IMG/VR virus record: IMGVR_UViG_3300017766_004476
Span: 12,413-76,412 of that record
Strand: one strand, 5' to 3'
DNA from: a virus
Taxonomy: Duplodnaviria > Heunggongvirae > Uroviricota > Caudoviricetes
Length of the DNA: 64,000 bases
Shown: piece after piece, positions 1 through 64,000 of the stretch
Layout of the letters: the number at the start of each line of letters is the position of its first letter
Position numbering within the stretch: the first letter of the stretch is position 1
The notes under the pieces: model-generated
Seen by the model: the letters and a program-made list of their open reading frames with translations, nothing else
The model's database searches: none
What the model was told of the DNA's origin: nothing
Position numbers and translations under genes: made by a program

Positions 1-431
1 GTTAGCCACTGCTCACCCTCACGAGACTTCATCTTTAAATCTTTAGTAGTGATGCAGCGTCCTCCATTGTATTTTCTCTGCACCGTTACAGGGTACTTAA
101 TTTTATCAACCCGATCTTTAAACTTCTTTGCAAGGGTACATGAAATATAACCTTTATCCTGATCTACACACTTTATATCTTCAAAGCAGCCCTGCTTCTT
201 TGCTTTCTTATATTTTGAGAGAATGTCTCTTTGTGCTTGAATATCTCCTGTCGTCTCGTTAGACTTACCTGCATTCTTACCAACACAAACTGTCCATTTT
301 GAAGTAGTAACTTTTCCATCTACTTGACCAGAGTGAGAGCGGTACTTATCTCCATCTTGTTCAACCCACCAGACTTGAATAGCTCCGGTAGTTGCACGTG
401 AATATAGTTTAGGGTAATTTTTCTTTATCAT
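1..431 (-). CDS. Partial CDS (N-terminal ~143 aa; gene runs off the window start). Weak ligase-like K-x-N-G-x-R motif (QRKYNGGRC).
   Basis: ATG at 431..429 overlaps the stop of the upstream gene (ATGA). Open frame continues to position 1. KYNGGR resembles nucleotidyltransferase motif I, but Asp is replaced by Asn. Confidence 0.35.
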   Translation of the reverse strand, partial: MIKKNYPKLYSRATTGAIQVWWVEQDGDKYRSHSGQVDGKVTTSKWTVCVGKNAGKSNETTGDIQAQRDILSKYKKAKKQGCFEDIKCVDQDKGYISCTLAKKFKDRVDKIKYPVTVQRKYNGGRCITTKDLKMKSREGEQWL

Positions 432-871
432 AAGAGGGTAGGATTTGAAAGCATATAAGTTTTGGTATTGGTTACAACTGTGACTCGATACTGGAATAAT
501 TCATACATTAAGAGCTTTGCAATATCAAAGGCATGCTGGAGAATAATATCAGGACTAGCTGGAAATCGAGGGTAGTTAATTAGACCTATGATAACCCCTG
601 GCTCTGTCCCTCCTTTATATACATATTGAGTAGGTGTTAGACTGACACACCAACTCTTTTCATTGACGTATTTTTCAAGGACAACATAAACAGCATCTAT
701 TGGGTAGATAATACCTGTATACATCCGCTTTAGTCCGCAGTAGATTCTTATCTCTGTTGTATCAACTTCTGTAATAGTAACTTCGCTATCCATAAATGAA
801 AATCGCTTTAATACCATTAAGATATTAAAGCGATGTAGAAGTACAATATTTAATTTAGTTATCTTTTCCAA
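428..871 (-). CDS. hypothetical protein (147 aa)
   Basis: Long ORF in AT-rich DNA, tightly packed with its neighbours. Confidence 0.5.
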   Translation of the reverse strand: MEKITKLNIVLLHRFNILMVLKRFSFMDSEVTITEVDTTEIRIYCGLKRMYTGIIYPIDAVYVVLEKYVNEKSWCVSLTPTQYVYKGGTEPGVIIGLINYPRFPASPDIILQHAFDIAKLLMYELFQYRVTVVTNTKTYMLSNPTLL

Positions 872-1713
872 TTCTTAGGTGGTTTACAATAACCCGGAAA
901 GCTCTGTGGAAACGAAACACCCACAGGAGGATTTTCAAGAAGTACCCCAAGGAATTTAAGACCGTCGCGGGTGTTATAATAAATGTCGGTTGTGAGTACT
1001 TCCGCACCCCTGACAAACTCTACAGATGTGACTTTACTCTCAATTGCTTTACCCCATTGAGTACCCAGACTAAAGGGTTCATCTGATTGAAGACTAGTCG
1101 AGCAGTAATCCATGCTAAGCATTGAGCTCTTTAAATCTCCTGCCCCTAATGCAGAACTATTATACATACATCGCACACTATTATCAGTTATGAGAGTACC
1201 GCAGTATAATTCTCCAGGAGTGTCACCAAAATAGGGTGTATGAGGAGGCCAAGGGCTGGGCGGAATATAAGTTCTCTTTTTTCTATCTACATTGAGGTCA
1301 TTTATGCTCTGTAGTGTAGCTAAGATGTGATAATTATCAGCCTCTTCCACGATGCAAACACCAATAACACCACAGTTTGCAGATACTGAAGTTTGTTCCT
1401 TTACAGTACTCTCTTCTTTAATACAGAATTTAAATGCACCTACTTCACTATCTGAATATCTATATCCTTTAAGCTTTAGAGGTGTTGCTGCAGTGAATAC
1501 ATATCCAGGGCCTTTATTAGATGCCACTGTACCATCGAGAACATTGACACCATCTACGGATATAATTGCGAGATAGCGCTTATATGCGGAGGTCTTTACG
1601 TGGATTTCATACTCAGTACCAGCTTTGGCTTCAATGAATGTTTTTCCATTGTGTGAGTATTGTTTACATGAGTTGCCGTTTACGACAACATTTATTGCGA
1701 ATTTATCTTTCAT
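859..1713 (-). CDS. hypothetical protein (284 aa)
   Basis: Long ORF with no recognisable motif. Confidence 0.55.
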   Translation of the reverse strand: MKDKFAINVVVNGNSCKQYSHNGKTFIEAKAGTEYEIHVKTSAYKRYLAIISVDGVNVLDGTVASNKGPGYVFTAATPLKLKGYRYSDSEVGAFKFCIKEESTVKEQTSVSANCGVIGVCIVEEADNYHILATLQSINDLNVDRKKRTYIPPSPWPPHTPYFGDTPGELYCGTLITDNSVRCMYNSSALGAGDLKSSMLSMDYCSTSLQSDEPFSLGTQWGKAIESKVTSVEFVRGAEVLTTDIYYNTRDGLKFLGVLLENPPVGVSFPQSFPGYCKPPKNWKR

Positions 1714-1754
1714 ATGTTTATTAGAAAGCCGCTCATACCGCGGATTTCACTATT

Positions 1755-1790
1755 ATTTATAATTGATATATTCGGAATGCAAGTATAATA
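1755..1790 (+). promoter_or_regulatory. sigma70-like promoter candidate for the plus-strand 3-gene operon
   Basis: TTGATA (1763-1768) and TATAAT (1784-1789) lie in AT-rich DNA just upstream of the ATG at 1798. Confidence 0.3.
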
Positions 1791-1797
1791 AAAAGTA

Positions 1798-2418
1798 ATG
1801 AAAAATATCACTATCAATATTAATGTACCAGAGCTTACAGAAGATACGAGTATTAATGTAACAGTTAACGGCTCTAAGATAAAAGCTCCTCTCAAGTGTG
1901 GACCAGTACCAAGCGACGTTGATTATCAAAATTTTATTTGTTATTGTAATGAACAAGGGGTGCATTTAAATAGTGTACAAAAAAATATTGCTCATAACGT
2001 TCTAGATTTAGATATTAATAATGAGGAATTATTTCATGCATTCACAGAAGAACGGCAAACTGGAACAACTACAGTGCTAGGACTACTAGTAGCTTGGTTT
2101 ATTCGAGTAAAGCAGTATAAGAGAATTTTAGTTATATGTCATAATTCAGGCGCTGTTCTCCGATTTCAAAAATTGATTATGGGTTGTATTCGTTGCCCTC
2201 TCCAAGTAGTAAAAAAATCAGAAATCGTTTATGGTGATACTGTTATCACATTTATGACCCAGGATGATCTATCAACTAAATTATGCGGTTATTTTGAATT
2301 TCAACTTACGGTTTTAGATAATGTCACAGTTCCAGCAATAAACATTATTAAAGATATTCACTTAATAAGTGAGAGAATAATTGATATGACCACTACAGAG
2401 GGCGAAATTAAAAATTGA
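1798..2418 (+). CDS. hypothetical protein (206 aa)
   Basis: First gene of the only plus-strand operon in the window. Confidence 0.5.
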   Translation: MKNITININVPELTEDTSINVTVNGSKIKAPLKCGPVPSDVDYQNFICYCNEQGVHLNSVQKNIAHNVLDLDINNEELFHAFTEERQTGTTTVLGLLVAWFIRVKQYKRILVICHNSGAVLRFQKLIMGCIRCPLQVVKKSEIVYGDTVITFMTQDDLSTKLCGYFEFQLTVLDNVTVPAINIIKDIHLISERIIDMTTTEGEIKN

Positions 2419-2447
2419 TATTCCTTATAGTTCATTTATATTAAATT

Positions 2448-2981
2448 ATGAATGATATTTTTGTTACAGGTGATACTCACTTTGGACAAAAAGGTATCTT
2501 AAAGTTTCGTCCATTTCAGACAGTACAAGAAATGGATGAAACTATAATTGAAAATTATAACAATGTAGTTAAGCCGGGTGATACAGTTTACCATATTGGT
2601 GATTTATGCCATACTGTTGATGTTAAAGTTTTTCATAGCTACCTTTCACGTCTCAATGGAAGAATCATATTGATTAAAGGTAACCACGATCGAACATCGT
2701 GGAAGGCTCCTGAATTGTTTACTGGTCCTTATAACATGTATGAGACAATTATTGAAGGGAGAGATGTTACCTTCTGTCATTATGCAATGTTGATGTGGAA
2801 GAATTCCCATCGGGGTGCATATCACCTCTATGGACATTCACATGGAACTCTAGAAGATAATCCTCATTCACTCTCATTCGATGTAGGGGTAGATTGTCAC
2901 GACTTTAAGCCTTTACATTGGTCTCAAGTTGTCGAGAGAATGAAAACGAAAAATTGGAAAGCAATTGACAAGCACAAGTAA
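2448..2981 (+). CDS. calcineurin-like metallophosphoesterase
   Basis: GDTHFG, GDL, GNHD and GHSHG motifs occur in canonical order. Confidence 0.8.
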   Translation: MNDIFVTGDTHFGQKGILKFRPFQTVQEMDETIIENYNNVVKPGDTVYHIGDLCHTVDVKVFHSYLSRLNGRIILIKGNHDRTSWKAPELFTGPYNMYETIIEGRDVTFCHYAMLMWKNSHRGAYHLYGHSHGTLEDNPHSLSFDVGVDCHDFKPLHWSQVVERMKTKNWKAIDKHK

Positions 2982-2986
2982 ATTTT

Positions 2987-3340
2987 ATGTTACAAGTAAT
3001 ACAACAAGAATCGGACAGCGATAAAATATGTACTACCTCCCCTTTTACCAATTATGAACTAATAGTAATTGATACTGATAAATGGTATATTTCGATAGAT
3101 AAACTCTGTAAACAAGGAGGCTTTGAAAGGATATGGAAAGTTACTCCTAATACAAAGAGTCGAAAATACTCATTTCCTGCGGTAGGTACAGTAGATGCAA
3201 GTTTTAAATGTATAACAATTTTAGATTGTTATGATGAACTCATTTCGATGTTACGAGAGAATAATATAACCAAAATATATAAAGTTAATCAGTTTAAGCC
3301 GATAATCTTATATAAGTTTGCTATTATTCAAGGAGAGTAA
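2987..3340 (+). CDS. hypothetical protein (117 aa)
   Basis: ORF in the same operon. Confidence 0.45.
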   Translation: MLQVIQQESDSDKICTTSPFTNYELIVIDTDKWYISIDKLCKQGGFERIWKVTPNTKSRKYSFPAVGTVDASFKCITILDCYDELISMLRENNITKIYKVNQFKPIILYKFAIIQGE

Positions 3341-3958
3341 TTACTTCTTATACTGAAGATATTTCTTAAGGGCCTGATCAGCAGAGAGGCCCTTTTTTCC
3401 ACCTGCTTGATAATACTTCTTCCAATATTCAGCAAGGTACTTAGAGTCATTTTGCTTAATGCCTTCAGGTATCATTCCGTATTTAATCCGCGCAATACCT
3501 GCAGCAAATTTATCATTATTAAGAAGGAGCTTATTTAAATCCTTTTCGAGGGTAGGAATACTATTAGTGACTCCTGCATACTGCGAGAGAGTATTAAGCG
3601 TTTTAGGTCTACTTTTTAAATATCTCAAGACATCCTTTCCAGTTGCTGGCTCAATCTGGAAATATGATAATGCAGGTCCTCCACCGAGTTGCTTCTTATA
3701 TTTACCTCCATCAGACTCAACCACTGCAGTCAAATATAATAATTCCCGAGCTTGAGGAGTGTCGGGATAAAATGCTTTAAATGCTGCAACTGATGAATCA
3801 GATAAAGACTTTAAGGTAGCAAGATTATTAGTCTGAACAGTAGGCGCCTTTGCGGGTGCCGCATCAACCGGAGACGTTAAAGAAGATACTCCGAGCGCTG
3901 CGCCTGCAAGCACTGATTTCCAATTCTCTGCGACTAAATATTGTTTGAAGGTAATCAT
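3341..3958 (-). CDS. CTS-like-leader protein with a lytic-transglycosylase-like motif (candidate packaged cell-wall hydrolase)
   Basis: N-terminus is MITFKQYLVAEN, followed by a hydrophobic segment. ES…GGPALSYFQIE resembles the SLT catalytic Glu plus the AxGLMQ motif. Confidence 0.5.
   Translation of the reverse strand: MITFKQYLVAENWKSVLAGAALGVSSLTSPVDAAPAKAPTVQTNNLATLKSLSDSSVAAFKAFYPDTPQARELLYLTAVVESDGGKYKKQLGGGPALSYFQIEPATGKDVLRYLKSRPKTLNTLSQYAGVTNSIPTLEKDLNKLLLNNDKFAAGIARIKYGMIPEGIKQNDSKYLAEYWKKYYQAGGKKGLSADQALKKYLQYKK
3370..3398 (+). terminator. rho-independent terminator for the plus-strand operon
   Basis: GGGCC…GGCCC hairpin followed by TTTTTT, embedded in the 3' coding end of the convergent minus-strand gene. 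Confidence 0.6.
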
Positions 3959-4100
3959 TATAATTATTTAAGATATATGGAAACTGATAACAATGCAACT
4001 GTTATTTTAACCTCCGAAGAACTTGCAGTCCTTAAGTGGTGGGAGTGTGATAATTATCATGAGTGGGAAAGATTAGCTCGGAGAGATTATCATTACTGGC

Positions 4101-4601
4101 CTACTTAACCTGGAATACTCCCCAAGTATTACTCTTATCAATATATAGAATGTCAATTTTATCTGCATTCCGCTCTAATACAGATTTATAAATCCGACCC
4201 CTTTCTACATTACATTCATAAAGAAATGTGTTTATTTGTCTGGTAGAAGCGAAGTACTTTAAACTATAAATTATATTTGTAAAGATGCTGTTCATTCTAG
4301 AGCCATATTTTTCTCTATTTTTATCTACAGACCTTACATACCCCTTAACATACCAATCGATGGTAGAATACTTATCAAAGGATGGTATTGTTGGTGACCC
4401 ACCTCGAGTCATTTCCTGCTTTAAATATTCAACAGTATGAGGGTCACTGTAAATATTAAAAACTACATCGAGCCACCGATCATGATCTCTTTCGAATACA
4501 AATCGATCCGTAAATGTATCTGAATCAATGTCTACCGTATCTTTTAATTCAGCATTACCTATTCGATATGCTTCGGAAAAATATGCCTTAAAATCAATCA
4601 T
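4101..4601 (-). CDS. hypothetical protein with CTS-like leader (MIDFKAYFSEAY)
   Basis: Start moved to the internal Met whose leader matches 7164..7697. Confidence 0.5.
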   Translation of the reverse strand: MIDFKAYFSEAYRIGNAELKDTVDIDSDTFTDRFVFERDHDRWLDVVFNIYSDPHTVEYLKQEMTRGGSPTIPSFDKYSTIDWYVKGYVRSVDKNREKYGSRMNSIFTNIIYSLKYFASTRQINTFLYECNVERGRIYKSVLERNADKIDILYIDKSNTWGVFQVK

Positions 4602-5626
4602 TATTTCCAAACTCCTGTATATAATTGAATACCTACCCCTATCAATTTAGTAAGCTCTTCGTTCGGATACCATTTGTTTCCCATTATCTGACGAGTGAAT
4701 ACAGAATTTTCAGGATGGCTAGTTACAATATATCTATGACCATTAAACGAGCTCTCTATTGCATTATACTTCTTAAATTCGCTCTTTAATATATCAATAT
4801 GCTCAGGAAAAAACTTCATCTTAAGATTACTATTGGGGATGAACTCAATCTCATGAACATCTCCATGTAGGGTATTAAATGTAGCATTATCATAGTAACC
4901 TACAACATCTTGAGGCTTAATCTCCTTTATTGCATCTCCTATAATCTCCTTCTCTCTATGAAAGTTACGCAGGGTTTCGAGACCATGGATTTCATTACCA
5001 AATACGAGACGAGCAGCATTAACTACATGAACTGCAAAGAGTCCTACATTAAAGATAGGAAGAATTGTATGAGAAGTTACTATTACAAGAGACCTTCCAT
5101 GAGTTTGAAGGAGAGTTTCTGAACCAATATTCATTACATGATACCCTCCAGTCCTTCCAAATAGTTGTGAATGACGAGTAAAGTATTGATACTCTTCACC
5201 CTCTTTCACCTTTAATGATTGACCACCCTTTAGTAAATCTAGATCTTTTTGAGTAAAGCTAGTCCAGAAACGTTGAACCCTTACCGGCTCTTTTGATGTC
5301 TTAAAGGTGAGATACTTATCCAACTCTTTCCATTTGCGAAAGTATGAATATCCTCCTAGATGCTTAGTAAGTGCCTGGAGGGCAAAGATTACATCAGGAT
5401 ACTTACGCTTAATCTCATTCGGTACTGGCTTAGATGTAACTACCTTAAAGTGACGCGGACCTTCAGATTCAAATTGTCCACCTGCACGAATCCACTCTCT
5501 CAAAATACCATCCCACTCAGATGTTCCATTCTTAATAGATTCCATCTGCTGACGCACCTGTGAGGTCATCGACTCACAGACGAGATGGAATTGCTTAAAC
5601 GATTGCATATAAGAGTATTTATACAA
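4601..5626 (-). CDS. hypothetical protein (341 aa)
   Basis: Long ORF. The GNEIHG and HGDVHE motifs are not in canonical phosphoesterase order. Confidence 0.5.
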   Translation of the reverse strand: MYKYSYMQSFKQFHLVCESMTSQVRQQMESIKNGTSEWDGILREWIRAGGQFESEGPRHFKVVTSKPVPNEIKRKYPDVIFALQALTKHLGGYSYFRKWKELDKYLTFKTSKEPVRVQRFWTSFTQKDLDLLKGGQSLKVKEGEEYQYFTRHSQLFGRTGGYHVMNIGSETLLQTHGRSLVIVTSHTILPIFNVGLFAVHVVNAARLVFGNEIHGLETLRNFHREKEIIGDAIKEIKPQDVVGYYDNATFNTLHGDVHEIEFIPNSNLKMKFFPEHIDILKSEFKKYNAIESSFNGHRYIVTSHPENSVFTRQIMGNKWYPNEELTKLIGVGIQLYTGVWK

Positions 5627-5715
5627 GAGGAAACCTATTTAGCTTTGGTTCTAAATAGGTTTTATTTTAAAATGATAGTTTGATATACGAATGATTAAAA
5701 TCGATTTAGATCAAA

Positions 5716-5985
5716 TTATTGGTCTGGTGCAGTCTCGTACATCTTAGCGAACTTAGCAAGAATTGAAACGATATGAGCATCAGGTTCAGTTCCTCCAGAC
5801 GGGTCATTCTCTTGAACTAATTCAATCAAATAATCAATGTCGCCTTTTGTAAGCGGTACTGGTTCTGCAGAATCGATTAGATCTGCTTGCTGTTCGTCAT
5901 TAGAAGGTACATTGCCTATTGATGGGCGCTGACCTTTAAGGACTTCGTCGTATGCTTCAGAAAGCAATTCCATGTGGTGTTTCAT
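5716..5985 (-). CDS. small protein, MKHHMELLSEAY leader family
   Basis: Internal-Met start. Its first 17 aa and 45 nt are identical to the next paralog. Confidence 0.5.
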   Translation of the reverse strand: MKHHMELLSEAYDEVLKGQRPSIGNVPSNDEQQADLIDSAEPVPLTKGDIDYLIELVQENDPSGGTEPDAHIVSILAKFAKMYETAPDQ

Positions 5986-5993
5986 AACATTAT

Positions 5994-6401
5994 TTAATAT
6001 TTCAATGGTGCTGAAACGACTTGTCCGTCTGGATACACAACGTCTACGTTTAATTGACCTGAATCTGCCATTTCTTGAAAATTTGGAATATTGCTCCAAG
6101 ACCATGGATCGGAACCGATTTCCTCTTCAACCACTCGTTGACGATCTCGTTTATTAGATATTGAATGTACAATCCGACTAAAGTTTGTAATCACATCACC
6201 AATAGCACCTCCAGAGTCGTACTCTTCAGGGCGTTCCGGGTCTGATTGCCGGGTATACATATGAACAATAATTTCTTCGATAGTTACAGATATAGGATTT
6301 TCTGGATTGTTATTTTGAGGATCTGGAACATTAGACATTGAAGGTCTATTTTTAAGAACCTCGTCGTATGCTTCAGAAAGCAATTCCATGTGGTGTTTCA
6401 T
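5994..6401 (-). CDS. small protein, MKHHMELLSEAY leader family
   Basis: Tandem paralog of 5716..5985. Confidence 0.55.
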   Translation of the reverse strand: MKHHMELLSEAYDEVLKNRPSMSNVPDPQNNNPENPISVTIEEIIVHMYTRQSDPERPEEYDSGGAIGDVITNFSRIVHSISNKRDRQRVVEEEIGSDPWSWSNIPNFQEMADSGQLNVDVVYPDGQVVSAPLKY

Positions 6402-6497
6402 AATATTATTTATACTAAAGAGGACGCACTCTACCTTTTGTTCTAAACGTATTTGATTGAAAGAATATACTCTGATAGTGTTTGTTAAAGAACTTAT

Positions 6498-7160
6498 TTA
6501 GATCTTATTCTCTTCAAAGGGCTTCGGAGCCGTATTTAAAGGTGTCCAGTAGTGAGTAACCCAATCTTTACTTTTGAGTAGTTTAATAAGCTTTGCCAAG
6601 AGAGGTACTGCTTCTTTAAACTGAAATCTTCCAATATGAATAGCAACATCTCTCCCCAGCTTCTGAACTTCAGTAACTGGTTGAAGCTTTTCATATGCTT
6701 GAGAATAGCGCTCACCTGCTTCTCTGACCTCTTTCCACCACTGTTCTAAAGAACCTTTATAACCGTATTCTCGGACATGATAGTTGTAGTTACTCTCAAT
6801 CTGCTGTTTAACATCCTCATCAATAGGCATCCATCCTTTACGAGGAGCAAGAGACTGATAGATTTTCTCTGCCTTTTCTAATGTGGCCCTGCGCCCATAA
6901 TGATATCCGCCACCTCCGAAATCGTGCTTTGAATCACTATAGGAACTGCGATGAATCAAATCACCACCATGTTCAAGCCAATAAAGCCATGAACCCGTCC
7001 CATGAGTAACATTAGGATTAAGGCGTTCGTTGAACATCCCCTCTGGTCCTTCCCACCGTTGCTGGTTATGAACTTTAGCAAATGCTTCTATCATCTCAGG
7101 AGTTCTATAAGGATGATCTGAACCATATACTTCATTAAAGTATTGTTTAAATTTTTCCAT
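6498..7160 (-). CDS. hypothetical protein with CTS-like leader (MEKFKQYFNEVY)
   Basis: Shared leader motif, 220 aa. Confidence 0.55.
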   Translation of the reverse strand: MEKFKQYFNEVYGSDHPYRTPEMIEAFAKVHNQQRWEGPEGMFNERLNPNVTHGTGSWLYWLEHGGDLIHRSSYSDSKHDFGGGGYHYGRRATLEKAEKIYQSLAPRKGWMPIDEDVKQQIESNYNYHVREYGYKGSLEQWWKEVREAGERYSQAYEKLQPVTEVQKLGRDVAIHIGRFQFKEAVPLLAKLIKLLKSKDWVTHYWTPLNTAPKPFEENKI

Positions 7161-7163
7161 ATA

Positions 7164-7697
7164 TTAATATCTTATATCAGGGTTTGAAGGATTAAAAGAA
7201 CCTTTATTGCCAGTTGCTGATTTAATTTGGCTCGGATCAAATACTACAAACTCTCTATCTGCACTCGGGGTATCAGAAAAACCAATTATTCCATCATACC
7301 CCATCTTCTCCCATTTCTTTATGAGTTGTGGGAGATTGTCATGATACTGAAGATAAGAAGACTTACCTTCAGGAAGTAAGTCTTGAGGTACTGGATTAGT
7401 TATTCTAAGGTAAGCAGGAATAACTCGTGCAGATACGAGCTCTTTTCTATTTACGAAAGCGGCATATTCATGAGAGTTTTGGGCAATAGTACTAGCATAC
7501 TCCGGTTCATCAGTAAAATAACTCGGATAATCTTTAAGGAATTTATCTTCAAAGCTTACCATTGCTCGACCATGATAAACTCTCAACGGTCTACCCTCAC
7601 TATCAACTACTTTAGATCCTGCAAACCATTTTTGAAACTCAGGAGTAAGTACTTGATTACGATTCTCAGCTAAAAAATATGTCTTAAAGTCGATCAT
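7164..7697 (-). CDS. CTS-like-leader protein, paralog pair A (YHGR motif; conserved C-terminal tail)
   Basis: MIDFKTYFLAEN leader, then KVVDSEGRPLRVYHGR. The C-terminus IKSATGNKGSFNPSNPDIRY is shared with 7701..8237. Confidence 0.6.
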   Translation of the reverse strand: MIDFKTYFLAENRNQVLTPEFQKWFAGSKVVDSEGRPLRVYHGRAMVSFEDKFLKDYPSYFTDEPEYASTIAQNSHEYAAFVNRKELVSARVIPAYLRITNPVPQDLLPEGKSSYLQYHDNLPQLIKKWEKMGYDGIIGFSDTPSADREFVVFDPSQIKSATGNKGSFNPSNPDIRY

Positions 7698-7700
7698 AGG

Positions 7701-8237
7701 TTAATGTCTGATGTCAGGGTTAGAAGGATTGAAGGAACCTTTGTTACCGGTTGCAGATTTGATCTGCTCTGGATAAAACGGAACATATGAATCACCTTTT
7801 CCTTCAACTTTATTAGAGTAAACCAAACCATCATACCCCTCTCGTTTAGCTCTCTGGATTATATATGCCCACATAGGGCCTAGTGTATCATCTTCAACTC
7901 GTTTAGGGTTTTTAATTGATAAATAGACAGGCACTATATTAGGCGCTTTACCTTTCATATTTTGAGTCATCCATTCATAATCTTCTGGAGATATAGTCCA
8001 ACCTCTTAAAATTTTATTAGCTTGTTCTGAAGAGCCAAAATGGCCTAATGCTCCACCTCCACCCATAAGCGTAGCTTCCTGATCTTTAAAAGTATTAAAA
8101 TCGTCAACTCGTCCATGATAAACAACTAAAGGATTACCTTGAGAATCAACCACCTTTGATCCCTTAAACCACTCTTTAAAGGCTGGTGATTCAGTCACTT
8201 TATAGTTCTCTGTAAAGTATTCCTTAAAGGTGTGCAT
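7701..8237 (-). CDS. CTS-like-leader protein, paralog pair B
   Basis: MHTFKEYFTENY leader, then KVVDSQGNPLVVYHGR and the same C-terminal tail. Confidence 0.6.
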   Translation of the reverse strand: MHTFKEYFTENYKVTESPAFKEWFKGSKVVDSQGNPLVVYHGRVDDFNTFKDQEATLMGGGGALGHFGSSEQANKILRGWTISPEDYEWMTQNMKGKAPNIVPVYLSIKNPKRVEDDTLGPMWAYIIQRAKREGYDGLVYSNKVEGKGDSYVPFYPEQIKSATGNKGSFNPSNPDIRH

Positions 8238-8557
8238 TAGTTTGAAAAGAGAGCAACGTTCTGACCATCTTGAGATACCCCAATAGCCATTCCGTTCTGA
8301 GCATTTGCATCTTGATCGAAATAGGAAAGACGTACTAAGTAGAAGAAATCTTCAGGAGTACTCTTCTTCCAATCAGAACCATAACCGTGCTCTTTAGAGA
8401 TACTAATAAGACGTGCAGTATCCTTTATGTTCTGAACATATGATTCATCTCCGAGTTGAGGGGCAACCTTTAAGAGGATGTTTTCGAGCTTTAAGAAGTC
8501 CGGAGTTGCATTCATCTCTTCATATGCTTCTGCAAGTAATTCTAAATGATGTTTCAT
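8237..8557 (-). CDS. small protein, MKHHLELLAEAY leader family
   Basis: Shares the leader family. Confidence 0.5.
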   Translation of the reverse strand: MKHHLELLAEAYEEMNATPDFLKLENILLKVAPQLGDESYVQNIKDTARLISISKEHGYGSDWKKSTPEDFFYLVRLSYFDQDANAQNGMAIGVSQDGQNVALFSN

Positions 8558-8569
8558 GATAATATTTAA

Positions 8570-9049
8570 TTAGTATTGAGGACGTTGCGGATCCATCTGT
8601 GAGACTGGACCATCAAAGGTTTCATATTCACCAAGTGCCTGATCATCACCATGCGGGTCAACCTGAGGAGAGGTATAGTTCTGAACCTGATGTATATCTG
8701 CAACCTCATAATAAGCAGAGGTAGCCACATGAGTAGCAACCTTTACAATATCCTCTTCTGAGAGATCAGTCTTAGGCTCAAAAAGCCATTCATGATTGTC
8801 TTCATAGATATAGGCATGTTCATCACCCTGAATAATCTTTGACACAGAAGTCCAATTAGTGTAGCTATTACGCGGATGAAAGGTAATATTAAAGCCTTCT
8901 TTAAGTTTGAAGATAAGCTGGGCAATCTCATCAGCAGACTTACCTTTAATATCAACATTTTGAGAAGCGGACATATTCTCTATGAGAAGTCGAGTCTGTT
9001 GTACCTTTATATAGGCTTTCTCAAGAAGGAACTTTTCGGTGCGGTTCAT
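8570..9049 (-). CDS. hypothetical acidic protein (159 aa)
   Basis: ORF only. Confidence 0.5.
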   Translation of the reverse strand: MNRTEKFLLEKAYIKVQQTRLLIENMSASQNVDIKGKSADEIAQLIFKLKEGFNITFHPRNSYTNWTSVSKIIQGDEHAYIYEDNHEWLFEPKTDLSEEDIVKVATHVATSAYYEVADIHQVQNYTSPQVDPHGDDQALGEYETFDGPVSQMDPQRPQY

Positions 9050-9187
9050 ATTATTATTATTTAATGATTATAAAGGCAGAACTAAAAAAGTGCAAAAAAA
9101 TTCACAAAAAATTTTTGAGAATCTTGAGAAATATAAACTGAAAGAAAGAGTGATGTTCGAGAGAATGATATTATTATAATATCATAA

Positions 9188-9688
9188 ATGAAACTATTTC
9201 AACAAGTTAAAGAGATTAGATCTCAGCAAGGAGAGTTACACTTCCAAAGGTATGCTATTATAGAGACGCATAAGTGGGCTCTCTATATTCATCGGATCTA
9301 TAAAGAAGATAAAGATGAACATTTACATAGTCATCCGTGGAACTTCATGAGTGTAATTCTGTGGGGTGCGTATATAGAACAATATGCTCCTGAGTATAAT
9401 CGGATGAGAGTAAAGTGTGAAGGATCATTCAGTAAGGCTGATCGGAACTACTTTCACAAGATCGTTGACATACTCAGGGGACCCGTAACTACGTTATTCT
9501 TTACGTGGGGAACACATCAACCATGGCATTACTGGGTTAAGGGTGAGAAAGTAGAATCAACAGAGTATCGGAAACAGAAGAATATTGCCCGGATGGCACA
9601 AGAGGTTGCACATAAGATAGATGCACAGATAGTTAAGAAGCTCCAGGAGCAGATTCCAGTACTAGAGAATCGTAAAATTTTACGATAA
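9188..9688 (+). CDS. hypothetical protein (166 aa)
   Basis: Plus-strand ORF immediately left of the island boundary. His-rich HLHSHPW segment. Confidence 0.45.
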   Translation: MKLFQQVKEIRSQQGELHFQRYAIIETHKWALYIHRIYKEDKDEHLHSHPWNFMSVILWGAYIEQYAPEYNRMRVKCEGSFSKADRNYFHKIVDILRGPVTTLFFTWGTHQPWHYWVKGEKVESTEYRKQKNIARMAQEVAHKIDAQIVKKLQEQIPVLENRKILR

Positions 9689-9921
9689 AAAAATTTCCGA
9701 GAACCGAGAACTTAAAAAGAATTTGGAAAAAAATTGGCATGGGGTCCGGATCGGAGTGCAAGCTTTTTCTATATCTAATAAATTTTCGTACTTAAGGCTT
9801 GCATTTCGCGGTGTGCTCCGATCCCCTCTCCACCTTTCGAGATGGCTGAGGCTCTCGAGAGCACACCGCTCTTAATTGTTCTAGTATCATTAAAGCTTGC
9901 CAGTTTGTTTAGATCAATGCT

Positions 9922-10179
9922 CTAGTAGCGCATAGTGACCACCTTCCTTTCTTTCACAGCATCCAATCCGGACAGCTGAGTGCACCCCTTCACTGAGGTG
10001 GCTGACCCATCCACAGCACCGCAATCAAATTGATTACCTTTACTCATCATCGGAGTAAAGTGCTCATCGCTCCAGCTCACACTCAGCTCAGCGCCCTGCA
10101 CTGCTGGGCTCCCTATCACAGGGCGCTGAGTCATGAGTATGTGTCCTGCGCTCGGTGTGATGAATATGTTCTTAATCAT
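9922..10179 (-). CDS. island gene 8, hypothetical (85 aa)
   Basis: GC-rich ORF. Promoter at 10193-10221 (TTGCAC-N17-TATAAG), 13-nt leader. Confidence 0.5.
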   Translation of the reverse strand: MIKNIFITPSAGHILMTQRPVIGSPAVQGAELSVSWSDEHFTPMMSKGNQFDCGAVDGSATSVKGCTQLSGLDAVKERKVVTMRY

Positions 10180-10192
10180 AACGTCTGCCTAT

Positions 10193-10221
10193 CTTATAGC
10201 TGCAGCCCGATTAGAGTGCAA
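10193..10221 (-). promoter_or_regulatory. island promoter TTGCAC-N17-TATAAG
   Basis: Exact hexamers and spacing. One of 8 copies. Confidence 0.5.
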
Positions 10222-10230
10222 CCGTTTTGT

Positions 10231-10626
10231 TTACTTTACTTCAACAGCCTCAACGAGCGGACCGTTCTGGTTGCCCACGCACCACATAATCCAAGCCCCA
10301 GCAATGGTGCGTGCGCGGAGCTCCCAACCGTTCGACATCGCAGCCAAGTAGCCGCAAATCCAATCTGGACGGAACGACTGGCGGATGCTCTCAGGCGTCA
10401 AGCCATATTCGTATGCAGAGAGCTCGATGCGCTCCAATCCGAACTCGTTGAAGTGATACGATGCCTCGCCTGCATAGATGTGTACATCGTTTCGCTTATC
10501 AATCTCGATGGTCACATCGCCGGGTGCCTCGATGACTTGCTTCATCGTTGCGCGACGCTCTGCGCAGGCTTCAGCAGTTAGCGCTTCAGGGTTGGTGATG
10601 GTCGTGAGCTTGAATTTATATTTCAT
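10231..10626 (-). CDS. island gene 7, hypothetical (131 aa)
   Basis: GC-rich ORF. The -10 CATACT lies 6 nt before the ATG, predicting a leaderless mRNA. Confidence 0.55.
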   Translation of the reverse strand: MKYKFKLTTITNPEALTAEACAERRATMKQVIEAPGDVTIEIDKRNDVHIYAGEASYHFNEFGLERIELSAYEYGLTPESIRQSFRPDWICGYLAAMSNGWELRARTIAGAWIMWCVGNQNGPLVEAVEVK

Positions 10627-10632
10627 AGATGC

Positions 10633-10661
10633 AGTATGGCTCTTTTTCGGAGGGAGTGCAA
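10633..10661 (-). promoter_or_regulatory. island promoter TTGCAC-N17-CATACT
   Basis: Exact hexamers and spacing. Confidence 0.5.
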
Positions 10662-10910
10662 CTACTTTGTGGGGCGCGGCAGGCTCGGAGGAATCGTCAG
10701 GAGGCTCCGACTCGTGATGTTCATGATGCCCACCACCGGCACCTGCTCTACCAAATTGGGAATGATTGCTTGCACTCCGCAGATGAAATGGAACTCAGCA
10801 TCGCGGCCTGCCTTGCCCTTCGGCCACCCCTTCTTGTCGAGGAGCTGGAGCTCGGTGAGGTGCTTAAGGAGCATTGCGTGTAGTTCGTCGAATGTGATGT
10901 TCTTTATCAT
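10662..10910 (-). CDS. island gene 6, hypothetical (82 aa)
   Basis: Same architecture. Promoter at 10917-10945. Confidence 0.5.
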   Translation of the reverse strand: MIKNITFDELHAMLLKHLTELQLLDKKGWPKGKAGRDAEFHFICGVQAIIPNLVEQVPVVGIMNITSRSLLTIPPSLPRPTK

Positions 10911-10916
10911 GTCAAT

Positions 10917-10945
10917 AGTATGGTTGATTTCTCGTTCTAGTGCAA
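10917..10945 (-). promoter_or_regulatory. island promoter TTGCAC-N17-CATACT
   Basis: Exact hexamers, 6 nt to the ATG. Confidence 0.5.
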
Positions 10946-11158
10946 CTACTCATTCCGAAATCGTGCCACAATGTTGTCCAAGTCAACACCCCGCATCACG
11001 TCCAATCCGCAATGGGTGCTCGGATGCAAGCGCTTATTGTCCAATGCGCACACATCCTTCATCCGCTGGTGCAGCTCCGGCTTGAGCACTTTGGCCCAGC
11101 TTGCGATGTGCTCTTCTTGGATTTTGATTCCTTCCGCAACTGTGAACTTAATTTTCAT
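10946..11158 (-). CDS. island gene 5, hypothetical (70 aa)
   Basis: Same architecture. Promoter at 11165-11193. Confidence 0.5.
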   Translation of the reverse strand: MKIKFTVAEGIKIQEEHIASWAKVLKPELHQRMKDVCALDNKRLHPSTHCGLDVMRGVDLDNIVARFRNE

Positions 11159-11164
11159 ACAGTC

Positions 11165-11193
11165 AGTATGGCTCTAAATTTGTTTCTGTGCAA
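11165..11193 (-). promoter_or_regulatory. island promoter TTGCAC-N17-CATACT
   Basis: Exact hexamers, 6 nt to the ATG. Confidence 0.5.
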
Positions 11194-11312
11194 CTACTTT
11201 TCCGAATTCTTTTCAGCGCCTACGCTCGAGAGAATGCACTCCCTCGCACACCGCAATAGCCCTAAGCGCTGAAAGGAACTCGGAGGGGCTGCCTCCGAGT
11301 AGTGTAAAGGCT

Positions 11313-11591
11313 TTAGGCCGCAGAGGCAACAGCTTTCTTCCGCACGGCGCGCTTCTTCGGAGCCGGAGCCTCGGGCTCAACCGCTTTGGGAGCCGGAGCC
11401 GCCACGAGCTTCGCCTGCTTGGGCTCGCGCTTGGCCCGCTCGTTGAGCCAGCGGAACGTGGGGGTGTGCAGAACGGCCGGATAGGTTCCGTTGCTCTGCG
11501 CCTGAGCGATGAGCTGGTTGACCGCATCGGTCGCGCTGAGCTCTTTGCGCTTGACGCGCTCCTTGTAGCTGTGATGCATTGTTGTCTTCAT
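11313..11591 (-). CDS. island gene 4: small basic protein with Ala/Pro/Lys-rich histone-H1-like tail (AAPAPKAVEPEAPAPKKRAVRKKAVASAA)
   Basis: Start at MKTTMHH. Promoter at 11635-11663 (TTGCAC-N17-TAATAT), 44-nt leader. Confidence 0.5.
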   Translation of the reverse strand: MKTTMHHSYKERVKRKELSATDAVNQLIAQAQSNGTYPAVLHTPTFRWLNERAKREPKQAKLVAAPAPKAVEPEAPAPKKRAVRKKAVASAA

Positions 11592-11634
11592 ATGTTTTTG
11601 TTTCCGACAGTAATCGTTATTGATTACAAAAAAG

Positions 11635-11663
11635 ATATTAGCTGTTTCCCGTGGGCAGTGCAA
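11635..11663 (-). promoter_or_regulatory. island promoter TTGCAC-N17-TAATAT
   Basis: Exact spacing. Confidence 0.45.
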
Positions 11664-11669
11664 CTCTTT

Positions 11670-11960
11670 TTAGAGTTTAATTACAACTACTTCCGCAATA
11701 TAGTGCTTGCCCGTCCCGTGCTGTTTGCCGAATATAGAGAACACCCAGCCGGAGATCTCGTCGTTCATATCCCGCATCCAGGAAACTTCTTCCGCCTGGA
11801 GCTGCTCGTCGTCGGGCAATGCATCGACGTACGCATTGATTGCAGCCATCTCGTGCGAGGGCTCGGGCCTCCGGTCCACCGCATCGTAGTGCTGGCCCCG
11901 GAGGCTGGGCGTATCGAAGTAGTTCTTAATCGTTATCCGGACCGCATATTTCATTTTCAT
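11670..11960 (-). CDS. island gene 3, hypothetical (~96 aa)
   Basis: Start placed at the second ATG so the -10 (CACACT, 11967-11972) lies 6 nt upstream, as in its siblings. Confidence 0.5.
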   Translation of the reverse strand: MKMKYAVRITIKNYFDTPSLRGQHYDAVDRRPEPSHEMAAINAYVDALPDDEQLQAEEVSWMRDMNDEISGWVFSIFGKQHGTGKHYIAEVVVIKL

Positions 11961-11966
11961 ACTCAT

Positions 11967-11995
11967 AGTGTGGCTCCGTTTCTAGTTCTGTGCAA
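11967..11995 (-). promoter_or_regulatory. island promoter TTGCAC-N17-CACACT
   Basis: Exact spacing. Confidence 0.45.
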
Positions 11996-11998
11996 CTA

Positions 11999-12370
11999 TT
12001 AATTGTAGAAATGTTTCCGAATTACAGAGTTGCCTTCGATGGTGAGAACGACTTCAATACAGCACTCGCTGTCTTCCGAATTCTGATACATGACCCAGCA
12101 GCCCGGAGTGTGCCACCCGCTGACCGTATTCTTATCCTTATCGCGCCAGAACACCACCCCCGACAGCTCTCCTTGTGGAATGTCGAGCTTTTCCGCCACC
12201 TCGATACACAAGTTGCCGATATCAGCTTCCATCCCCATCCCATCCTTGCCGAATCCGATAGGCTGAGCATAGACGGGACCACGGCCCAGCCATTGGCTGA
12301 AGCACATCCACAATTTGCTATCGTCGATGTAGTCAATCATCTTCCGGTCAATTGTCGTATCATTTATCAT
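11999..12370 (-). CDS. island gene 2, hypothetical (~123 aa)
   Basis: The -10 CATACT (12377-12382) sits inside the longest ORF, so the start is moved to the Met 6 nt downstream (MINDTT…). Confidence 0.5.
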   Translation of the reverse strand: MINDTTIDRKMIDYIDDSKLWMCFSQWLGRGPVYAQPIGFGKDGMGMEADIGNLCIEVAEKLDIPQGELSGVVFWRDKDKNTVSGWHTPGCWVMYQNSEDSECCIEVVLTIEGNSVIRKHFYN

Positions 12371-12376
12371 ACCCAG

Positions 12377-12405
12377 AGTATGGCTCATCCGCAGGAGCAG
12401 TGCAA
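12377..12405 (-). promoter_or_regulatory. island promoter TTGCAC-N17-CATACT
   Basis: Exact spacing. Confidence 0.5.
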
Positions 12406-12447
12406 CAATTTTCTAAAATATATTTCACGGCCCACCCGAATTTTTGC

Positions 12448-12476
12448 TTGCACATTCCCGAATTTTTCTTTATAAT
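12448..12476 (+). promoter_or_regulatory. plus-strand island promoter P1 (TTGCAC-N17-TATAAT)
   Basis: Consensus-like hexamers. Transcript would start GGGATTGGACCCCTCG. Confidence 0.5.
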
Positions 12477-12527
12477 GGGATTGGACCCCTCGTTACTTTA
12501 CTTTACAAAGAAAGCCCGAATAATGTA

Positions 12528-12556
12528 TTGCACTGCTAAAAAGAAACCGCTATAAT
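12528..12556 (+). promoter_or_regulatory. plus-strand island promoter P2 (TTGCAC-N17-TATAAT)
   Basis: Tandem copy of P1. Transcript would start GGGTCTGGACCTCTCG. Confidence 0.5.
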
Positions 12557-12562
12557 GGGTCT

Positions 12563-12668
12563 GGACCTCTCGTCGCTCGGCCTCCCGCACATAGGGAAAG
12601 GGAGATTATCGCTCCCTCTCGGTGTGAAAAGCCAGCTCCAAATCCTTTTCTTTTCTGCTGGCTTTTTA
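12563..12668 (+). ncRNA. candidate small non-coding RNA (~105 nt from P2, ~185 nt from P1) ending at an intrinsic terminator
   Basis: Promoter, then internal hairpin AGGGAGattatcgcTCCCT, then terminator AAAGCCAGC…GCTGGCTTT + TTTAT (12627-12668). No plausible ORF or SD. Confidence 0.4.
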
Positions 12669-12728
12669 TCAAGGAGAGTGCGACACTCTCGTCGAATGTC
12701 GCACTCTGTGAACTTTCAGACTTGCCTT

Positions 12729-13265
12729 TTAGCCGTTCGCTTCGACCGGCTGCTCAGCGATGTTTTCGACTTGGGGCTGGCCTTCCGGAGCCGGAGTGGG
12801 CTCGGGCGTCGCACCTTCCGGGGCCTGCGCAGCCTTTTTGCTGGCCTTCTTCGCGGCGGGCTTGGTCTTCTTGGCTTCCTTCGCAGCGCGCGCTTCCGCA
12901 GCCTTCGCAGCGCCATCGGACGGGGCGTTCGTCTTCATCTTCCCGTTCAGCTCGAACAGCTTGGCGATGAGCTTTTCCGGATTGGTGCTTGCCATCTTGT
13001 GCATCTCGAACTCCTGGGCCTTCTTGCCCGCGCGCTTGCGCACTTCCTCAATCGTCGCGCCCTTCCGCAGGTCGCTCAGCACGTTCTTGGGAACGTAGAA
13101 TTCGACGATTTCGTCGACCTCAACCTTGCGCCCGAGAATCTCGGAGCGACCCTTGGCCTTGTCGGCGAGGTAGTTGGCGTTGGTATTGCGGGAAGCACCG
13201 GTCAAGCAGCAGACGAGCTGCGGGCACTTCGATTTGGATTCGTTCTTTTTTGCTTTGCGAGCCAT
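12729..13265 (-). CDS. island gene 1: Lys-rich basic protein with AKKxAAK/PEP-rich C-terminal tail (histone-H1/AlgP-like tail)
   Basis: Start at MARKAKK. Promoter at 13335-13363 (TTGCAC-N17-TATCTT) with ~70-nt leader. The antisense 336-aa plus ORF is low-complexity and rejected. Confidence 0.55.
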   Translation of the reverse strand: MARKAKKNESKSKCPQLVCCLTGASRNTNANYLADKAKGRSEILGRKVEVDEIVEFYVPKNVLSDLRKGATIEEVRKRAGKKAQEFEMHKMASTNPEKLIAKLFELNGKMKTNAPSDGAAKAAEARAAKEAKKTKPAAKKASKKAAQAPEGATPEPTPAPEGQPQVENIAEQPVEANG

Positions 13266-13334
13266 ATGTTTGGTTCTTTCTATTTGTTGTTGTTTGTTTG
13301 CTTTACTACTATTCAGCACTTAGCTGATGTTGAT

Positions 13335-13363
13335 AAGATATGTTCTATTTTCGTTCTGTGCAA
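13335..13363 (-). promoter_or_regulatory. island promoter TTGCAC-N17-TATCTT
   Basis: Exact spacing. Confidence 0.4.
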
Positions 13364-13513
13364 CTTTATTTTGAACTTTTTTTCACTTTTGTTTAGCTTA
13401 GTGTTTCTTATCTACATCGTGCGCAAGCACTTTCTTATGCACCAATCTATATGCTTATTAATAACTAGCAAGAAAAATCTGAATAAAAAGTTCACGAAAT
13501 CCCGAATAAAAGC

Positions 13514-13541
13514 TTGCATCCCGGAGAAATATCGCTATAAT
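13514..13541 (+). promoter_or_regulatory. sigma70-like promoter TTGCAT-N16-TATAAT driving a 12-codon ORF and a structured RNA
   Basis: Followed by a perfect SD AAGGAG (13554-13559) and ATG at 13565 (MLRMRSAHDKRS*, 13565-13603). Confidence 0.45.
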
Positions 13542-13708
13542 ATGTTCTCTTTTAAGGAGTTCTAATGTTGAGAATGAGATCCGCTCATGATAAGAGATCT
13601 TAATCGGATCAGATTAGGGATGGGGCTCTGGGTTGCGGAGTGCAGATGTGGATAAGGTCTGAGGCCTCCCGGCTGCGGATCTGGCTCCGGTCCGGATGCA
13701 GCTCGGCA

Positions 13709-13785
13709 TTCAGGGAACGCGCTCTGCAGAGAAATCAGATTTACTTGAATGATTTTTGATTTCTCTGCAGAGCGCGTTCCCTGAA
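13709..13785. repeat. 29-bp perfect inverted repeat (arms 13709-13737 and 13757-13785) with a 19-nt loop
   Basis: TTCAGGGAACGCGCTCTGCAGAGAAATCA / TGATTTCTCTGCAGAGCGCGTTCCCTGAA, exact reverse complements. Confidence 0.9.
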
Positions 13786-14283
13786 AGAACACAGCGCGCC
13801 CGAATAAAAGCTTGATTATCCCTATAATGCGAGAACACTGTGCACTTTAATGATTCTCTGAGGCCTTTGTTCTAAGTCGTAAAGGTATGAATCACTGTGT
13901 TTGTATATGAAATGAAACAAACCTATTTAGAACAAAAGCTACATAGGGATCCGCAGGGGTTAAAAGATATGTCTGACTCGGTAGATATGTAATGAAGAGG
14001 AAGCGCTGAGGAGAGCCTGGCGGGGCAGAGAGTTCTGATACGTGTGTACGCGGTTCTGATAACGTGACGCGGGTATCAGATTGAGACGGGGCTAATAGAT
14101 AGGCCCCGCGAGGTTCTGAATATGAGGGTTCTTTAAACTATCTGAAGGATTACGGATTATAAGAGAGCTACCGGACCGAATAATGCGGATCGGTAGAGGC
14201 TTATAGGGCTCGGAAGGAGTCCGGAATATCTAGAGTTGAGAAAGTTGGAAAAAAATTATCCGGATCCGGGTACCTTTATACGC

Positions 14284-14359
14284 GACCAATTTTCCACTCT
14301 CTTCAGATCACCAATTCTCTTGAGTATTCTCATCCACTCTCTTCAGATCACCAATTCTC
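14284..14359. repeat. 27-bp direct repeat x2 (CCACTCTCTTCAGATCACCAATTCTCT)
   Basis: Two copies separated by ~22 nt, just outside the island's right boundary. Confidence 0.8.
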
Positions 14360-14391
14360 TCAAGCAGTCTCTGCCTCCTTATTTCTCTCCA

Positions 14392-14435
14392 TAAAAAATC
14401 CCATTACTAGATCTATCTCAATTTCTAGTAATGGG
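14392..14435 (-). terminator. rho-independent terminator downstream of 14456..14767
   Basis: CCCATTACTAGA…TCTAGTAATGGG hairpin followed by TTTTTT on the minus strand. Confidence 0.6.
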
Positions 14436-14455
14436 AAGAGTAAAAGACTCGATCT

Positions 14456-14767
14456 TTATTCTATATACTTCCAGAGTATATCGTAAATACGTCTCAGGTC
14501 CTTCTTAACCTCATTAGTTATCACTCCGTTCTCGTCAGGGTACTTCTTGTTTATGTGTTCTATTCCTATTAAGCATTCATGAGCCATCATACTGAAGTTC
14601 ATCCGTGCTTCATCCTTTCTTTGCTCTTCAGGAGTCATCTCAGGATGTACCGGCTTAGGTACTAGTGTTGCCTGATCTTTCATCTCTTTAGGGAAGATGT
14701 CGGGAGGAGTAGGAGAGGTTATCTGATCGTATGCCTCTGCCAAGAGTTGGGTGTCTTTATTCTTCAT
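14456..14767 (-). CDS. small protein, MKNKDTQLLAEAY leader family
   Basis: Leader family member. Its 5' ~40 nt repeats in the next two loci. Confidence 0.5.
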   Translation of the reverse strand: MKNKDTQLLAEAYDQITSPTPPDIFPKEMKDQATLVPKPVHPEMTPEEQRKDEARMNFSMMAHECLIGIEHINKKYPDENGVITNEVKKDLRRIYDILWKYIE

Positions 14768-15006
14768 GGTCGTTCATCTCCATCTACCCGGAGAAGGGTT
14801 AACAGCTTATGTGCTAAGTCCGCCTCTTCAGGAGTGAGACCTTCTTTCACATCTTTAACATATGACAGCTCCCCCATAAGGCTGTCAATTAACATATGTG
14901 ACTCTTCTTTGGGGTTTAATTTTATGAGAGTTGCTTTGGGGCCTTTAGGCTTATTAACTTTACCTTCATATGCCTCTGCCAAGAGTTGGGTGTCTTTATT
15001 CTTCAT
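14764..15006 (-). CDS. small protein, MKNKDTQLLAEAY leader family
   Basis: Tandem paralog. Confidence 0.5.
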   Translation of the reverse strand: MKNKDTQLLAEAYEGKVNKPKGPKATLIKLNPKEESHMLIDSLMGELSYVKDVKEGLTPEEADLAHKLLTLLRVDGDERP

Positions 15007-15015
15007 TATCTTTAT

Positions 15016-15321
15016 TTAGAGATATTTCCAAATATTCTTTTTACCTAAAGGTATAATCTCAATGCCATCACGGCACAGGAGCAGATAGTTTTCATCACCC
15101 TCTCCGGACCCTTCTAAGAACATCGGAAGTGCTACCTCGATCGGTACCGTACCATCTTCCTTACACTCTTCAATTGCATCTTCAACGCTTCCGAAGACCT
15201 GCGTTAGAATCAGTTCTTTTAACGAAGAGAAGCGGGTACGAATTTTCGGTTGATTGTCCCCGAAATAGTCATCCATTCCAATGAGAATGAATTCGCGATC
15301 TGTTGTCTTATTCTCTTTCAT
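15016..15321 (-). CDS. hypothetical protein (101 aa)
   Basis: ORF. An in-frame stop immediately upstream prevents fusion with the leader remnant. Confidence 0.45.
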   Translation of the reverse strand: MKENKTTDREFILIGMDDYFGDNQPKIRTRFSSLKELILTQVFGSVEDAIEECKEDGTVPIEVALPMFLEGSGEGDENYLLLCRDGIEIIPLGKKNIWKYL

Positions 15322-15409
15322 ACTTTATTTGTTGAGGGAGAAGAAATTGAGGACCTTTAACCTTTTGTTCATATGCCTCTGCCAACAATTGAGCGTCTTT
15401 CTTATTCAT
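15308..15409 (-). pseudogene. 33-codon remnant of the LLAEAY leader family (MNKKDAQLLAEAYEQKVKGP…*)
   Basis: Retains the conserved leader and 5' DNA repeat but stops after 33 codons and overlaps the next gene. Confidence 0.3.
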
Positions 15410-15413
15410 ATTT

Positions 15414-15713
15414 TTATTTAGTGCGGTACACTGTGATAATAGTCTTCTCTTCCTTGCCATCATCTCCATCAACCCACATTTCAAGAGATGTATCATCATC
15501 TACTCCCTCGGTGGGAATACCCAGAAGCCATGATATTAGAGTAACTGTGCGTGAGTTGTTAAGAAGGACAGTTAAACCGAAATCATCATTTGCTTCAAAA
15601 ACCCGTCCTGGGATTTCTACTCCATTATCATACCGCAGGGTTACAAAGTCTCCCTTTGCTAAGCTATTCACTTCTGTTATCTTTATGAGCTTAACTTTCT
15701 TATTCATACACAC
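15414..15713 (-). CDS. hypothetical protein (99 aa)
   Basis: ORF. Confidence 0.45.
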   Translation of the reverse strand: MCMNKKVKLIKITEVNSLAKGDFVTLRYDNGVEIPGRVFEANDDFGLTVLLNNSRTVTLISWLLGIPTEGVDDDTSLEMWVDGDDGKEEKTIITVYRTK

Positions 15714-15964
15714 ATAATAAATGAGTCCTTAAGATGACTCAAGGACTCATTTAGAACATTCGTTTATCTTACAAAACTTTGTGTGCTTTAGAGACTGTGG
15801 TAACCTGATAATTAATCCTTCTTGAATTAGTGGCTGTTGAGCCTGGTTCGCTCCCCTTGGAGAGATCTTGAACTGATTAATATCCAGCTTAGTAGCTGGT
15901 GGGGATATTTGAGATTCTTTCTTCATATTCAGCCCCTAACATCCACAGGAACTCTCGCGCTCGG

Positions 15965-16228
15965 TCACCAAGCATTTTGTTGAGTGGGTGCTTCCCAGCA
16001 GCACACTTGGATCAGTGCTTCATTATCAATCCAGGTTGCACCCACCGGGTGACCCTTCACGAGGATAGAGTTTTGCTCTTCCCAGCTCTCGGTAGGAGCA
16101 GCGCTCGTAATTTGTTCTAGGGCAGAGGCAGCTGCCTGTTCGATATTATCAGCAGCAATTTCGATCAGGTCAATAGGTACGTTAGGCCCTGCGCTGATGT
16201 CTGATACTAATGCATAGAATTTTTTCAT
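15965..16228 (-). CDS. hypothetical protein (87 aa)
   Basis: ORF. Confidence 0.4.
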   Translation of the reverse strand: MKKFYALVSDISAGPNVPIDLIEIAADNIEQAAASALEQITSAAPTESWEEQNSILVKGHPVGATWIDNEALIQVCCWEAPTQQNAW

Positions 16229-16650
16229 ATTCCGAAAGGTGATTTGTGGTTTCCGACTCGTGAGTTGTTACGGTTGAGATAAACGTCTACATCATGAGCA
16301 GTTACGGGTCCGTAGTGCTGTTGCTGTGCAAGATAGGCAATATGCTCACTGGTAAAGTGACGATTATCTTTACAGAATCGGACCGTCTGAGCCTTAGTGT
16401 AATTAAGAGGACGAATCTTGAGAGTGATGTTGCAAGAGTTGTGCTCATAAACATCCCACCCATCAACCTTTCCAGTAAAGGAGTAGTCATATATGAAGAG
16501 TTTGAAAGATTGTAGAGAAGTCTTACATGCATCAGTATATAAATCTGAATGCGCACAGGCAGCAAGAGCACCCTTGAGAGTATGAGCAGTATAGACAAAC
16601 TCATCATTACACTGATTCTCTTTATCGTCTATTGCAATATGAAAGCGCAT
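16225..16650 (-). CDS. hypothetical protein (141 aa)
   Basis: ORF. CTAAATAAAC motif 53 nt upstream. Confidence 0.5.
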   Translation of the reverse strand: MRFHIAIDDKENQCNDEFVYTAHTLKGALAACAHSDLYTDACKTSLQSFKLFIYDYSFTGKVDGWDVYEHNSCNITLKIRPLNYTKAQTVRFCKDNRHFTSEHIAYLAQQQHYGPVTAHDVDVYLNRNNSRVGNHKSPFGI

Positions 16651-16715
16651 AATCTTTTATTCGTTAATGAAAGATTAAAGGAATTTTTATGTTAATACAA
16701 ATGTTTATTTAGTTT

Positions 16716-17093
16716 TTAATCCTCTAATACCCACATTTCTTCCTTTGAAATATAGTCACTCTTTTCGAAAGGAGAATTGTAAAGGGGATGGGTTGGTGAG
16801 AGAATAAATGACCCACCTAAGTCTTTAACCTGTACATATCCCCAATGAGGCTCCATACAATCACTCTCAATCATTTTACGCGCAAAATATTCCGGATCTT
16901 CTTGCTCCTTTTTGTCTCCCTCCGCGCGCAGATACTCCGTAGTTGAGTTGAACTGATGATTGTGCTCTAAATCTATAATACCTGCAAGATGTTCTCCAGG
17001 TACCTCAATAATCTCTTCAATGACTTCATTAAAAAGATCTGTAGAGCAATCAATACAGTATCTTATTACTCTGAAAGATTGTATATTCTTCAT
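16716..17093 (-). CDS. hypothetical protein (125 aa)
   Basis: ORF. CTAAATAAAC motif 38 nt upstream. Confidence 0.5.
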   Translation of the reverse strand: MKNIQSFRVIRYCIDCSTDLFNEVIEEIIEVPGEHLAGIIDLEHNHQFNSTTEYLRAEGDKKEQEDPEYFARKMIESDCMEPHWGYVQVKDLGGSFILSPTHPLYNSPFEKSDYISKEEMWVLED

Positions 17094-17132
17094 AAAGAAA
17101 TATTATACACACTCACAATTTAACACAAATGT

Positions 17133-17441
17133 TTATTTAGCTTTTTCTCTTACCATTATTGGATTACCGCACTCATCAGGCATTAGCTTAAATCCTAATG
17201 ATTGGTAGAAGGCAATAAGCTTTTCTGCGCTTATGGCAGACCTCAGCGGAATAGCAAGGAGCTTACATCTTGGAGGAAAGAACTCCTGAGCGAGCTTGCG
17301 TCCCCACCCTATCTTTCGATACGGCTCTGCAATCTCAAAGTAACTAATCCAAAAATAACCATCTGGAGTAGTAAATCCTTTTATTACCCCGAGCCTTCCC
17401 TTGTAGAGGAAGACCATATCTTTAGAGTAGTTCTTAATCAT
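17133..17441 (-). CDS. small GNAT-like protein? (RKIGWGRKL resembles acetyl-CoA motif R-x-x-G-x-G)
   Basis: Weak single motif. Confidence 0.4.
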   Translation of the reverse strand: MIKNYSKDMVFLYKGRLGVIKGFTTPDGYFWISYFEIAEPYRKIGWGRKLAQEFFPPRCKLLAIPLRSAISAEKLIAFYQSLGFKLMPDECGNPIMVREKAK

Positions 17442-17833
17442 TAACAGAATTTATTGCGGATATTTGCCACATACACTTGCCCTGCTTCAGACAATTGATT
17501 GATTCCCCAATACTTGTCCGCATCATGAAGCTTTTGGATGTTTGCCAAGAATGGTACACCCAAAGCTTGAATGTGTTCAGGAAGTGCATTCCACAATTCT
17601 TTTTGCGTCTCATCATTTGTTGTGTCTATGAAAAAATGAAACGCAAGATTCTCAAAAGACGTCTTATACTTATCATCCGGGATATAGCGACCGATTGCGC
17701 ACTTATTACCCGTAGGTGAGCGATAAAAGCATCCAATTTTATCTACAACTGTAGCACGCCGATTTGTATCTGCAGAGTAGAATGCAATAGTTTCATCAAG
17801 AAACTCTTTCCGTTGTTCTTCGATAGTCTTCAT
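17441..17833 (-). CDS. hypothetical protein (130 aa)
   Basis: ORF. Confidence 0.5.
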   Translation of the reverse strand: MKTIEEQRKEFLDETIAFYSADTNRRATVVDKIGCFYRSPTGNKCAIGRYIPDDKYKTSFENLAFHFFIDTTNDETQKELWNALPEHIQALGVPFLANIQKLHDADKYWGINQLSEAGQVYVANIRNKFC

Positions 17834-17840
17834 ATTTTTG

Positions 17841-18308
17841 TTAGAATAAAGCTTTTGAGATAAGAGATTTGAGAGATATCAACTGATCCCGATTAAAAAG
17901 AATTCCTTTACCCTCACCGTAGATGTAGAAATGAGTTTTTTCTACATCTAGAGAGACTCTTGCTCGGTGAATGCTCATTCCATCTATGTCCCCCCTCTCA
18001 TAAGAGAAGTACATATGGAATTCTGCATCAGGACCAAAGGGACTATACACTAAAGTATCAGGAGTGTTTTCCAACCCGTCTGCTACCCAGATTCCAATAT
18101 GGGAATCTACAATAGATATGTAGATTTCAGGATAATCCCAGTACCCAACTGTTTTAAACACTTGAGTGATGGTTTTTAAATCACCGCTACCAAACCGAAA
18201 CCCTGTCTCCATCAATTTTCTTACTACAGTCCGTATCTCTTCACGGTGCTCAGGAGTGCCAGGCGTGTTTCTAAAAGTTATAGTACACAGTCTCTTTTTC
18301 ATACACAC
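17841..18308 (-). CDS. hypothetical protein (155 aa)
   Basis: ORF. Confidence 0.5.
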   Translation of the reverse strand: MCMKKRLCTITFRNTPGTPEHREEIRTVVRKLMETGFRFGSGDLKTITQVFKTVGYWDYPEIYISIVDSHIGIWVADGLENTPDTLVYSPFGPDAEFHMYFSYERGDIDGMSIHRARVSLDVEKTHFYIYGEGKGILFNRDQLISLKSLISKALF

Positions 18309-18351
18309 ATTTTAAATGATTGCTTGTAGTTACTCAAACAATCATTTAGAA

Positions 18352-18822
18352 TTATTTGTTGAGGGAGTAGACATCGTTGTTAACCCGATTTATCCATGCA
18401 TTTCTATTACCTGGAACAGTTTCAGGCCAAAGAGTTACTTCAATTGACCCATCTCCCTCTTCTGCAAAGAGATTAAAGTTGAGCCGAATACTATTGTTGG
18501 TACAGACTGCTACAACTCGTCCAATTCGAGTATGAAGCAGTGACATTTCCGAAAGAATAGTTGTGGTAACAATATCTCCCTCAGCAAGATTTGTACCAAT
18601 GTCCTGTACGGTGAGTCCTGTTAGAGGGTAGGATTGAGGGCAACATTCAGTGACAAGAACCTCTATAAAGTATTCTCCTTCTTGAACCGTAAATTCAGCA
18701 CGAGTTTTAAATTTACGGTCTGTAGGAAAGGATGATTCAAAGGATATGAATCCGGGATTATCTGCATTACCATCTTGCAGATAATCATACCACTTTTTAA
18801 TATATGGTAGAAGCTTCGCCAT
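18352..18822 (-). CDS. hypothetical protein (156 aa)
   Basis: ORF. Confidence 0.5.
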   Translation of the reverse strand: MAKLLPYIKKWYDYLQDGNADNPGFISFESSFPTDRKFKTRAEFTVQEGEYFIEVLVTECCPQSYPLTGLTVQDIGTNLAEGDIVTTTILSEMSLLHTRIGRVVAVCTNNSIRLNFNLFAEEGDGSIEVTLWPETVPGNRNAWINRVNNDVYSLNK

Positions 18823-19204
18823 TACAGAGCCTCGGTCTTGAAACAGCGCGATAGAACTGTCCCATGACCAATCTCGTTAATTGACCGTGTATTGACCTGA
18901 AGGAGGAAAACCGTTGGTTGTGCATTCATAAAGTGTTTTATTTAAATTACACAAAGAGAATAAAACATTTTATATGTTAACGCAACGCTTTTTTTAGCTC
19001 TATAAAGTCTTTATTCCTTTAGGAAAGTATTGAAGATCAGGACAACTTTCATACTGGAAGGCCCATTCAGGACCGAAATTACTAAACATAACTTCAGTAG
19101 GGTCTTCAGCAGTTATAACCAGAATGGTATCCTTATCTAAGGTCGTACCATTAGGAAGGTCATGCCGATGAGATTGACCGAACGTAAAGTATCGGGTAAT
19201 TGTT

Positions 19205-19516
19205 TTAGAAGTCTGCATCTTTTAAGAGCCACTGCTTGGTGGAGTTGAATTTACTAATTGCTAATTGCTTGAGATCATTACCGAACTGGATGGTAGTTGC
19301 CTTGAGCTTACCTCTCCGAGCTAAATTGAATATGTTAATAAGCCAAATACCTAAAATTATAAAGATGTAGAGCGGGCCTAATATCCACCCCAGAATGACA
19401 TTATAATTTCGATGTTTAATACCCCATGAGGATTTACTCACCTCTAAAATTAAAAGGCCAGAAAGAACCCAGAGTATTATAACGACCGGAAAGAAAAATT
19501 TGATAGCATCAACCAT
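19205..19516 (-). CDS. small membrane protein (2-3 TM helices)
   Basis: Hydrophobic segments. Confidence 0.45.
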   Translation of the reverse strand: MVDAIKFFFPVVIILWVLSGLLILEVSKSSWGIKHRNYNVILGWILGPLYIFIILGIWLINIFNLARRGKLKATTIQFGNDLKQLAISKFNSTKQWLLKDADF

Positions 19517-19856
19517 AAATGCCTTGCTCTCCCATAATTTTTAGAATACGATCACGAGATTCCTGATCGTGCTCTGCATCAATACGAGCAGTTGAATGTT
19601 GAAGAATAAATCCTTTGCAATACTTCTTATTCGGTGTCCAGGAAAAGCCCCAAATTTCAAGATGAATGTTGAGATGCTTCTGAATATAGTAAATCAGCTC
19701 CTTTGCAACATCTTCCCACTCTGCTTTGCTCATGGCGCCTGCAGAGACTCTGACAGTATTACCTGTAAAGGTACTGGCAACCTTATAATTATCCATTTGA
19801 TGTACTAGATACTTTCTAGTAACTCTTTCAATTACACTGTCAATATCTTTACGCAT
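19509..19856 (-). CDS. hypothetical protein (115 aa)
   Basis: ORF. Confidence 0.5.
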   Translation of the reverse strand: MRKDIDSVIERVTRKYLVHQMDNYKVASTFTGNTVRVSAGAMSKAEWEDVAKELIYYIQKHLNIHLEIWGFSWTPNKKYCKGFILQHSTARIDAEHDQESRDRILKIMGEQGIYG

Positions 19857-19895
19857 TGATAAGATTATATGAACATTTTAAGTAAACTCAATTAC

Positions 19896-20591
19896 TCATT
19901 TAGTTAGTTCACACACCCACTTACGCCTTAACAAAGGGTACTTTTTAAGCTCAGTCACGAGTTTATATTTATTATTAGGTTGAAGTTGTAAATGCCATAC
20001 TTCACCATTACGCGGATTTGCAAGATATTCGAATTCAGTTACAGTTAGATGAAACCACTTCATAATAATTAAGCGGTTAGTCATCCCATGACCTACGAGT
20101 CCTAAATTCTCAGGAAAGTCATCCTTTTCAAAATCTCGATGAAGCGTCTCGAGTACATCGCTGGCCCGATCATAGACATCTGCACATGATTCACCTCCAT
20201 CAAATCGATAATAAAAGTGGCCATAATCATCGCGTTGGGATTGGATATCTTCATCTCGTGCATATCCTCCTATCTTTCCATTCCATTCCTGTTCCCGCAT
20301 CCGCGGCTCTTCTCTAATCCATTTCTTAGGAGTATAAACCAGAGTCTTGAGAATCTCTTGTGCTGTCTGAATAGTACGGAAGTAAGGAGAGTAATAGATT
20401 GCTGTGGTGAGATTGGTGGGTGTGTCACTATTCGCTAATATTTTAAAGATTTCTTTACCAGCTTGGAAAGCTTGTTGTTTACCGTAAGGAGTAAGGTTAA
20501 CTGCATAATCAGGCTTCTCCTGATATATGGAGTGGTCTACATTGCCCTCAGATTGACCATGACGGATTAAAAAGATATTACGGGGTTTCAT
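19896..20591 (-). CDS. histidine phosphatase superfamily (phosphoglycerate-mutase-like) protein
   Basis: N-terminal LIRHGQSEGN (RHG catalytic motif). Confidence 0.75.
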   Translation of the reverse strand: MKPRNIFLIRHGQSEGNVDHSIYQEKPDYAVNLTPYGKQQAFQAGKEIFKILANSDTPTNLTTAIYYSPYFRTIQTAQEILKTLVYTPKKWIREEPRMREQEWNGKIGGYARDEDIQSQRDDYGHFYYRFDGGESCADVYDRASDVLETLHRDFEKDDFPENLGLVGHGMTNRLIIMKWFHLTVTEFEYLANPRNGEVWHLQLQPNNKYKLVTELKKYPLLRRKWVCELTK

Positions 20592-20799
20592 ACTTCCTTC
20601 TCAAGATAGGTTGCCATTTAACACTTACTATAGAGACTTCACCTACATCATTAGTCTTATAGGTTGCGATTGCTTCATAACCTTTGAGAGATTGCTTAGT
20701 TAAAGCTCTTTCAGCAGTGATGGTCCCACATATCAACCCTGTAAAGAATATTAAAATTGCGCCTACTACTAAAGTAGCATTTTCAGCTTGTTTATTCAT
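20578..20799 (-). CDS. small protein with N-terminal TM helix
   Basis: ORF, hydrophobic N-terminus. Confidence 0.4.
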   Translation of the reverse strand: MNKQAENATLVVGAILIFFTGLICGTITAERALTKQSLKGYEAIATYKTNDVGEVSIVSVKWQPILRRKYETP

Positions 20800-21042
20800 A
20801 TAAAGGGATTCTTAATGGGTTGGAGTACTTTAATCTTCTTCCAATCAATCTCAGGAAGGAGGACGCGATCACAAAAATCAGGACCCTTTAATTCATAAAC
20901 TGAAATAAATGGTTCATGGTTATGAGCACAGAAAACGTCCCATATTTCACAATCACCGTAGGTTATCTGTGTATCCTTCTGACGCCAGAGCTTTCTGAGC
21001 AGTTTAATCTTCTTAATGTTCGGATCAATGTTCTTAGGCATA

Positions 21043-21432
21043 TTAACCTCTCAATTTGGCATATGCCGCGTTTAATTTTTCGAGAATATCGATCGGAAAC
21101 TCTGCACATCCCACCTTGATCGACTCCTTAGTGACCGATGCAGTGTATTTGCCGTTAAGCACTACAGAGATGCTCTGCAACGCATACTTATCAGTATCAG
21201 AAAAGAATTCTTCGAACGTAATAGTTGTATGTGAAGAGAAGCTGTGAGGATTGCCTCCCCAATGTTTCAAGTAAGGTTTAATCACTAACCAATGATACTC
21301 ACTGTAATGTACGAGATAATTTGCGGCATTAAAACCGTTTGATGATTTGAAGCCGCGGCTTTCCAAGAAGTTTACGATTGCCTGTACCCCCGCAGCACTC
21401 TTACAATCGATTTGATAAATTGTTTCTTTCAT
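21043..21432 (-). CDS. hypothetical protein (129 aa)
   Basis: ORF. Confidence 0.5.
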   Translation of the reverse strand: MKETIYQIDCKSAAGVQAIVNFLESRGFKSSNGFNAANYLVHYSEYHWLVIKPYLKHWGGNPHSFSSHTTITFEEFFSDTDKYALQSISVVLNGKYTASVTKESIKVGCAEFPIDILEKLNAAYAKLRG

Positions 21433-21482
21433 ATAATGTATAATAGTGAAATGATAAAGTAATTCAAAGTCTTTCTTAGAAA

Positions 21483-21746
21483 TTACTCTTTAAAGTTAGG
21501 AGACTCTCCACAGAAGGCCATGAGTACCTCCAATAGAAGTCTATCTGATGCAGTCGGCTTTTCTATACCTGCTTCGATTATTCTTATCCGTTGCTTTAAT
21601 TCTATCATTACTTCTTTTAATTCAGCGCGGGGGTATTCGATAAAGCCGTATGGAACATTAAGCCTTAGAATAGCATTATCAGGATGTCCACTAGTAAAAT
21701 AATGAGAGGGTTCTGTCAAAACTCTTTCCATGTCATCTATTTTCAT
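21483..21746 (-). CDS. hypothetical protein (~87 aa)
   Basis: Start at an internal Met so the CTAAATGAT motif lies upstream. Confidence 0.45.
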   Translation of the reverse strand: MKIDDMERVLTEPSHYFTSGHPDNAILRLNVPYGFIEYPRAELKEVMIELKQRIRIIEAGIEKPTASDRLLLEVLMAFCGESPNFKE

Positions 21747-21913
21747 AATATTATTACACCTTATAGGTATAATCATTTAGAACCTATGAGGCCTTTGTTC
21801 TAAATGAGTTTTATTTCATTCATGATGTGTGATAGTGTTTTTAAATTGTGCTACTTAGATCAAATTCTCTATTTTTCACTATTAGACGTGTAGAGTGTAC
21901 CTAAAAAAGAAAG

Positions 21914-22027
21914 TGCCGGTGGAGGGATTCGAACTTAGCTTGTACTTCGCTACCGCTGCTCGTGCACGAGCCAGCGCCTCTCTACCTAGTTTATCAAACT
22001 AGCGCTCTGCCATTAAGCTACACCGGA
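21914..22027 (-). tRNA. tRNA-Ile(GAU)-like gene interrupted by a ~42-nt palindromic insertion inside the T-stem
   Basis: Acceptor, D-arm (GCTT/AATGGCA/GAGC), anticodon arm (CTAGT-TTGATAA-ACTAG) and T-loop TTCGAAT are canonical. An extra 21935-21976 segment (contains GCTCGTGCACGAGC) separates the T-stem 5' half from the loop. Confidence 0.5.
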
Positions 22028-22039
22028 AATTGTTACTTA

Positions 22040-22309
22040 TTACTTAATCATTGTCGCCAATGCAGCAGTAACACTGGCAATCAGGAACCCAACTAAATAG
22101 GTAATACCGCCCGCAATGCCCATGCAGAAGATGCGCACGATGCCCCATGCTACTTCCGTAGAGGAAACGGGGGTCTGGTTTGCTGCATCGATAATCTGGA
22201 CAATACCCTTCCATAGACATTCATAGAAGGAGACATAAATACCTCCACAGATGGTTGCTACAACTAAGAGGGCTGCGACAATGTAGAGGAGAATTTTGAT
22301 AATAATCAT
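22040..22309 (-). CDS. small membrane protein (89 aa)
   Basis: Hydrophobic. Confidence 0.45.
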   Translation of the reverse strand: MIIIKILLYIVAALLVVATICGGIYVSFYECLWKGIVQIIDAANQTPVSSTEVAWGIVRIFCMGIAGGITYLVGFLIASVTAALATMIK

Positions 22310-22360
22310 ATTTTGATAATAATGGTACGTTTTAGTTATTCAAATACAAATTTAGTAAAA

Positions 22361-22441
22361 TGGTGGGCCGTGCCGGCAATCGTCCCGGCTATCTTTCGAT
22401 TATGAGTCGAGTGCTTATACAAAGATTTAAGCTTCCGGCCC
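22361..22441 (-). ncRNA. tRNA-like element with CAU anticodon loop and encoded ACCA end, but non-canonical D- and T-loops
   Basis: GGGCCGG/ACGGCCC acceptor (6/7 bp), CTCATAA anticodon loop (U33, CAU, A37), 3' ACCA. Lacks G18G19 and T54Ψ55. Might be only terminator hairpins. Confidence 0.25.
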
Positions 22442-22446
22442 GGAAA

Positions 22447-22947
22447 TTATTCGTCTTTACCTTTTAAGGGAAACTCTCCATCATTAGCTATGATATGCTG
22501 CATAATGAGCTTCAATCGTTCGTTAGCAGGTCCTGAGAACATACCGATATATGAGCGTGAAATCACTGCATTTTGATGCCAACTATCTGATCGGCATTCA
22601 AATGCTGATTCCATATTGTCAAGCATCTCAGTAGGAAATGCATCGAGGAGTGATTTGGGGTAACGATAACCACACTTTTCAATATCATAAAACTTACCTA
22701 CATCCCAAAATGAAGCCTCAAACTCATTAAACCGCTTAACCCATGCCACAAAGATTGACCCCTTTGCACAAACCTGACATGTATTCTTTTTAAGTTCTTC
22801 TCGATTTACTTTATGAGACTCTTCGACTTCTTTCATTTTAAATGAAAGAAACGTTGCTGGTAAAGCAACAATTTCCTGTGCTTCTAATTGTGCAAGTACA
22901 TCCTGTGCAATTAGAATTCTGAGCTGTTTTGCTTCTAGAGGTGTCAT
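22447..22947 (-). CDS. hypothetical protein (166 aa)
   Basis: ORF. Confidence 0.5.
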   Translation of the reverse strand: MTPLEAKQLRILIAQDVLAQLEAQEIVALPATFLSFKMKEVEESHKVNREELKKNTCQVCAKGSIFVAWVKRFNEFEASFWDVGKFYDIEKCGYRYPKSLLDAFPTEMLDNMESAFECRSDSWHQNAVISRSYIGMFSGPANERLKLIMQHIIANDGEFPLKGKDE

Positions 22948-22959
22948 ATTTGTAAATTT

Positions 22960-23304
22960 TTAAATCTGACGCAACCACTTAAACTCGAGAGTTATCGGGA
23001 GTTGTGGTAACAACGCTCTCCGAGTTCCGCCATTTCGTAATCCGAACGGATGCGTTACTTCTGAGCTCGTAATTTTTTTACAGAGCTTAGAGTTATTTAC
23101 CGCATACTGTTGATTATCGAGATTGACTACATCCCAACCGACACCTACACGGATGTTCTCATCTTGTACATATTCCGCTACTGCTTGAGCAAGTACACAC
23201 TGCTGACAAAATTCGATATCTTTTGAAGCATCCTGAGCTGCATCTTCTGCCATCTTGAGATGCGTTTCAGTTACTACTACGATAAATGATTCTCTTTTTC
23301 TCAT
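22960..23304 (-). CDS. hypothetical protein (114 aa)
   Basis: ORF. CTAAATAAAC 43 nt upstream. Confidence 0.45.
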   Translation of the reverse strand: MRKRESFIVVVTETHLKMAEDAAQDASKDIEFCQQCVLAQAVAEYVQDENIRVGVGWDVVNLDNQQYAVNNSKLCKKITSSEVTHPFGLRNGGTRRALLPQLPITLEFKWLRQI

Positions 23305-23352
23305 ATAACTGTGTGTAATATAAATCTTTTTATAGAATGCTCAATGGTTTAT

Positions 23353-23805
23353 TTAGAGTATCTCTTCGATAAGCCAGGCGATTTCTTCAAACGTCGCACC
23401 ATTATCATTTAAATCAGCGAGATTATTATATCCGTGAAGACCTTTTGGGCTGTTAAACAAGATATCTACGTTCAAAAGTCCAGAGCATTCAAGAATATTG
23501 CTCACATTCGGAATTCCTGCAGGGAGATAATTTGCAGATTCCGTCATATCTGGTGAGGAGAATTTGTAATATTCAAGGTCTTTTGTATGACACTCAACCA
23601 ACTTCTTGTTCAGATTCAGAACATTACACAACACTCCAAGACAGCAGCACTCATTATCTACTCTTTCGAGCTTCCCCTTCCCTTGCTGATATTCACCTGA
23701 GCGCAAAGCTTCCAACCACGTTTGCTTCAGCTCTGGGTCTAAACGTTTGCGGTTTACATCTAAGGTACTATCTTCATATGAAACCCGTTCAAATTCTTTT
23801 CTCAT
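23353..23805 (-). CDS. hypothetical protein (150 aa)
   Basis: ORF. Confidence 0.5.
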   Translation of the reverse strand: MRKEFERVSYEDSTLDVNRKRLDPELKQTWLEALRSGEYQQGKGKLERVDNECCCLGVLCNVLNLNKKLVECHTKDLEYYKFSSPDMTESANYLPAGIPNVSNILECSGLLNVDILFNSPKGLHGYNNLADLNDNGATFEEIAWLIEEIL

Positions 23806-24135
23806 ATTGATATAATAACAGATTCTCTTAAGGTAAACAATTACTTATTTTGATTTCTTTATCTTTAATGATAGAGGGGAAATAGACTATAACCTGCAAT
23901 CCCATACTATCCTGAGATGATTTGCGCAATCCCTTTAATGCACAGAGCTCGATAACTTCTGTTGCATCGTTACAAACAATACCGGGACATTGACGACCGA
24001 ACATCCCCCGACCGCTGTAATCTCTATAAACCGTTCCATTAACTTCCTGAGCGACATCTTCGAGGATTTTTAATGCTTGTGCGTATGTTTTCATTTATCG
24101 TTAATGTGTGTAATATAAATGCTTTTTAAGACATT

Positions 24136-24705
24136 TCAATTACTTTTTTTGATTAGCAAATTCTTGCGCCGATTAAACTCACTCAAGAAAGATTCAAAGG
24201 AATATTGAGTTTCTTCTGCAAGCTTCTCAATAGATTTTGCAAAACACATCTTCTGTTGGGTTGTAGTTTTACCTCTGTGCTCTTCAATCATATAACCAAA
24301 TCCATCTAAAAACCAAGCAGCATCTGCAAAATCTTCAACACCTTCATCAATACCAAATTTATGATGCAAATTTAATTGAAACGCCCATACACGGCGCTCT
24401 CTTTCAATATGATACGGCTTTTGAAATTCAATAAACGTTTGCCCTAATAGATGTTGAGGACGTGGATACTTTAATCCCCATCCATCCTTAACCATTCTAC
24501 TCTCATCAATTTCTACAAAGTGGGAAATTTCGTGAAGTACATTAGATAGTGTCGCTTCGGGACCAGCCCAGGGCCCAATCTTTATTTTCTTTTTGAAAAC
24601 AGTCTGACCCTGTAACTTTGGGTCATATTCAATTGGAGCAAGGAAGTTCGTTATCCATTGAGCTTCTTTATCTGTTACTTTATTTTCATAAATCATAATA
24701 TCCAA
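24136..24705 (-). CDS. hypothetical protein with HExxH (HEISH) metallopeptidase-like motif
   Basis: Single motif. Confidence 0.45.
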   Translation of the reverse strand: MDIMIYENKVTDKEAQWITNFLAPIEYDPKLQGQTVFKKKIKIGPWAGPEATLSNVLHEISHFVEIDESRMVKDGWGLKYPRPQHLLGQTFIEFQKPYHIERERRVWAFQLNLHHKFGIDEGVEDFADAAWFLDGFGYMIEEHRGKTTTQQKMCFAKSIEKLAEETQYSFESFLSEFNRRKNLLIKKSN

Positions 24706-25183
24706 AAAAAATTAGAAATTGACATCAACCGCTAAGTATTCGACACACGCAGAGAATTACCTACTGGTGCTGCTCATCAATTTCTAAAAAATGGTACGGT
24801 CTGCGAGGACTTACACCTGCTACTATCAAGAGCTACCAATCGAGATTATCTAGAAATCTCAACAATTCACTCAAGCTGTTCTATTACTATTAAACTTAGA
24901 CCGAAAAGTGGTGAGTGAGGCAGGATTTCTACCTGCATTGCGTGCCTCTGGTTATTCACCGATACGCTACTCACCCACAAAGTTACAATCCAAATGCATT
25001 CTTAGACGCCCAGTCGTAAGCTTCATCTTTAGACAGCCCTAAAGATTCACCATACTCTGTCCAGCTCACAACTCGGTTAAAAATATTTTCAAGTGCATTC
25101 ATATCTCAACTTTCAATGTGATTAATATATGTGAAATCTATGGATGTTAAAGTGTTTATTTAGGTTAATTCGAACCCGTACAG

Positions 25184-26029
25184 TTGTTTTATAGTTTTAT
25201 AATAAATAATTGTATGAATAAAGATGAGGTACAAGAGCAAATTAATAGATTTAAGACCACAAATACTGGTAAATTTAAAAGCCTTCTATTTGATAACAAT
25301 TTGAAGCTAGTAATGTGTGAAGAGTGTAAAGTGACAGATACATATAATTCTAAACCAATAACTCTACAACTTCATCATATTGACGGAAATAATCAAAACA
25401 ATCATATTGACAATTTTCAGATATTATGCCCTAATTGTCATTCACAAACTAAAACATTTAGAGCCCCTAAAAGGGTAACAGACGATCAAATTTTAGCAGC
25501 TGCAAATAATTCTAAAACAATATCAGAAATTATTAAAAAGCTTGGAAAATATGCAAGTGGGGGTATTTATAAACGTATTGAAAAGGTTATTTTAGAGCAT
25601 AAATTGCCTATTACTAAGTATGATTATACGTCTAATAGAGCTATAGGATTTAAAAAGCCTCGAGGTAGAAAGCCTACAGGTTTGACACTAAAGACACATA
25701 TATGTAAGCATTGTAATTTAGAATTTAAACATACACACAAACGAACATATTGCTCATCAAAGTGCACCCATGATGCAGCATGTAAGTATAATATTGATGT
25801 TCAATCTGCAATTCCACTCATTAAAAAATTTGGATGGAGTCAAGCCGCAGTAAAATTAAATATCAATACAAAATGTCCTGATGTTACTCTCCGCTTAGCT
25901 GTTAAGCGCCATATAAAGTATATCGACCCAACACTTGACCTTCATGAATTATCTAAATTCAGTCATCATTCTAGATACATATATGACAAAGAAACTCGAC
26001 AGAGAATAGATAAATCTCTGTCGAGTTAA
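25184..26029 (+). mobile_element. free-standing HNH homing endonuclease (Mob-like), adjacent to a tRNA gene
   Basis: CEEC…HHIDGN…NxQILCPNCH HNH core. Sole plus-strand gene in a minus-strand block. Probable start at 25214. Confidence 0.75.
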
Positions 26030-26031
26030 CT

Positions 26032-26121
26032 TGGTACCACAGACTGGACTTGAACCAGCACACTGGGTTAAACCAGCTAGGGATTTTAAATCCCTTGCGT
26101 CTGCCATTTCGCCACTGTGGC
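26032..26121 (-). tRNA. tRNA-Leu(UAA), type II with long variable arm, CCA encoded
   Basis: Acceptor GCCACAG/CTGTGGT, anticodon loop TTTAAAA, variable hairpin CTGG…CCAG, T-arm GCTGG-TTCAAGT-CCAGT, 3' ACCA. Confidence 0.75.
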
Positions 26122-26544
26122 AACTAAAGCCTACCACTATAGCTTTCGCTACCCTATCTCGCTATGCACAGAATCACCTTTCGGGTATCTGCTACACTCT
26201 GAGAATTAGTTTGTGGTCTGGACTATGCCTTTACCTTTTTATTGTGAACGCTCAGCACATCAAGCTGAATATGTCCAACCGTAGTAATGTTTTATCGATA
26301 TTTATTTATCGATAGCAACGAGCGTCATTCTCGTAACAACTCCGAAGAGGGTAGGTTTAACCTCTCGTTCACAATAAGTTAAGGTAGGTGATTATAGTCT
26401 CTACACGTCTCGAATTATGAGGCTATAGAATTTATCGCAATTAAGCGGCTAGACGGGGAGCCTAGCAATCGTGGTAGGTCGCTAGGCGCCTATTCTTCCA
26501 CAATCCTTTCTTCTATTATTTCTTTCACGTTTGCCTTCGATTTC

Positions 26545-26770
26545 GCTCGGCGTTGGGTTGTTGGTAGGACTTGAACCTACAATATGTGCGTCTATTCAGA
26601 GTTATATCACACAACGGCAGTCTTCGCTATATCTCTTGTAGCTACAAACTCCCAGATTTGCCATTCTCTACAACGAGCCGTTCACCGAATTTACACCTTA
26701 CTAACTACCTCTTTCGAGATAGCCGACCCTTATGAGTCTGCTGCGTCTGCCATTTCGCCACTAGCCCATT
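26545..26770 (-). other. tRNA-derived fragments: orphan T-arm/acceptor 3' half (26545-26580) and a 20-nt duplicate of the tRNA-Leu 5' region (26741-26765)
   Basis: GTAGGTTCAAGTCCTAC T-arm without a matching 5' acceptor. GTGGCGAAATGGCAGACGCA is identical to tRNA-Leu positions 7-26. Confidence 0.4.
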
Positions 26771-27589
26771 TTAAGAATGAGATGCGCTGTGCATCCAATT
26801 AAATTAGTAAATCAGCTAACGAGTCGCTATGTCGAATCAAATTTACTAATCTAATTACATCATTGCCATTCTTAAATTAAACAAATTGTTAGATAGGATC
26901 ATCCTATATGAGTTGCTCTATTCAGCATTGCTGCTGACTTCACACAGCGCATGAAGTATTACATCTTATGGTCGAGTAGACTCTACCAGCTATTAGGTAT
27001 TTGCGTCTTCCGTTCCGCCACTCAACAACTTGTTTAAATTTTCAAAGAACAATATTAAAAGTATCAACTGGGACGAGTTTCGAGCATATGTAATACCTAG
27101 CTAGGGTTGACAATATCCTCACAATATAGGTGTGGGATATCGATGCGTTATGCAATCATACAATACGTTACTTCCCAGATACGCGCTCTGGCTCACTGAG
27201 GCACACAGTCAAATGCGCAGTAACTATATTACTTAACTCTATTTTATCCGCTTCTTCGAACTCAATGTTCGCGGACCCAGTCAAATTGTTAAAGATCAAT
27301 ATTAAAAAAGATACTAAGTTGCTTTAGTATTTGATATATCTAATTACGTGGCGAACAGTTAAACTAAGCGAAACACGCCACCCGAAACGATAGAAACTAC
27401 TCAGTTTTTCGATGAATAAATTAGTCAACAATTTATTCAATATTAGATATTAAAGATCAAAACCGTAAATTTACTGAAAGAATCCCATCATTAATACGTC
27501 TCTCACTCTTGGTGATGGCCTCGTTCCATCTCTCAGTGTTATTATATTAATTTCTTTCTCTAGAAGTTAAAGTGTTTATTCAGCTTTTA

Positions 27590-28039
27590 TTAATGCTTCA
27601 GGAGCTCTTCCTCAACTAATGCTTTGATTTCCTTAGGGAAGCAGCGCGGAAATTGCTTGACTTCTTTATGGAGCACTCGGGTGGTACTACCGGAGATAGT
27701 CGTTCCTCTGAATACCACAATGACCTTACCATACGGATGATTGTAGCCTTGATCAGGGATACCTTCTTTACGCATTGTGGTGCAGTATGCTCTCATACAA
27801 CCCGGAAGATTCTCAATGTGAGGGTTCATCTGCCGAGCCTTTCCTCGATGCCAGAGTGTGATGAAGTTGACATGAGGTCCTTTTTCATGTTCAACCAACC
27901 ACTCCTTACATTCAATCATCCCACCTTTGATAAGATAAGGCTCTCCATTCATCGGATAGATGAACATTAAAGTCCAAGGATTACCCTCCTTATATGAGCG
28001 CGTCTTGTCCCAATCGTTTTGAACAAATTTTGTCTTCAT
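27590..28039 (-). CDS. hypothetical protein (~150 aa)
   Basis: Internal-Met start (MKTKFVQ). Confidence 0.45.
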   Translation of the reverse strand: MKTKFVQNDWDKTRSYKEGNPWTLMFIYPMNGEPYLIKGGMIECKEWLVEHEKGPHVNFITLWHRGKARQMNPHIENLPGCMRAYCTTMRKEGIPDQGYNHPYGKVIVVFRGTTISGSTTRVLHKEVKQFPRCFPKEIKALVEEELLKH

Positions 28040-28440
28040 TGGATTATGGCCAGGTAGGGTTGTGGTTGTCGTAATCTTTATCTCTATCGTCTGTAAGCAT
28101 ATTTTTATATTAAAGGTTAAAGAGTTTTTCGATATCCTTCTCAATCTGCTCATCGGTCACTTTACTACCATCTTGAAGAATTTCACCCCTTATCCAGGAG
28201 TCAAACGTACCTCTCTCATTATACCAGGAAGCAAACTTGTGCTTGGTTAGACCTTCCTTGATTTTAGCAATTATTTGAGCTTTAGTCATATAGCCTTATA
28301 ATAAGGGGTTGAGGGCTTTGTGATATTTTAATTGCCCTACTATTGTAGCCTTTATGATATTTTAATTGGCTAACTTAAATTCTTATTACATTTAAGAGAT
28401 TATATGTTCACTTAGCATTTAAAAGCATTTATTCAGATGT

Positions 28441-29220
28441 TTAATCGTTTTTCAGGTTAAACTGTTTGAGCTCTTTAGAAGAGAGTTGCTGCTTGTGAAT
28501 CTTAATTTTGTGTATAGTAGGCGTACTCTCATACCACTTAGTCCAAGTTATGAGGTTCCGCATAATCCCCTCTGTAGAAGGCTCGTCGAGCTTTTTAAAC
28601 TTTGAGGGAAAGGGATCATATGGAAAGTACATAGTACATCCTAACTTACGGAAGTCAGCATTTTGTTCTGCTTTCCGCTTATTAAGCCTCTCTATATCCT
28701 TCTCCTCGAGAAAGCGGAGGTACCAGATCCCATTAATCTTGCGGAGCTCTTTATAGTCTCCGAGAAAGTAAACCGTAGGAGGAACCTTAGGCTGAACCTT
28801 CTTAGGCTTGATGTTCTTATGGAGGATGAAGGTAGTAGGGTGAACATACAACTCTGAAGTAGATTCAACAATCGGATGAAGACCGATCATTGCGCCCATT
28901 CTCCAGGGATGAGATTCGTGATAGAGCACATTGCCCTTATTGTCGAGAGTTGTGTGCAGCTCCACCTTCCACTCAAATACGTGCTCAATGTATCCCTTCT
29001 CGAGGCACTTTACTGATTTAAAAATCTTCTGAGAGACATCATTCCAATTCTGACCTACCGATGCAGAGAGAATCCGCTCAATAGCATAGAATGCTTCATT
29101 CTTATGATTGCGGAAATGGTCACCTCGTACATAAGACCGCTGACTCTTCTGGTCAGCTTCTTTAGATGCCGTCCTTCCATACATCTTCTCATCCGCATAA
29201 TCGTTAAAGTAATCATCCAT
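28441..29220 (-). CDS. hypothetical protein (~260 aa)
   Basis: Start at MDDYFNDY to remove the overlap with the upstream gene. Confidence 0.5.
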   Translation of the reverse strand: MDDYFNDYADEKMYGRTASKEADQKSQRSYVRGDHFRNHKNEAFYAIERILSASVGQNWNDVSQKIFKSVKCLEKGYIEHVFEWKVELHTTLDNKGNVLYHESHPWRMGAMIGLHPIVESTSELYVHPTTFILHKNIKPKKVQPKVPPTVYFLGDYKELRKINGIWYLRFLEEKDIERLNKRKAEQNADFRKLGCTMYFPYDPFPSKFKKLDEPSTEGIMRNLITWTKWYESTPTIHKIKIHKQQLSSKELKQFNLKND

Positions 29221-29617
29221 AAATTGCCTCTCCAAACAAGCAACACTGCAGGAAGACGTCACCGGTTGTTGCATCATCAGTTTCATCAAGAACAGCTTTA
29301 AAGTGTTGCGGGTATTTCTGAGCCATAATTTGTAATCCGCTCTGAATGCCCTCACGCTCAAGGATGTAGGTTCTCTCCTTGCTGGAATCTGTATCGCAAA
29401 TGATAACCTTACATCCTTTTACCAGAGGAATCAACTGTGCAGGATGCCAGTAATCATTCGGGTCTTGAAATTTGCCACCCTCTTTAAAATCCTCATACTT
29501 AATATCAGGTGGAAAGCGATATTCCTCAATCATATACCAATAATTGCTACCTCCTTCAAAGGCATTGCAGAGTAAGCCCTTAATGCGCTCTTCAGAAATG
29601 TCGATTTCAACTTTCAT
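29213..29617 (-). CDS. hypothetical protein (134 aa)
   Basis: ORF. Confidence 0.5.
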   Translation of the reverse strand: MKVEIDISEERIKGLLCNAFEGGSNYWYMIEEYRFPPDIKYEDFKEGGKFQDPNDYWHPAQLIPLVKGCKVIICDTDSSKERTYILEREGIQSGLQIMAQKYPQHFKAVLDETDDATTGDVFLQCCLFGEAIYG

Positions 29618-30051
29618 TTTATGAGTTTATGAAATGATTCAGGTACTACAAGTACTTTTTTAGTAGCCTTATATTCAACGTTTTGAGGAATATCATTATC
29701 TATAACTTTACAGGATGAGATTGTTGGATAAGTAAGGGTAAAGAATTTATATATCCACTTCTCAGTTGTACCTGAATTGAAAAGATTCTCTTCACGAGTG
29801 TATCTATAAACGCAGTAGATATTTTGCCAAAATACCCAGATAGTTTCTCCATCATTCTCTCGAGAGTATTTGCGGGGCCAAAATGCAAAGCGCCGCACTA
29901 TTTTATAATCACCTCTAATGGGGTGATGTGGCTTTGCGCTGCAAGGTTTGGATTTGATTTTGAAGATCATAAATTTGTTTCCGATATTGGTTCCATTGTT
30001 GAGATGCAGTAATCCAATCTCTCCGAATGTGCTGCAATTGCTTATAGGCAC
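29614..30051 (-). CDS. hypothetical protein (145 aa)
   Basis: ORF. Overlaps 29915..30130 in another frame. Confidence 0.4.
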   Translation of the reverse strand: MPISNCSTFGEIGLLHLNNGTNIGNKFMIFKIKSKPCSAKPHHPIRGDYKIVRRFAFWPRKYSRENDGETIWVFWQNIYCVYRYTREENLFNSGTTEKWIYKFFTLTYPTISSCKVIDNDIPQNVEYKATKKVLVVPESFHKLIK

Positions 30052-30130
30052 ATACTACACAGACATCTGCATCATCTACTTTAGGGTAGATGCAAAACAA
30101 AACATCGCATTTGGGACAGCGGTTATTCAT
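29915..30130 (-). CDS. zinc-ribbon-like small protein (CPKC…CVVC)
   Basis: Two CxxC pairs. Confidence 0.4.
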   Translation of the reverse strand: MNNRCPKCDVLFCIYPKVDDADVCVVCAYKQLQHIRRDWITASQQWNQYRKQIYDLQNQIQTLQRKATSPH

Positions 30131-30365
30131 TTTCCAGTTTGAGGATGTGTGAGGCTCCGGGTAGTGACAATCCAGTCATCATCTCTAAAATATGTTTCTT
30201 CAATCCAATAATACTGAAGCCATACATATGTATCACACTTATCTTCTTTATGTGGATAAATGGGCTCCGGTAGGAGTGCAAACACACGCTTATATCGCTT
30301 TGTTACAAAGGGTACTGCGTTTTGAGTTTTATGCCTAATCTTAAATGTCATAAAATTAATAGGTG

Positions 30366-30578
30366 TTAACTCATGCCAAAGCGAAATGACTTTATGCCAC
30401 CATTCTCACTATCTTCGAAAAAGCCCAGCTCATCTAAAGCCTTTTTATCTTCTTCAGATATGTCTTTGTACTTCACACAAGTTATGTAAAGTACATCGTG
30501 CTCACAATGTGTAGGTGTACGTTCTTCAGGGTCACAATACTTTAACAGTATCTGAAGAGCTTTAATTAAGTCATTCAT
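30366..30578 (-). CDS. hypothetical protein (70 aa)
   Basis: ORF. Confidence 0.4.
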   Translation of the reverse strand: MNDLIKALQILLKYCDPEERTPTHCEHDVLYITCVKYKDISEEDKKALDELGFFEDSENGGIKSFRFGMS

Positions 30579-30871
30579 AAATTAATAGGTGTTACTAGGC
30601 GCCCAACCCAAGATGCTTATGGCTTGCCTTTCGGGAATCTACTCAGCAATGCATCTAAAAACTTTCGGGAATCTACTCGTTGAACCTAATCATTATTTCA
30701 TAGCTGATTATCGCTAACGAATTAAAATATAAGATGTCTGTGAAAATATTAAAGCTTTTATTTAGAACATTTATCTCTGGCTTTTGTTCTAAGTGGTTCA
30801 TTTTATCAAATACATCTTTGTATATAAATTATAAACAAATTGATTAGAACAAAAGCTCTAATGAGCAAACA

Positions 30872-30906
30872 TAAAAGAAATAAGCGATATGAATTTCATA
30901 TCGCTT
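30872..30906 (-). terminator. rho-independent terminator downstream of 30930..31226
   Basis: AAGCGATATGAA/TTCATATCGCTT palindrome followed by a T-rich run on the minus strand. Confidence 0.5.
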
Positions 30907-30929
30907 ATAGAAACCGTGCCTGAGAATGT

Positions 30930-31226
30930 TTACTTCTGCTTACCGTTCAACTTGAGAGAACGTTCAGCCCGCTCTGCAAAGTCATCAGGAATAGGGCCCT
31001 TATTAAAGCGCACCCAAACCTCTGAATACGGAGTCTTTGCCTTCCGCGCCTTACGCAATGCTGAGCCTACATTCTTAGCAATGTAGTGTTGTTCGAACTC
31101 CTCAATCGTGACTCCTAAGAGTGCAGCACGAGCGGTGCAGTACTTAAGAGAGGTGAGACGTGTTTGTTGACTTACCCAGCACGTAAGTTTCCATTTCTTT
31201 TCTGCTGTTTGAGTTGTTTCATTCAT
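30930..31226 (-). CDS. hypothetical protein (98 aa)
   Basis: ORF. Confidence 0.45.
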   Translation of the reverse strand: MNETTQTAEKKWKLTCWVSQQTRLTSLKYCTARAALLGVTIEEFEQHYIAKNVGSALRKARKAKTPYSEVWVRFNKGPIPDDFAERAERSLKLNGKQK

Positions 31227-31340
31227 ATATTAGATTAATATCTAAGTTTACAATAATGATTATATATGAACGCGTCACTTATTGCAACATGTTTATTAGA
31301 ACAAAAGCTAAATAATATTTACACACAGGAATAAAGAGAT

Positions 31341-31372
31341 AAAAAGAGTCGGAGGCTTTGGACCTCCGACTC
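31341..31372 (-). terminator. rho-independent terminator downstream of the SPFH gene
   Basis: GAGTCGGAGG…CCTCCGACTC 10-bp stem followed by TTTTT on the minus strand. Confidence 0.65.
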
Positions 31373-31393
31373 TCTTCTACATTTCCGCACCGT

Positions 31394-32563
31394 TTACTTT
31401 ACAGGGGCCGCTACTGTCGGTGTCGGAGTCCCACCGGCCGTCATGAAGCTTTGAATCGACTTCATGAAATTCTCAGACAAAACATTCACAGTCATATCCG
31501 AAGGCAGGTAACCTTGAATACCCTTGAATGATTCCGAGGCTGCCTTTGCAATCTCAACCTTGACATATGCATCGGTACCTTGCACTTGGTATGCTTCGAG
31601 ATTGGCGCGCTTGGCTTTCGCTTCTGCTTCACCCTTCACGAGAATACCTTCAGCTTCAGCTTTCGCTTGGGCGAGCTTACCTTCAGACTCGAGCATATAT
31701 GTTTGCTTTTGTGCTTCTGCTTCGAGAATCCGCTTCTCATTATCAGCCTTCGCTTTCGTTACCGCCACAGTTGCATCACGTTCAGCTTCGACAGTCTGCT
31801 TGTTAGCATCTGCTTGGGCCTTTGCTTTAACCACCTCAGCTTCTGCCTGTGCAGCCTTCTGCTCTTCTGCCGCACGGAGCACCTTTTGCGTTGCAATCTG
31901 CTTACCTTTGATTTCTTCAGTATACTTCGGGTCCAGCTTGTTTTCTTCAATTACGAAGTTAATAACTGTGATAAACTCCTTGATATCCTGATTAGCCCAA
32001 AGATTGCTCTGAACTTGGCTCTGGAGACGCACCAGACCCTCACCGGCATATGCATCGAATGCCTTAAACGGAGTAGCAGTATCCTTGATAATACGCATCA
32101 TCAGCGGACGGATGAGCTTCTCTTCCGGATTCATCTTAATCCGCTTATGATACTCTACGATGTTAGTAGGGTTTAACATCCAGGTCAAGGAGACGCTAAA
32201 GGTCATGTCCTGACCTTCAGATGACTGAACCGTATAAGCATCCATTGCGCGTCCGTTTCCTGGATCAGAAGCATGGGGCTTGTTGTTCATCACAAACACC
32301 TGCTGTGACATATCGTAGGGGTACAGCTTCTCTCCCGGGAAGAGGAAGTACACCCGTGGACCATAGATGTTGGGCTTCACACCAGCACCCCATGTCTCCA
32401 TAACTGCAACTTGATTACCCTCGACAGTTTCGATATCGAAGACTGCAAAGGAGATGGCTGCAAGTGCAAGGATGACAATAAGAACTCCCATCGTCAGATT
32501 GCCATGATTGCGTCGTGGGTTACCGCTGAGATTGTTCCAGCGCCAGATATTGTTTGTATTCAT
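31394..32563 (-). CDS. SPFH/band-7 (stomatin/HflK/flotillin-like) membrane protein
   Basis: N-terminal TM, SPFH core pattern (…GPRVYFLFPGE…), long Ala/Glu/Lys coiled-coil tail. Confidence 0.75.
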   Translation of the reverse strand: MNTNNIWRWNNLSGNPRRNHGNLTMGVLIVILALAAISFAVFDIETVEGNQVAVMETWGAGVKPNIYGPRVYFLFPGEKLYPYDMSQQVFVMNNKPHASDPGNGRAMDAYTVQSSEGQDMTFSVSLTWMLNPTNIVEYHKRIKMNPEEKLIRPLMMRIIKDTATPFKAFDAYAGEGLVRLQSQVQSNLWANQDIKEFITVINFVIEENKLDPKYTEEIKGKQIATQKVLRAAEEQKAAQAEAEVVKAKAQADANKQTVEAERDATVAVTKAKADNEKRILEAEAQKQTYMLESEGKLAQAKAEAEGILVKGEAEAKAKRANLEAYQVQGTDAYVKVEIAKAASESFKGIQGYLPSDMTVNVLSENFMKSIQSFMTAGGTPTPTVAAPVK

Positions 32564-32606
32564 GTTATTGTTTTGTTGTTTGCTGTTGACTGTTATAATT
32601 ACAGGT

Positions 32607-32783
32607 TACTTCTTGGTCTTCATCATTGAGCCAATAAGCCCCATAACTAAAGTGATTAGAAGACCCATTCCTACAAAAGGAAGGAGCTTCTGCCCGACCG
32701 GAAAGCGTGCGAACAGCACGACTATAAATACACCAATTACGGTGTATAAAATTATCATTTCTTTAGTAAAAGGTTTCATATAT
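32607..32783 (-). CDS. 58-aa two-TM membrane protein upstream of the SPFH gene
   Basis: Unlisted short ORF MKPFTKEMIILYTVIGVFIVVLF…, co-oriented and adjacent. Confidence 0.35.
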
Positions 32784-33014
32784 CGATGTTAAATATGATG
32801 CTTTTTGAAGAATGTAAAAGAAAATATTTGGTTATATTTTACAATTATAGGGTGAGGTTCCATATATTTTTATATTTCTCACACACAAAGTTTGATAACT
32901 CATTCATTTGCAACGAGGTCTAAATTTTGTGCATTTCTATAATTTTGAAGAATTTAGAGGGGTTTCTTCATTTTTACTGAGATTTAGATTAACTTTACTA
33001 TTACTTTACTAAAA

Positions 33015-33222
33015 GAGTGTGTGAGTATTTACACTCACACACTCATAACATCTTTCAAATGACTAACTGCTAGACTGATTGCATGACTAACTGAATGACT
33101 AACTGCACTACTTACGGCTCCGAGAACGGTTCGACTTATAGTTTACTAGGTTGGACGTGTACCGACTATTCGTGACTGACAGCATTACTAACTGCATGAC
33201 TGATTGCTAGGCTGACTGCACT
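33015..33222. repeat. iteron-like cluster: 12-bp-stem hairpin (33015-33044) plus ≥5 copies of (A)TGACTAACTG(C/A) and 2-3 of GACTGATTGC
   Basis: Visible direct repeats in a ~450-bp AT-rich intergenic region upstream of the SPFH operon. Confidence 0.7.
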
Positions 33223-33259
33223 CTGAGATGTTTGGATATTACTGTATTTGATTCGCATA

Positions 33260-33607
33260 TTACTCACCACCCTTCTTTGTTGTTTCGATTGCTTCAAACC
33301 CGCTACAGGTCTGAAGCCAAATTGGATCAAAATTCATAGGCCACGAAAACCATCCATTCTTTATACCATGGTGATTTCCGGTGACAACCGGCATAATACC
33401 ATCAGCTTTATTTGCTTTAAGATAGTCTGCGAGTCTGTCATAACCATTTGGAAATGAAATACCTATAAGCATTAACTGTGCCTTGAGAGAGGGACTCAGA
33501 GAGGGGTGATTGCATTCTGAATGATGAGTTGTGGTCAATTGTCCTCTATGCTTACAATTGTAGCACAGTGGTGATTGAGCATCGCTGATGTGAGTAGTTG
33601 TAGACAT
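33260..33607 (-). CDS. Cys/His-rich hypothetical protein (115 aa)
   Basis: ORF. Confidence 0.45.
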   Translation of the reverse strand: MSTTTHISDAQSPLCYNCKHRGQLTTTHHSECNHPSLSPSLKAQLMLIGISFPNGYDRLADYLKANKADGIMPVVTGNHHGIKNGWFSWPMNFDPIWLQTCSGFEAIETTKKGGE

Positions 33608-33613
33608 AATATT

Positions 33614-34045
33614 CTATTCTTTAACACTATAATGAAAGATTTCTTTACTATTCTCAGTGTCGTTCCATCCCCGCGGAGCAAACCAAACAATTGCAGAATA
33701 TTTAGTATTTTGGTGAAATAGTGGTCGATATCTAATTTGTTTGTCTTTTCTGTGTATTAATCCCACTTCAACACGGAAATTACTATAGAAGTCTACTTCA
33801 TTATTTATTTTATACTTAACCTGAGGGAAGCTCAAATCGTAACTAACATCAGACCAACCATACATTGCACCTGTGTTGGTGGGATATTTGAATTTATATT
33901 CAGACTTTTTAGTACTCCAGGAAACATATATCGATATAAACCCATTTGGTAGCTTTTGTGCAATCACTTGTTTTATTTCAAAGCCATAGCGTTTAGCTAC
34001 ATCTTCATCAAAATCTACAAATGGTTTAAAGACGCATTTAGACAT
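33614..34045 (-). CDS. hypothetical protein (143 aa)
   Basis: ORF. Confidence 0.5.
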   Translation of the reverse strand: MSKCVFKPFVDFDEDVAKRYGFEIKQVIAQKLPNGFISIYVSWSTKKSEYKFKYPTNTGAMYGWSDVSYDLSFPQVKYKINNEVDFYSNFRVEVGLIHRKDKQIRYRPLFHQNTKYSAIVWFAPRGWNDTENSKEIFHYSVKE

Positions 34046-34199
34046 ACTTACCTCTTACTGGAGCAGTTTCCATTAGTGCAGATTTCTCTACCAGTGCTTG
34101 ATGTATCAGTGTAATTATAGCACCAGGGACAGATACCGAATGCATGGCAGACTTTACGCTTAATGTAAATCCACTTATATTGAAGCTTTTGCCACATAA

Positions 34200-34493
34200 T
34201 TACTTGATAATGAACATGATATCATCTTCAATCTTCACGCGGACATTCAGATTGGCTGCGAAGAACTCAGCCAACTCCTCAAAAGGAATATTCGCAAAGT
34301 GGTCAAACACTACTTCAGTAATGTCATGAATCTGGGTGTATTTGAGATTCTTGATAGACTCCTCAACGTGGTGACCAGTAATGTTTGTATAGAACATTAC
34401 AAACTGATCGAAAGTCGCTTGCAGCTGGAGAAAGTCTTCAACTGCAGTCTTGAGATCTTCGTAGGAGTATTGTGAGAGGAGTTCAATTTTCAT
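34200..34493 (-). CDS. hypothetical protein (97 aa)
   Basis: ORF. Confidence 0.45.
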   Translation of the reverse strand: MKIELLSQYSYEDLKTAVEDFLQLQATFDQFVMFYTNITGHHVEESIKNLKYTQIHDITEVVFDHFANIPFEELAEFFAANLNVRVKIEDDIMFIIK

Positions 34494-34872
34494 ATTCTTC
34501 TTCAGTTTCTTCGGGTTGAGTTTCTGTATTGTAATCTTTTCGATAATTTACGACAAAGTCTTCGAGCCAGGAGACATCACCAAACCGCAGCCTCCACATT
34601 GCAAGACGTCCTACAGCAGGCTCAGATTCAATATTAAAGGTGAGAAGCAAATCGGCTCTTCCTTCATCACCGAGTATATTACCTTTGATAAGAGCGGCCG
34701 ATTTAAAGACCTTCTCTGCAGAGCATTTAACTATTTCTTCTTTAACAAGTAGTTCTGCAATACCCTTAACCCAGGTCTCCGGCTGAGATGCACCCAACAC
34801 TACCATCGAGAAGTCCTTGACACTTCTAAGGTCTGAGAAGTTTATTTCTGTAACTGGTGGAAATGTATTCAT
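34483..34872 (-). CDS. hypothetical protein (129 aa)
   Basis: ORF. Confidence 0.5.
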   Translation of the reverse strand: MNTFPPVTEINFSDLRSVKDFSMVVLGASQPETWVKGIAELLVKEEIVKCSAEKVFKSAALIKGNILGDEGRADLLLTFNIESEPAVGRLAMWRLRFGDVSWLEDFVVNYRKDYNTETQPEETEEEYEN

Positions 34873-34877
34873 TTTGA

Positions 34878-35285
34878 TTATACTTTGATGTTTTTAATGT
34901 CAGAAAAATCTTCTAGTGTGTTACAGAAGATATAGGAGATCTCATCAGGCATTGCACGGACTGGTTGTGTAAGGATGTTGGGGTTAATACTCACTATTAC
35001 TTTACGCAGCTGTGCAGGTAAAACCAACCACTTCATATAACCACCCTCATAAGAAAGTTTATTGAGCAGACAAATAATTCGTTGACCGCTTTTATATCCA
35101 AAGACCACCATTATGACAGCTATATTACCTATGCTATCATATACGTAAAGCTCTGGTTCCTGTTTAAGTGCATCAATCTCCTGAGGAATGAAACCATATT
35201 GAACACCAGAATCAGGGAAAGGTTGAAGACGGTTAACACCGAATGTATATGTCTTTTTTACTTCAATCGTTTTATTTTCAGTCAT
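34878..35285 (-). CDS. hypothetical protein (135 aa)
   Basis: ORF. Confidence 0.5.
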   Translation of the reverse strand: MTENKTIEVKKTYTFGVNRLQPFPDSGVQYGFIPQEIDALKQEPELYVYDSIGNIAVIMVVFGYKSGQRIICLLNKLSYEGGYMKWLVLPAQLRKVIVSINPNILTQPVRAMPDEISYIFCNTLEDFSDIKNIKV

Positions 35286-35569
35286 ATAAAGATTATAATT
35301 TTGATATTCGGATATTCAAATACTATTTTAGTACGAGAATTAGTGAACCTATAGGTGCTCGGTCACCGTCTAGAACACTAGCAACATAACCATATTCTAT
35401 CTTCCGATTATATGGTTTATTGAGAGGGTCATCAACATAGATAGGGTCTTGAAGTTGCTCTTCTGAAAGCGTGTTGAGCAATTTCTTTAGATCTTCAAGT
35501 TTGTTTAGTGTGCCACTCATTGAACATATTCTATTTCAACTATTTATAAATGCAAATACATTATTAGCA

Positions 35570-35977
35570 TTAAGGTATAATCATTAACTTCTTCTGCATC
35601 TTAATACTCAACTCATCATGGAATTGAGGGTGAGATTGACCAACAAGCCGGTAACCATATTTGTGGGTGTCGCACATCTTAAAAAAGGCTTTCCGATCCA
35701 TATCCTCTTCGATAGTGCGACCCTCAGCATCATAAAGAATATGATATCCACAATCCCATCCCCTCTCTCTACATCCACAATCTCTACAAAGGCGTTCCGG
35801 CTCTTTAGGGTTATAATCATCAGGATGATATTTACATTCTACTACATTAAGATGTTTACAGGAACGCTGAATAGAATCAATAATTTTGTCTATTTCTGTA
35901 CACTTCTTACTGATTGTAAGGTTAAGCTTGTTGACTTCTTTTTGGAGCTTCTCGAGATTTTTAAGATCAGGCTTCAT
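35570..35977 (-). CDS. Cys-rich hypothetical protein (135 aa)
   Basis: ORF. Confidence 0.5.
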   Translation of the reverse strand: MKPDLKNLEKLQKEVNKLNLTISKKCTEIDKIIDSIQRSCKHLNVVECKYHPDDYNPKEPERLCRDCGCRERGWDCGYHILYDAEGRTIEEDMDRKAFFKMCDTHKYGYRLVGQSHPQFHDELSIKMQKKLMIIP

Positions 35978-35978
35978 A

Positions 35979-36407
35979 TCAATAATCTATAACTATTTTC
36001 TTATCATCAACTAATTGTTTTAAGCTCCAGAAGTTAGCAACAATTAGAGGTATCGAAGGCTTATAACGGTTATATACCTCTCTATTACAGATCCAGGATG
36101 CTTGCATATGCTTATTACCTGCACCACCACAATAATCAACCCCTGCCTTTTTCAAAATAGCCCAGAGAAGATTAGTATCTTTATACTTAATATATGGATA
36201 AGCTTGAAGAGAGTTGTAGTGATCCATATAGGTTGAGGTAGCGAGGGGATCGCCTGAAAACCCACTATATGATAGCTCACATCCTGCACATCCACCTAAT
36301 ACCAACAGAAGGGCAATTTCTGCTTCTCTACTTCTACGAGGATTACTACTACCCCAAACACTACGGGGATATCTCTCCATCATTTCTTTAAATTTAGGGT
36401 GCTTCAT
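35979..36407 (-). CDS. hypothetical protein (142 aa)
   Basis: ORF. Confidence 0.5.
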   Translation of the reverse strand: MKHPKFKEMMERYPRSVWGSSNPRRSREAEIALLLVLGGCAGCELSYSGFSGDPLATSTYMDHYNSLQAYPYIKYKDTNLLWAILKKAGVDYCGGAGNKHMQASWICNREVYNRYKPSIPLIVANFWSLKQLVDDKKIVIDY

Positions 36408-36408
36408 A

Positions 36409-37068
36409 TTACTTAATAATTTGTCTTAGGTAATCAGGAGTTCTGAAATCAATACAATCAATTTCATCAATATCGAGACAGCGAAACTCAACACCCTGTA
36501 TGGTCATATTCAAGCGCTTGTGGTGGTGACCGAAGAACCACTTATCTGGTTTATGTATTTCCAAAAGTGATGAAAGAAGATTAGCAGTCTTATTGGGTAC
36601 TACATACTGCTGAGGTATACCGAGCCAGGTATATAGATCAAGCGGACAGTCATGAGTAATCATAACCTCAGGCTTAATCCGGGTATACATATCCACAACT
36701 TCACCGCATTGCTGATAGGAGAGCTCTTCACCTTCCCACCAATCAATAGTAGGGGTGCGGAGCGCTTTATCAATGGAATGTGCACCAGAGACCCACATTA
36801 CCTTCTCATTTGCACTGCACCCATAATCCCCTAGATAGCCTGCAAAATCTAAAGTAGCCGCAGGGTTGTCATGATTGCCGCGAATGTAATAGAAGTTATC
36901 TCCAGGATGCTCTAGTTTAAGTCTCCAATGGTCCCTAAATCCAATTCCTAGATCACCAATCTGAATAATCGGTAGATACGGGAACTGTTTACGCGCCGCT
37001 CTAAGGGTACGAAAATCACCATGCACATCACCCACCAGCACTACTTTATCTGTAAAAATGTTCTTCAT
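36409..37068 (-). CDS. Ser/Thr-phosphatase-like metallophosphoesterase
   Basis: GDVHGD, GDLG, GNHD and GHHH motifs in order. Confidence 0.8.
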   Translation of the reverse strand: MKNIFTDKVVLVGDVHGDFRTLRAARKQFPYLPIIQIGDLGIGFRDHWRLKLEHPGDNFYYIRGNHDNPAATLDFAGYLGDYGCSANEKVMWVSGAHSIDKALRTPTIDWWEGEELSYQQCGEVVDMYTRIKPEVMITHDCPLDLYTWLGIPQQYVVPNKTANLLSSLLEIHKPDKWFFGHHHKRLNMTIQGVEFRCLDIDEIDCIDFRTPDYLRQIIK

Positions 37069-37126
37069 ATAACACGTGTATGATAAAGAGACCCCGCTGA
37101 GAGCGCAACAAGTTTATTAGCTTTAG

Positions 37127-37417
37127 TTACCTTTGAATTTTCACTTGCATACTCCTAACCAACTTTAATCCTTCTGCTTCAATAATAACGTAGTCATGGC
37201 GCGAGTATTGAGAAGTTTCTTCCATAGCAACCCATTTGCCCATATCATCTTCATCAGCAAATACTATGTACTCAATCTTGGTATCATATCTCTCTGGATA
37301 TCCATGACCCGGGTTCGTCCGCGACCGCTCATCACCGGGTATAAAGATGCTACTAAAAATTATAGCAGCAAAGTGTTTGTGCTGAGGAATGTCTAATTTG
37401 TCACTAACATATTTCAT
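37127..37417 (-). CDS. hypothetical protein (96 aa)
   Basis: ORF. Confidence 0.45.
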   Translation of the reverse strand: MKYVSDKLDIPQHKHFAAIIFSSIFIPGDERSRTNPGHGYPERYDTKIEYIVFADEDDMGKWVAMEETSQYSRHDYVIIEAEGLKLVRSMQVKIQR

Positions 37418-37533
37418 AAAGGTTTTTATTATAGTGTTCTAATTGTCGAGCTTTTGTTCTAAGAGAGTTTCTTTTATAATATGAGTAGCGAGTGTGATTG
37501 AAAATTGAACTACTTAGAACAAATGCTATAAGG

Positions 37534-38547
37534 TTAAACTAAAATATTCTTTTCAATAGGCTGACCATGCATCCAGTGCTTAGTAGTTTGAACATGATTC
37601 TTTCTCACAAACTTTGCGACTGATTTATTAAAGTCTTTATAGAGAAAGGATGATGCTAATCTAACTACATACCCTTCCTTCTTTGAAGTATCCATACTCT
37701 CTGCTAATTCTTTAAGCTGCTTTTCATTCCATATACCTCTATAAAGAACTGGTACTGAAGTAATACCTAACAACTCAAACCACTCCTGAGTATCATTCCA
37801 ATCAAGACACATACTATAGTTCCATACTGAGAAGCCCATAAAGTATGTAGGTAGGGTATATCTTAAAGAATGAACTGCATAGAGATTCTCTCCGCAAACT
37901 CTATAGCCTTCTGGTATATCCGATTTAATACTTGACCAGAAGTTCTTAAGCCAATTGCGACTTGCATGATTACGACTATCAACTGACCGTGCATGAATGT
38001 AGTTGTTGTAGAGTGATGAGTTCTCACCATCCATCTTCTCAGTAACTACAATCTCTGTACCTAAGAAGTGATCGAGATTATGAGCCACTCTATCATCATC
38101 CGTTACATTACCCGACCAGGGAAGATGATATGTTCGCGGATACTTAACCCATGAGGTAAATGAACTCAATACTCCACCTTGCGCTAATATCTTCTGGACG
38201 CTCTCATCTTCAAACAACTCACCTCTCACTCGTGCACCAGATTCAAGAATTGGATTACCCCACTTATCATAAATCTGATCATCATACAAATGAGGAGGTA
38301 TAATCTTCTTGGTAATGCCACATGCTTCTCGAATCTGCTCAACCGACAGCTCAGTAGTCTCTGCTTGAATATGATGAAGACCGCACAATGTTGCACCATT
38401 AGAAAGGTAATAACCTCCATCAGGCCAGAGTCTCCTCTCTAGTATATGATGAGCATCTTGACCTGATGCATGACAAATCACACAGAGATGCTTATCTCTT
38501 TTAAAAACAGCATCTCGGAATTCATCTCGGGTTAAAAGCTTTTCCAT
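37534..38547 (-). CDS. RNA-ligase-family nucleotidyltransferase with N-terminal HNH-like zinc-finger module
   Basis: N-terminus is CVICH…HHILER…N…CGLHH (HNH-like). C-terminus carries motif I EKMDGEN, motif IV EGYVVR and motif V KFVRK. Confidence 0.6.
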   Translation of the reverse strand: MEKLLTRDEFRDAVFKRDKHLCVICHASGQDAHHILERRLWPDGGYYLSNGATLCGLHHIQAETTELSVEQIREACGITKKIIPPHLYDDQIYDKWGNPILESGARVRGELFEDESVQKILAQGGVLSSFTSWVKYPRTYHLPWSGNVTDDDRVAHNLDHFLGTEIVVTEKMDGENSSLYNNYIHARSVDSRNHASRNWLKNFWSSIKSDIPEGYRVCGENLYAVHSLRYTLPTYFMGFSVWNYSMCLDWNDTQEWFELLGITSVPVLYRGIWNEKQLKELAESMDTSKKEGYVVRLASSFLYKDFNKSVAKFVRKNHVQTTKHWMHGQPIEKNILV

Positions 38548-38650
38548 AATTACCTACACGATACACAAACACGGTTGTACTTAATAATGTCATCAAGCAA
38601 ACCTCTCCATCTACAGAGGCATTTAGGGCATTGAGTTTGAGTTAAGTACT

Positions 38651-38842
38651 TCATACAATACCTAATGTAGTTGCGATGATAGCATAGATAAAGGAGAGTG
38701 CAATCATAGCAAGACAGGTAACTACTAACAACCACAGAGCAAGAAAGATCGTTGCGAGGATACCATAAAACCAGCTGATTGTCCAGATATCGCAATATCT
38801 AACCCATTGATAGTGAATTTCTAGTTTAAGCCACTTAATCAT
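38651..38842 (-). CDS. small membrane protein (63 aa, 2 TM)
   Basis: Hydrophobic. Overlaps the alternative Cys-rich ORF 38550..38795. Confidence 0.4.
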   Translation of the reverse strand: MIKWLKLEIHYQWVRYCDIWTISWFYGILATIFLALWLLVVTCLAMIALSFIYAIIATTLGIV

Positions 38843-39120
38843 ATAGACCTCGACTTTCTTTGATCAACAGGAATTGAGGATGTGTGTTGACCAAAGAGCA
38901 TTTTTTCAAGATGATATTGATCATCAGCATGAGGCTTTACCCCTAAAGAGACTGATTCTCCATAAGGTATTACTCGCTTATCCTCCCAGTCGATTGATAC
39001 AAAGCCCGCACCGATTACCTTTTTACCTCTTACAGTGTGTGCATGCTCTGCATGTTCTGGAAAGATTAACGGTACAGTAAGTCCAAACTCTCCTTCTATT
39101 GTCACATATTTAAGTCTCAT
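38839..39120 (-). CDS. hypothetical protein (93 aa)
   Basis: ORF. Confidence 0.45.
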   Translation of the reverse strand: MRLKYVTIEGEFGLTVPLIFPEHAEHAHTVRGKKVIGAGFVSIDWEDKRVIPYGESVSLGVKPHADDQYHLEKMLFGQHTSSIPVDQRKSRSI

Positions 39121-39673
39121 AAGCGTATAAATTCTTTAGGTAGTCTCCATATTCATTACGGAGCTTGGCACGAATATTACAAAGTCGTACCTTAATGGTA
39201 TTAGGAGTAGTGTTAATTCTCTGTGCAATCTCCTTAATAGGCACCTCATCAATATAAAACCAAGTAAAGATATCTCTATATTGATGCGGAAGAAGGTTGA
39301 TTATTGGTTCAATACCTAATTCTGAAACATATTGATCTTCAGCTATCATTGAAGATATTTCATTACGTGCAGATAATCCGAGCTCATCATCATCGATATA
39401 AACTTTATTTACCTCTCGGTAAGGCATAGGGCAGCGGAAGAGAGTATCAACAATCTTCCGTTTTGCTGCTACGATAAGCCACCGATGAACTGCATCTGAG
39501 TTGTGAGATTTGAGTTTAGTAAAGGAGTTGTAGAGAGAGATAAAGACATCTTGAACAATATCTTCTACATTAATAGTACCTCGCGGGCACTTGGTATAAA
39601 TGTAGTTTCGAATAGTATTTACCTCTTTAAGGTAAACTTGTTCAAACATTTCATTTATTTGTTCTTGATGCAT
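39110..39673 (-). CDS. sigma-70 family (ECF-like) RNA polymerase sigma factor
   Basis: Region-2-like DIVQDVFISLY and region-4 HTH VPIKEIAQRINTTPNTIKVRLCNIRAKLR. Confidence 0.65.
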   Translation of the reverse strand: MHQEQINEMFEQVYLKEVNTIRNYIYTKCPRGTINVEDIVQDVFISLYNSFTKLKSHNSDAVHRWLIVAAKRKIVDTLFRCPMPYREVNKVYIDDDELGLSARNEISSMIAEDQYVSELGIEPIINLLPHQYRDIFTWFYIDEVPIKEIAQRINTTPNTIKVRLCNIRAKLRNEYGDYLKNLYAYET

Positions 39674-39715
39674 TGTGTGTAATATAAATCAATCACACAG
39701 AAAGTGCAAATGGTA

Positions 39716-39943
39716 TTACATGTCTTCCAACAAAAGTTCTTCCACCCGCTCCATGATTTCATCAAATTGATCATCAGGATGGAGGTTGAATTCTGCAGCT
39801 AAGTCACTCAGATTATCTTGGAGATACTCTGATGCGATGCGTTCATCTTGAGTATGAGGCTTACGATAGATTTCTTCAAGAGTGCGCTCTTGATCGAAGA
39901 GAGTCTGGGTTACAGACTCAGGGATGTATTTGCTAAGATTCAT
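39716..39943 (-). CDS. acidic small protein (75 aa)
   Basis: ORF. Confidence 0.4.
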   Translation of the reverse strand: MNLSKYIPESVTQTLFDQERTLEEIYRKPHTQDERIASEYLQDNLSDLAAEFNLHPDDQFDEIMERVEELLLEDM

Positions 39944-39949
39944 AAATTT

Positions 39950-40243
39950 TTACAAAGGATATGGGACGTTATATTCTGCTAGAATATCTTTAAGAGACTC
40001 ATGATATTCTTTCTTTACCTTTTCGAGTTGGGTGTTACGCTCCCGCTCTAGTTGATTAAGTTCTTTGAGAAGTGCAATACCAAGTTCTTTTGAAACAAGC
40101 TTACAAGGTTCAAATGAGTTTCCTACACCATATTCTTTTGTTTCAACAAAGCGATCCTTAGGACCACAGAACTTTGTAACAGTACCGCCTAAGAAGTAAG
40201 GAAACTTATCATATTCCCAAAATGCAAAAAGTTGTTGTTTCAT
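39950..40243 (-). CDS. hypothetical protein (97 aa)
   Basis: ORF. Confidence 0.45.
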   Translation of the reverse strand: MKQQLFAFWEYDKFPYFLGGTVTKFCGPKDRFVETKEYGVGNSFEPCKLVSKELGIALLKELNQLERERNTQLEKVKKEYHESLKDILAEYNVPYPL

Positions 40244-40602
40244 ATTTTTTCCCGTCTCATTTTAAAGTGACCTGTTCCATGAGTCTTATCCATTGCAGCT
40301 CTCAATTTATTAAACGATCTCATCACAACTGCTTTATCTCTATGAACGAAAACTCCTTTATAATTTTTAGGATTAGTACCGAATACAACTTCCCATCTCT
40401 GAACTTTGTATTGAGTTACAGTTAAATGTTTTGCTGTTCTTATCCTCTTAACAGAGGCTGTTATAAGGCTAACTGGTAGTCTTAAATTAAGAGCTATTTG
40501 ATTTGTAGTCTTACCATTTTTGAGCATTCTCCATACATCAATGTCTAACAACTTCAATCCTTTATATTGACCGGTTGCAGAGAATTGATGTATTGGTTGC
40601 AT
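40240..40602 (-). CDS. HTH DNA-binding protein (LuxR/sigma-region-4-like helix-turn-helix)
   Basis: TNQIALNLRLPVSLITASVKRI. Confidence 0.45.
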   Translation of the reverse strand: MQPIHQFSATGQYKGLKLLDIDVWRMLKNGKTTNQIALNLRLPVSLITASVKRIRTAKHLTVTQYKVQRWEVVFGTNPKNYKGVFVHRDKAVVMRSFNKLRAAMDKTHGTGHFKMRREKI

Positions 40603-40714
40603 AAAAGTTATTGAAGGGTAAGTGATAATTCAGTTATTCACTTGTGATTGGTCGTCCGTTTTCTCTATAAACTATTACCCTTCGAGCGGTCTGTTTGTTT
40701 TTGCCAACCGAGGA

Positions 40715-40990
40715 TTACTCCTCAGATTTTTTTAAAGTCGGTACTAATACCATCTCATTTTCTTCATCCTTGATGATACTCCAATTATATCGATCAGACA
40801 ACCAAAAGCCTAATCCTTTAAAAGAACCATCACCACGAATCTGAATTGTAGTCAAATTATTAATCTTTATTTGTTCTGCGGCACTAGGTTCCTTGACCGT
40901 GTTAAATAATAGATCGCTCTTCTCAAATTCAACAAAGGATGTCTTTGCCGCTGGTGGCTTAATTCTACCTTTTTTATATTCAACTTTCAT
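40715..40990 (-). CDS. hypothetical protein (91 aa)
   Basis: ORF. Confidence 0.4.
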   Translation of the reverse strand: MKVEYKKGRIKPPAAKTSFVEFEKSDLLFNTVKEPSAAEQIKINNLTTIQIRGDGSFKGLGFWLSDRYNWSIIKDEENEMVLVPTLKKSEE

Positions 40991-41032
40991 ATGTGAATAA
41001 TATAAAAAATCGTAGGTAATTCAATGTTAAAT

Positions 41033-41431
41033 TTAGCTCTCTTCGACTCTATCACTATCTCCGGTCTGAAGACTATGCTCATGACGCTCAACCTCATTTT
41101 CAGGAAAAGGTCCTGCGTCAGACATTGCATCTGAAATAATAGCAGCTAATTCTTCCGGATCACGGCTCTTAAGATCTAAGCCTTCAATAGGGTATTCAAT
41201 ACCATACTGACGATGTTTGTAGGTTATATCTGCAGTTAATTCGTGCGTTGCAGGAATATAGTCGACATCGACTAAGACCACATAATCATCAAGTTCGTCA
41301 TCATAAACGACACGATTCTTCTTTACACTGCTCGTTCTCCAATTGTGGCTGCTGATCTTAAGTGCAGCAAGCACGGGACGAATGTGAATAGGAATCTGTG
41401 TGTCATTAAATGCTTCGGTAATAGTTGCCAT
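41033..41431 (-). CDS. hypothetical protein (132 aa)
   Basis: ORF. Confidence 0.5.
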   Translation of the reverse strand: MATITEAFNDTQIPIHIRPVLAALKISSHNWRTSSVKKNRVVYDDELDDYVVLVDVDYIPATHELTADITYKHRQYGIEYPIEGLDLKSRDPEELAAIISDAMSDAGPFPENEVERHEHSLQTGDSDRVEES

Positions 41432-41602
41432 AGTAATATTTATTAAGACATTAACTCAGCTACTTCTTCTCTAGTAAAGTAATCCCATATTGGGTGAGAT
41501 GCTATCATAATCTCTGCGCAAGGGTTCCCCTCAATAGTTGGTGTGAAGTACACACAGAACAACCCTTTGTTAGAGATATGTGGAATAATATGAATGTAGT
41601 TC

Positions 41603-41911
41603 TTAGGCATTGACTTCTACTTGTTGAGAGATGATATACTTAGACATATTTGAGATGTCATAGTATGTTGTCTTAAGAGTGTCAGAGTCAAAGTTATCAA
41701 CCTGATGAAGAGAGATACCCACTTCACGGAGAGCTTCTGCAGCAGAGAGCTTATATTGCCGCTCTGAGAAGTACACTGTTGCCTTGATCTTAGCAATTAC
41801 ATCCCTGAGATAATCAGAAGAGGTGTAGTGAATCGGATGATATGATTCAGGAAGCTCTGCAATCAATTCATCTTCAGTATCAACTTGAATTAAGCTAAAT
41901 TTCTTTTGCAT
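41603..41911 (-). CDS. hypothetical protein (~102 aa)
   Basis: Internal start reduces the overlap with the upstream gene. Confidence 0.4.
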   Translation of the reverse strand: MQKKFSLIQVDTEDELIAELPESYHPIHYTSSDYLRDVIAKIKATVYFSERQYKLSAAEALREVGISLHQVDNFDSDTLKTTYYDISNMSKYIISQQVEVNA

Positions 41912-41918
41912 ATACGTA

Positions 41919-42572
41919 TTAGGCTTCAGATTTGTCTTCGATGCTCTCAGTAATGAGTGCATCTGCAGCTTCACGCTGACTCGAATACTCTCCTGAGTCA
42001 ACCAGAGATTGAATCAGCAACTTCGTCTCTTTAGACACCTGCACGAAGTGAAGCTTCTTATAGCTTCCTGCAGGGTTGACCGTACGCTCGATACCGAATG
42101 AGGTGATGTTATGGTCTGTAATGAACTTATCCACAACAGCTTTTGCACGCTCTCCCAGAGCGGTATGCGCATAACCCCGCGGCTTCATCTTGGTAACGGT
42201 CAATCCAAACTCTTCAGCCTTCTTCTTGAAGTGCTTGTTATGATACTGTGCTGCATTGCAATCCTCGATACCTACGCTCCAATTGGCTAAGTGCGCCATC
42301 TCGTGGATTAAAGTCTCAAAGACCTCTTCCGGAGTACGTGTAAGAGTCTCTGCACAAATACAGATCTCATCAACCACATCAACGCTGGACTTATCATCAG
42401 ATAAGGACTTCCAACGCGCTTTGCTATACCATCCCAGCGTACCATTCTTACGGCCTCGTGAGAGGATGGTAATGATCGGCATCTTCAAACTCTCACTGCA
42501 GAGTTCTTTATTGAAGTGCTCAAAGGCCTTCGAAAGGGTTTCAACGATTTGTGCAATTTTGGTCGCATTCAT
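41919..42572 (-). CDS. SprT-like zinc metallopeptidase (HEMAH) with RHH-like C-terminus
   Basis: LIHEMAHL HExxH motif. Confidence 0.5.
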   Translation of the reverse strand: MNATKIAQIVETLSKAFEHFNKELCSESLKMPIITILSRGRKNGTLGWYSKARWKSLSDDKSSVDVVDEICICAETLTRTPEEVFETLIHEMAHLANWSVGIEDCNAAQYHNKHFKKKAEEFGLTVTKMKPRGYAHTALGERAKAVVDKFITDHNITSFGIERTVNPAGSYKKLHFVQVSKETKLLIQSLVDSGEYSSQREAADALITESIEDKSEA

Positions 42573-42615
42573 ACAAAGAGAATAGTAGGTAGATGGATGT
42601 TAATCAAACAAATTT

Positions 42616-43020
42616 TTAGCTATCTTTCATGGGTTGAACATCAAGTAAATCTTTAACACTCATCTCAGGAAATGTTTTGTTAAATATGGGTAATGTTATC
42701 TTACCAAACACTCTCGGATCGTTTAACCGTTCTATCTGCTTTTTAATATATTCATTTTCTTCGTTGAGATCTGGGAGAAGCTTATGTTCGTGTACATAGA
42801 TTGGACGCCACTTCTGAAGAGAATGGTCCCATACCCGAACCCATTCTCGAGGGTGATATTGACTCTTCTCGTAGACATTTTTCGGGTCAATACCTTCCTT
42901 TTCAATTCTAAACCAGGATGTAGGTCCGAACCCACCCCACTTTCCATCCATCACATGATAAGGATTTACTTCATCGAGGCTACAGGTACCTCCATACTTA
43001 AATGCATAAGGAAAATTCAT
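42616..43020 (-). CDS. hypothetical protein (134 aa)
   Basis: ORF. Confidence 0.5.
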   Translation of the reverse strand: MNFPYAFKYGGTCSLDEVNPYHVMDGKWGGFGPTSWFRIEKEGIDPKNVYEKSQYHPREWVRVWDHSLQKWRPIYVHEHKLLPDLNEENEYIKKQIERLNDPRVFGKITLPIFNKTFPEMSVKDLLDVQPMKDS

Positions 43021-43108
43021 AATGTATTCAGTAATCTACCGATAATTAACAAAAACGATGCAATCAATAACACCCATGTAACAATAATGACTATTCGTTC
43101 TTTCATAT

Positions 43109-43606
43109 CTAGCGCATGTGTTTTAATACTTCAGAGAGAGTGAACATTGGATAAGCTATTACACACCTTCCAAAGTCTTCAATATTTTGAGGTATTAAGT
43201 TAAGTAATTTATTGTGTTCAATAACTCTTCCTCCATCTACAGCTTTGGTATGATGTACTTGGGCACAGAAATGTCCAGGAAGAACTCTCCGACAAAATTC
43301 TGCCATCACCACTGAGCGATTCACTCCCCCATGACAAGTCATAAGAATTACCGATTCATGCGGCTCTATGCGTTCTGCAAGATCAAGAATATTATGGAGT
43401 ACGAAGTAGAAAGGAGCATATCCCCACGGAGCATTTTCATCAATCGGAAACCATTTATACTTAATACCTATTGAAGGGATATGCTCTGCAGCGATACAGC
43501 TATCACCGAAGAAAAATACTAAATCTACGATGTTAAAGTCATCGACAGCTTTAGTGCTGATGCTTGGAAGAAGAATGTCTGCAATAGGTAGTGTCTTAAA
43601 GATCAT
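43109..43606 (-). CDS. dual-specificity/tyrosine phosphatase-like protein
   Basis: CX5R P-loop VILMTCHGGVNRS. Confidence 0.6.
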   Translation of the reverse strand: MIFKTLPIADILLPSISTKAVDDFNIVDLVFFFGDSCIAAEHIPSIGIKYKWFPIDENAPWGYAPFYFVLHNILDLAERIEPHESVILMTCHGGVNRSVVMAEFCRRVLPGHFCAQVHHTKAVDGGRVIEHNKLLNLIPQNIEDFGRCVIAYPMFTLSEVLKHMR

Positions 43607-43971
43607 TCTGCATCCTCTTCCCATGTGAGAATTGTACCTGTGACAAATTTATGCCGCATGCTAGAGCACCACTCTCGTGCAACCTCTTCTGTTTTAGCCT
43701 TGTCACTATAAACATCAGTCCCCTTTTTAGGGATGTAGAGAAAGACGTATGTACTCTTTTTTACCTGCGCTAAAAGAAGATCTTCATCGGATATTCTATC
43801 TTTCCACATTTGGCCGCCTTCAGAGTAGTGATGAGGATGTTTATCGACAATTGCAATTACCCTGTGACCAGCTTCACACTCTGGTAAATGAGCAATAAGC
43901 TTTGCTGGTCTACCATCTCTCGTCACCAACGGTGCACCCGCCATTGCCTTCTTTAGGTCAAACGGCTTCAC
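43603..43971 (-). CDS. hypothetical protein (122 aa)
   Basis: ORF. Confidence 0.5.
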   Translation of the reverse strand: MKPFDLKKAMAGAPLVTRDGRPAKLIAHLPECEAGHRVIAIVDKHPHHYSEGGQMWKDRISDEDLLLAQVKKSTYVFLYIPKKGTDVYSDKAKTEEVAREWCSSMRHKFVTGTILTWEEDAE

Positions 43972-44207
43972 TTTGTACCTCCTTCACTGATGACAAAAAA
44001 CTGAATCACTTTGTAGTGATGATATTCCTCATAGTCGCGGATGTATGACTGTGCTGCATCCTTTGTCTCATACACCCGCTCATATGTTTGAAGCGTTGAG
44101 TCATGCGGAACGATGGCATACTTGACGTGAACTCGAGATGAGATGAAGTATGCAATTACTCCGATGAGTGCACATACACATAAATGAATGATGTTATTCC
44201 GTTTCAT
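43968..44207 (-). CDS. small membrane protein (79 aa)
   Basis: ORF. Confidence 0.45.
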   Translation of the reverse strand: MKRNNIIHLCVCALIGVIAYFISSRVHVKYAIVPHDSTLQTYERVYETKDAAQSYIRDYEEYHHYKVIQFFVISEGGTK

Positions 44208-44435
44208 ATTACTTCTTTTTAGTTAAATGGGGATGAATCCAGAGAGCATAGAAAATTATTGCAAGAGTAATTAAGGTCAGAATGCCGAGATGTTGGTAAA
44301 GCCAAGGAAACAGCTTCTCTTGAAGAAACCAATCAGCATTGGCTTCATTCTGACTGCGATATACTACAATTGAACCGTTTTCTTTCATACGAGAAATATA
44401 TGAATTATCATTAGGTAGTTCAAGGACCTATTTTG

Positions 44436-45146
44436 TTAATTATCAAGGAGATCGAAGAGTGCAAGTTCAAAGGAAGCTTTCTTTGTAAAGACCTGAATAT
44501 ATTTCTTATCAATCATTTGCTCACGAAAGAGATGAACTTGCGTCAATACATCATCCGTGCGTATATAGCCGGGCTCAATATAAATTAAAATGTCACAATT
44601 ACGCAATCCTGGAGAACCCTCCCAGTAATTCTTGACGCGCTCTAATGTCCCCCCTAACTCGAATAAGGTAATCGGGCATACAGTCTCTTTACAGAAGTAA
44701 AATGTAACAATACGAACCTGACGCAAAGCATTAAACTCCCACTTTATCTGCTCTTCAGTCATCGCTTTATTAGAGATATCAAAGTCATCACGGCGGGGGT
44801 TGATGAGGGTTACCGGTTTGGTATCCCATTTGTGAATTTCTGCTATTAGATCACTTTGCCAATCGTTACAGTTCGAAATCCCCCCTGCAAGAAAAATTGA
44901 CCGAGCGTGAAGCTTTCTATCGAGCTGAACGGCGCCAGGTGGAGTAATTACATTATGATACATAATTTTACAGTTTGAATTTACAACAGAAGCACCTACT
45001 TTTTTGACATTATGCCTGTTGAGGTTACTTGCAAGTAACCCCTTAAACTTCTGAATTGAATGATTCAGGGCTGCAGTCTTTCCTTTTTTAACCGCCTGTG
45101 CAGCTGTAATAGGGTAAAATTCTTCTAACCATGTTTTAAGGCTCAT
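44436..45146 (-). CDS. nucleoside 2-deoxyribosyltransferase-like (Rcl/DNPH1-fold) protein
   Basis: IFLAGG…NP…RIVTFYFCKETVCPITLFELGGTLE pattern typical of the family. Confidence 0.5.
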   Translation of the reverse strand: MSLKTWLEEFYPITAAQAVKKGKTAALNHSIQKFKGLLASNLNRHNVKKVGASVVNSNCKIMYHNVITPPGAVQLDRKLHARSIFLAGGISNCNDWQSDLIAEIHKWDTKPVTLINPRRDDFDISNKAMTEEQIKWEFNALRQVRIVTFYFCKETVCPITLFELGGTLERVKNYWEGSPGLRNCDILIYIEPGYIRTDDVLTQVHLFREQMIDKKYIQVFTKKASFELALFDLLDN

Positions 45147-45184
45147 ATGAATATATTAGTGATTCTAAAGAAATACGCAAATTT

Positions 45185-45676
45185 TTATGTGGCCCAATAC
45201 TCCCGTATCTTCATGAGGATTTCACCTAACTTATTCTCACCTTTACCTCTACATACTCCCCAGTATACATCTCCCCAATAATTTGTTTCTTCGAGATATG
45301 CATCTCCCGTCTGAAGGAGCGCTTGTCTGATGTCAGTATTATGGTAGAATTTACTGAATACAATTTGTGACATTATATCATACTTCTTTCTATCCCATTC
45401 TTCAGGAGTATAGAGATTATCACCTTGAGCGAGAAATATTTTAATTTTCTTCTTAGATTCACCCGGTGTATATTTCTGAAAATTCATCCGAAAGAATCCC
45501 GGCTTAAGCTTTGCAGCTTGATATGCACACTCAGAAGAAGGAAAGAGATCGCCTTCAAACCACACCGGCGCAATATAAAAATTGCTTAAGAAGAAGTAAC
45601 CAGAGCTCGGAGAGAACCCTTTAATGGGGTCTGGTTCCTCTATAAATTGAGAGAATCTATCATCTAATCTATTCAT
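45185..45676 (-). CDS. NADAR (YbiA/DUF1768) domain protein
   Basis: FLSNFY…FPSSECAYQAAK…WG…GENKLGEIL signature. Confidence 0.7.
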   Translation of the reverse strand: MNRLDDRFSQFIEEPDPIKGFSPSSGYFFLSNFYIAPVWFEGDLFPSSECAYQAAKLKPGFFRMNFQKYTPGESKKKIKIFLAQGDNLYTPEEWDRKKYDIMSQIVFSKFYHNTDIRQALLQTGDAYLEETNYWGDVYWGVCRGKGENKLGEILMKIREYWAT

Positions 45677-45677
45677 A

Positions 45678-45947
45678 TTAACAAAGTACTAAACCATTTC
45701 TGCTTATATAGTCAACAACTTGATAAAAGCCTCTCAATACTGTAGGCTCTACCCCTTCTTTATTAACAGACTCAGTAGAGTTAAAGATAAGTACTACAAC
45801 ATTATTCCCTTTATAGTACTTTTTAAAAAGTGATGATTTTGGTTCTGCAATGTAGTATCCTATATTCTCATATGAGAGATAGTCTTTAATTAGAGTAGCA
45901 GTCTCCTTTTCACGCCCAAAATTTAAGGATAGTACGTATGCAATCAT
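45678..45947 (-). CDS. hypothetical protein (89 aa)
   Basis: ORF. Confidence 0.45.
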   Translation of the reverse strand: MIAYVLSLNFGREKETATLIKDYLSYENIGYYIAEPKSSLFKKYYKGNNVVVLIFNSTESVNKEGVEPTVLRGFYQVVDYISRNGLVLC

Positions 45948-46378
45948 TTAATTAGCCCTCTCTGAATAAGGTGATAGATAGTAAACCAATCCTCTTCTCC
46001 ATTAAAGCCTGCCTTATCATCAAGGAGAACATTGAAGTAAAACTTATGAGAGAAGTCACATAGTTCAGTATTAGGGCAATCAGGATTCTGATTGATGTAG
46101 TGAAATGCTAAATCAAACCTTTCAAGCGCACCTTTAATAGCGTCGGGGTGGCTTGATGTCCAGAGAATGGATTTATGTTCCTGACACTGGAGAAGATGCG
46201 CAAGGCAGAACTGCGCGTATGGATAGACTGTTGCACCTTCATTGTTGCGGTTATACTTACCGGTAATGATGGTATCATGCAAATCAATAGCCCAAAAGAT
46301 GTGTGTCCAATCAGGACGTCTACGCTTTTGCTCTAATACCTTTAAGATATGTCTCTTTAGATGCTCATTGATTTGCAT
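45944..46378 (-). CDS. hypothetical protein (144 aa)
   Basis: ORF. Weak HAD-like DLHDT. Confidence 0.5.
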   Translation of the reverse strand: MQINEHLKRHILKVLEQKRRRPDWTHIFWAIDLHDTIITGKYNRNNEGATVYPYAQFCLAHLLQCQEHKSILWTSSHPDAIKGALERFDLAFHYINQNPDCPNTELCDFSHKFYFNVLLDDKAGFNGEEDWFTIYHLIQRGLIK

Positions 46379-46622
46379 ATAGATATAATAGTGTATCTTT
46401 GAAGTATATCAATTTTATTCTTTGAGGGGATAAGCTTCTTTAAAGTCACCAACATCGCAATTCCACAATGCTAAATATTTACCATTCATACACATTGCAA
46501 CAGGCCCTGGTTCATCTTTAATTTTACCTATAGCATATACTTCGCATACAGTGCTACTGTCAGGAATCCAAAAGATTTTACATCCCGGCTTCTTCAGAGC
46601 GGCTTTAAGTATTTCAATTTCT

Positions 46623-47111
46623 TCATCGCTCATCTTTATCTATCTCCTTAAGAAGCTTTACTGCTCTATCATATGCCTCACAATGAGCACACTCACAGGG
46701 TCCCATAGTGGGTGAAGTACCATGAGGGCGCTGACCTTCTGCAATTAGGTGCTCAAGTGCATCCTCAAGCTTATTCTTTTTACAGGTTACCTGATTAATG
46801 TAACCTATTACATCACTCTTTATCTCGAAGTGTCTCAATATTGCATGATATGCATCTGCAAAAGGACGAACTCGAGTAATCTCATCACGCAACTCTTTCC
46901 GAGTTACCTTATGTACATCGGGTATATGTACGAGTGCAAGTTGAAAATTATCACCACACCGAGCACATGTACCCTTTACCTCTCCATGGCACCTTCCAAT
47001 ACCATCAATACCTCCGATGTGAAGAGTTCCATATTTCTGTCCTGGTGAAAACCATCCACCCGGTGCATAAGTTGGTGGCTTATGACCAAACAATACACAG
47101 AGAATACTCAT
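46623..47111 (-). CDS. Cys-rich hypothetical protein (162 aa)
   Basis: ORF. Confidence 0.5.
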   Translation of the reverse strand: MSILCVLFGHKPPTYAPGGWFSPGQKYGTLHIGGIDGIGRCHGEVKGTCARCGDNFQLALVHIPDVHKVTRKELRDEITRVRPFADAYHAILRHFEIKSDVIGYINQVTCKKNKLEDALEHLIAEGQRPHGTSPTMGPCECAHCEAYDRAVKLLKEIDKDER

Positions 47112-47116
47112 ACAAC

Positions 47117-48091
47117 TTAAAAGAGTTGACTAACACTTTGATGTGTGTGAATGTTAATAATTGCATCTGCAAATAATTTACCAACAGTAAAGCATTGGAT
47201 GCTTGAAGTTGGAGGAACTAATCGAATCGGATGAGAAACTGTATCACTATAGATAAACAGATCAATAGCTCCCCGTCCTCCCACTTGATCATAAACTTTA
47301 TTATACGTCTCTTGATCTCCACAAAAGTGAGTAACTGCACATACGACTCTCTCAGCACCCTTTTCTTTTGCAATACGTGCAGCTTGAATAATTGTAGATG
47401 CGCTTTCGGTAAGGTCATCTACAATCAATACAGTCTTACCATTTACATCTCCGATAAAGTGATTAAACTTTACTTCACTATCACTTATGCGGCGCTTACT
47501 AATGACTGCAAGGTCCGTACCCAGAGCCTCTGCATATCTTTCTGCCCGCTTTAGTGCGCCGATATCAGGTGCAACTATAACCAGATTCTTAAATTTATCA
47601 GGATTATGGCGAATGTGGTTGATTATTATAGTCTCAAAGTAGAGATGATCGAGAGGGATATCAGTAAAGCCGACAGCTTGAGGGCTATGAAGATCCATAG
47701 TCAGGATTCGATCGACACCTGCAGCTTTAAATTGATTCATTACCAATTTTCCTGTTACAGGTACCCGTGCCTTATCCTTACGATCCTGCCGCATATACCC
47801 CATAAGCGGACATACAACAGTAACTCTCCGTGCAGATGCTCTCTTTGCAGCATCGACCATTACAAGAAGATCCATCAGTGCATCATTAACCGGCCGACAG
47901 AGTGACTGAACTAAGAAAACATCTGCATCACGAATGTTCTCATGAATCTGACAGTAAGATTCTCCGCTTGGGAATCTATGAGTAAATATATCCCCTATAA
48001 TAGAGGGTGAGTGAGACTCAAGATAACTACTCAACGTTGGCTTAATGCCTGCAGTATTACTATGTCCAAAGAAGACTTTTAGTTTATCCAT
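47117..48091 (-). CDS. prs: ribose-phosphate pyrophosphokinase (PRPP synthetase)-family protein; diverged 5-phosphate-binding loop
   Basis: Start at MDKLKVFFG. Carries FPSGES, RQDRK and MDLHSPQAVGF motifs. The canonical VDDxxDTGGT is replaced by VDDLTESAST. Confidence 0.85.
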   Translation of the reverse strand: MDKLKVFFGHSNTAGIKPTLSSYLESHSPSIIGDIFTHRFPSGESYCQIHENIRDADVFLVQSLCRPVNDALMDLLVMVDAAKRASARRVTVVCPLMGYMRQDRKDKARVPVTGKLVMNQFKAAGVDRILTMDLHSPQAVGFTDIPLDHLYFETIIINHIRHNPDKFKNLVIVAPDIGALKRAERYAEALGTDLAVISKRRISDSEVKFNHFIGDVNGKTVLIVDDLTESASTIIQAARIAKEKGAERVVCAVTHFCGDQETYNKVYDQVGGRGAIDLFIYSDTVSHPIRLVPPTSSIQCFTVGKLFADAIINIHTHQSVSQLF

Positions 48092-48095
48092 ATTT

Positions 48096-48758
48096 TTAGA
48101 CAATATTGAATTCTTTTGCTTCTTTAAAGTTCCAAGTGTTATGATCGATGAGCTGCTCAGGTACAAACATACCTTGGTTGTTCATCATATTCTTGAGAAT
48201 TAAAAGGAGTCTCTGCTCATCTTTCCAAGTCTCTGCTCCGTGGTCATCTCTCCAATAATTAAATATAGCTTGTTCAAGATCAGTTAACTCATGATGACGA
48301 CTCACACCATTACCCATCTCAAAGAAGTATTCAACGAGATTCAGTTGATTTTCTGAAAAGTATCGTAAGAGTCGATTACCCACTTTACCATTTCCTGGGG
48401 TTGATTTCTCAATGGCATCAATAAAAAATGGACTATCGCAAGAATATTCAGTAGCCTCTCCGAGAGTCACCTTATTATCAAACCGGACAAGCCCTAACAT
48501 CATCGAACCGAGAGCACAGCCGACACACTCAACTTTGTTACTCAGAGTGCACTTCTGAAGACTATCATCCTCCGTTAAAGAAGTATCATATGCATCTTTA
48601 ACAGTAACCCACAGCCACTCCCCTGACTCTGCAACAAAGCGCCCACTCACGAGCTGCTTAAATGCATCAGTTACGATAAGAAGACGCTTTTCTGCGTTTG
48701 TTGCCTTCTCGAATTTAGCATTACGTTCTTCGATTTGCTTTTTAATACTTTTGCTCAT
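48096..48758 (-). CDS. hypothetical protein (220 aa)
   Basis: ORF. Confidence 0.5.
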   Translation of the reverse strand: MSKSIKKQIEERNAKFEKATNAEKRLLIVTDAFKQLVSGRFVAESGEWLWVTVKDAYDTSLTEDDSLQKCTLSNKVECVGCALGSMMLGLVRFDNKVTLGEATEYSCDSPFFIDAIEKSTPGNGKVGNRLLRYFSENQLNLVEYFFEMGNGVSRHHELTDLEQAIFNYWRDDHGAETWKDEQRLLLILKNMMNNQGMFVPEQLIDHNTWNFKEAKEFNIV

Positions 48759-49054
48759 AAATTTGATAAGATTGAATCGGTTATAATTTCTATTACTTTT
48801 AAATGATTCTTCGGAGGTATCAAGCTTTTTATTCGATCAAATATTTCACCTGATCCCATTGTTGAATGATAATTAGCACCCTCTAATTCCATATCGCAAA
48901 TATTACCAAAATCCGATACAGTTAGAGGGTAGTGTTTTATGGTTGGAATGTTACAGCACACCTCGACTTTATCACGCTTATCTTGAAGATATGATGCACC
49001 GCAACTCTTACACCATCTCCTTACATAATTTCTATATTCTGTTGTCTTGCTCAT
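48755..49054 (-). CDS. hypothetical protein (99 aa)
   Basis: ORF. Confidence 0.45.
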   Translation of the reverse strand: MSKTTEYRNYVRRWCKSCGASYLQDKRDKVEVCCNIPTIKHYPLTVSDFGNICDMELEGANYHSTMGSGEIFDRIKSLIPPKNHLKVIEIITDSILSNL

Positions 49055-49827
49055 TTCTTTTTCTTTGATTTAGGCTTTTCTAGGTATGCAGATAATGCAG
49101 GGGTTGCTATGAGCATAAAAATTACAAACACAATATTAAAAATTACCCACTTCATACATTATTCCTCACTCGATAAACCTCACACACAATAGTCTCTAAA
49201 ACTCTGAAGGGTATGTTTTCATTTCCCGGTTGAGTGGCAAGAACGTGTGCATAGGTACATGCATCACCATGAGAGTATCGAGTTGCTACATCCTCCCATA
49301 CTGAACCGCAACTCTTTTGAATAACAAATTTAGTTTGCTTTTCCATATTATCTCCGATTTCTTCGGTATTTTGGTAGATTAGCATAGAAGGGCTTATCTT
49401 CTTTATGTACACCTTTAGGATCAACTACGTTCTTTAGCATATCTTCTTCCCACTCCTGCGCAGCGCGTTCAAGGCTTAGTTTGGCTATTAATCTTTCTTC
49501 ATAAACATCAGCAATTATAAATCTATGATTCATATTAGCAATAAGTCCGGTACTAAGAATGCTCCTCATTTTCAACATATTTGTCAGTTAGTAAAAGCTG
49601 TTTGCATACTTCTTGATGAGACATTAGACCAGATGAAATATTGTCAGGTGCACCTTCTTGAGCTATCATTTTACCTCGCTCTCTAGTCACAGAGTCCCAT
49701 TCCCATGCAATTGTCTCATAAAACCAGGGTGTAGGAATCATTGCAACTGATGACTCGCGGTGAATAGTACTTACAAAATACCATCTTACCTTACTGTTAA
49801 TGTATGACTGGATGAGAGTTTTTGAGC

Positions 49828-50127
49828 TCATGAATCTCCCTTCTCGCGCTCGAACTGGGCGAGGGCTTTGTTTCTTCCACAGTGACAATCATCAGGTAGG
49901 TTTGACTTAAGCATATTACACCAGTCTTTATGATGCGAAGATACAGCCCAATCCGCCAACTTCTGCGCCGTGTCCATCGAGATGGTTGTGCGGCGGAGTG
50001 ATTCGTAGTCCTCATATGAAACGTAGTCACCGTCCTTAGCCTCTTTAATATACGGTTCATAGAAACGAGTGGTTAGTTCGTAGCGAGTTACCTCTTTCGG
50101 ACACTTCTTAATTTCTTCTGCGCTCAT
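49828..50127 (-). CDS. hypothetical protein (99 aa)
   Basis: ATGA-coupled to the upstream gene. Three further short ORFs (49152..49346, 49348..49569, 49553..49831) follow. Confidence 0.4.
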   Translation of the reverse strand: MSAEEIKKCPKEVTRYELTTRFYEPYIKEAKDGDYVSYEDYESLRRTTISMDTAQKLADWAVSSHHKDWCNMLKSNLPDDCHCGRNKALAQFEREKGDS

Positions 50128-50663
50128 TAGTTTCCTTTCGGGGCGTAGGATTCAAGCGCCTTAATCGCCTCTACCCAACGACCGTAGTTTTTAGGTGATT
50201 GCTTATTAGCATCCAAGTATTCCTGAACTACCTCCCACGGCACCACCGCGCTAGGTGATGGGGTGGAGAGGGCATCATCAAGCCATTTTGAAGCATCAGC
50301 CATGTCATTTATATAACCAGAACATGCAGTCGGTCCGCTGCGGATTGTCGCTAGTGCGTTGCGAGCTTCCATAATCGCCTCCCTCAACGCTCGCAACTCC
50401 CCATCCTTCTGCGCGATAAGCTTATTCAACCCATCAATTTCCTCGCAGTAAGTCGTGATGATTTGGCGACAATCCTGCTCGGATTTAAAAGCTGCACTCA
50501 TACGAGATTGAGTTGCTAGGAGCTGAAGCTCAATAGCAGCGCACACATCTGCATCAACAACTTCAACTTCAACTTCAAATGACTCATCAACTCCTCCATC
50601 TTTAGAGTATGCTTTGAATTTAGCTTTATCTGTTTTTGGTGTTTCTGACATATTATCGCTCAT
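50127..50663 (-). CDS. hypothetical protein (178 aa)
   Basis: ORF. Confidence 0.5.
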   Translation of the reverse strand: MSDNMSETPKTDKAKFKAYSKDGGVDESFEVEVEVVDADVCAAIELQLLATQSRMSAAFKSEQDCRQIITTYCEEIDGLNKLIAQKDGELRALREAIMEARNALATIRSGPTACSGYINDMADASKWLDDALSTPSPSAVVPWEVVQEYLDANKQSPKNYGRWVEAIKALESYAPKGN

Positions 50664-50973
50664 ACTTTAATAAATCTTTTGCTGCTGATTCTGCATGTTG
50701 TTCAACGGATTTAGTTGCATCATCTAAGCGCTTCTTTGCTGCTTGATATTTATCTTCTAGCGTCCAATTGTCATCCCAATACTCTCTAGGCATAGTCATA
50801 AAGCTGCAAACAGATTCACTTGCTTCTAATGCTTCCTTTAACGCTTGAATATGTTTATAAGCAACCATCAGCTCTTCTTCAAGCTTACAACCCTCTTCAT
50901 AAAGCCTACTCGCAGTTGAAAGTATACCTATAGGTTCAAGAACTATTTTATCCATTCTCGGTGTATTGCTCAT
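50653..50973 (-). CDS. hypothetical protein (106 aa)
   Basis: ORF. Confidence 0.45.
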   Translation of the reverse strand: MSNTPRMDKIVLEPIGILSTASRLYEEGCKLEEELMVAYKHIQALKEALEASESVCSFMTMPREYWDDNWTLEDKYQAAKKRLDDATKSVEQHAESAAKDLLKYER

Positions 50974-51131
50974 ACTTTATGTGTTTAATTTTAAGAGGGT
51001 CCAACCCGCACCCGCGCAAAATGCGAGAATGCAAGATACTTCAAATGGGCTCTCTTTTTTTAAGATAACCGAGACGCAAGCACCAATTATAAGAATAATA
51101 GCGATTAAAATAATGCAGTTCATAAATTATA

Positions 51132-51791
51132 TTACCATCCTTCCATGGGGTGTTCTAGATATACCTGCACTTGACGGCGCAGTTCATTCGTAGGCTTACG
51201 TCCGGTATTGCGACTGCAACGAATAAACCATCTCCATCCATTATCAACTGCTCTGACACCTTGATGCCAAGTATAACAGTTAAAGTACACAAATACGTTA
51301 CTCGGTGCAGAGACTTTTATGAGCTCTCGATGCTTGATCTTCTCTTCAACCAGCGGATGCCAAACCTTGTAGCAGACCTCACCTTCAGCTACTCGAGGAA
51401 ACTCGCTGTTACCTATAGCAAATTCTGTTGGTGCAATATTTCCATTAACTAAGCACAAAAGATGCTCAGCCTCATATTCCGGAGTATCGTAATTAGGTTG
51501 CTTATCCTTACGGCTGCGCGGAATGTCATCGTGATGGTATCCCGGAATGCAAGGAAACCAACCCTTCATGAGCATATGCACGCGGCTGTCGATGATTAAA
51601 TCAGGTGCATTACGCCAATCAGGAGAAAGATTGTCTAAGAATGCTTCAGTGATAGGCCCTTGAAGCTGTCGTGCAGTCTTATAATCACAGTTAAACAGCA
51701 TCGGTTCATTCTTAATAACTGCTTCCGCAAACTGAGGGATAGCTTGATTAAGATTGACCTGTAATTCACTTTTGAATGTGTGATTTTTCAT
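51132..51791 (-). CDS. possible 2OG-Fe(II)-oxygenase-superfamily protein
   Basis: GYHHDD (HxD), distal WHQG His, and RWFIRCSR Arg. Order is compatible but the call is weak. Confidence 0.4.
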   Translation of the reverse strand: MKNHTFKSELQVNLNQAIPQFAEAVIKNEPMLFNCDYKTARQLQGPITEAFLDNLSPDWRNAPDLIIDSRVHMLMKGWFPCIPGYHHDDIPRSRKDKQPNYDTPEYEAEHLLCLVNGNIAPTEFAIGNSEFPRVAEGEVCYKVWHPLVEEKIKHRELIKVSAPSNVFVYFNCYTWHQGVRAVDNGWRWFIRCSRNTGRKPTNELRRQVQVYLEHPMEGW

Positions 51792-51943
51792 TACGTTGTT
51801 AAATTAATAGTTAGAGAGTGATAAATCAAAGTAATATATAGCTTTTATCATATGTTCTAAATGGGAAGCTTTTGTTCTAAAAGGGGTTGATACAATTTAC
51901 ATATATCAACCCCTGTGAATTTTTAACTCATTTAGATCAAATG

Positions 51944-53365
51944 CTACAATTGTGCATTCTTTCTGACTTCATCGAAGGTAATCGGGTTAACCAATTTACC
52001 ATGATTAAAGACTTCAACCATTACATCAGGTCGCGGATCATCAACCGATACTGTTGCATAGGCGCTTCCATGAGCACCTTCAACCTTAACTAGCTTCAAG
52101 CGACCTGCTTTCGATTTCTTGCTCTGATCGAGAGGAAGCTTCTGAACATCTTCCCAGACTCCATTACGGAGCTGTGCACTGCACTTGAATGCAAACCGCT
52201 GAGTGTCGCGATTTACCTTCTGGAGTAGAGCGCCGCCCTTACCGAAGCATGCAATATTTTCTGTAGCATATCCATTGGCTGCTAGAAGAAAGAGAATTTT
52301 CTGAATTCCCTTATCATCAATACCATCACCCCAAAGTACTCTCACCTTATTGTTGATGACTTTATAGTTTTTACTATTGACATATCCTCCTGGAAGAAGC
52401 TTATAGAGCGTGTCAACAATCCACAGCATCTCTTCTTCTGGGGTCTTATGGGTAGGTGTTACACTGTCAGGACGAATTACAAACAATCCATCACGGTCGA
52501 GGATCTGCTGCTTGAATTGGTCACAGACGTATTTTTCTACGAAGTTGTAGATATTGTAGCTATCTGCAACCACACTTAGAATACCTGTCTTATAAGTATC
52601 AAGCAAGCGCTGGAGAACTTTTGCTTCTCCATTATTACCCTCTGCAGTCATAATGCGGTGCTCAGTTGCAGCAACCGAATATGCCAATGTCTCAAGGTTT
52701 GCATCATAATATGCTTCTGCAAGTTCCATACCTGCAATAGTATCAGTACCTTTGAAGTTAATCAAATGAGCAGCACCACCTAGAGCAGCACTCTCATACG
52801 AACTAACTCCCCGGTAACCAAAGTCATGTAACATGAAATCAAGGAGACCTTTATCGGAAGTCTTTTCAAGATAGACCTTAATCATCTTCTTAACTTCACG
52901 GCTTAGAGTTGCAACCGTACATGGATACCAAACCTGGCTGAGAATGGTTTCAAGATAATTCACCAACCATGCATGCTTCTCATCGGTTGCTTCAACAGTC
53001 ATGAGTACATTATTGACGGGTACTACTGTACCTTCGGGGACCGCCTTAATAATGATAGGCAGCTCACCGTTATGATTCTTGAGGATGTCCATCCAGCCTG
53101 CTTCATTAAAGAACTTCTCATCACCAAAGTGACATTTGACGAGATGCTTTGCTTGTTGAATTTCTTCAAAAGATACCCTGCGCCCACAGAGATGCTCTTC
53201 AAGAATTGCCTGAAGACCAAAGAACACAGTTGTATCCCATTTGGCACCGGGACGACTCTCGAAGTATGCATGAGTGTTGGTAGTTCCCGGAGGAAGCATA
53301 TTCCAATGTCCTCCCACTTTGTAGCTATCACTCTTATAGCAAATATTATTTCCAATTTTTTTCAT
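51944..53365 (-). CDS. nadV: nicotinamide phosphoribosyltransferase family (NAMPT/NadV; alternatively Namat-like)
   Basis: 473 aa. SDSYKV, YFESR and VLWGDGID signatures. Confidence 0.85.
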   Translation of the reverse strand: MKKIGNNICYKSDSYKVGGHWNMLPPGTTNTHAYFESRPGAKWDTTVFFGLQAILEEHLCGRRVSFEEIQQAKHLVKCHFGDEKFFNEAGWMDILKNHNGELPIIIKAVPEGTVVPVNNVLMTVEATDEKHAWLVNYLETILSQVWYPCTVATLSREVKKMIKVYLEKTSDKGLLDFMLHDFGYRGVSSYESAALGGAAHLINFKGTDTIAGMELAEAYYDANLETLAYSVAATEHRIMTAEGNNGEAKVLQRLLDTYKTGILSVVADSYNIYNFVEKYVCDQFKQQILDRDGLFVIRPDSVTPTHKTPEEEMLWIVDTLYKLLPGGYVNSKNYKVINNKVRVLWGDGIDDKGIQKILFLLAANGYATENIACFGKGGALLQKVNRDTQRFAFKCSAQLRNGVWEDVQKLPLDQSKKSKAGRLKLVKVEGAHGSAYATVSVDDPRPDVMVEVFNHGKLVNPITFDEVRKNAQL

Positions 53366-53371
53366 ATAGTT

Positions 53372-53797
53372 TTAGTATTTTAAACAGATTAATTCTTCAT
53401 GTTGTGCAAGTATATTTTTAATTCCGGGCATTACGCGGGGAAGGCACATCACTTCAGGTATACTGAAGAGCTCCCACTTGCCTTTAATTTTGTCAGGCTC
53501 TCTGACAATTGGCTCTCTCATAGTCTCAGCAAGATAGAGAGTGCAGCATTCACAGGTTGCATCAGGTACCCGGTCAATCCATTGATAGTTCCGAATATCT
53601 TTCTGCCAGACAATCCGCGTCTCTTCATAGAGTTCGCGTTTGACTGCAGTGAAGATAGACTCATCATCTTCAACCTCTCCTCCGGGTGCCTGCCAGAAAC
53701 CTTTAAAGGTTCTACAGGTTTGACTTCTTTGAGCAAGCCAAATATACCCACCTGTCGTAATTATAGTAGCAACAGTTTGATTGAGCTTAGTAATCAT
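53372..53797 (-). CDS. Nudix hydrolase
   Basis: Nudix box GGEVEDDESIFTAVKRELYEETRI. Confidence 0.75.
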   Translation of the reverse strand: MITKLNQTVATIITTGGYIWLAQRSQTCRTFKGFWQAPGGEVEDDESIFTAVKRELYEETRIVWQKDIRNYQWIDRVPDATCECCTLYLAETMREPIVREPDKIKGKWELFSIPEVMCLPRVMPGIKNILAQHEELICLKY

Positions 53798-54741
53798 GGC
53801 ATTAATCCTTTCAAGGGAGTAAAGAGATTCTGATACTTCGCAGCATTGTGAGGGTCAGTAAGTTTGATAAAAAGAGGTTTGTGTGTATCAACAAACATAG
53901 TAACATTGAGATCATCAACCTTAAACCATGCTACTTCTGCGATATCATCGGCACCGGTCGGTCGACCCGAGATGTACTTTGCTGCAAACATTGCAGTCTT
54001 AATACAGTCAATCTCTCCGCGATAGCGCCAATCATCAACCTTAGTACTGAAAAGGTAGGTAATACCTCCGATTTCAATACAGGCTTCTTCTTGAACCTCA
54101 CGGCGTGCATCTGCTTCCAAACTCTCCGAACGCGGATCACTGAATCCTCCAATAAAGCGCCATCCCGTCTCATCTGGTTTACGTGCAAGAAGTAAACGAG
54201 TTCCATCTTCACTGAATACTGCGATGTCTACCGTTTGAAATGCAGTAGGATACCGCATGGCAGTACCTGCAATTACACCAGCACGGTAATCAGCATTAGC
54301 AGGGTAGTTATTACATACTCTGCGACGAATTTCCGTACCACTAGTAAAGACTGTTGCTTCATGCTCACATGTCGGATACTTACCCTTGTATTGCTTGAGG
54401 AAGCTATCACGGCTTCCATAGAGAAGAATTTTCTGATGAGCATTGAGAAGTTTTGCGATCTGGCGATCGAGATTTTTACTCCATTGCTCATCATTTGGAG
54501 TGTCATCAATGTAGTGTACTTCAACGGTGGGGAATGCTGCTTCGATCATTTTCCGCCGCGGACCATAATCGAGAGGATTGTTGTAAGTACTGCGAATGGG
54601 TGCATTACCGAGAAATATGATAACGCGGTCATGTTTGTTTACTACACTTTGAATGAGGTCAATATGACCTGCAGTGAGTTCGTGAACCTGGAAGCGACCA
54701 ACGATAGCTCCCACATCCACCTTAGGTGGTTTTGTGCTCAT
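53794..54741 (-). CDS. natV: bifunctional NMN adenylyltransferase / Nudix (ADP-ribose pyrophosphatase) protein (NatV/NadM-like)
   Basis: N-terminus is GRFQVHELTAGH (HxGH nucleotidyltransferase). C-terminus carries the Nudix box REVQEEACIE. Confidence 0.8.
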   Translation of the reverse strand: MSTKPPKVDVGAIVGRFQVHELTAGHIDLIQSVVNKHDRVIIFLGNAPIRSTYNNPLDYGPRRKMIEAAFPTVEVHYIDDTPNDEQWSKNLDRQIAKLLNAHQKILLYGSRDSFLKQYKGKYPTCEHEATVFTSGTEIRRRVCNNYPANADYRAGVIAGTAMRYPTAFQTVDIAVFSEDGTRLLLARKPDETGWRFIGGFSDPRSESLEADARREVQEEACIEIGGITYLFSTKVDDWRYRGEIDCIKTAMFAAKYISGRPTGADDIAEVAWFKVDDLNVTMFVDTHKPLFIKLTDPHNAAKYQNLFTPLKGLMP

Positions 54742-54846
54742 AGTTTTTATCTGAACCTTTCTATGTCTTTGTTTGTTAGGAGTATTATCTTATATCTAAC
54801 TACTAACACTATTATTTATAAATGATAATTGAGATAATTCAAATTT

Positions 54847-55395
54847 TTATTTAGACTCATTTAACTTCTTGAGAGCTTCATTAATACAATTCCATTGCTC
54901 TGGAGTAACTATAATTTGATTAAATTGAGTAGAGAGTTCTACCTTATCCTGATGTACCACAGCTATACCTCCTCCGAATTTTATGGTTACTGGGTCAGGA
55001 ATTCGTGCAAGTGCTACAGCCTCTCTAACAGCTTTAATCCAGTTATCCCACTCTGTGACAGCATCAAACATCTGTAAATCCTTAACTTTATGTTTATGAT
55101 CATAAATTTTAGAATCATATGATGCGTACGAACTATACATTAGTGAGACTGTACTAGATGAAATGTTATGTATATAGATTAGCTTCGTATCAGAGCAATA
55201 TGGACCGGTAATACTTTCATCAAACCCGAGCCATTTACAACCTAGCCTAAGTAACGCCTTCTCAACTTCTCTATATACTATTTCATGAAGAGGCTTAGGT
55301 ATTGCTGATAGTGAGATGAGTATAAGGGGTGTTAGCTTAGTCGTCATATGTTTATTAAGATTTGTCTTTGAGTTCAAATTTACAACCCACTTCAC
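54847..55395 (-). CDS. hypothetical protein (182 aa)
   Basis: ORF. Confidence 0.5.
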   Translation of the reverse strand: MKWVVNLNSKTNLNKHMTTKLTPLILISLSAIPKPLHEIVYREVEKALLRLGCKWLGFDESITGPYCSDTKLIYIHNISSSTVSLMYSSYASYDSKIYDHKHKVKDLQMFDAVTEWDNWIKAVREAVALARIPDPVTIKFGGGIAVVHQDKVELSTQFNQIIVTPEQWNCINEALKKLNESK

Positions 55396-55641
55396 TAGGG
55401 GTCATAAGATAAGGAAATTCATGTCCCTTAAGAGCTACCCTAATCATACCCTCTGTAGAGTCTGCATAGCGTGATTTTGCTGTAGGACCTTCCCAATTCT
55501 TGAGAAGGGGAAGCTTTTGAATTACCGTTCCTTCTGCAGCACCATACAAACTCCGCTTCGAAGAAGATAATTTTACTACATCATTTATCTTAACTTCTGT
55601 GCTATCGTTCAACCGAATTAACTTTATAACTTTCCGAGTTT

Positions 55642-55935
55642 TCATATTCTTGACCATTTAGTACACTCTGCAATATCAACTCTTTTTTGATATCCGGTAT
55701 CTTGTTTAAAATTTTGCGTTAACCAAACATCACCAAGGCGCGATGCACCAGTGCACCGATATTTGATACCATTGTACACACAAAAAAGTTTGTTATCAAT
55801 AAGAAATTTTGAAAATCTTAATTGCAACGATGCAGGGAGTGTGAAATTAAAGAGCATCCATTGAGCATAATCTACTTCTCCTTGTTCAGGACTATTTTCG
55901 ATAAACGGATCTTCTATAAATTCATCTACATGCAT
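55642..55935 (-). CDS. hypothetical protein (97 aa)
   Basis: ORF. Confidence 0.45.
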   Translation of the reverse strand: MHVDEFIEDPFIENSPEQGEVDYAQWMLFNFTLPASLQLRFSKFLIDNKLFCVYNGIKYRCTGASRLGDVWLTQNFKQDTGYQKRVDIAECTKWSRI

Positions 55936-55936
55936 A

Positions 55937-56473
55937 CTATACCTTCTTTAAAAGGTTAACTACCTTATCAATCTCGTCTTGAGTATGAGGTGTTCCTCCC
56001 GTATTCATTTCCAAATACCATTGTAGTACTTCCTTCTCAGTTTTAAGGTCATTTACATTAAAACAGAAGAAGGCATCAGTTGTAATCCGATCTTCATAAT
56101 CTTTAAAGTATGTTCCAAATGCAGGAATCTTATTATTTAAAAATTGACGAGCAGTGTGAAGGCGCTGCTTTCCATCTACCAAATAAAAAGGTCCTTTATA
56201 ATTACCTTGCCACCCTACACAATTGAAGTAAAGCTCCCTTCCCGATACTCCACCTTTAAGGATGTACTCAACGTATGCAATTTGCTGAGCCTCAGTCCAC
56301 ACTAAGGGCCTCTGGAAGTATGGATCAATATCCAGACAAGCTAGGTCACCATTTGACCGTTTATCAATCCAATTGAACAAAGTATCTTCAAGATATTTCC
56401 AATCGACATGCGTGCGGTATGAACCACCACGAATCATCTTTGGAATATCAGCGAACCGTTTTAACATAATCAA
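55937..56473 (-). CDS. DUF262/ParB-like nuclease-NTPase domain protein
   Basis: DGxQR signature LVDGKQRLHTA. Confidence 0.55.
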   Translation of the reverse strand: MIMLKRFADIPKMIRGGSYRTHVDWKYLEDTLFNWIDKRSNGDLACLDIDPYFQRPLVWTEAQQIAYVEYILKGGVSGRELYFNCVGWQGNYKGPFYLVDGKQRLHTARQFLNNKIPAFGTYFKDYEDRITTDAFFCFNVNDLKTEKEVLQWYLEMNTGGTPHTQDEIDKVVNLLKKV

Positions 56474-56552
56474 ATTATCAAATATCTATGAATAAAAGCA
56501 ATAAAAAACCTTGTGAATTTTAGTTCACAAGGTTTCTTTGATGGTGATTAGG

Positions 56553-57593
56553 TTACTTTAAAACAATCACACGCGAACCAGTAATGAGTTTGCGATTTAC
56601 AGAAGTACTCTGAATGAAGATATCATAATCAGGGTGCGCTTCAGGAGACACCTTAGTCAGTGCAGTCGTATCAAGACCGACGAGCTTACGTGCTTGGGGA
56701 CCGGTGTAGACATTACCTGTCTTCTTTTCATAGATACAAATCTGCTTGTATCCTTGAACCTCTTCACGCTTGGTCAATTGGTAGTAACCCGCGCCGGTGT
56801 TATATGCACCAATCTGACGTTCGATATATTCACGAATCGGTGCATCATACTGAACCTGAAGAATATGATAGTCGGAGTGAGCCAACTTATCGAGACTCGT
56901 CTTCACGGTCTGACTATTGAGGTTGGACAGATCCAACTTGAAGAGACTCTTGGTACCGCGGAATTGACCCGGAGGAGCTGCTTTGCGATATTGCATGAAG
57001 CTCTCGGTTGCCATCTGAATCTTCTTACCCACTTCAGCCATACCCTTTGCAGAGGTATCCCAAACTTGGATATTATCAGCAGGGAATCCAAACTTCTTTG
57101 CTTCATGGACACCTGTTTGATCAGGTACCAATACAGCAACGGTCCAGTTGCTTGGAAGATTACTGATAAGAGCAGGGAAGTTAGACTTATTCTGATAGCT
57201 AGATGCATTTTCACCACCATCAGTGAGGACATACATCAAGAATGCATGGTCTCCGTACATCTGAGGAGTGTGTTCGAGATCCTTAAGTGCCTTAGTTGTT
57301 GCATCAATGAGAGCAGTACCCCCATTAGGCTTATAGAAATCTGCGAGAGAAGGAAGACGCAAAACGTCCTTATCGTAAATGATACAGGAAGTTTGATTAT
57401 CAAAGAGATAAACGGTTACCCGAGTTTCTTGGTTGAGCTCTTGTGAGCGTTGTGCGAGATATTTGATTTGACTATCAAATACTTGAATGGTTTGCTTTTC
57501 GATACCTCCCATTGATCCAGACTCGTCAATTACGAGTACGATGTGGTTGATGAGGCTTTGCTTCATGAGCTCGAGGGCTTGTTTAGTTGGCAT
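56553..57593 (-). CDS. von Willebrand factor A (vWA) domain protein
   Basis: MIDAS motif VIDESGSMGG, plus LTDGGEN. Confidence 0.7.
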   Translation of the reverse strand: MPTKQALELMKQSLINHIVLVIDESGSMGGIEKQTIQVFDSQIKYLAQRSQELNQETRVTVYLFDNQTSCIIYDKDVLRLPSLADFYKPNGGTALIDATTKALKDLEHTPQMYGDHAFLMYVLTDGGENASSYQNKSNFPALISNLPSNWTVAVLVPDQTGVHEAKKFGFPADNIQVWDTSAKGMAEVGKKIQMATESFMQYRKAAPPGQFRGTKSLFKLDLSNLNSQTVKTSLDKLAHSDYHILQVQYDAPIREYIERQIGAYNTGAGYYQLTKREEVQGYKQICIYEKKTGNVYTGPQARKLVGLDTTALTKVSPEAHPDYDIFIQSTSVNRKLITGSRVIVLK

Positions 57594-57620
57594 ATGTTTA
57601 TTTTGTTATGTTTTTACTTG

Positions 57621-58322
57621 TTAAGATTGCGGTTTCTGAAAGATAAATGCCCCTACAGTTAAGAAGCCTAAATCCTTTACATCAAAGGGATTTTCCGGCA
57701 TTTCTACACTATCAGGACCTATAATTTCAAAGCCCGCGCTCTTAATAATATTTATGAAATCCTGAGGTGAAAGCCACTCAGAAGTTGGGGGATTTTTCCC
57801 ATTATTTAAGTCAGAACTTACCACAAAATACCCACCCGGCTTAAGCTTTTTATAGATGATTTTACAGCTTTCTGATAAACCGATATTCTGTGTGTTATAT
57901 CCATATTCAGGCTTAAAGTGAATAAGGGAACATCCATCAACTACCACATCATAGAAGTCGTCGAAAAGCTGGTCACTTTGAGTAAGGAAGTTAATTTCCT
58001 TAAACTCAATGTTGTCCATATCATAATCTTTCAGACCTGGAATAATTCCCTTATCTGAACAGAACCAATTCTGACCATAGTTGATATCAACATTAGTAAC
58101 ACAGCAGCACTTACTCATTAAAAATGTAGTTGCAGAATAGCCTCCACCTACATCAAGGAGTCGATTAACAGAACCCACATGAATGCGGAGTAAGTCAATT
58201 ATTGCACACCATTTAAGCTGTGCATCAAAATTGAGCTTATCATATCCATTATCCTTAAGAAGCTTATAGACTTGAGGAAATTCTGTCTCAAGATTTACGT
58301 CATTAGAAAATATCTTACTCAT
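57621..58322 (-). CDS. class I SAM-dependent methyltransferase
   Basis: Motif I LLDVGGGYS and LKPGGYFVV. Confidence 0.6.
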   Translation of the reverse strand: MSKIFSNDVNLETEFPQVYKLLKDNGYDKLNFDAQLKWCAIIDLLRIHVGSVNRLLDVGGGYSATTFLMSKCCCVTNVDINYGQNWFCSDKGIIPGLKDYDMDNIEFKEINFLTQSDQLFDDFYDVVVDGCSLIHFKPEYGYNTQNIGLSESCKIIYKKLKPGGYFVVSSDLNNGKNPPTSEWLSPQDFINIIKSAGFEIIGPDSVEMPENPFDVKDLGFLTVGAFIFQKPQS

Positions 58323-58828
58323 GTTAAGAGAAAATTATAGCAGAGGGTGTATTTATCGAGAAGGTTACCTGCTTTGAGATCTGACATATTATGAGTCAAA
58401 TCTGCCAATTTAACAATTTTAGTATCTAAACCATCTTTAATAGTTTGAAGATATCCCAGAATACATAACTCATCTTTATTCGGACGAGAAAGATATTGGA
58501 CATTACATTGAACTTGCCACCCTATCAACTTATTAGGGATCATACCAGGTAATAGCTCCATCTGAAATTTAGTGTCTTCTGCAAGGTCGTGGAGCAGAGC
58601 AGTGCAGGTAATAATTTCTAGAGCTTCTTGAATTCGATATGCTGGAAGCTTATAGATTAGAGGTGCAATTTGAGTTGCAATCTCTGCAACAGGACAGCAA
58701 TGATGAAGAAAGTAATTCAGATTTGAGTTCTTCCTAACCTGATCACCATGTTCTTTCAACCCCAAATTAAAGCACATCTCCGTGCTGGGGGTCACCATGA
58801 TATTAAAGTCACGAATATTAGGAGTCAT
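58319..58828 (-). CDS. HD-domain phosphohydrolase-like protein
   Basis: H…LHDLAED motif. Start at MTPNIRD. Confidence 0.5.
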   Translation of the reverse strand: MTPNIRDFNIMVTPSTEMCFNLGLKEHGDQVRKNSNLNYFLHHCCPVAEIATQIAPLIYKLPAYRIQEALEIITCTALLHDLAEDTKFQMELLPGMIPNKLIGWQVQCNVQYLSRPNKDELCILGYLQTIKDGLDTKIVKLADLTHNMSDLKAGNLLDKYTLCYNFLLT

Positions 58829-58829
58829 A

Positions 58830-59138
58830 TTACTTAATTGATTCGACAAAGATGATGGTACCTTCAAAAACACCCATGTTCGACTTCTCTTTAAAGGTAA
58901 GAGTTTCTGCAACATCGTTAGTAGTTGCAGGTCGTGTCAGATACCACAAGTTATCCTGCTTATAGGTAACATTGAGAAGCTTGGTGTTTGGAGGGAGGTT
59001 AATGGTCATTGAACCCCCATAGTGCTTTGCACGTTGATTGTCGGTACAGCCTACAGAGCTCAAAAGAGCTGCAATAAGTGCACAGGTGGCAATTAAAGTG
59101 AGGGTATTACTGATATGTTTCTTCATAAATTTGTTCAA
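58830..59138 (-). CDS. secreted/lipoprotein (signal peptide, LSSVGC)
   Basis: N-terminal hydrophobic segment and a Cys. Confidence 0.5.
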   Translation of the reverse strand: MNKFMKKHISNTLTLIATCALIAALLSSVGCTDNQRAKHYGGSMTINLPPNTKLLNVTYKQDNLWYLTRPATTNDVAETLTFKEKSNMGVFEGTIIFVESIK

Positions 59139-60231
59139 TTAAATTTCTTAATTGTTTATCTTCGATAGTATCGTGTAAAAGCATTCGAAATGCAAGTGAT
59201 TGTCGAGATTTGATAATATTATTTCGTATCCACTCTGCTTGTTGAGCACGAGGTAACTCGAACACATTATGAATACCAAACAGTATCCGTAGTTGTGCTG
59301 CGATACTAAGAATATCTGCATGTACCTTATAAAGACGTTGGATAAAAGATTGCCAATACTCTAAGATTTCAAAATCATAAGTATTCTCAATATAAGACTG
59401 AAAGTGATCTTTAGGAGGCTTACCAAGATTAAACCACAAATCGAGCATCTTCTTCTCAGATGCAACTTCAGTCTTGAGGTGATGGATATTCCGATACCAA
59501 TCAGATTTGCACTTATGAAGAACTTGATCATTTTGTGAGTAAACTACTACACCCTCTTCACCTTTGAGTGCTTTGATAGCATCTTTGAGAGACTCAATAT
59601 TGTCGTAATGATAATATTTCGGACGCTTAAAGAGACCTTTAACTGCTAAATTGTTAAGGGTAATTTGCTCTGCTAATCGATAGTCTTGATGATATACATT
59701 ACCAATCAAATAAAAGTCAGGCTCATAGTAATGAATGACAATTTGGTTTATAGGTGATACCCACTCAAACAAAAGAGAGAAGTCCCAATTCTCTGATAGA
59801 GGTAGAATTTGAGAAATAGTAGGAATAAGCCGCTCTTTAAACTTTTCAAGCTCTTGCCAATTTTTATGTCCTCGCGAGGTAACCAATCCTGCGCGGGTGC
59901 GGAATATAAAGGTTTCCTTATATCGTGAGACAATTAAAAGTGACCCGTCTAATTTCTCAAGAACATTACATTGTGTAATATCTGTAGGCTCGGAAAATAA
60001 TTCAGACTTCTCATCCCAATTAAAGAATTTAGGAAATCCGGCACTTACGAGCTCTCCTTTTGCATTCCACATAGAGGATCTAAAGATGAGATTATCTTTA
60101 GTCCAGACAACGGGAGCATTCTTGATAGGTTCAACCAGGAAAAGAGTTTCTCTTTCACCAGATGAAAGGAGGAATTCAATATTTTTGATACTGAATTCCT
60201 TCCGATTTAATACTGACAAGTCTCTAATCAT
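59107..60231 (-). CDS. rnlA: RNA ligase 1 (T4 RnlA/gp63 homolog)
   Basis: 374 aa, the same length as T4 RnlA. Motif I LEKLDGSL, EGVVVY and HKCKSDWY align with T4 KEDGSL, EGYVAV and KIKSDWY. Confidence 0.8.
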   Translation of the reverse strand: MIRDLSVLNRKEFSIKNIEFLLSSGERETLFLVEPIKNAPVVWTKDNLIFRSSMWNAKGELVSAGFPKFFNWDEKSELFSEPTDITQCNVLEKLDGSLLIVSRYKETFIFRTRAGLVTSRGHKNWQELEKFKERLIPTISQILPLSENWDFSLLFEWVSPINQIVIHYYEPDFYLIGNVYHQDYRLAEQITLNNLAVKGLFKRPKYYHYDNIESLKDAIKALKGEEGVVVYSQNDQVLHKCKSDWYRNIHHLKTEVASEKKMLDLWFNLGKPPKDHFQSYIENTYDFEILEYWQSFIQRLYKVHADILSIAAQLRILFGIHNVFELPRAQQAEWIRNNIIKSRQSLAFRMLLHDTIEDKQLRNLIEQIYEETYQ

Positions 60232-60644
60232 TTTTACGTATTTTAACCTTAGGTCGTCGATTCTTTCCGATTTTTACAGTAACTGTGTACTTTCCGGTAT
60301 CGATATCAACCACATTTTTATTGCCAGAGATAGGCCAATGATTTAACTCAAATGAAATATCAGAGCCAAGTCCTTGGTGATGTCTGATAATAAATGGGTC
60401 GTTCATATCAGCGCCCTGGCAGACCAGCTTCCCACTCTGAGAGGGCGACTTGATGATTGTTGTGAAACTTGTACTGCGCCATCAAGCTCGGTCCACTCGA
60501 TCCATTCCGCTTGTTTTGAGTCTGATTACCCGGATCACGAAAGTACATTTCTGCCTTCTGAGGCTGTGTGAGATTGCGTACGGACTTCTTTGTAATTTTC
60601 ATATGTAAATAATATGTTACTTTATGGGATGTTCAATTAAATTC

Positions 60645-60884
60645 TTAGACAGTTAGCGTAACCACACTATTAGGAGGAAGTATTTCCCATTCTTTTAAAT
60701 CAAATAAAGGAATACCTTTATTAATTTTTCCACCTATTTTATACGACGTCGCACCTACACATAATACAGTATAAGATTCGTCTGATTCACTTAATACTAC
60801 TAAATGTGTAGACTTGTGACGTGCAAGTACTGGATGCTTTATTTCTACACCCGGCGCTGGTGCGATATGTAAATGTGATTTCAT
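60645..60884 (-). CDS. hypothetical protein (~79 aa)
   Basis: Internal start abuts the upstream gene. Confidence 0.4.
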   Translation of the reverse strand: MKSHLHIAPAPGVEIKHPVLARHKSTHLVVLSESDESYTVLCVGATSYKIGGKINKGIPLFDLKEWEILPPNSVVTLTV

Positions 60885-60885
60885 A

Positions 60886-61854
60886 TTATTTGATAGGCTT
60901 GAAGATCTTACCGGTCTTGACCCAGCGTGCATCTTCACCGCGGCCTTCTTTAGTGAGGAAGCCACCATTAACCAAATCGTTGAGACGCCAGGTTGCACGT
61001 TGCGAATCTCCGATGATATCTGCAACATTAACTACGGTAATCTCTTTGCAGCCGAGAATCTTCGCAAGCTCATCTTGACGACGCTGCTGTTTCGTAGAGA
61101 CCTTCAAGATCTTCTTAGGTTGATCGAGACCTGCGATTTCATCATCAGAGACTTCAGGAGTTGCTTCAAAATCGAAGCCTGCAGAGGTCATCTGAAGGGT
61201 ACATTCACCGAGAGCACCAAAGCGATTCTTCTGAGGACAGAAGAGTACCCGAATTCCTGAATCTCCATTGCTATCACCCACATTGCGAAGCTTGAGATTA
61301 CAATCTGTTGCATGAGGGATAAGAGTAGTGCCCTTCATCTCTTCTGCTTTGGTTACATGAACAATAACTCCAATCGCACACTCAGTTACCTTTGCAGCTT
61401 GAATAATGCGATTGATGCAGTACTCTTCCTTCTTCCGAGAGTTGAACTTCTGCTTGGTCGTAAGACTGTTGAAGCTGTCAACAATAAGCAAATCAAGATC
61501 TTTTGCTTTATCACACACAACATCAACATCAGAGATGTTTGCGATAGGAACCGTTTTAATTCCTGTGCGTTGGGAATTATATGCAATCTGAGTCACATGC
61601 TCTTCAGACGATGCATATCCCACTTCATACCCTGCGAGTTGATACAGGCTCAAAAGCTGCATCAGAAGTGTCGTCTTACCAGTTCCAGGAGGAGCATCAA
61701 GCGTAAAAGATGATGTCGGAAGAATACCGCCACCGAAGAGCCGGTCAATCTTCTCAACACCGCACTTAAGGCGACGCTTGAAGATATCAGGGATTTTAAT
61801 ATCCCCTACTGGTTTAAAGTCTGTTTGTTCGAGACTCAGATTTAATGCAGACAT
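60886..61854 (-). CDS. RecA-superfamily ATPase, RadA/Sms-core-like (KNRFG) with C-terminal HTH-like segment
   Basis: Walker A PPGTGKTTL, Walker B LLIVDSF, and the KNRFG motif. Confidence 0.7.
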   Translation of the reverse strand: MSALNLSLEQTDFKPVGDIKIPDIFKRRLKCGVEKIDRLFGGGILPTSSFTLDAPPGTGKTTLLMQLLSLYQLAGYEVGYASSEEHVTQIAYNSQRTGIKTVPIANISDVDVVCDKAKDLDLLIVDSFNSLTTKQKFNSRKKEEYCINRIIQAAKVTECAIGVIVHVTKAEEMKGTTLIPHATDCNLKLRNVGDSNGDSGIRVLFCPQKNRFGALGECTLQMTSAGFDFEATPEVSDDEIAGLDQPKKILKVSTKQQRRQDELAKILGCKEITVVNVADIIGDSQRATWRLNDLVNGGFLTKEGRGEDARWVKTGKIFKPIK

Positions 61855-61937
61855 ATTTGATTATTTTTGTATTTGATGGTGTGTAACGGTTTTAAATATT
61901 ACACACACAATGTATATGTTTAATTGTGAGCGTGCAA

Positions 61938-62216
61938 TTACTTTTTCTGACGCACTGATTTCGCGGGGTGAATCCGATTTTCTACTTCACGAGCCACCTC
62001 CATAGTGCTCATTTTGGATTCCCAGGGATACCATTCTGCAGTTTCCGGAGAAGAGTCTCCGGTACTCCAATCCCGGGGATCAGTTCGGGGACGGTACACA
62101 TAGGCACCCTTTGTGGTTTGCTTGACAATTACCCCCTTAGTGAAGAATTTACCTTCACGGTAAATCTTGACATGAGTAAAGGTTTGATTGTGTTCAAATG
62201 ACGTGTTTGCATTCAT
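61938..62216 (-). CDS. hypothetical protein (92 aa)
   Basis: ORF. Confidence 0.45.
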   Translation of the reverse strand: MNANTSFEHNQTFTHVKIYREGKFFTKGVIVKQTTKGAYVYRPRTDPRDWSTGDSSPETAEWYPWESKMSTMEVAREVENRIHPAKSVRQKK

Positions 62217-62289
62217 ATATGTAAAATAAGAAATCTTCTAGAGAACTCAAATATTAATTTGGTCTCTAGAAGATTTGTGAGAAGGTTAA

Positions 62290-62532
62290 TTAGCTTGACA
62301 CTTCTTCAGTTTCGGAATACTTAGAAGCAACCTTGAGCTTCCCACTCCGAACTGCAGTACGGATATCACGAGCGAGGTCACGCTTACGAGCCTTATTGAT
62401 GCTCATTGCATGCTGATTGATATCATTCTGAACTGCAACGCCGTTAATATAGATACTACCAGACTTTGTAAGGGTTAACCGTGCAAAGATGGTCTTTGGG
62501 CGATGATTAGGTGTATTTTTTGATATATTCAT
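62290..62532 (-). CDS. hypothetical protein (80 aa)
   Basis: ORF. CTAAATAAAT 41 nt upstream. Confidence 0.4.
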   Translation of the reverse strand: MNISKNTPNHRPKTIFARLTLTKSGSIYINGVAVQNDINQHAMSINKARKRDLARDIRTAVRSGKLKVASKYSETEEVSS

Positions 62533-62583
62533 AACAATTATTATAATGATATGAATATGTAGAATACAAGATATTTATTTAGC

Positions 62584-62880
62584 TTAACGAACTCCCATAC
62601 TTGAATAGTATGCGGTGCGGTAGTAAATGTTGGTAGTTGCACCAGTAGTATATGCGCTAACTGTAGAAGTATTGGTGATTCCTCTGAAGGTAAATGATTC
62701 ACCAGGTTTAATCACAAATGCATGGGTTGTCTCGCTGTATTCATTATCTATGATATACACATCGTTGACCCCTCTATTGACAATAAGTACTTCGCTGCAT
62801 TCCTGAGAACTAAGCGTTCTCACTGCAGTTGTAACTGAGTGATTGAACGAACGACAAACATTTTGATTTACCCATGCCAT
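62584..62880 (-). CDS. hypothetical protein (98 aa)
   Basis: ORF. Confidence 0.45.
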   Translation of the reverse strand: MAWVNQNVCRSFNHSVTTAVRTLSSQECSEVLIVNRGVNDVYIIDNEYSETTHAFVIKPGESFTFRGITNTSTVSAYTTGATTNIYYRTAYYSSMGVR

Positions 62881-62904
62881 ATTAATTATTTATACTCATA
62901 AAGT

Positions 62905-62930
62905 AAAAAAGCCTACATGTTCGTAGGCTT
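62905..62930 (-). terminator. rho-independent terminator
   Basis: AAGCCTAC…GTAGGCTT hairpin followed by TTTTTT on the minus strand. Confidence 0.55.
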
Positions 62931-62994
62931 TGTTCTAAACAATTTTGATTTGAAATAATAATTACACACTCATTAATTAAACAACCCGTTTAGA

Positions 62995-63300
62995 TCAAGC
63001 GATCCTTCGTTCTAAACGCTGTTTAACCGATATGATGACCTTAGATGGAATGACTTCTCCATCTAAATACTTCTTTAATATTTTCGAGTGAATAGAAGAG
63101 ATTGAATATTCTTGTTTGTAATAAGCGTGCTCTGTACCAATATCAATAATTAGATGTTCTGGATATAAATATACTGCTGCGGCCTTTTCAATCTTAACTA
63201 TATACGACAGCGCATAGTATTTCCGAGCCACTTGAGAAATATTTACATTAAGAGGGATATCTATAGATCTCCAGCTTTTAGTTAGTAACTTCATATTCAA
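62995..63300 (-). CDS. hypothetical protein (101 aa)
   Basis: ORF. Confidence 0.45.
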   Translation of the reverse strand: MNMKLLTKSWRSIDIPLNVNISQVARKYYALSYIVKIEKAAAVYLYPEHLIIDIGTEHAYYKQEYSISSIHSKILKKYLDGEVIPSKVIISVKQRLERRIA

Positions 63301-63616
63301 ACTTTATGATAATCTTTGTAGGGTTCTCATATTTCCAAGTATAGCGATAATGATGACCTCTTTCATATTCATCCCGCGCAAAGCACTGTGCATATCCACC
63401 CTTCTTCTTTTTATCCTCATTTATCCACCAATGGGTGTTATCATGAAGGGTATTTAGATTTAATGCAATCCAATGCCAATCTGAAATATGATCTAGATGC
63501 TTTTCTTTGTGTATCTCGTTTAGTGTAACTTTGAGATGCTTAAACTTCTCTACATCAAACATCCGCTGACATTCATTAGTAGCTTCAGGTTCCTTTTTAC
63601 GTCTATAATATAGCAT
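63278..63616 (-). CDS. hypothetical protein (112 aa)
   Basis: ORF. Confidence 0.45.
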   Translation of the reverse strand: MLYYRRKKEPEATNECQRMFDVEKFKHLKVTLNEIHKEKHLDHISDWHWIALNLNTLHDNTHWWINEDKKKKGGYAQCFARDEYERGHHYRYTWKYENPTKIIIKFEYEVTN

Positions 63617-63863
63617 GAGTTACCTTGAACGAATATGCTTCATTACCCAGATTACCAAGCCAATATGTATCGGTAAACTCTCTACAATTCTTCTCGTTAT
63701 CATACCATTCAGTATAAACCGGAACAGATCCAAGCATATCGACTACATAGAGAGGTTGAAACGTACCGGTTACAATAGAGAAGTATTGAACCTGTAGAGT
63801 CTCGAGAAATTTAGCATACTTTGTTGCTAATCTTTTATAGTCTGAAGTAATTTGAAATATCAT
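63603..63863 (-). CDS. hypothetical protein (86 aa)
   Basis: ORF. Confidence 0.4.
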   Translation of the reverse strand: MIFQITSDYKRLATKYAKFLETLQVQYFSIVTGTFQPLYVVDMLGSVPVYTEWYDNEKNCREFTDTYWLGNLGNEAYSFKVTHAIL

Positions 63864-64000
63864 ATTTTTTTAGATTTATGGATATAAAGGAGAATCCCTA
63901 TCCAATACAATGATACTATGATAAGTGGAAATGCAATTGAAAAGCTGTGATGTTTATAGAATGAAAGAAGGACCCCTACATTTGATATAACCGAACATAT

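Follow-up and report, generated by a model that had tools for sequence, protein, structure and literature searches.

A candidate orphan small RNA unit with tandem promoters in a shuffled island of an uncultured freshwater phage

Does a short promoter-to-terminator interval, lying inside an island of ORFan genes and facing the opposite way from them, specify an RNA that acts without being translated? The interval is part of a 64,000-nt stretch of DNA (the window; positions 12,413–76,412 of IMG/VR record IMGVR_UViG_3300017766_004476) from an uncultured, large freshwater phage. The window has a G+C content of ~38%, holds almost all of its genes on the minus strand and includes genes for NAMPT (51944–53365) and a T4-type RNA ligase (59107–60231); the closest phage relatives are ~45% identical at best. 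In the island, at ~10000–13300, the G+C content is 52–54%, and the island proteins find no match in Pfam or PHROG. The region has been met, identical or at 99.5% identity, in one Logan contig and the JGI metagenome contigs Ga0181352 and Ga0181363 and nowhere else (source contigs JGI 3300017747, JGI 3300017707 and SRR10520205), and exact protein look-ups for further contigs led to the same phage population only. A sequence-only reading of the window had proposed that two tandem promoters in the island drive a candidate sRNA, possibly antisense to its neighbors. The layout of the locus supports a non-coding unit, with promoters of the phage's own family, no start AUG and a hairpin followed by a T-run, and the generic features of an sRNA gene can be found in the sequence: a promoter of its own (predicted), a terminator, a length between 50 and 300 nt (predicted isoforms of ~185 nt from position 12483 and ~105 nt from 12563) and no ORF above 10 codons. 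We infer from sequence the transcription of the unit, its start sites, its 3′ end and any regulatory role. That the candidate is an orphan phage sRNA is plausible, its mechanism being inferred only, and we tentatively favor an independent non-coding transcription unit that would act by base pairing.

The two promoters, here P1 and P2 (Table 1), are exact matches to TTGCAC-N17-TATAAT at the positions originally given for them, and they do face the opposite way from the island genes, lying on the plus strand with 80 nt from one to the other. Exact copies of this element, with 0 mismatches, number three in the 64 kb against 0.01 expected, a count reached in none of 100 shuffles; the third copy lies at 9067–9095 on the minus strand. 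All minus-strand island genes are preceded by (A/G)GTAGTTGCAC-N17-(C/T)A(T/C)A(C/A)T. A family motif consisting of a TTGCA(C/T) −35, a spacer of 16–17 nt and a TATAAT-like −10 has 12 matches in the window, 8 of which fall within 9095–13514, and P1 and P2 match it exactly. Judged by sequence, P1 and P2 are thus members of the phage's own sigma-70-like promoter family, with perfect hexamers that are better than those of any gene-driving cassette in the island. P1 stands back to back with the minus-strand promoter of an ORFan gene, the two −35 hexamers being 42 bp apart.

Table 1 Features of the candidate RNA locus and of related sites in the window (window coordinates)
Feature	Position	Strand	Details
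CCCGAAT box	12435–12441	+	Upstream of P1 −35, about −48 to −42
Promoter P1	12448–12476	+	−35 TTGCAC 12448–12453, 17-nt spacer, −10 TATAAT 12471–12476, discriminator GGGATT
Second CCCGAAT copy	12457–12463		Inside P1 spacer
Predicted 5′ end, long isoform	12483–12493	+	GGACCCCUCGU; 10/11 identical to 12563–12573
CCCGAAT box	12515–12521	+	Upstream of P2 −35
Sole complete ORF above a few codons	12523–12555	+	MYCTAKKKPL, 10 codons; in P1 transcript only, overlaps both P2 hexamers
Promoter P2	12528–12556	+	−35 TTGCAC 12528–12533, 17-nt spacer, −10 TATAAT 12551–12556, discriminator GGGTCT
Predicted 5′ end, short isoform	12563–12587	+	GGACCUCUCGU, then C/U-rich tail; candidate seed
Internal stem-loop SL1	12588–12626	+	CACAU.GGG..GGGAG / CUCCCUCUC.GUGUG; −15.7 kcal/mol
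Bidirectional terminator hairpin (predicted)	12627–12667		10-bp stem, 20-nt loop 12637–12656
14-bp inverted repeat, 3′ UTR of 178-aa gene	12675–12707	−	−24.9 kcal/mol on minus strand; no U-tract
Convergent gene	12729–13265	−	178 aa; hydrophilic, K/A/E-rich
Divergent promoter of 123/129-aa ORFan gene 11999–12370/12388	12377–12405	−	TTGCAC-N17-CATACT-N6-ATG
Promoter P3	13514–13541	+	CCCGAATAAAAGCTTG box
P4-like site	13799–13828	+	CCCGAATAAAAGCTTG box and TATAAT, no usable −35
Comparison hairpin and T-run sites	near 31345, 56508, 62910	−	
Comparison hairpin and T-run site	near 51920	+	
Leaderless-layout examples (genes starting at)	23805, 19856, 15707, 22309, 35285, 21432, 39673, 11158, 10910, 10626	−	
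TTAGAACAAA(A)GC motif	13927–13946, 30776–30790, 30843–30858		Also upstream of genes starting at 6401, 5608, 37417, 21776 and 62880

How these two promoters differ from their relatives becomes clear from the way in which the phage starts its genes. A search of the whole window for TTGNNN-N16-18 followed by a −10 element yielded 25 promoter-like placements, with TATAAT, TATTAT or CATACT as −10 motifs, and in 17 of them the gap between the −10 and the ATG is 6–7 nt. With such a gap transcription would start at or beside the A of the AUG, giving leaderless mRNAs. The phage appears to use leaderless mRNAs devoid of a Shine–Dalgarno (SD) sequence as a rule, a layout that is unusual for a large phage and offers a clue to its host. 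P1 and P2 depart from it: GGACC... stands where the ATG is expected, and then no gene follows. In a phage of this layout, the missing AUG at the predicted start marks both promoters as non-coding. The lack of an SD sequence had also been held against translation, but it is uninformative about coding, because an SD-like sequence is present in only 13 of the 117 window genes.

Sequence conservation between the two copies is uneven. The predicted starts, G12483 and G12563, follow the model of the phage's own -10-N6-ATG genes, which puts them 7 nt downstream of the −10. Over the 23 nt from each −10, 20 are identical, which upholds the early observation of near-identical transcript starts and narrows it to a box, GGACC(C/U)CUCGU, with identity at 10 of its 11 positions (+1 to +11). 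Identity is 6/6 in the −35, 3/17 in the spacer, 6/6 in the −10, 4/6 in the discriminator and 6/17 in the 17 nt that follow the box; the chance of at least 14 matches in the 17 nt after the −10 is 1.7e-6. As hexamers and start box have been kept while the spacers are unrelated, the pattern argues for selection on both promoters and, in addition, on either the RNA 5′ end or the DNA at −6 to +11. The start block has no other occurrence in the window and is missing from the gene-driving cassettes. The shorter motif CCYCTCG has 10 copies in the window, three of which lie in the candidate RNA, inside a span of 135 nt.

Could P1 and P2 nevertheless be by-products of the way in which the island evolves? 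Each island ORFan (region 9900–13370) has its own cassette, (A/G)GTAGTTGCAC-N17-CATACT-N6-ATG. A variant contig, L033, is 99.7% identical to the window up to position 10655, inside the promoter at 10633–10661, then carries two extra promoter-plus-ORFan units (L033 positions 950–1620) and resumes at window position 10667 with 88.7% identity. These switch points, 10655–10667, place the breakpoints within a promoter cassette. On this sequence comparison, the island is hyperplastic, with a modular shuffling that resembles that of PeSL elements but is seen here outside the T4 group. PeSL promoter/stem-loop cassettes undergo modular shuffling in T4-type phages (PMC2839356, PMC4122927). Repeated strong sigma-70-like early promoters, an AT-rich upstream region, ORFans in a hyperplastic region and strain breakpoints inside the cassette are common to both, the breakpoints holding for the island as a whole. 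P1 and P2 differ from PeSLs in being reversed, in driving no ORF and in sharing the promoter half only: directly upstream of either there is no stem-loop, just the CCCGAAT boxes. The terminator stem-loop upstream of the promoter in PeSLs is often of the poly-G/poly-C type; such a stem-loop does not recur regularly among the cassettes of this phage, which is itself not demonstrably T4-like.

The main alternative follows from this comparison, namely that P1 and P2 are gene-less, inverted promoter cassettes produced by shuffling, from which an RNA may be made and stopped at the terminator of the neighboring gene, but would have no function of its own. The presence of the same cassette at every island gene speaks for it, as do the L033 breakpoints within a cassette, in the manner of PeSL shuffling. 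So does the P2 spacer, which is homologous to the minus-strand promoter at 11635–11663; P2 and that promoter have TTGCACTGC...GAAAC.GCTA in common, which identifies P2 as an inverted relative of a gene-driving cassette. The candidate RNA, moreover, has neither a homologue nor a significant target (see below). Neutral relics, however, are not expected to combine perfect hexamers with a start block conserved at 10 of 11 positions between unrelated spacers, and the T-run of the terminator is better on the plus strand, that of the candidate RNA, than on the minus strand. We therefore regard this alternative as unlikely, if worth keeping in mind, and continue to favor a non-coding unit that would act through base pairing.

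The conserved block may also be read as DNA. A CCCGAAT box occupies a fixed place, about −48 to −41, upstream of P1, P2 and a third plus-strand promoter, P3, and 5 of the 7 copies of this box in the window lie on the plus strand at 12435–13805, each adjoining a plus-strand promoter. Under a DNA-level role, the GGGNNTGGACCNCTCG block and the CCCGAAT boxes would bind a protein that controls P1, P2 and the back-to-back promoter, or else strong convergent transcription would keep read-through from the 178-aa gene, which faces the unit, out of the island genes downstream. The block spans −6 to +11, a typical position for an operator, P2 contains the short dyad GGTC-TG-GACC, the boxes keep their place at three plus-strand promoters, and the divergent −35 hexamers are close together; the weak minus-strand tail of the terminator, UUUUCAC, makes read-through plausible. 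P1, however, reads GGAT-TG-GACC, hence there is no consistent palindrome, the block is found nowhere else in the window, and no DNA-binding protein is recognizable among the island ORFans. Nor does an operator need a dedicated terminator 105 nt downstream. A function of the DNA itself is, in our view, distinctly improbable.

According to the favored reading, that of a base-pairing RNA, P1 and P2 would start RNAs at ~12483 and ~12563 that begin with the same 11 nt and both end at the shared hairpin and U-run. The short isoform is predicted to fold into a ~25-nt 5′ tail, the stem-loop SL1 and the terminator (z = −1.97), and such an order of elements, from an unpaired 5′ tail through an internal hairpin to a terminator, is the one usual for sRNAs. 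Its C/U-rich tail is little paired, being unpaired in the centroid structure and engaged in two weak 3-bp helices in the MFE structure. SL1 appears in MFE and centroid structures alike, and its core is the AGGGAG...CUCCCU hairpin that had been pointed out at the outset. The fold of the long isoform is not unusually stable (z = −0.45), and folding is exceptional in neither isoform.

The hairpin at the end of the unit had been described as a textbook intrinsic terminator. It does combine a stable stem (arms 12627–12636 and 12657–12666) with a direct U-tract (TTTTT at 12663–12667 on the plus strand), but its 20-nt loop is not that of a textbook case, being outside the usual 3–8 nt and atypical for an efficient intrinsic terminator; a standard terminator scan, which allows loops of 3–8 nt, missed the hairpin for this reason. 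Other sites in the window with a single hairpin and a T-run have loops of ~5–11 nt (Table 1). The hairpin is predicted at −13.6 kcal/mol on the plus strand and −15.1 kcal/mol on the minus strand, and it is followed by UUUUU and UUUUCAC, respectively.

On its far side, the hairpin faces a convergent gene for a protein of 178 aa. The protein belongs to a small conserved phage family (16 representatives at E<1e-3 in a full HMMER search) with the motif PKLxCxxTGxxRxTNxxYLxxKA...LNGK, and is a paralogue (E = 8e-7) of a 98-aa protein encoded outside the island at 30930–31226 on the minus strand. With paralogue and family in sequence support, this is a real gene; neither it nor the 123-aa protein on the other side has close relatives. 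An antisense action on the island genes, as had been suggested, does not follow from the layout, as the predicted 3′ end of the candidate RNA is still 61 nt short of the 178-aa stop codon and the RNA overlaps no coding sequence. What it may share with the 178-aa mRNA is ~40 nt of the 3′ end only, where both would use one terminator. Since no U-tract follows the inverted repeat in its 3′ UTR, the 178-aa mRNA probably runs on to the shared hairpin. If it ends there, the last ~40 nt of both transcripts would be complementary. The 20-nt terminator loop of the candidate RNA would then be the exact complement of the loop in the 178-aa mRNA terminator, and the 3′ ends could enter a loop–loop contact.

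Small RNAs that overlap the 3′ end of their target are known from the type I toxin-antitoxin pairs txpA/RatA and bsrG/SR4, and phage antisense RNAs include lambda OOP and P22 sar. In common with the former, the locus would have a small RNA convergent to a protein gene, a shared, bidirectional terminator (predicted) and large complementary loops that could start loop–loop contact. A type I toxin-antitoxin system can be discarded, because the partner is a hydrophilic, K/A/E-rich protein of 178 aa and not a small hydrophobic toxin. The overlap, moreover, is confined to the ~40-nt terminator, and homologues of the gene occur without a partner RNA. The OOP/sar pattern fails for want of an overlap with a coding sequence. 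Homologues of the 178-aa protein are encoded at 9 IMG/VR loci, where we found no convergent promoter or RNA unit downstream of the gene, hence the RNA is not a conserved partner of this family.

At seven of these nine loci (L025–L028 and L030–L032 of the set L024–L032), a terminator lies behind the gene, and its 15-nt loop, GCUCUUCUU, is complementary to AAGAAGAGC just after the stop codon. This suggests, from sequence complementarity, a conserved pseudoknotted 3′ UTR in the homologues of the 178-aa gene.

A terminator so close to strong promoters recalls one more phage arrangement. In lambda, the strong constitutive promoter PR′ is followed shortly by the terminator tR′, giving the short non-coding 6S RNA, and the unit described here would likewise combine strong promoters, a nearby terminator and a short non-coding RNA, all of them predicted. 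The lambda pattern nevertheless fails, as no same-strand genes lie downstream to be switched on. A short constitutive leader of an antitermination-controlled unit, in which a phage factor would cause late read-through of the hairpin, would account for strong promoters with a terminator within 105 nt and no gene in between, yet we rate it as very improbable: read-through would be antisense to the 178-aa gene, the next plus-strand ORF of at least 150 aa is at 25184, >12 kb downstream, and no antiterminator homologue was found.

Coding capacity within the interval is minimal. Closed ORFs inside 12483–12668 are MYCTAKKKPL, LHC and V only, so that nothing above 10 codons closes inside the candidate RNA and the original judgment that it has no credible ORF holds. 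One argument for it has to be amended: the −10 of P2 does not overlap the only ATG, since a further ATG at 12523 opens the 10-codon ORF. We rejected the latter as a gene; it is restricted to the long isoform. The ATG at 12555 lies inside both the P1 transcript and the P2 −10; its frame reads through the terminator, meets no stop until 13565 and runs for 336 codons antisense to the 178-aa gene. Neither public contig has a gene call in the interval. With no AUG at the 5′ end and no longer ORF, the candidate RNA is probably not translatable. A small protein from the interval, whether from the 10-codon ORF or from the frame of ATG 12555, is hardly credible given these positions, although the A-rich sequence before both ATGs resembles the SD-less gene starts of the phage and although the copies differ at three sites of which two are synonymous in the MGLD... 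frame.

Database searches place the unit in this phage only. A comparison with Rfam, proposed at the time as a check, gave no family at the gathering threshold anywhere in the window; when 12300–12800 was scanned with E values up to 10 allowed, the best hits were unrelated miRNA models with E of at least 2.5. No tRNA or tmRNA was found in the candidate interval. Phage records contain no similar DNA, in near or distant mode. A promoter-plus-box pattern had 0 matches in IMG/VR, and a looser pattern had 21 chance matches there, none with a TTGCAC or CTCG context; the CCCGAAT box combined with the promoter pattern hit one unrelated IMG/VR contig of 63% GC. The pattern scan of GTDB genomes gave 0 matches, and that of JGI metagenomes yielded contig L023 only, which represents the same phage at 99.45% identity overall. 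L023 differs by 15 substitutions and 3 indels over 3.3 kb, none of them in 12191–13144; with ~1.8 changes expected in the 330-nt interval, their absence is not significant. An 18-nt SL1 probe, the one probe used to look for an RNA anti-CRISPR that would mimic a CRISPR repeat, had 8 scattered single matches in unrelated genomes and none in CRISPR arrays.

Complementarity to messages of the window, another of the checks proposed earlier, was analyzed with BLAST and RNAduplex; duplexes do exist, but they are only marginally better than shuffled controls. The best duplex in the window joins the 5′ tail to the beginning of the gene at 43944 (−32.1 kcal/mol in RNAduplex) in two blocks, one covering AUGGCGGG. 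For shuffled seeds, the best of 117 averaged −25.9 ± 2.2, and the lowest value among 25 shuffles was −31.0; the best duplexes lie ~2–3 sd beyond shuffled seeds. The terminator loop has a 14-nt match to codons 6–10 of the gene that starts at 31226 (E = 0.036), but it is a low-complexity pyrimidine sequence and the null distribution overlaps. Both predicted targets are marginal and not convincing. If the unit acts by pairing, its seed for phage or host targets elsewhere would be formed by the conserved 5′ end together with the CCYCUCG repeats.

Among known phage RNAs, the candidate comes closest to the orphan sRNAs of virulent phages, a class discussed for lytic phages and predicted from promoter–terminator pairs or RNA-seq (PMC8244752). 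It resembles them as a short intergenic unit that has promoter(s) of its own, lacks an ORF and closes with a predicted intrinsic terminator, all in a large phage of lytic type. It differs in being known from sequence alone and in two traits peculiar to this locus, the perfect promoters in tandem and the 11-nt 5′ end common to both isoforms. In phiKZ, the best-mapped jumbo phage, dRNA-seq found no leaderless transcripts, and the one sRNA predicted there was not confirmed, a result that illustrates how thin the knowledge of jumbo-phage sRNAs is.

Several further features of the window deserve mention. Between 13400 and 14455, ~1.05 kb contain no ORF >52 aa. P3 and the P4-like site precede strongly structured non-coding sequence here, with fold z-scores of −7.2 for 13548–13800 and −4.06 for 13835–14260. 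The region includes a perfect 29-bp inverted repeat (13709–13737/13757–13785), for which Rfam returned sub-threshold miRNA-hairpin models only and nothing at gathering score, GTTCTGA(T/A)A repeated 3–4 times around 14030–14130, and two perfect 28-nt direct repeats (14293–14320 and 14333–14360). This stretch could give rise to a large structured RNA, or it could have an origin-like or regulatory role. An origin or priming role for P1 and P2 themselves was dropped, as the iteron-like repeats are ~1.4 kb away, with a terminator and a gene in between. A recurrent motif, TTAGAACAAA(A)GC, occurs in intergenic regions across the window, often beside a hairpin, and may represent a second promoter class or a terminator–promoter cassette. 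Two adjacent paralogous genes both start with MKNKDTQLLAEAY; one of them is missing from L023 (14764–15006; L023:1262–1302), and the loss appears to stem from recombination between the repeated 5′ ends of the two paralogues. The gene just left of the island region (7701–8237, minus strand) has a precomputed hit to the ART-PolyVal ADP-ribosyltransferase domain (PF18760). A second Rfam tRNA match (21914–22027, minus strand; 114 nt, 36.2 bits) was not called by ARAGORN and may be an intron-containing or degenerate tRNA.

Functions have been assigned to few of the sRNAs of virulent or jumbo phages. The farthest-reaching version of our proposal is one that we consider rather a long shot. In it, the unit would give an abundant early RNA whose shared seed, GGACCYCUCGU, and C/U-rich motifs would find their partners among host RNAs or at the 5′ ends of mRNAs that lack a leader. 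The RNA would be a host-takeover or anti-defence factor, the founder of a new phage RNA family and part of a plus-strand non-coding cluster (12435–14455) that shares the CCCGAAT box. At present, the value of the locus is that of a well-defined single-locus candidate for metatranscriptome mapping, rather than that of a finding in itself, and the leaderless layout, the cassette shuffling with mapped breakpoints and the 1-kb structured region may interest phage biologists more. Should the RNA prove to be highly expressed early, it would offer an entry point to RNA-based control in leaderless, SD-less phages.

What the first reader, a model, noticed from the sequence alone, without database searches (positions are those of the whole stretch)
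13514..13830. Promoter + perfect SD + 12-codon ORF feeding into a 29-bp perfect palindrome
A TTGCAT-N16-TATAAT promoter at 13514-13541 is followed by AAGGAG and then 5 nt later an ATG. The ORF is MLRMRSAHDKRS*. About 100 nt downstream lies a 29-bp perfect inverted repeat (13709-13737 / 13757-13785) with a 19-nt loop. A second copy of the 5' promoter segment, CCCGAATAAAAGCTTG, follows at about 13799. A third, CCCGAATAA, lies at 12525. The layout resembles a leader-peptide attenuator, an RNase III processing site, or a protein-binding palindrome such as an origin or partition site.
Basis: seen in the sequence. Interest (0 to 1): 0.6.

Follow-up and report, generated by a model that had tools for sequence, protein, structure and literature searches.

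The report
Phage promoter aimed at perfect hairpin
In a 1.2-kb gene-free gap of an uncultured freshwater giant-phage genome, a genuine promoter points at a unique 29-bp perfect hairpin; the "ribosome site plus 12-codon gene" is a chance look-alike, there is no attenuator, and the stretch most likely makes a non-coding RNA, though a DNA-level role cannot be excluded.

Summary
The sequence features are all present, within 1 nt. The promoter is real. It belongs to a family, C(G)GAAT-N6-TTGCAY-N16/17-(T/C)ATA(A/C)T. A core pattern for that family matches 7 times against 0.17 expected, and every match lies in the 52%-GC island at 9067-12556. On the minus strand these promoters sit exactly 6 nt before the ATG of five genes, which implies leaderless mRNAs.

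The "perfect SD + 12-codon ORF" is at chance level (3 matches against 4.3 expected), and about 60 genes here lack SD sequences. The attenuator reading fails. The next plus-strand ORF of at least 120 aa starts at 25184, the hairpin has no U-tract, and no competing structure comes close to it.

The 29-bp palindrome is far beyond chance and unique in the window. It was not found in viral or genome collections. Its only relative is a 99.4%-identical variant contig, which is uninformative.

The "second promoter copy" at 13799 is the same promoter with 11 nt missing from its spacer. A copy of a phage-wide 77-nt inverted-repeat element follows it.

Plus-strand G-skew, better plus-strand folding and two A-U to G-U changes favour a plus-strand non-coding RNA with the palindrome as an RNase III or 3'-end hairpin (about 0.4). 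A DNA cis-element (about 0.3) and a template-switch by-product (about 0.2) remain open. Interest is modest.

The parts
13501..13541 (+). Promoter P3: CGAAT box (CCCGAAT 13501-07), N6, -35 TTGCAT 13514-19, N16, -10 TATAAT 13536-41. The predicted start is about 13548.
   Evidence: Sequence. It has the same architecture as P1, P2 and the minus-strand island promoters. A core pattern for that family matches 7 times against 0.17 expected, all inside 9067-12556. P3 itself carries TTGCAT and is not one of those 7 matches.
13554..13603 (+). SD-like AAGGAG (13554-59) plus a 12-codon ORF (13565-13603). Judged spurious.
   Evidence: AAGGAG-N4-9-ATG gives 3 matches against 4.34 expected. About 60 phage genes lack SD sequences. 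GTTCTAA at 13559-65 is a recurrent phage motif.
13709..13785 (.). 29-bp perfect inverted repeat (13709-37 and 13757-85) with an AT-rich 19-nt loop. Each arm contains the 10-bp sub-palindrome CTCTGCAGAG.
   Evidence: The RNA hairpin alone folds at -58 kcal/mol. It is unchanged in variant contig L005.
13799..13828 (+). 'P4': a copy of P3 (CCCGAATAAAAGCTTG ... TATCCCTATAAT) with 11 nt missing from the spacer. TTG and TATAAT are only 5-8 nt apart, so it is probably not an active sigma-70-type promoter.
   Evidence: D6, D11.
13856..13946 (+). One copy of the phage-wide 77-nt inverted-repeat cassette: GCCTTTGTTCTAA, exactly N51, TTAGAACAAAAGC. Here it is in plus orientation.
   Evidence: It is 80% identical over 79 nt, in plus orientation, to the copy downstream of a 778-aa ORF in L077/L078.
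13950..14290 (+). G-rich, hairpin-rich non-coding stretch. It is the candidate body of a plus-strand structured RNA.
   Evidence: GC skew is +0.3 to +0.4. The stretch 13835-14400 folds at -179.6 kcal/mol (z -3.7) on the plus strand and -150.4 (z -2.1) on the minus strand. The 120-nt windows give z -2.4 to -3.2 on the plus strand. The L005 changes at 14125 and 14232 turn A-U pairs into G-U pairs. No ORF is longer than 52 aa.
14293..14371 (.). Two tandem 40-nt repeats (28 nt exact), pyrimidine-rich on the plus strand.
14399..14436 (-). Intrinsic terminator of the minus-strand 103-aa gene: a 13-bp stem followed by T6 on the minus strand. It marks the right border of the gene-free region.
13335..13363 (-). 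The 178-aa gene's (12729-13265) own promoter: TTGCAC 13363-58, N17, TATCTT 13340-35. The region to its right is therefore not needed to express that gene.
12435..12556 (+). Sister plus-strand promoters P1 (TTGCAC 12448, TATAAT 12471-76) and P2 (TTGCAC 12528, TATAAT 12551-56), each with a CCCGAAT box. Both are followed by GGGNNTGGACCYCTCGT and run into the bidirectional terminator at 12627-12668.

Best explanation
The gap 13364-14395 is a plus-strand non-coding transcription unit. It lies at the edge of a higher-GC island whose genes are otherwise read from the minus strand as leaderless mRNAs.

P3 is a working member of the island's promoter family and has a consensus -10. It starts an RNA near 13548. 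About 160 nt later the RNA folds into the 29-bp perfect hairpin. That hairpin lacks a U-tract, so it is not a classical terminator. A 29-bp perfect duplex is an ideal RNase III substrate. It would form a processed, hairpin-protected 3' end for the short P3 RNA, or separate that RNA from the downstream G-rich structured part (13950-14290).

The 77-nt cassette at 13856-13946 may also promote the downstream part. Elsewhere in this phage that cassette precedes gene starts.

The AAGGAG/ATG mini-ORF is not translated for any purpose, and there is no attenuation.

What is shown: the promoter family, the absence of coding capacity, the hairpin, and the strand asymmetry of composition and folding. What is inferred: transcription itself, RNase III cleavage, and any function of the RNA.
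For: - Promoter family: TTGCACN{16,18}YATAMT gives 7 matches against 0.17 expected, all in 9067-12556. Five minus-strand copies lie exactly N6 before an ATG.
- P1-P3 share the CGAAT-N6-TTGCAY-N16/17 layout and carry a consensus TATAAT.
- No credible ORF exists on either strand in 13266-14455, and the 2-nt indel in L005 would break the longest one.
- The 178-aa gene has its own promoter at 13335-63, and the upstream minus-strand gene terminates at 14399-14436. The gap is therefore not a minus-strand UTR.
- Plus-strand GC skew is +0.3 to +0.45, against a negative background.
- The stretch 13835-14400 folds at -179.6 kcal/mol (z -3.7) on the plus strand and -150.4 (z -2.1) on the minus strand. 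Windows across 13960-14260 give z -2.4 to -3.2 on the plus strand.
- Two of the three L005 substitutions there hit predicted A-U pairs and give G-U. That is tolerated only on the plus strand.
- The cassette copy at 13856-13946 is in plus orientation.
- The requirement of RNase III for about 20 bp or more of duplex is established knowledge.
Against: - There are no transcription data.
- No homolog more distant than 99.4% exists, so there is no covariation test.
- The stem is 29/29 Watson-Crick with no G-U pair. That looks more like DNA-level symmetry or a recent template switch than a long-selected RNA helix.
- The segment between P3 and the hairpin folds no better than shuffles (z about 0.2).
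- Rfam gives only generic miRNA-precursor look-alikes, all below their gathering scores.
- Plus-strand transcripts have no evident terminator and would run antisense into the minus-strand genes.
- The two G-U-compatible substitutions are weak evidence, because A-to-G transitions are the commonest change.
Confidence: 0.4

Rival explanations
1. DNA-level cis-acting region. The candidates are a replication origin, or a T5-type untranslated repeat region next to host-promoter-driven early genes (an injection-stop or other protein-binding site). In this reading the palindrome acts as duplex, cruciform or single-strand DNA, and the promoters give transcriptional activation.
For: - It is the largest gene-free gap in the window that holds no called gene at all. 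The larger minus-ORF-free stretch at 24697-27589 holds a plus-strand ORF and a tRNA.
- The stem is perfect Watson-Crick with an AT-rich centre.
- An AT-rich block (30-34% GC) lies next to it at 13250-13550.
- GATC occurs 11 times in 13578-14451 against 2.56 per kb in the window.
- GCGGATC/GATCCGC occurs 4 times, GTTCTGA 3 times, and there are two 40-nt tandem repeats.
- 6-bp palindromes are about twice as frequent as the window mean.
- One perfect DnaA box lies at 13647-55.
- T5 has a comparable 1.2-1.66-kb untranslated region full of repeats and palindromes beside its pre-early genes (bioRxiv 10.1101/866236).
Against: - There is only one DnaA box, and the window-wide count is at chance (5 against 7.6 expected).
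- There is no clear set of three or more iterons.
- None of the neighbouring ORFs that were scanned matched any Pfam or PHROG family, so no recognisable initiator, Par or terminase gene was seen.
- There is no GC-skew or gene-orientation switch at the site.
- A 19-nt asymmetric spacer disfavours cruciform extrusion and dimer-symmetric binding.
- No half-site recurs elsewhere in the 64 kb.
Confidence: 0.3
2. No dedicated function. The gap would be decaying debris of a hypervariable early region: a duplicated promoter, one copy crippled by an 11-nt deletion, plus a palindrome made or perfected recently by replication template switching (quasi-palindrome correction).
For: - P4 is P3 with an 11-nt spacer deletion.
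- The only variant differs just left of the palindrome by a cluster of substitutions plus a 2-nt indel. That cluster creates a new small hairpin, GGCAC-CTG-GTGCC, which is a template-switch signature.
- A terminator loop is exactly flipped between L077 and L078.
- Neighbouring genes show duplication/deletion and mosaic replacement between variants.
- The locus is an orphan in every database searched.
- Perfect stems are expected for young palindromes.
Against: - P3 keeps a perfect -10 and correct spacing.
- In a densely packed phage genome a 1-kb useless gap is unusual.
- The plus-strand folding and composition bias of 13950-14290 need an explanation.
- The palindrome and the whole gap are retained in both available variants, although these are nearly identical.
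Confidence: 0.2
3. Leader-peptide transcription attenuator. Translation of the 12-codon ORF would control formation of the hairpin and so control read-through into downstream genes.
For: - The order promoter, SD-like site, short ORF, hairpin exists.
- An 11-bp alternative pairing between 13633-43 and the left arm can form in the nascent RNA.
Against: - No plus-strand ORF of at least 120 aa starts before 25184.
- No U-tract follows the stem.
- The hairpin at -58 kcal/mol dwarfs the alternative. The whole RNA folds at -115.1 kcal/mol, against -70.8 when the hairpin is forbidden.
- The ORF stops 30 nt before the alternative helix.
- SD sequences are not used in this genome, and the motif is at chance frequency.
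Confidence: 0.02
4. Minus-strand element. The palindrome would lie in a long 5' leader or regulatory RNA read leftward from a promoter near 13815-13845 towards the 178-aa gene.
For: - There is a weak minus-strand match, TGCACA-N18-GATAAT, at 13844-13815.
- The palindrome folds equally well on either strand.
Against: - The spacing is off by 1-2 nt from the island rule TTGCAC-N17.
- The 178-aa gene has its own well-formed promoter at 13335-63.
- The minus strand folds much worse outside the palindrome, and its composition is C-rich.
- The adjacent cassette copy is in plus orientation.
Confidence: 0.05

Closest known systems
RNase III processing hairpins in phage early transcripts (T7 R0.3-R1.3 sites downstream of the tandem A1-A3 host promoters; lambda sib and N-leader sites). 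From established knowledge.
   Same: Strong host-type promoters, several in tandem (P1, P2, P3), feed into a long double-stranded hairpin that has no U-tract. The duplex is longer than two helical turns.
   Different: - T7 and lambda sites are imperfect, with internal loops, and they lie between protein-coding genes of the same strand. Here the stem is perfect, no coding gene follows, and all neighbouring genes are on the other strand.
- Cleavage is untested.
- There is no sequence similarity.
Phage T5 untranslated Repeat Region 3 / injection stop signal region (bioRxiv 10.1101/866236).
   Same: [quoted passage not shown]
   Different: - T5's region has eight ordered DnaA boxes, lies in a terminal repeat and is conserved across T5-like phages. 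Here there is one DnaA box, the genome position is unknown, and no relatives exist to test conservation.
- There is no sequence similarity.
Origins that pair promoters with an AT-rich unwinding element (T7 phi1.1A/B origin, T4 oriF/oriG R-loop origins, ColE1 RNA II). From established knowledge.
   Same: Promoter(s) lie next to an AT-rich block, and a structured transcript could prime or activate replication.
   Different: - Here the AT-rich block lies upstream of P3, not downstream of it.
- There is no evidence of a persistent RNA-DNA hybrid.
- There is no skew switch.
Trp/His-type leader-peptide attenuators.
   Same: Only the linear order promoter, short ORF, hairpin.
   Different: There are no regulated genes, no U-tract, no balanced alternative hairpins, no regulatory codon run, and no functional SD context.

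Membership tests
Leader-peptide transcription attenuator | Structural genes downstream on the same strand | tested here: not met
   The next plus-strand ORF of at least 120 aa starts at 25184. All neighbouring genes are on the minus strand.
Leader-peptide transcription attenuator | Terminator hairpin followed by a U-tract | tested here: not met
   The stem is followed by AAGAACACAGCGCG. The terminator scan reports nothing there.
Leader-peptide transcription attenuator | Competing antiterminator of comparable stability that overlaps the leader ORF | tested here: not met
   The best alternative is an 11-bp helix that begins 30 nt after the stop codon. The whole RNA folds at -115.1 kcal/mol, against -70.8 when the hairpin is forbidden.
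Leader-peptide transcription attenuator | Translated leader ORF with a functional ribosome-binding site | tested here: not met
   AAGGAG-N4-9-ATG gives 3 matches against 4.34 expected. The phage's genes lack SD sequences, and the island genes are leaderless.
RNase III substrate | At least about 20 bp of continuous double-stranded RNA | tested here: met
   29 perfect pairs, -58 kcal/mol as RNA.
RNase III substrate | The region is transcribed and cleaved in vivo | not testable with these tools
   No expression data are available. Transcription is inferred only from the upstream P3 promoter.
Intrinsic (Rho-independent) terminator | GC-rich stem with a short loop, followed by a U-run | tested here: not met
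   The loop is 19 nt and no T-run follows on either strand. Genuine terminators nearby do have T-runs, at 12627-68 and 14399-14436.
Replication origin (DnaA-box or iteron type) | Cluster of initiator binding sites (at least 3-4 DnaA boxes or iterons) | tested here: inconclusive
   There is one DnaA box, at 13647-55, and the window count is at chance. Short repeats are present: GCGGATC 4 times, GTTCTGA 3 times, a 40-nt repeat twice. None forms a regular array.
Replication origin (DnaA-box or iteron type) | Adjacent AT-rich unwinding element | tested here: met
   13250-13550 is 30-34% GC, against 38-60% around it.
Replication origin (DnaA-box or iteron type) | Strand-skew or gene-orientation switch, or an adjacent initiator gene | tested here: not met
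   Cumulative skew keeps falling across the site, and genes are on the minus strand on both sides. The neighbouring ORFs that were scanned have no Pfam or PHROG hits.
T5-type injection-stop / Repeat Region 3 | Ordered set of eight DnaA boxes inside large inverted repeats, conserved among relatives, in a terminal repeat | tested here: not met
   There is one DnaA box. No relatives exist to test conservation. The position relative to the genome ends is unknown.
parS centromere | Palindromic or iterated sites next to parA/parB genes | tested here: not met
   The neighbouring ORFs that were scanned matched no Pfam or PHROG family, so no ParA or ParB was seen. The palindrome is single-copy.
Any Rfam RNA family | Score at or above the family gathering threshold | tested here: not met
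   Only the tRNA family passes in the window. At E up to 10, the stretch 12300-14500 gives only miRNA-precursor look-alikes at 19-45 bits, against gathering scores of 47-100.

The most novel reading that the evidence does not exclude
The gap would encode a previously undescribed structured non-coding RNA of about 0.3-0.85 kb in a giant freshwater phage. The RNA would be expressed from both a host-type early promoter (P3) and a phage-type cassette promoter, and processed at a perfect 29-bp hairpin. Its role would be in takeover or anti-defence, as part of an early island whose protein genes are all leaderless.
Probability: 0.15. Interest if true: 0.55.

Novelty: new member of a known kind. Interest (0 to 1): 0.3.

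Why it matters
If the plus-strand RNA is real, it would add a new non-coding RNA locus to giant-phage biology, where such RNAs are barely charted. It would also give a clean, testable case of promoter, then RNase III hairpin, then structured RNA.

The context found on the way is at least as useful as the finding itself. The first item is an island-specific promoter family whose -10 box sits exactly 6 nt before the start codon of five genes, which implies leaderless early mRNAs in a genome that lacks Shine-Dalgarno sites. The second is a phage-wide 77-nt inverted-repeat cassette with an invariant 51-nt spacer. Both give handles on how this uncultured phage organises transcription.

As it stands, the finding is an orphan regulatory region with an unresolved function. 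It is not a new mechanism.

Tried and rejected
**Searches for relatives of the locus**
- BLAST of 12300-14500 against phage and plasmid records gave nothing relevant.
- The palindrome arm gave 0 hits in viral contigs and genome contigs.
- The 16-mer CCCGAATAAAAGCTTG gave 4 unrelated viral hits.
- The P1-P3 promoter pattern gave one unrelated high-GC hit in viral contigs. In metagenome contigs it gave 39 loci, about the number I estimated for chance. Only the known variant contig is related.
- Flanking proteins gave nothing useful. The 178-aa protein has no close homolog and only 15 remote, uncharacterised ones. The 103-aa protein gave only N-terminal chance-like hits.
- Relatives found through the RNA ligase are 33-38% identical and share none of the motifs. 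The TTAGAACAAARGC hit examined in those loci (L062) lies in coding-looking sequence.

**Other tests that led nowhere**
- No Pfam or PHROG family matched any of the island and flanking ORFs scanned, apart from one sub-threshold Strep_his_triad hit on ORF 8570-9049.
- Single-sequence AlphaFold of the 178-aa protein gave pLDDT 48 and was unusable.
- A test for trans-pairing of the putative RNAs with 5' ends of island mRNAs gave 2 of 36 comparisons at z < -2.5, through implausible looped duplexes. Rejected.
- Homology between the palindrome arm and the cassette arm is not significant: 13 of 500 shuffles reached the score.
- Half-sites of the palindrome do not recur elsewhere in the window.
- A type III toxin-antitoxin (ToxI-like) reading of the 40-nt tandem repeats was rejected: there are only two copies and no toxin ORF follows.
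- CRISPR was rejected because the spacer is only 12 nt. Retron and DGR were rejected because no large ORFs lie nearby.
- A multiple-cloning-site artefact was considered because of the BamHI/KpnI/XbaI/PstI/HindIII sites. It was rejected because the 6-bp palindrome density ties with other window regions and because the sequence recurs in two independent data sets.
Full report
**1. What the window is**

The 64-kb window has about 38% GC. It is packed with small genes that lie almost all on the minus strand. It encodes NAMPT, a T4-type RNA ligase, an SPFH protein and, per the precomputed Pfam hit on contig L011, an ART-PolyVal protein. NAMPT's best relatives, at 41-46% identity, are jumbo and mega-phages. 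No phage or plasmid record is similar at the DNA level.

The same sequence occurs at 100% identity in a Logan assembly of SRR10520205 (L011). It also occurs at 99.4% identity in a 4.5-kb contig of JGI metagenome 3300017747 (L005 = L023). The source therefore looks like an uncultured large phage, which I take to be from freshwater. The stretch 10.0-13.3 kb stands out at about 52% GC.

**2. The observation**

- Promoter: CCCGAAT 13501-07, TTGCAT 13514-19, N16, TATAAT 13536-41.
- SD-like site and mini-ORF: AAGGAG 13554-59, ATG 13565-67, with a 12-codon ORF running to 13603.
- Palindrome: a 29-bp perfect inverted repeat at 13709-37 and 13757-85, with a 19-nt loop.
- Repeats: an exact second CCCGAATAAAAGCTTG at 13799-13814, and CCCGAATAA at 12515.

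The palindrome is far beyond chance. An arm 19-mer with up to 3 mismatches is expected 0.00 times. As DNA it folds with z = -11.3, and as RNA the hairpin alone reaches -58 kcal/mol. It is the only long perfect inverted repeat in the window.

**3. The promoter is genuine and belongs to a local family**

The 70 nt upstream of about 60 genes show that the island genes share TTGCAC-N17-(C/T)ATA(C/A)T. The pattern TTGCACN{16,18}YATAMT occurs 7 times against 0.17 expected, and every match lies in 9067-12556.

On the minus strand the -10 box ends exactly 6 nt before the ATG at 10626, 10910 and 11158. The same spacing holds at 12370 and 11960, which are internal Met codons of the mechanically listed ORFs. 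At that spacing, transcription should start at the A of the ATG, which makes these mRNAs leaderless.

Several members also carry a C(G)GAAT box 6 nt upstream of the -35 element. P1 (12448), P2 (12528) and P3 (13514) are the plus-strand members of this family and have a consensus TATAAT. P3 is therefore a real promoter of a real class. By contrast, the CCCGAAT word alone is not enriched.

**4. The SD and the 12-codon ORF are not meaningful**

Almost none of the phage's genes has an SD sequence. AAGGAG-N4-9-ATG occurs 3 times in the window against 4.3 expected. The 'spacer' is part of GTTCTAA, a motif that recurs throughout the phage. No credible ORF exists on either strand between 13266 and 14455. 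The L005 variant also carries a 2-nt indel that would break the longest one.

**5. The attenuator idea fails**

- The next plus-strand ORF of at least 120 aa begins at 25184.
- The hairpin is followed by AAGAACACAGCG, not by a U-tract.
- The only alternative pairing is an 11-bp helix that starts 30 nt after the mini-ORF's stop codon.
- Forbidding the hairpin costs 44 kcal/mol.

**6. Anatomy of the gap**

- The 178-aa gene on the left (12729-13265, minus strand) has its own family promoter at 13363-13335 and a CAA-rich leader.
- The 103-aa gene on the right ends in a clear minus-strand terminator at 14436-14399.
- The stretch 13364-14395 is therefore not needed for minus-strand expression.

From left to right the gap contains:
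- an AT-rich block, 13250-13550, at 30-34% GC;
- P3;
- the palindrome;
- 'P4';
- a 77-nt inverted-repeat cassette, 13863-13939;
- a G-rich, hairpin-rich stretch, 13950-14290;
- two 40-nt tandem repeats, 14293-14371.

P4 shares both CCCGAATAAAAGCTTG and TATC(G/C)CTATAAT with P3 but lacks 11 nt of the spacer. Its TTG and TATAAT are therefore far too close for a sigma-70-type promoter.

**7. A phage-wide cassette found on the way**

The motif TTAGAACAAARGC occurs 18 times with up to 2 mismatches, against 4.4 expected. The pair TCTAA...TTAGA occurs 12 times against 4.75 expected, and in nine of these the spacer is exactly 51 nt.

In the copies where I traced the downstream sequence, the cassette lies 32-78 nt before a gene start that carries a TATAAATA-like box. 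A viral-contig scan with this pattern found the same cassette downstream of a 778-aa ORF that I read as a tail-sheath gene, in two contigs from the same lake series (L077 and L078). That copy is 80% identical over 79 nt to the one at 13866-13941, in plus orientation.

The copy inside the gap is therefore oriented like P3. By analogy it may promote rightward transcription.

L077 and L078 also carry their own 23-bp perfect palindrome in that cassette. A terminator loop is exactly flipped between the two contigs.

**8. Evidence on strand and level**

- GC skew on the plus strand reaches +0.3 to +0.45 in 13550-13700 and 13900-14250, against a negative background.
- The stretch 13835-14400 folds at -179.6 kcal/mol (z = -3.7) on the plus strand and -150.4 (z = -2.1) on the minus strand.
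- The 120-nt windows across 13960-14260 give z = -2.4 to -3.2 on the plus strand.
- Of the three L005 substitutions in this stretch, two (14125 and 14232, both A to G) fall on predicted A-U pairs and give G-U. That is acceptable only for a plus-strand RNA. This is weak evidence, but it points the same way.
- Against a structured P3 leader, 13548-13708 folds no better than shuffles.
- Rfam finds nothing real.

**9. Evidence for a DNA-level role**

- The stem has no G-U pair or mismatch, and its centre is AT-rich.
- GATC is about five times enriched, with 11 sites in about 870 nt.
- GCGGATC/GATCCGC occurs 4 times and GTTCTGA 3 times.
- 6-bp palindromes are about twice the window mean.
- One perfect DnaA box lies at 13647-55, but DnaA boxes are at chance in the window.
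- No skew or orientation switch, initiator gene or par gene is visible.

Phage T5 offers a precedent. It has a 1.2-1.66-kb untranslated region of repeats and palindromes beside its pre-early genes (10.1101/866236). T5's defining DnaA-box array is absent here.

**10. Evidence for a by-product**

The only differences between the variants near the palindrome form a tight cluster at 13686-13696. The cluster consists of several substitutions plus a 2-nt insertion, and it creates a new hairpin, GGCAC-CTG-GTGCC. Together with the flipped loop in L077/L078, this shows that template switching at hairpins is active in this population. Template switching can make or perfect palindromes in one step. The surrounding genes also show duplication/deletion (14768-14965) and mosaic replacement beyond 15337.

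**11. Comparative dead end**

Nothing beyond the 99.4% variant turned up in any of the following:
- viral, metagenome and genome scans with the palindrome, the 16-mer, the promoter pattern and the cassette;
- searches with both flanking proteins and the RNA ligase.

In that variant the 77-nt palindrome is unchanged. About 0.4 changes would be expected over that length, so this says nothing.

**12. Verdict**

The promoter is real and can now be placed in a family. The SD/mini-ORF and the attenuator are rejected.

My confidence in each reading is as follows:

| Reading | Confidence |
|---|---|
| Plus-strand non-coding unit, with the palindrome as an RNase III or 3'-end-forming hairpin | about 0.4 |
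| DNA cis-element (origin-like or T5-like) | about 0.3 |
| Recent template-switch by-product in a hypervariable region | about 0.2 |

Interest is modest, at 0.3. The region is an orphan regulatory region of a known general kind. The more notable results are contextual: the leaderless-promoter island and the N51 cassette.

Noticed in passing
window 9067-13541 (promoters at 9067-95, 10633-61, 10917-45, 11165-93, 11967-95, 12377-405, 13335-63 on the minus strand; 12448-76, 12528-56, 13514-41 on the plus strand): The island has its own promoter family, TTGCAC-N17-(C/T)ATA(C/A)T, with 7 matches against 0.17 expected. The -10 box ends exactly 6 nt before the ATG of five minus-strand genes, which implies leaderless mRNAs. 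Two listed ORFs (11999-12388 and 11670-11966) therefore probably start at internal Met codons (12370 and 11960).
   Followed up: partly
whole window, about 60 minus-strand gene starts: Virtually no gene has a Shine-Dalgarno sequence. Many have an A-rich upstream region, or a TATAAT/TATAAATA-like box 6-15 nt upstream of the ATG. This suggests a host that does not rely on SD sequences, such as a Bacteroidota-like or leaderless-tolerant host.
   Followed up: partly
window 5642-5710, 6434-6502, 13863-13939, 21791-21859, 30780-30856, 37450-37526, 51868-51944, 54795-54855, 62926-62994 (and 31241-31300 with N50); L077 6269-6341; L078 12289-12361: This is a phage-wide 77-nt cassette: inverted arms (GC)WTTTGWTCTAA and TTAGAACAAARGC separated by exactly 51 nt. 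In the copies I traced it lies 32-78 nt upstream of a gene start. In some copies an arm doubles as the U-tract of the preceding terminator. It is probably a promoter/operator or terminator-promoter module for a phage-encoded factor.
   Followed up: partly
L077 6318-6340/6353-6375 and 6237-6273; L078 12257-12293: A second long perfect palindrome (23-bp arms, 12-nt loop, with TTAGAAC/GTTCTAA at the inner ends) lies downstream of a 778-aa ORF that I read as a tail-sheath gene. The loop of the neighbouring terminator hairpin is exactly reverse-complemented between the two contigs (ATGATTAAT against ATTAATCAT), a hairpin flip.
   Followed up: no
window 13686-13696 vs L005: A cluster of four substitutions plus a 2-nt insertion lies just left of the palindrome in the variant contig. 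It creates a new small hairpin, GGCAC-CTG-GTGCC, and improves a quasi-palindrome around CTGCAG. This looks like a template-switch mutation.
   Followed up: partly
window 12482-12668 (+): P1 and P2 are 80 nt apart and share the first transcribed bases, GGGNNTGGACCYCTCGT. They would give non-coding RNAs of about 105 and 185 nt that end at a bidirectional terminator (12627-12668), convergent with the 178-aa gene. There is no Rfam match.
   Followed up: partly
window 13578-14451: GATC occurs 11 times in about 870 nt, against 2.56 per kb in the window. GCGGATC/GATCCGC occurs 4 times. 6-bp palindromes (BamHI, KpnI, XbaI, PstI x2, HindIII x2, BspEI x3, StuI x2, BglII x2 sites) are about twice the window mean.
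   Followed up: partly
window 14456-15006 vs L005: Two tandem paralogous small genes (103 aa and 80 aa) both start MKNKDTQLLAEAY. The variant contig lacks 14768-14965, a deletion between 35-nt direct repeats at 14727 and 14966. Left of 15337 the variant carries entirely different genes, which indicates a mosaic, hypervariable region.
   Followed up: partly
window 12729-13265 (-): The 178-aa basic protein, with a Lys/Ala/Pro-rich tail, is encoded divergently from P3. It belongs to a small uncharacterised family with an invariant L-x-C-x2-TG-x2-R ... Y-x3-KA core (consensus PKLxCxxTGxxRxTNxxYLxxKA). Sixteen proteins, including the query itself, match at E up to 1e-3 among 1.8 billion representatives. 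There is no informative Pfam or PDB match.
   Followed up: partly
window 21914-22027 (-) and 26032-26121 (-): Rfam calls a second tRNA-like element of 114 nt at 36 bits that ARAGORN does not report. It may be an intron-containing or degenerate tRNA. It lies next to a copy of the TTAGAAC cassette. tRNA-Leu(TAA) lies at 26032-26121.
   Followed up: no
window 9809-9871 (+): An 11-bp perfect GC-rich stem, GCGGTGTGCTC...GAGCACACCGC, with a structured interior lies in the 230-bp gap after the only nearby plus-strand gene (9188-9688). It may be a terminator or another small structured RNA at the left edge of the island.
   Followed up: no

Follow-up and report, generated by a model that had tools for sequence, protein, structure and literature searches.

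A 42-nt hairpin-bearing insert splits the T stem of a tRNA-Ile(GAU) gene in a large bacteriophage

We report that a tRNA-Ile(GAU) gene in a 64,000-nt stretch of viral DNA (hereafter, the window) is interrupted between tRNA positions 52 and 53, inside the T stem, by a 42-nt insert that fits no known class of intron, ribozyme or mobile element and carries no signals of any known excision pathway. We tentatively favour, at somewhat less than an even chance, the explanation that a young, lineage-specific DNA insertion has crippled a genuine tRNA-Ile(GAU) of a novel large phage.

The gene is detected by the Rfam tRNA model RF00005, which matches 21914-22027 on the minus strand over its full length (positions 1-71 of 71) and scores 36.2 bits, above the gathering score of 29 (E=6e-4 for the whole window and 3.4e-6 in a local search), and whose alignment opens a 51-nt local insertion in the T arm, between GAGG and CCUC. 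ARAGORN leaves the gene with its insert uncalled, both at the default setting and in the intron modes which the original prediction had proposed as a check; at a lowered threshold these modes merely force a wrong intron into the anticodon loop. Once exactly 21935-21976 is deleted in silico, the same program calls a 73-nt tRNA-Ile(GAT) with a 5-bp T stem (GAGGG/CCCUC) and the T loop UUCGAAU. The practical lesson for such surveys is that a gene missed outright by ARAGORN was detected by the Rfam tRNA model. Read on the minus strand from 22027 to 21914, the gene runs UCCGGUG-UA-GCUU-AAUGGCA-GAGC-G-CUAGU-UUGAUAA-ACUAG-GUAGA-GAGG and, after the 42 nt of the insert, G-UUCGAAU-CCCUC-CACCGGC-A. The coordinates, strand, GAU anticodon, insert length and 14-bp palindrome of the original prediction are borne out by the Rfam match, by ARAGORN after the deletion and by sequence search. 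The elements of the locus are as follows:

22040..22309, minus strand: upstream 89-aa ORF, a predicted membrane protein (weak PHROG membrane-protein match)
21977..22027, minus strand: 5' part of tRNA-Ile(GAU), comprising the acceptor 5' strand, D arm, anticodon arm (loop UUGAUAA), variable loop GUAGA and T-stem positions 49-52 (GAGG); from the Rfam alignment and the ARAGORN cloverleaf without the insert
21935..21976, minus strand: 42-nt insertion CGCTGGCTCGTGCACGAGCAGCGGTAGCGAAGTACAAGCTAA between tRNA positions 52 and 53; its deletion restores a canonical tRNA
21914..21934, minus strand: 3' part of tRNA-Ile, comprising G53, the T loop UUCGAAU, the T-stem 3' strand CCCUC, the acceptor 3' strand CACCGGC and discriminator A73; from the Rfam alignment and ARAGORN
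21903..21913, minus strand: T-rich tract CTTTCTTTTTT directly 3' of the discriminator base; read from the sequence

Both parts of the gene look like those of a real isoleucine tRNA. The tertiary positions are kept (U8, A14, G18G19, U54U55C56, A58, C61), as are the isoleucine identity elements (G34A35U36, A37, A38, A73 and U12-A23). The claim that all elements are canonical holds for the cloverleaf, which is clean when the insert is taken out, and needs qualifying for pair 1:72, a U-C mismatch, for positions 15/48, which would be A/A, and for the CCA end, which is not encoded. The 89-aa ORF lies on the same strand and stops 12 nt before the tRNA, and the two are likely to be co-transcribed. The T-rich tract at 21903..21913, which a consensus terminator scan did not call, is a possible transcript end or processing region.

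The insert can be placed exactly between positions 52 and 53, since the bases on either side differ and the junction cannot slide: the insert begins with C, unlike G53, and ends with A, unlike G52. Four of the five bases of the T-stem 5' strand thus lie upstream of the insert and G53 downstream, and the junctions read AGAGG/CGCTG and GCTAA/GTTCG. The 42-nt segment occurs only once in the window, and its GC content (60%, counted by hand) compares with ~39% in the genome. Its parts and junctions are listed below:

21954..21976, minus strand: hairpin 1, CGCUG-G-GCUCG UGCA CGAGC-AGCG, from folding
21958..21971, no strand assigned: perfect 14-bp palindrome GCTCGTGCACGAGC, the core of hairpin 1, containing GTGCAC
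21935..21953, minus strand: hairpin 2, G-UAGC GAAGUACAA GCUA-A, from folding
Two insert junctions: GAGAGGCGCTGGCTCG and CAAGCTAAGTTCGAATCC
Joined exons: GUAGAGAGG followed directly by GUUCGAAUCC; insert-free allele GGTAGAGAGGGTTCGAATCC; insert-free junction GTAGAGAGGGTTCGAATCCCTCC

In isolation the insert folds at -16.3 kcal/mol into two hairpins, one strong and one weak. Hairpin 1 is GC-rich, with 9 bp and one bulged G (-12.0 kcal/mol), and is adjoined by GTAG tetranucleotides; hairpin 2 has only 4 bp and a 9-nt loop (-3.0 kcal/mol). The minimum free energy structure predicted for the 114-nt RNA contains the stems of the acceptor and anticodon arms and the GAGG/CCUC pairs, with the two hairpins between them, so that insert and cloverleaf do not compete for pairing; the energy of the fold as a whole is ordinary (z-score -0.7). 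The perfect 14-bp palindrome, to which attention had originally been drawn, is present as described and is not unusual: six such palindromes occur in the window compared with a mean of 5.7 in shuffled sequence, so on its own it is evidence of nothing. What is distinctive is the longer, 23-nt GC-rich hairpin and its place inside a tRNA. In the DNA, the sequence of hairpin 1 forms a near-perfect 23-bp palindrome centred on the self-complementary GTGCAC. An RNA hairpin needs no self-complementary loop, and from this symmetry we infer that hairpin 1 had a DNA-level origin or is a symmetric DNA site.

An error of assembly, raised at the outset as a way in which the insert might disappear, is at odds with a separately built Logan contig of 8,160 bp from SRR10520205, which is 100% identical over 17303-25462, insert included, although it may share reads with the JGI contig and is not an independent sample. 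The window is itself part of that JGI source contig of 112,741 bp, ~48 kb of which lies outside it. Since a second assembly agrees with the first base for base over 8,160 bp, and since nothing apart from the oddity of the structure speaks for a sequencing or assembly artefact, we regard that explanation as extremely unlikely. The insert is presumably also unlike the common sequencing adapters.

To our knowledge, no intervening sequences other than group I introns are established for the tRNA genes of bacteria and phages. The insert is not a group I intron: it is only 42 nt long, lacks a catalytic core (P3-P9), has G at the 5' junction in place of the U of the required U-G pair, and lies at 52/53 and not in the anticodon loop. 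The original prediction was right on this last point, the known sites of group I introns in bacterial tRNAs being 33/34, 34/35, 35/36 and 36/37 (PMC13011429). Protein-spliced tRNA introns are not known at all in bacteria and their phages (PMC13011429). An intron of that kind was rejected for the insert, as no strict or relaxed bulge-helix-bulge (BHB) motif can form at the junctions: when all bulge registers were enumerated in both geometries (3-nt bulges, 4-bp helix) none gave four pairs, and the best central helix, strict or relaxed hBHBh', has three of four pairs between poor flanking helices. Among the 111 ORFs of at least 70 aa in the window, none matches the Pfam families of tRNA-intron (EndA-type) endonucleases. 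An Rfam scan of 21800-22150 at E<=1 returned nothing besides the tRNA, neither Intron_gpI nor any ribozyme, and small self-cleaving ribozymes (hammerhead, twister, pistol, hatchet, HDV-like) were dropped for want of a match at that threshold. Nor does the insert form a long variable arm of the class II kind, at 44-48 and followed by an intact 5-bp T stem: the GCUAA directly before the T loop cannot pair with CCCUC, for which the only complementary strand is the GAGG upstream of the insert.

The proposal that a mobile hairpin had turned the gene into a pseudogene is upheld as far as the interruption goes; the word mobile finds no support in copies, target-site duplications or terminal inverted repeats. 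Transposition of a miniature element of this sort (REP, MITE or IS200/IS605-derived) into the tRNA gene would agree with the small size, the palindrome and the 60% GC of the insert in a ~39% GC genome, and with the GTAG tetranucleotides beside the hairpin. However, the search for other copies, also suggested at the time, turned up nothing meaningful: no second copy of palindrome or insert exists in the window with 2-3 mismatches allowed, and in the larger collections, where only exact matches were scanned for, which limits sensitivity, a 19-mer of the insert has no match in IMG/VR and a 21-mer has one in 596 Gb of reference genomes (185,579 genomes). That single match, inside a TatD-like ORF, comes from a GC-rich Erythrobacter and is due to chance. 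Further to that, no target-site duplication or terminal inverted repeat is found: the junctions show no direct repeat, and CGCTGGC at one end of the insert is not the inverted counterpart of AAGCTAA at the other. We consider the mobile-hairpin explanation largely refuted, and very improbable.

A source within the neighbouring DNA was likewise not found. A motif, GGTAGCGAA..AGCTA, common to the insert and 26145-26160 was first read as homology and was dropped after the insert had been aligned locally with the remainder of the window: the score of 23 was equalled or exceeded by 95 of 200 shuffles, whose mean was 22.6. Origin by local duplication or by a nearby template switch was rejected too, as the insert shares no word longer than 6 nt with the sequence within 300 nt on either side.

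The source of this DNA is a large bacteriophage, as indicated by a sigma-70 r2/r4 protein and a ligase resembling T4 Rnl1, and the sigma-70-type factor points to a bacterial host. The window has ~39% GC and dense small ORFs, mostly on the minus strand, and the regions tested have no DNA-level relatives in phage GenBank. It also encodes an HNH endonuclease and an SPFH protein, together with two metallophosphoesterases, an HD protein and a histidine phosphatase (His_Phos_1, 19896-20591) which, with two ligases, look like an RNA-repair toolkit. The ligases and a set of NAD+ salvage genes are located as follows:

59107-60231, minus strand: T4 Rnl1-like RNA ligase (best PDB match 2c5u, E=2e-8)
37534-38547, minus strand: PF09414 RNA ligase, with an N-terminal stretch that is HNH-like by eye and no close solved structure
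47117-48166, 51944-53365 and 53794-54741, minus strand: NAD+ salvage set (PRPP synthetase, NAMPT and NadR-like NMNAT-Nudix)

The salvage set and the NADAR and ART-PolyVal (ADP-ribosyltransferase) domains found elsewhere in the window hint at counter-defence against NAD+ depletion. A separate observation concerns ~8000-16000, where ORFs are on the plus strand and GC is 45-46% compared with about 38-39%; this may be foreign or differently organised DNA. It contains at 12555-13565 a 336-aa low-complexity ORF rich in Arg, Leu and Gly that may be a wrong-strand reading.

Close relatives of the locus did not emerge from the databases. An anticodon-arm 21-mer has no match in IMG/VR and the flanking ORFs have no confirmed relatives there; the 166-aa ORF beside the tRNA has no match in phage GenBank (tblastn) and no homologue but itself among 5.8 billion proteins. 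In blastn against phage GenBank, positions 20000-24000 gave no match and the 114-nt gene just weak matches to generic 5' parts of tRNAs, with no copy of the insert. More distant relatives could be reached through the His_Phos_1 phosphatase, 1.3 kb downstream of the tRNA, which has hundreds of homologues with 50-55% identity on contigs of 100-300 kb. Around such homologues we collected 106 loci (~1.1 Mb in total), in which neither ARAGORN nor Rfam nor a purpose-built scan for split T stems revealed a tRNA interrupted in this way; the relatives that share the phosphatase-linked tRNA neighbourhood have normal tRNAs.

Two of these loci, L004 and L005, have a tRNA cluster directly upstream of the phosphatase, as in the window, in the order Gly-Gly-Ile(UAU)-Met-Leu(UAA). 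Their tRNA-Ile(UAU) shares the anticodon stem CUAGU/ACUAG with the tRNA-Ile(GAU) of the window, but its variable region carries an added hairpin (19 nt in L004) and its T stem is uninterrupted. A pattern scan of IMG/VR for this family returned nine matches with seven distinct sequences, one of them on the contig of L004. The members of the tRNA-Ile(UAU) family with a long variable arm are:

L004, 9050-9142
L005, about 8544-8634
L109-L117

The stem of the variable arm covaries in this family (GCACC/GGUGC, GCAGU/UCUGC, GCGGU/UCCGC) beneath a conserved AGAUU loop, the D loop is without the usual GG, and CCA is encoded; some members, such as that of L005, are missed by ARAGORN. In this family, as in class II tRNAs and in the gene of the window, an additional hairpin separates the anticodon arm from the T loop, yet the family differs from the gene in the window in the position of the arm at 44-48, the intact T stem, the D arms and the UAU anticodon. 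Since the D arms differ, the two are not orthologous. These genes do show that the phage group tolerates extra arms in isoleucine tRNAs, at a site other than 52/53. In a further locus (L108) the interval from a DUF8296 gene to the phosphatase is without any tRNA, which places the tRNA-Ile(GAU) of the window in variable accessory DNA.

Several other RNA-related genes were seen in the distant relatives. A distantly related 197-kb contig (L029) has a GOLLD RNA (196 bits) in the midst of its tRNA genes, at 17525-17979 on the plus strand. tRNAs with a CUA anticodon (ARAGORN 'Pyl') occur at 18901-18977 of the same locus and at 1094-1168 of L024; these are probably amber suppressors, which would suggest stop-codon recoding in part of the phage group. 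The relative with the closest phosphatase (L107) carries at 18465-19349, plus strand, a Thg1-like gene (PF04446, 3'-5' tRNA nucleotidyltransferase) adjoining Dam-type methyltransferases and a Gad2 protein, and this gene is a further tRNA-repair function in the phage group.

About 4 kb upstream of the interrupted gene lies a second region with tRNA-like remains. The ~1.5 kb at 26122-27590 (minus strand), directly upstream of an intact tRNA-Leu(UAA) at 26035-26121 (minus strand), have no ORF of at least 80 aa on any strand and none above 43 aa on the minus strand. They contain two segments that look like tRNA 5' halves, near 27030 and near 26770, with D arms resembling that of tRNA-Leu(UAA), the D arm near 26770 being identical to tRNA-Leu at 19 of 19 bases. 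There is also a hairpin like a T arm plus acceptor at 26556-26615 (a weak tRNA match, 17 bits) and a weak group I intron match at 26199-26746 (19.1 bits, E=0.05); the intron match begins right within the anticodon loop of the 5' half near 26770 and has recognisable P3, P4, P7, P8 and J8/7, a U33-G pair in P1 and GNRA-capped hairpins. No convincing 3' partners, complete 3' exon or cloverleaves were found for the 5' halves and no full split genes could be assembled; nhmmer of 26122-27600 against all the relative loci gave nothing. We provisionally interpret the region as tRNA relics with an intron relic, while it may alternatively be an undescribed structured RNA. The relics suggest that decayed tRNA genes are tolerated here, and with them another damaged tRNA gene in the same genome is unsurprising. 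A free-standing HNH homing-endonuclease gene at 25184-26029 (plus strand) abuts the 3' end of tRNA-Leu(UAA) from the opposite strand. Homing endonucleases abutting tRNA genes are typical mobile DNA of phage tRNA clusters.

We suggest that a recent accident at the DNA level may have put 42 bp between positions 52 and 53 of a working gene. The near-perfect 23-bp palindrome with its GTGCAC centre would be compatible with fold-back or template-switch synthesis or with a symmetric protein-binding site, and such symmetry would fit an RNA selected for its structure less well. In the RNA, folding predicts that the two insert hairpins bulge from the 5' strand of the T stem while the rest of the cloverleaf still forms, and structural knowledge of tRNA and EF-Tu implies that this bulge would cripple decoding. 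Positions 51-54, and with them the bulge at 52/53, are on what we take to be the T-stem face contacted by EF-Tu, beside the elbow used by the ribosome and RNase P; with a bulge on that face and next to the elbow, the unprocessed RNA is unlikely to decode. The gene would be a young relic, at best giving a tRNA-like RNA, within a tRNA region that is accessory and undergoes rearrangement. Support for this comes from the exon defects (U1-C72, A15/A48), the one-off nature of the insert and the lack of excision signals; as the exons are otherwise intact, the relic would have to be very young. Against it, the insert is modular and does not compete with the cloverleaf, as expected of a tolerated or processed element, and two RNA ligases with several phosphoesterases could in principle reseal a nick at 52/53.

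These same observations are the starting point of an alternative in which a phage or host endonuclease removes the 42-nt T-stem bulge as a new, BHB-independent intervening sequence. Excision would leave G52 and G53 side by side on the continuous C61-C65 strand, a nick on a template strand and hence an ideal substrate for a nick-sealing RNA ligase, for which the Rnl1-like enzyme at 59107-60231 and the PF09414 protein at 37534-38547 are candidates; in a variant without religation, a two-piece tRNA would be held together by its acceptor and T stems, in the manner of rRNA intervening sequences. It would account for the intact exons, the independent folding of the insert and the restoration of a canonical tRNA by removal of exactly 42 nt, in a window which encodes two RNA ligases, two metallophosphoesterases, an HD protein and a histidine phosphatase. 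Typical RNase III substrates are longer than 9 bp, though, and hairpin 1 has just 9; no excision signal of a known kind is present, the window offers no candidate endonuclease, the flanking ORFs being orphans, and the insert is a single occurrence without conservation. Large phages lacking such an insert moreover commonly encode RNA ligases of this sort, for the repair of tRNAs, and protein-spliced tRNA introns are not known from bacteria or phages (PMC13011429). We judge BHB-independent excision as a whole to be unlikely, and excision followed by nick sealing by the phage RNA ligases to be doubtful to much the same degree. The novel intervening sequence of the original prediction has gained no BHB, no ribozyme match and no splicing endonuclease among the 111 ORFs; a new kind of T-stem intervening sequence, with protein-dependent tRNA splicing in a bacterial virus, is in our view quite improbable. 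It may also be that the insert is retained and that the expanded tRNA works in translation, or serves as a tRNA-like RNA (decoy, scaffold or protein-binding site). The predicted minimum free energy fold, a cloverleaf with two extra hairpins, would be consistent with this, as would the conserved tRNA-Ile(UAU) of the relatives with its variable-region hairpin (19 nt in L004) and the same CUAGU/ACUAG stem. However, in the relatives the arm is at 44-48 and the T stem is whole, whereas here the T stem is split four pairs further on; the D arms differ and the tRNA-Ile(UAU) genes are not orthologues, positions 51-54 face EF-Tu and the elbow (from structural knowledge), and no other example occurs in ~1.1 Mb of related loci. 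Retention, in our assessment, would be a fairly improbable outcome.

The insert may be compared with several known systems. Archaeal and eukaryal BHB introns at non-canonical sites, including T-arm cases in Thermoproteales, Cyanidioschyzon and nucleomorphs, are like it in being tens of nt long and outside the anticodon loop, in leaving the cloverleaf intact and in restoring a canonical tRNA upon exact removal; unlike them, it has no BHB at its junctions and belongs to a bacteriophage that encodes a sigma-70-type factor, and no EndA-type endonuclease was found in the window. The group I introns of bacterial and phage tRNAs have a possible representative in the same phage, the weak match 4 kb upstream, and differ from the insert, which is 42 nt long, lies in a T stem and has neither a catalytic core nor a U at the 5' junction. 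The intervening sequences of 23S rRNA, excised by RNase III without religation, are likewise hairpin extras in a helix of a stable RNA of a bacterial system, and excision here would similarly yield a fragmented but base-paired product; they are found in rRNA helices 25 and 45 as long RNase III duplexes, in contrast to a 9-bp stem in a tRNA, and we know of no tRNA counterpart. Relics in phage tRNA clusters share with the gene a disabling lesion, an accessory setting and nearby tRNA fragments with a homing-endonuclease gene. It differs from typical relics in its essentially undamaged exons and in having one clean structured insertion where they show scattered decay.

If the insert is no more than a lesion, the gene is of little importance, a young tRNA relic of the ordinary kind, although the phage is unusual. 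Processing of the RNA, if it takes place, would make the insert the first intervening sequence in a tRNA of a bacterial system that is neither group I nor group II and the first to lie in a T stem, and the RNA ligases of phages would gain a role beyond the repair of damage done by anticodon nucleases.

Follow-up and report, generated by a model that had tools for sequence, protein, structure and literature searches.

An HNH–RNA ligase fusion from an uncultured phage belongs to a widespread HNH-Rnl family in which the HNH half is conserved no less than the ligase half

Introduction

Why would a phage encode an RNA ligase that carries its own HNH module, and is the HNH half an enzyme or only a zinc-bound appendage of the ligase? 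The question is raised by an open reading frame at 37534..38547 (minus strand) of a 64,000-nucleotide stretch of a Caudoviricetes contig, referred to here as the window. An earlier note, made from the sequence alone, had read this gene as a ligase-family enzyme with a KMDG motif I behind an N-terminus resembling an HNH nuclease or zinc finger. It had considered the architecture unusual and, together with a T4 RnlA homolog and tRNA genes in the window, had taken it to point to an RNA-repair capability.

Results

Domain organization of the fusion protein

The ORF is complete, with an ATG start and 337 codons followed by a stop, and its product matches the phrog_24030 profile over its full length (aa 3-333 on 342 profile positions, E=1.1e-131). 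An identical protein (P0001) is present in public metagenomes. Three segments were delimited, all on the minus strand. The HNH nuclease core spans aa 1-74 (38326..38547), with C22, C25, C55, and H58 as zinc ligands and H34 (codon at 38446..38448), N50, and H59 as the predicted catalytic residues. It is followed by a family-specific linker (aa 75-133; 38149..38325) housing a D94-K-W-G97 motif, which was placed from invariant alignment columns and the ends of standalone modules. The remainder is a minimal adenylyltransferase (ligase) domain (aa 134-337; 37537..38148) with motifs I, Ia, III, IV, and V, in which motif I was read from the codons at 38026..38037. The earlier parsing into an HNH-like N-terminus and a KMDG ligase is borne out, with an HNH signature within aa 1-133 and a PF09414 domain that includes K171-M-D-G. 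An AlphaFold2 model based on 61 family members was confident, with a mean pLDDT of 91.7 and a pTM of 0.80, the latter suggesting a defined two-domain arrangement.

The module boundary is marked by homologs that contain only one of the two halves. Ligase-only homologs identified by tblastn in phages XacN1, Atu_ph07, and Phosso and in Lak phages start at about aa 135 of the fusion, the XacN1 and Atu_ph07 proteins being about 215 aa each. A Fermentibacteria MAG (L066) encodes a standalone HNH-plus-linker protein of 133 aa that stops at the same boundary. Because the ligase-only starts and the standalone end coincide, aa 1-133 were treated as one module and aa 134-337 as the other, and the linker was assigned to the HNH module rather than to the ligase. 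A viral "Endonuclease" of 139 aa in BFVD shows 39% identity to the HNH-plus-linker module. The possibility that the HNH of XacN1 and Atu_ph07 is encoded as an adjacent split gene was rejected, the nearby HNH of Atu_ph07 being unrelated and on the opposite strand. Forms of about 700 aa, considered as HNH-ligase-HD-Pnk triple fusions, were found to carry intein insertions instead. A promoter and terminator scan around the fusion gene gave counts no different from those of shuffled sequences.

The ligase half

PF09414 (RNA_ligase) matched aa 165-314 with 106.6 bits against a gathering threshold of 27 (E=2.1e-30). The motifs read K171-M-D-G (I), R187 (Ia), G-E220-N (III), E291-G-Y-V-V-R296 (IV), and K312-F-V-R315-K (V), and the predicted catalytic set of K171 (the AMP acceptor), R187, E220, E291, and K312 is complete. 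The motif I lysine and motifs III, IV, and V are conserved across family members with a "live" ligase. In the phage and virus members aligned, the catalytic residues of the ligase, like those of the HNH, do not vary down to 34% identity. The domain has the nucleotidyltransferase fold of the PF09414 superfamily, and the protein ends about 22 residues past motif V with no C-terminal accessory domain. With these features, aa 134-337 are a minimal adenylyltransferase domain of the Rnl2/Rnl5/REL1-like superfamily (PF09414), of the type found in ATP-dependent polynucleotide ligases.

The flanking regions set the protein apart from the named ligase families. The C-terminal domain of T4 Rnl2 is the signature of that family and is required for nick sealing; compared with T4 Rnl2 (gp24.1) and trypanosome REL1, the fusion lacks this domain and has an N-terminal HNH instead. 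The N-terminal domain of Rnl5 enzymes (Naegleria gruberi NgrRnl, Deinococcus DraRnl) has an OB-like fold without nuclease motifs, whereas the N-terminus of the fusion consists of the HNH and linker, with no OB-like domain. By such Shuman-type flanking-domain criteria, the fusion lies within the PF09414 superfamily but is neither an Rnl2 nor an Rnl5 sensu stricto. Because both the Rnl2 C-terminal domain and the Rnl5 OB-like domain are missing, the HNH and linker are likely to take part in substrate binding. In searches of the PDB, phmmer with the fusion as a single sequence returned spurious antibody matches only, and a full-length family profile matched IscB and no solved ligase. Since no solved ligase was detectable even with the family profile, this appears to be a ligase clade without an experimental structure.

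The HNH half

The N-terminus reads C22-V-I-C25 ... D-A-H33-H34-I ... N50-G ... C55-G-L-H58-H59, a CxxC / HH / N / Cxx[C/H]H pattern that by sequence is that of a classical HNH. Both the beta-beta-alpha-metal fold and the combination of catalytic His/Asn/His with Cys/His zinc ligands, by which HNH nucleases are defined, were found in it. A profile of aa 1-132 matched the IscB HNH domain in the PDB (E=3.8e-5) with CxxC, HH, N, and CxxHH in register, and H34 is aligned with the catalytic histidine of OgeuIscB. PHROG HNH families matched the fusion protein at up to E=1.9e-8. The fusion protein alone fell under the Pfam HNH thresholds (PF13391, E=0.31); PF01844 was matched by 3 of 14 family members (best E=4.4e-6), and NCBIfam gave only sub-threshold matches, to IscB and PT-DNA restriction-enzyme models.

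By structure and sequence, the HNH relatives are IscB, McrA, TagI, GVE2 HNH, and Cap5. In its beta-beta-alpha-metal fold and its CxxC...(D)HH...N...Cxx[H/C]H pattern, the fusion resembles McrA/IscB/Cas9-type HNH domains, but it has no RuvC, guide-RNA, or DNA-modification-reader domain and carries instead a unique DKWG linker and the ligase. Residues 1-133 form a zinc-stabilized HNH module with a putative nuclease site, in which the predicted general base H34, N50, and the metal-binding H59 are intact.

Conservation of the two halves

Five divergent phage and virus members (identity down to 34%), one of them an archaeal virus, share seven invariant HNH residues (C22, C25, H33, H34, N50, C55, and H59) and have H or C at position 58. 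The same seven residues are invariant in the 46 genome and phage sequences having the N-terminus. Over all sequences examined, position 58 is mostly H or C and is R in four, and the DKWG motif is near-invariant apart from D94, which is T in 2 of the 46. Among members with a live ligase, the HNH core had the highest mean pairwise identity (0.58), followed by the linker (0.56) and the ligase domain (0.49); by this measure the HNH half is conserved no less than the ligase half.

A Bacteroidota clade centered on Saprospiraceae/Lewinellaceae, comprising about 30 clusters, has lost the ligase catalytic residues. All 23 representatives examined have lost E220 and have retained every HNH position and DKWG; none has both K171 and D173, and motifs IV and V are scrambled or truncated. 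A ligase-shaped domain is still attached to the HNH in this clade. The clade includes the isolate Haliscomenobacter hydrossis, whose protein is named "HNH endonuclease" at NCBI. With the HNH residues intact while the ligase residues are scrambled, the nuclease site appears to be maintained independently of ligase chemistry, which argues for a function of the HNH itself and against the N-terminus being a passive zinc ribbon. The earlier note had allowed that this region might simply be a structural Zn ribbon of the ligase clade. The N-terminal module is indeed common to the clade, but its HNH residues do not vary even where the ligase is dead. The relative conservation of the halves, and the retention of all HNH residues beside a dead ligase in the Saprospiraceae-centered clade, are what the present analysis adds.

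The ligase site also bears marks of constraint. Several lineages carry an intein (Hint + LAGLIDADG) precisely inside motif I (KMDGE/C...HN/C, with slashes at the junctions). Inteins usually settle at strongly constrained catalytic sites, and because these were inserted exactly in motif I, the ligase site is probably important wherever it is intact.

Spread and earlier descriptions of the fusion

A large protein database contains at least 7,718 homologs of the fusion. The best 120 of these are all full-length (332-408 aa, mostly about 340 aa) with 61-66% identity, and among the matches listed no protein was more than 66% identical. By tblastn, 17 phage records gave a full-length match with 28-59% identity, the jumbo-phage homologs being covered to 99%; identities in a MAFFT alignment with phage and virus members were 34-60%. 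Full-length copies are present in the cultured jumbo phages Ralstonia RsoM2USA, Salicola SCTP-2, the Caulobacter Bertelyvirus group, and Acinetobacter ME3, as well as in the haloarchaeal virus HGTV-1. When prokaryotic genomes were scanned at one per species, 62 loci were identified in bacteria of many phyla and in archaea, with isolate genomes from Imbroritus, Leptospira, Devosia, Variovorax, Mesorhizobium, Achromobacter, and the archaeon Halorubrum. With aa 1-134 alone as the query, an exhaustive HMMER search gave 812 clusters at 50% identity. Megablast of positions 36000-40000 against GenBank phages gave no match and hence no near-identical phage.

The architecture has also been described before. 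PHROG 24030, annotated "RNA ligase", covers the whole fusion protein, and the HGTV-1 RefSeq record names gene 233 "RNA ligase" and adds "HNH endonuclease domain" in a note. Iyer et al. 2021 (PMC7824862) report that some Rnl2-family ligases have N-terminal HNH domains and place these HNH-Rnl fusions among phage RNA-repair ligases; they cite Burroughs & Aravind 2016 for the fusions. Known fusions (HGTV-1 gene 233, CcrBL9 gp226, ME3 gp200, and RsoM2USA_242) have the same two-module architecture of about 340 aa and share with the window protein the linker motif, all predicted catalytic residues, and a full-length collinear alignment. The window protein, from an uncultured phage contig, differs from them in sequence only. 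The view that the architecture is unusual is thus contradicted by the homolog counts and by these annotations; it is already known and common, with a fixed domain order, ancient and widespread. A search for the same architecture elsewhere, which the earlier note had suggested as a check, recovered full-length fusions in phages, bacteria, and archaea. Papers on cyanobacterial tRNA arrays in which HNH and RNA ligase are both mentioned deal with separate genes rather than this fusion and were set aside. For this large family, no solved structure was found, and a literature search found no biochemical study of any member.

Gene context in the window

The HNH-ligase gene is one of a series of small genes pointing the same way, as is typical of phage accessory regions; the minus strand carries 39 of the ORFs of at least 150 aa in the window and the plus strand 12. 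Upstream are a 34-aa mini-ORF with a CxxC...CxxC pattern, a small membrane-like ORF, and an ECF-like sigma factor (39110..39673). Two genes downstream, past a 96-aa ORF, is a calcineurin-like metallophosphoesterase (36409..37068, minus strand; PF00149 E=5.6e-9, phrog_1649 E=1.1e-25), a possible candidate for 3'-end healing. This linkage was absent from the neighborhoods of the other relatives examined.

The clear RnlA that the earlier note had recognized was confirmed as a T4 Rnl1 (RnlA) homolog of 374 aa (59107..60231, minus strand), which matched PF09511 with 54.9 bits against a gathering threshold of 28.3 (E=1.5e-14) and phrog_562 with E=7.4e-37. The phrog_562 annotation is "RNA ligase and tail fiber attachment catalyst". 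This gene is 21 kb from the HNH-ligase gene, and immediately downstream of it is an HD-domain phosphohydrolase (58319..58915, minus strand; PF01966 E=1.1e-5, phrog_990 E=1.5e-15) that may be another end-healing enzyme. A Walker-A scan of the 64-kb window revealed no P-loop polynucleotide kinase (Pnk), and no HD-Pnk was found in it. As for the tRNA genes, there is one canonical tRNA, a tRNA-Leu(UAA) at 26032..26121 (minus strand; ARAGORN, and Rfam with 55.4 bits), but not a set, the other Rfam match being an aberrant tRNA-like sequence of 114 nt.

Neighbors of homologs elsewhere

Across 49 genome loci, no universal neighbor of the HNH-ligase was identified. The most recurrent one is an HD-Pnk (PF01966 + PF13671), which is downstream on the same strand in six of the 49 loci; in one of them (L039), the start of HD-Pnk overlaps the stop codon of an intact HNH-ligase. 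The L039 overlap is shared with the ligase-HD-Pnk pair of the Runella slithyformis Tpt1 / MTase-HIT / LIG / HD-Pnk cluster (Munir & Shuman), a likeness in gene arrangement. In two Armatimonadales loci RtcB is immediately upstream of the HNH-ligase. The contig of the closest relative among the matches listed (L073) has a 2H-SAK phosphoesterase two genes downstream, and in a phage contig (L006) Rnl1 is within 8 kb. These recurrent neighbors are all end-healing or sealing enzymes, none of them universal. The RNA-repair role proposed earlier is plausible in light of such neighbors, but no obligate partner accompanies the family. Many cellular copies are solitary chromosomal genes in bacteria and an archaeon. 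The family also occurs on conjugative-element-like DNA beside toxin genes, one relative is near a WGR/DNA-ligase gene, and in a few loci the fusion is followed by small HNH genes.

Discussion

We favor, with about an even chance of its being correct, a two-module break-repair enzyme of the "HNH-Rnl" family, that is, a ligase with its own active nuclease that would provide a second, Rnl2-like sealing activity beside Rnl1. K171 would be adenylylated by ATP, the AMP would be passed to a 5'-phosphate end, and attack of a 3'-OH on the adenylylated end would seal the break, with the HNH and linker taking over substrate binding in place of the missing ligase accessory domain. Metal-dependent cleavage by the HNH would yield 3'-OH and 5'-phosphate ends, just the kind that an ATP-dependent ligase joins. 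For the phage, the fusion would supplement Rnl1 in restoring RNAs, tRNAs above all, that are broken by host ribonuclease defenses, and end healing may come from other phosphoesterases or kinases or from trimming by the HNH. The invariant residues of both modules, the fixed domain order, the conserved linker, and the repair genes found nearby speak for break repair. The lack of a universal gene partner, the many solitary cellular copies, and the lack of a polynucleotide kinase in the window speak against it. Characterized HNH enzymes are, moreover, overwhelmingly DNases, a poor fit to RNA repair. According to PMC6097658, the Runella LIG, whose arrangement beside HD-Pnk resembles that of the L039 fusion, self-adenylylated but sealed none of the tested 3'-OH/5'-PO4 substrates. 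Because both modules occur standalone without an adjacent partner, coupling of HNH and ligase is not obligatory. The cut-and-rejoin enzyme that the earlier note had offered as one possibility is speculative. If the modules are coupled, the fusion would be a compact heal-and-seal enzyme, relevant to the escape of phages from tRNA-cleaving defenses.

A tighter form of coupling, which we consider unlikely, is a single-polypeptide break processor in which both modules act on one substrate, the HNH trimming the ends and the ligase sealing them without a kinase or phosphatase. The ligase fold would sense a broken or nicked end, and the HNH would remove the nucleotide bearing a 2',3'-cyclic phosphate or a 5'-OH to generate 3'-OH and 5'-PO4 ends; the dead-ligase clade would then keep the ligase fold purely as a break sensor for the nuclease. 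It is possible, if somewhat unlikely, that the two activities on the polypeptide are instead unrelated and share no substrate, the HNH attacking host or competing-phage DNA and the ligase repairing RNA, as proposed by Iyer, Aravind and colleagues (PMC7824862). The HNH relatives listed above are DNases, each module is known standalone, and the occurrence beside toxin genes on conjugative-element-like DNA would suit such a role. However, the domain order is fixed and the linker conserved across thousands of sequences and three host domains, a partnership that differs from polyvalent proteins with their shuffled sets of domains. The persistence of the ligase fold in the dead-ligase clade suggests that the fold serves the nuclease, and for cells with solitary chromosomal copies, in which no immunity partner was seen, a free DNase would be a hazard.

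An enzyme working at the DNA level is decidedly unlikely in our estimate: here the HNH would nick or resolve DNA and the ligase would seal 3'-OH/5'-P nicks in replication, recombination, or repair rather than in RNA repair. Branched or damaged DNA and ribonucleotide-containing nicks are examples of the substrates envisaged. Such a role would accord with HNH homologs being DNA nucleases, with the relative near the WGR/DNA-ligase gene, and with Rnl2- and Rnl5-type ligases acting on duplex nicks. HD-Pnk, the most recurrent neighbor, is described as a DNA/RNA end-healing enzyme in a title cited in PMC6097658, which points the same way. We regard it as quite improbable that the HNH is catalytically silent and serves only as a zinc-stabilized nucleic-acid-binding or specificity domain for the ligase. 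The sub-threshold Pfam scores of the fusion protein alone and the need for a binding module in a ligase without any other accessory domain would be explained, but a structural role would not require H34, N50, and H59 to be invariant in every sequence examined, nor the HNH to stay unchanged where the ligase is dead or to exist alone. Phages commonly carry free-standing HNH homing endonucleases, the window encodes one of them (25184..26029), and small HNH genes are found after the fusion at a few loci. That the HNH is itself a selfish homing endonuclease, fused to the ligase gene and only promoting its spread, is nevertheless very improbable. Homing endonucleases are sporadic and fast-evolving, whereas this HNH is the most conserved part of the protein, keeps a fixed place beside the conserved linker, and is found in solitary genes on the chromosomes of bacteria and of one archaeon.

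Because the HNH catalytic residues are more strictly conserved than those of the ligase, and because a whole clade has given up ligase chemistry but not the HNH, the nuclease merits experimental study no less than the ligase does, and the cultured phages with homologs (RsoM2USA, CcrBL9, and ME3) make the role of the fusion testable. Compared with the T4 system of tRNA repair by Pnkp and Rnl1, this phage has the Rnl1 homolog and candidate phosphoesterases (HD and metallophosphoesterase) but no P-loop polynucleotide kinase in the 64-kb window. The HNH-ligase fusion is not an Rnl1, and T4 has no counterpart of it. The window also contains an NAD+ salvage set (NAMPT, NMNAT-Nudix, and PRPP synthetase), SPFH, SprT, and a histidine phosphatase, which are typical accessory genes of large phages.

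Variation in the ligase and linker regions of HNH-ligase homologs

Homologs of the HNH-ligase, the 337-aa fusion protein encoded at 37534..38547 (-), include a clade from Saprospiraceae/Lewinellaceae, comprising loci L056, L059-L064 and L076 (Haliscomenobacter hydrossis, CP002691) and the database proteins P0271-P0297. In these proteins of approximately 300 aa, the residues of the HNH module and of the DKWG linker motif are all invariant, and the ligase catalytic residues corresponding to K171/D173, E220, E291 and K312 are lost. On the basis of these residue patterns, the clade is predicted to join a pseudo-ligase to a live nuclease. The gene for HD-Pnk, an end-healing enzyme (PF01966 and PF13671), lies downstream in five MAG loci of the clade, and the copy in the Haliscomenobacter hydrossis isolate is a solitary gene.

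Five metagenome homologs carry an intein. In P0121, P0156, P0187 and P0198 (approximately 700 aa), it is composed of a Hint domain and a LAGLIDADG homing endonuclease, and P0154 (530 aa) harbors a mini-intein. The insertion site in all five is exactly within ligase motif I (...EKMDGE|C...VHN|C(T/S)...). To our knowledge, no Rnl2-like RNA ligase has previously been reported to contain an intein. A different insertion was found in P0205 (520 aa), in which a low-complexity segment of approximately 175 aa rich in Ser, Arg, Asp and Glu is placed in the linker directly before DKWG; a long spacer between the HNH and ligase modules is evidently tolerated. The HNH module and linker were also identified as a standalone protein of 133 aa in a Fermentibacteria MAG (within 5447..7753 of locus L066), flanked, as judged by eye from sequence, by a RelA/SpoT-like HD protein and a 435-aa PIN/PhoH-like protein.

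Other features of the window

Within the window, the HNH-ligase start codon lies 2 nt after the end of a putative mini-ORF of 34 aa (approximately 38550..38654, (-)) with two CxxC pairs (MKYLTQTQCPKCLCRWRGLLDDIIKYNRVCVSCR), which is itself preceded by a putative hydrophobic ORF of 63 aa (38651..38842, (-)). A free-standing HNH endonuclease of 281 aa (25184..26029, (+); phrog_14736, E=2e-23) is without kinship to the HNH-ligase module and looks like a typical homing endonuclease; its end is 3 nt from tRNA-Leu (26032..26121) on the opposite strand. A tRNA-like gene of 114 nt (21914..22027, (-)) matched the Rfam tRNA family with 36.2 bits (gathering score 29) and was not called by ARAGORN. It has canonical acceptor, D and anticodon arms, with an anticodon loop UUGAUAA indicating GAU (Ile), and 51 nt at the T-loop position compared to the usual 9. 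This gene could be a pseudo-tRNA, contain an intron-like insertion or represent a tRNA-derived element.

The block at approximately 10000..14000 has a GC content of 0.49-0.53 compared to approximately 0.38 elsewhere and a strongly negative AT skew, and its ORFs gave no match in Pfam or PHROG. A repeated motif was observed apparently 5' of short (-) genes in this block, consisting of GTAGTTGCAC, a gap of approximately 16-17 nt and CCATACTG, closely followed by the start codon. Exact copies are located at 10656, 10940 and 11188, and a count over the whole window gave 12 occurrences of the 10-mer of the motif at up to one mismatch, compared to 2.8 expected. The block is possibly a cassette of foreign origin that has a promoter type of its own.

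Some large phages carry an NAD+ salvage pathway. Here, an NAD+ salvage set spans 47117..54741 (-), composed of PRPP synthetase (47117..48166), NAMPT (51944..53365) and an NMNAT-Nudix fusion (53794..54741), with a nucleoside deoxyribosyltransferase-like gene nearby (44436..45146).
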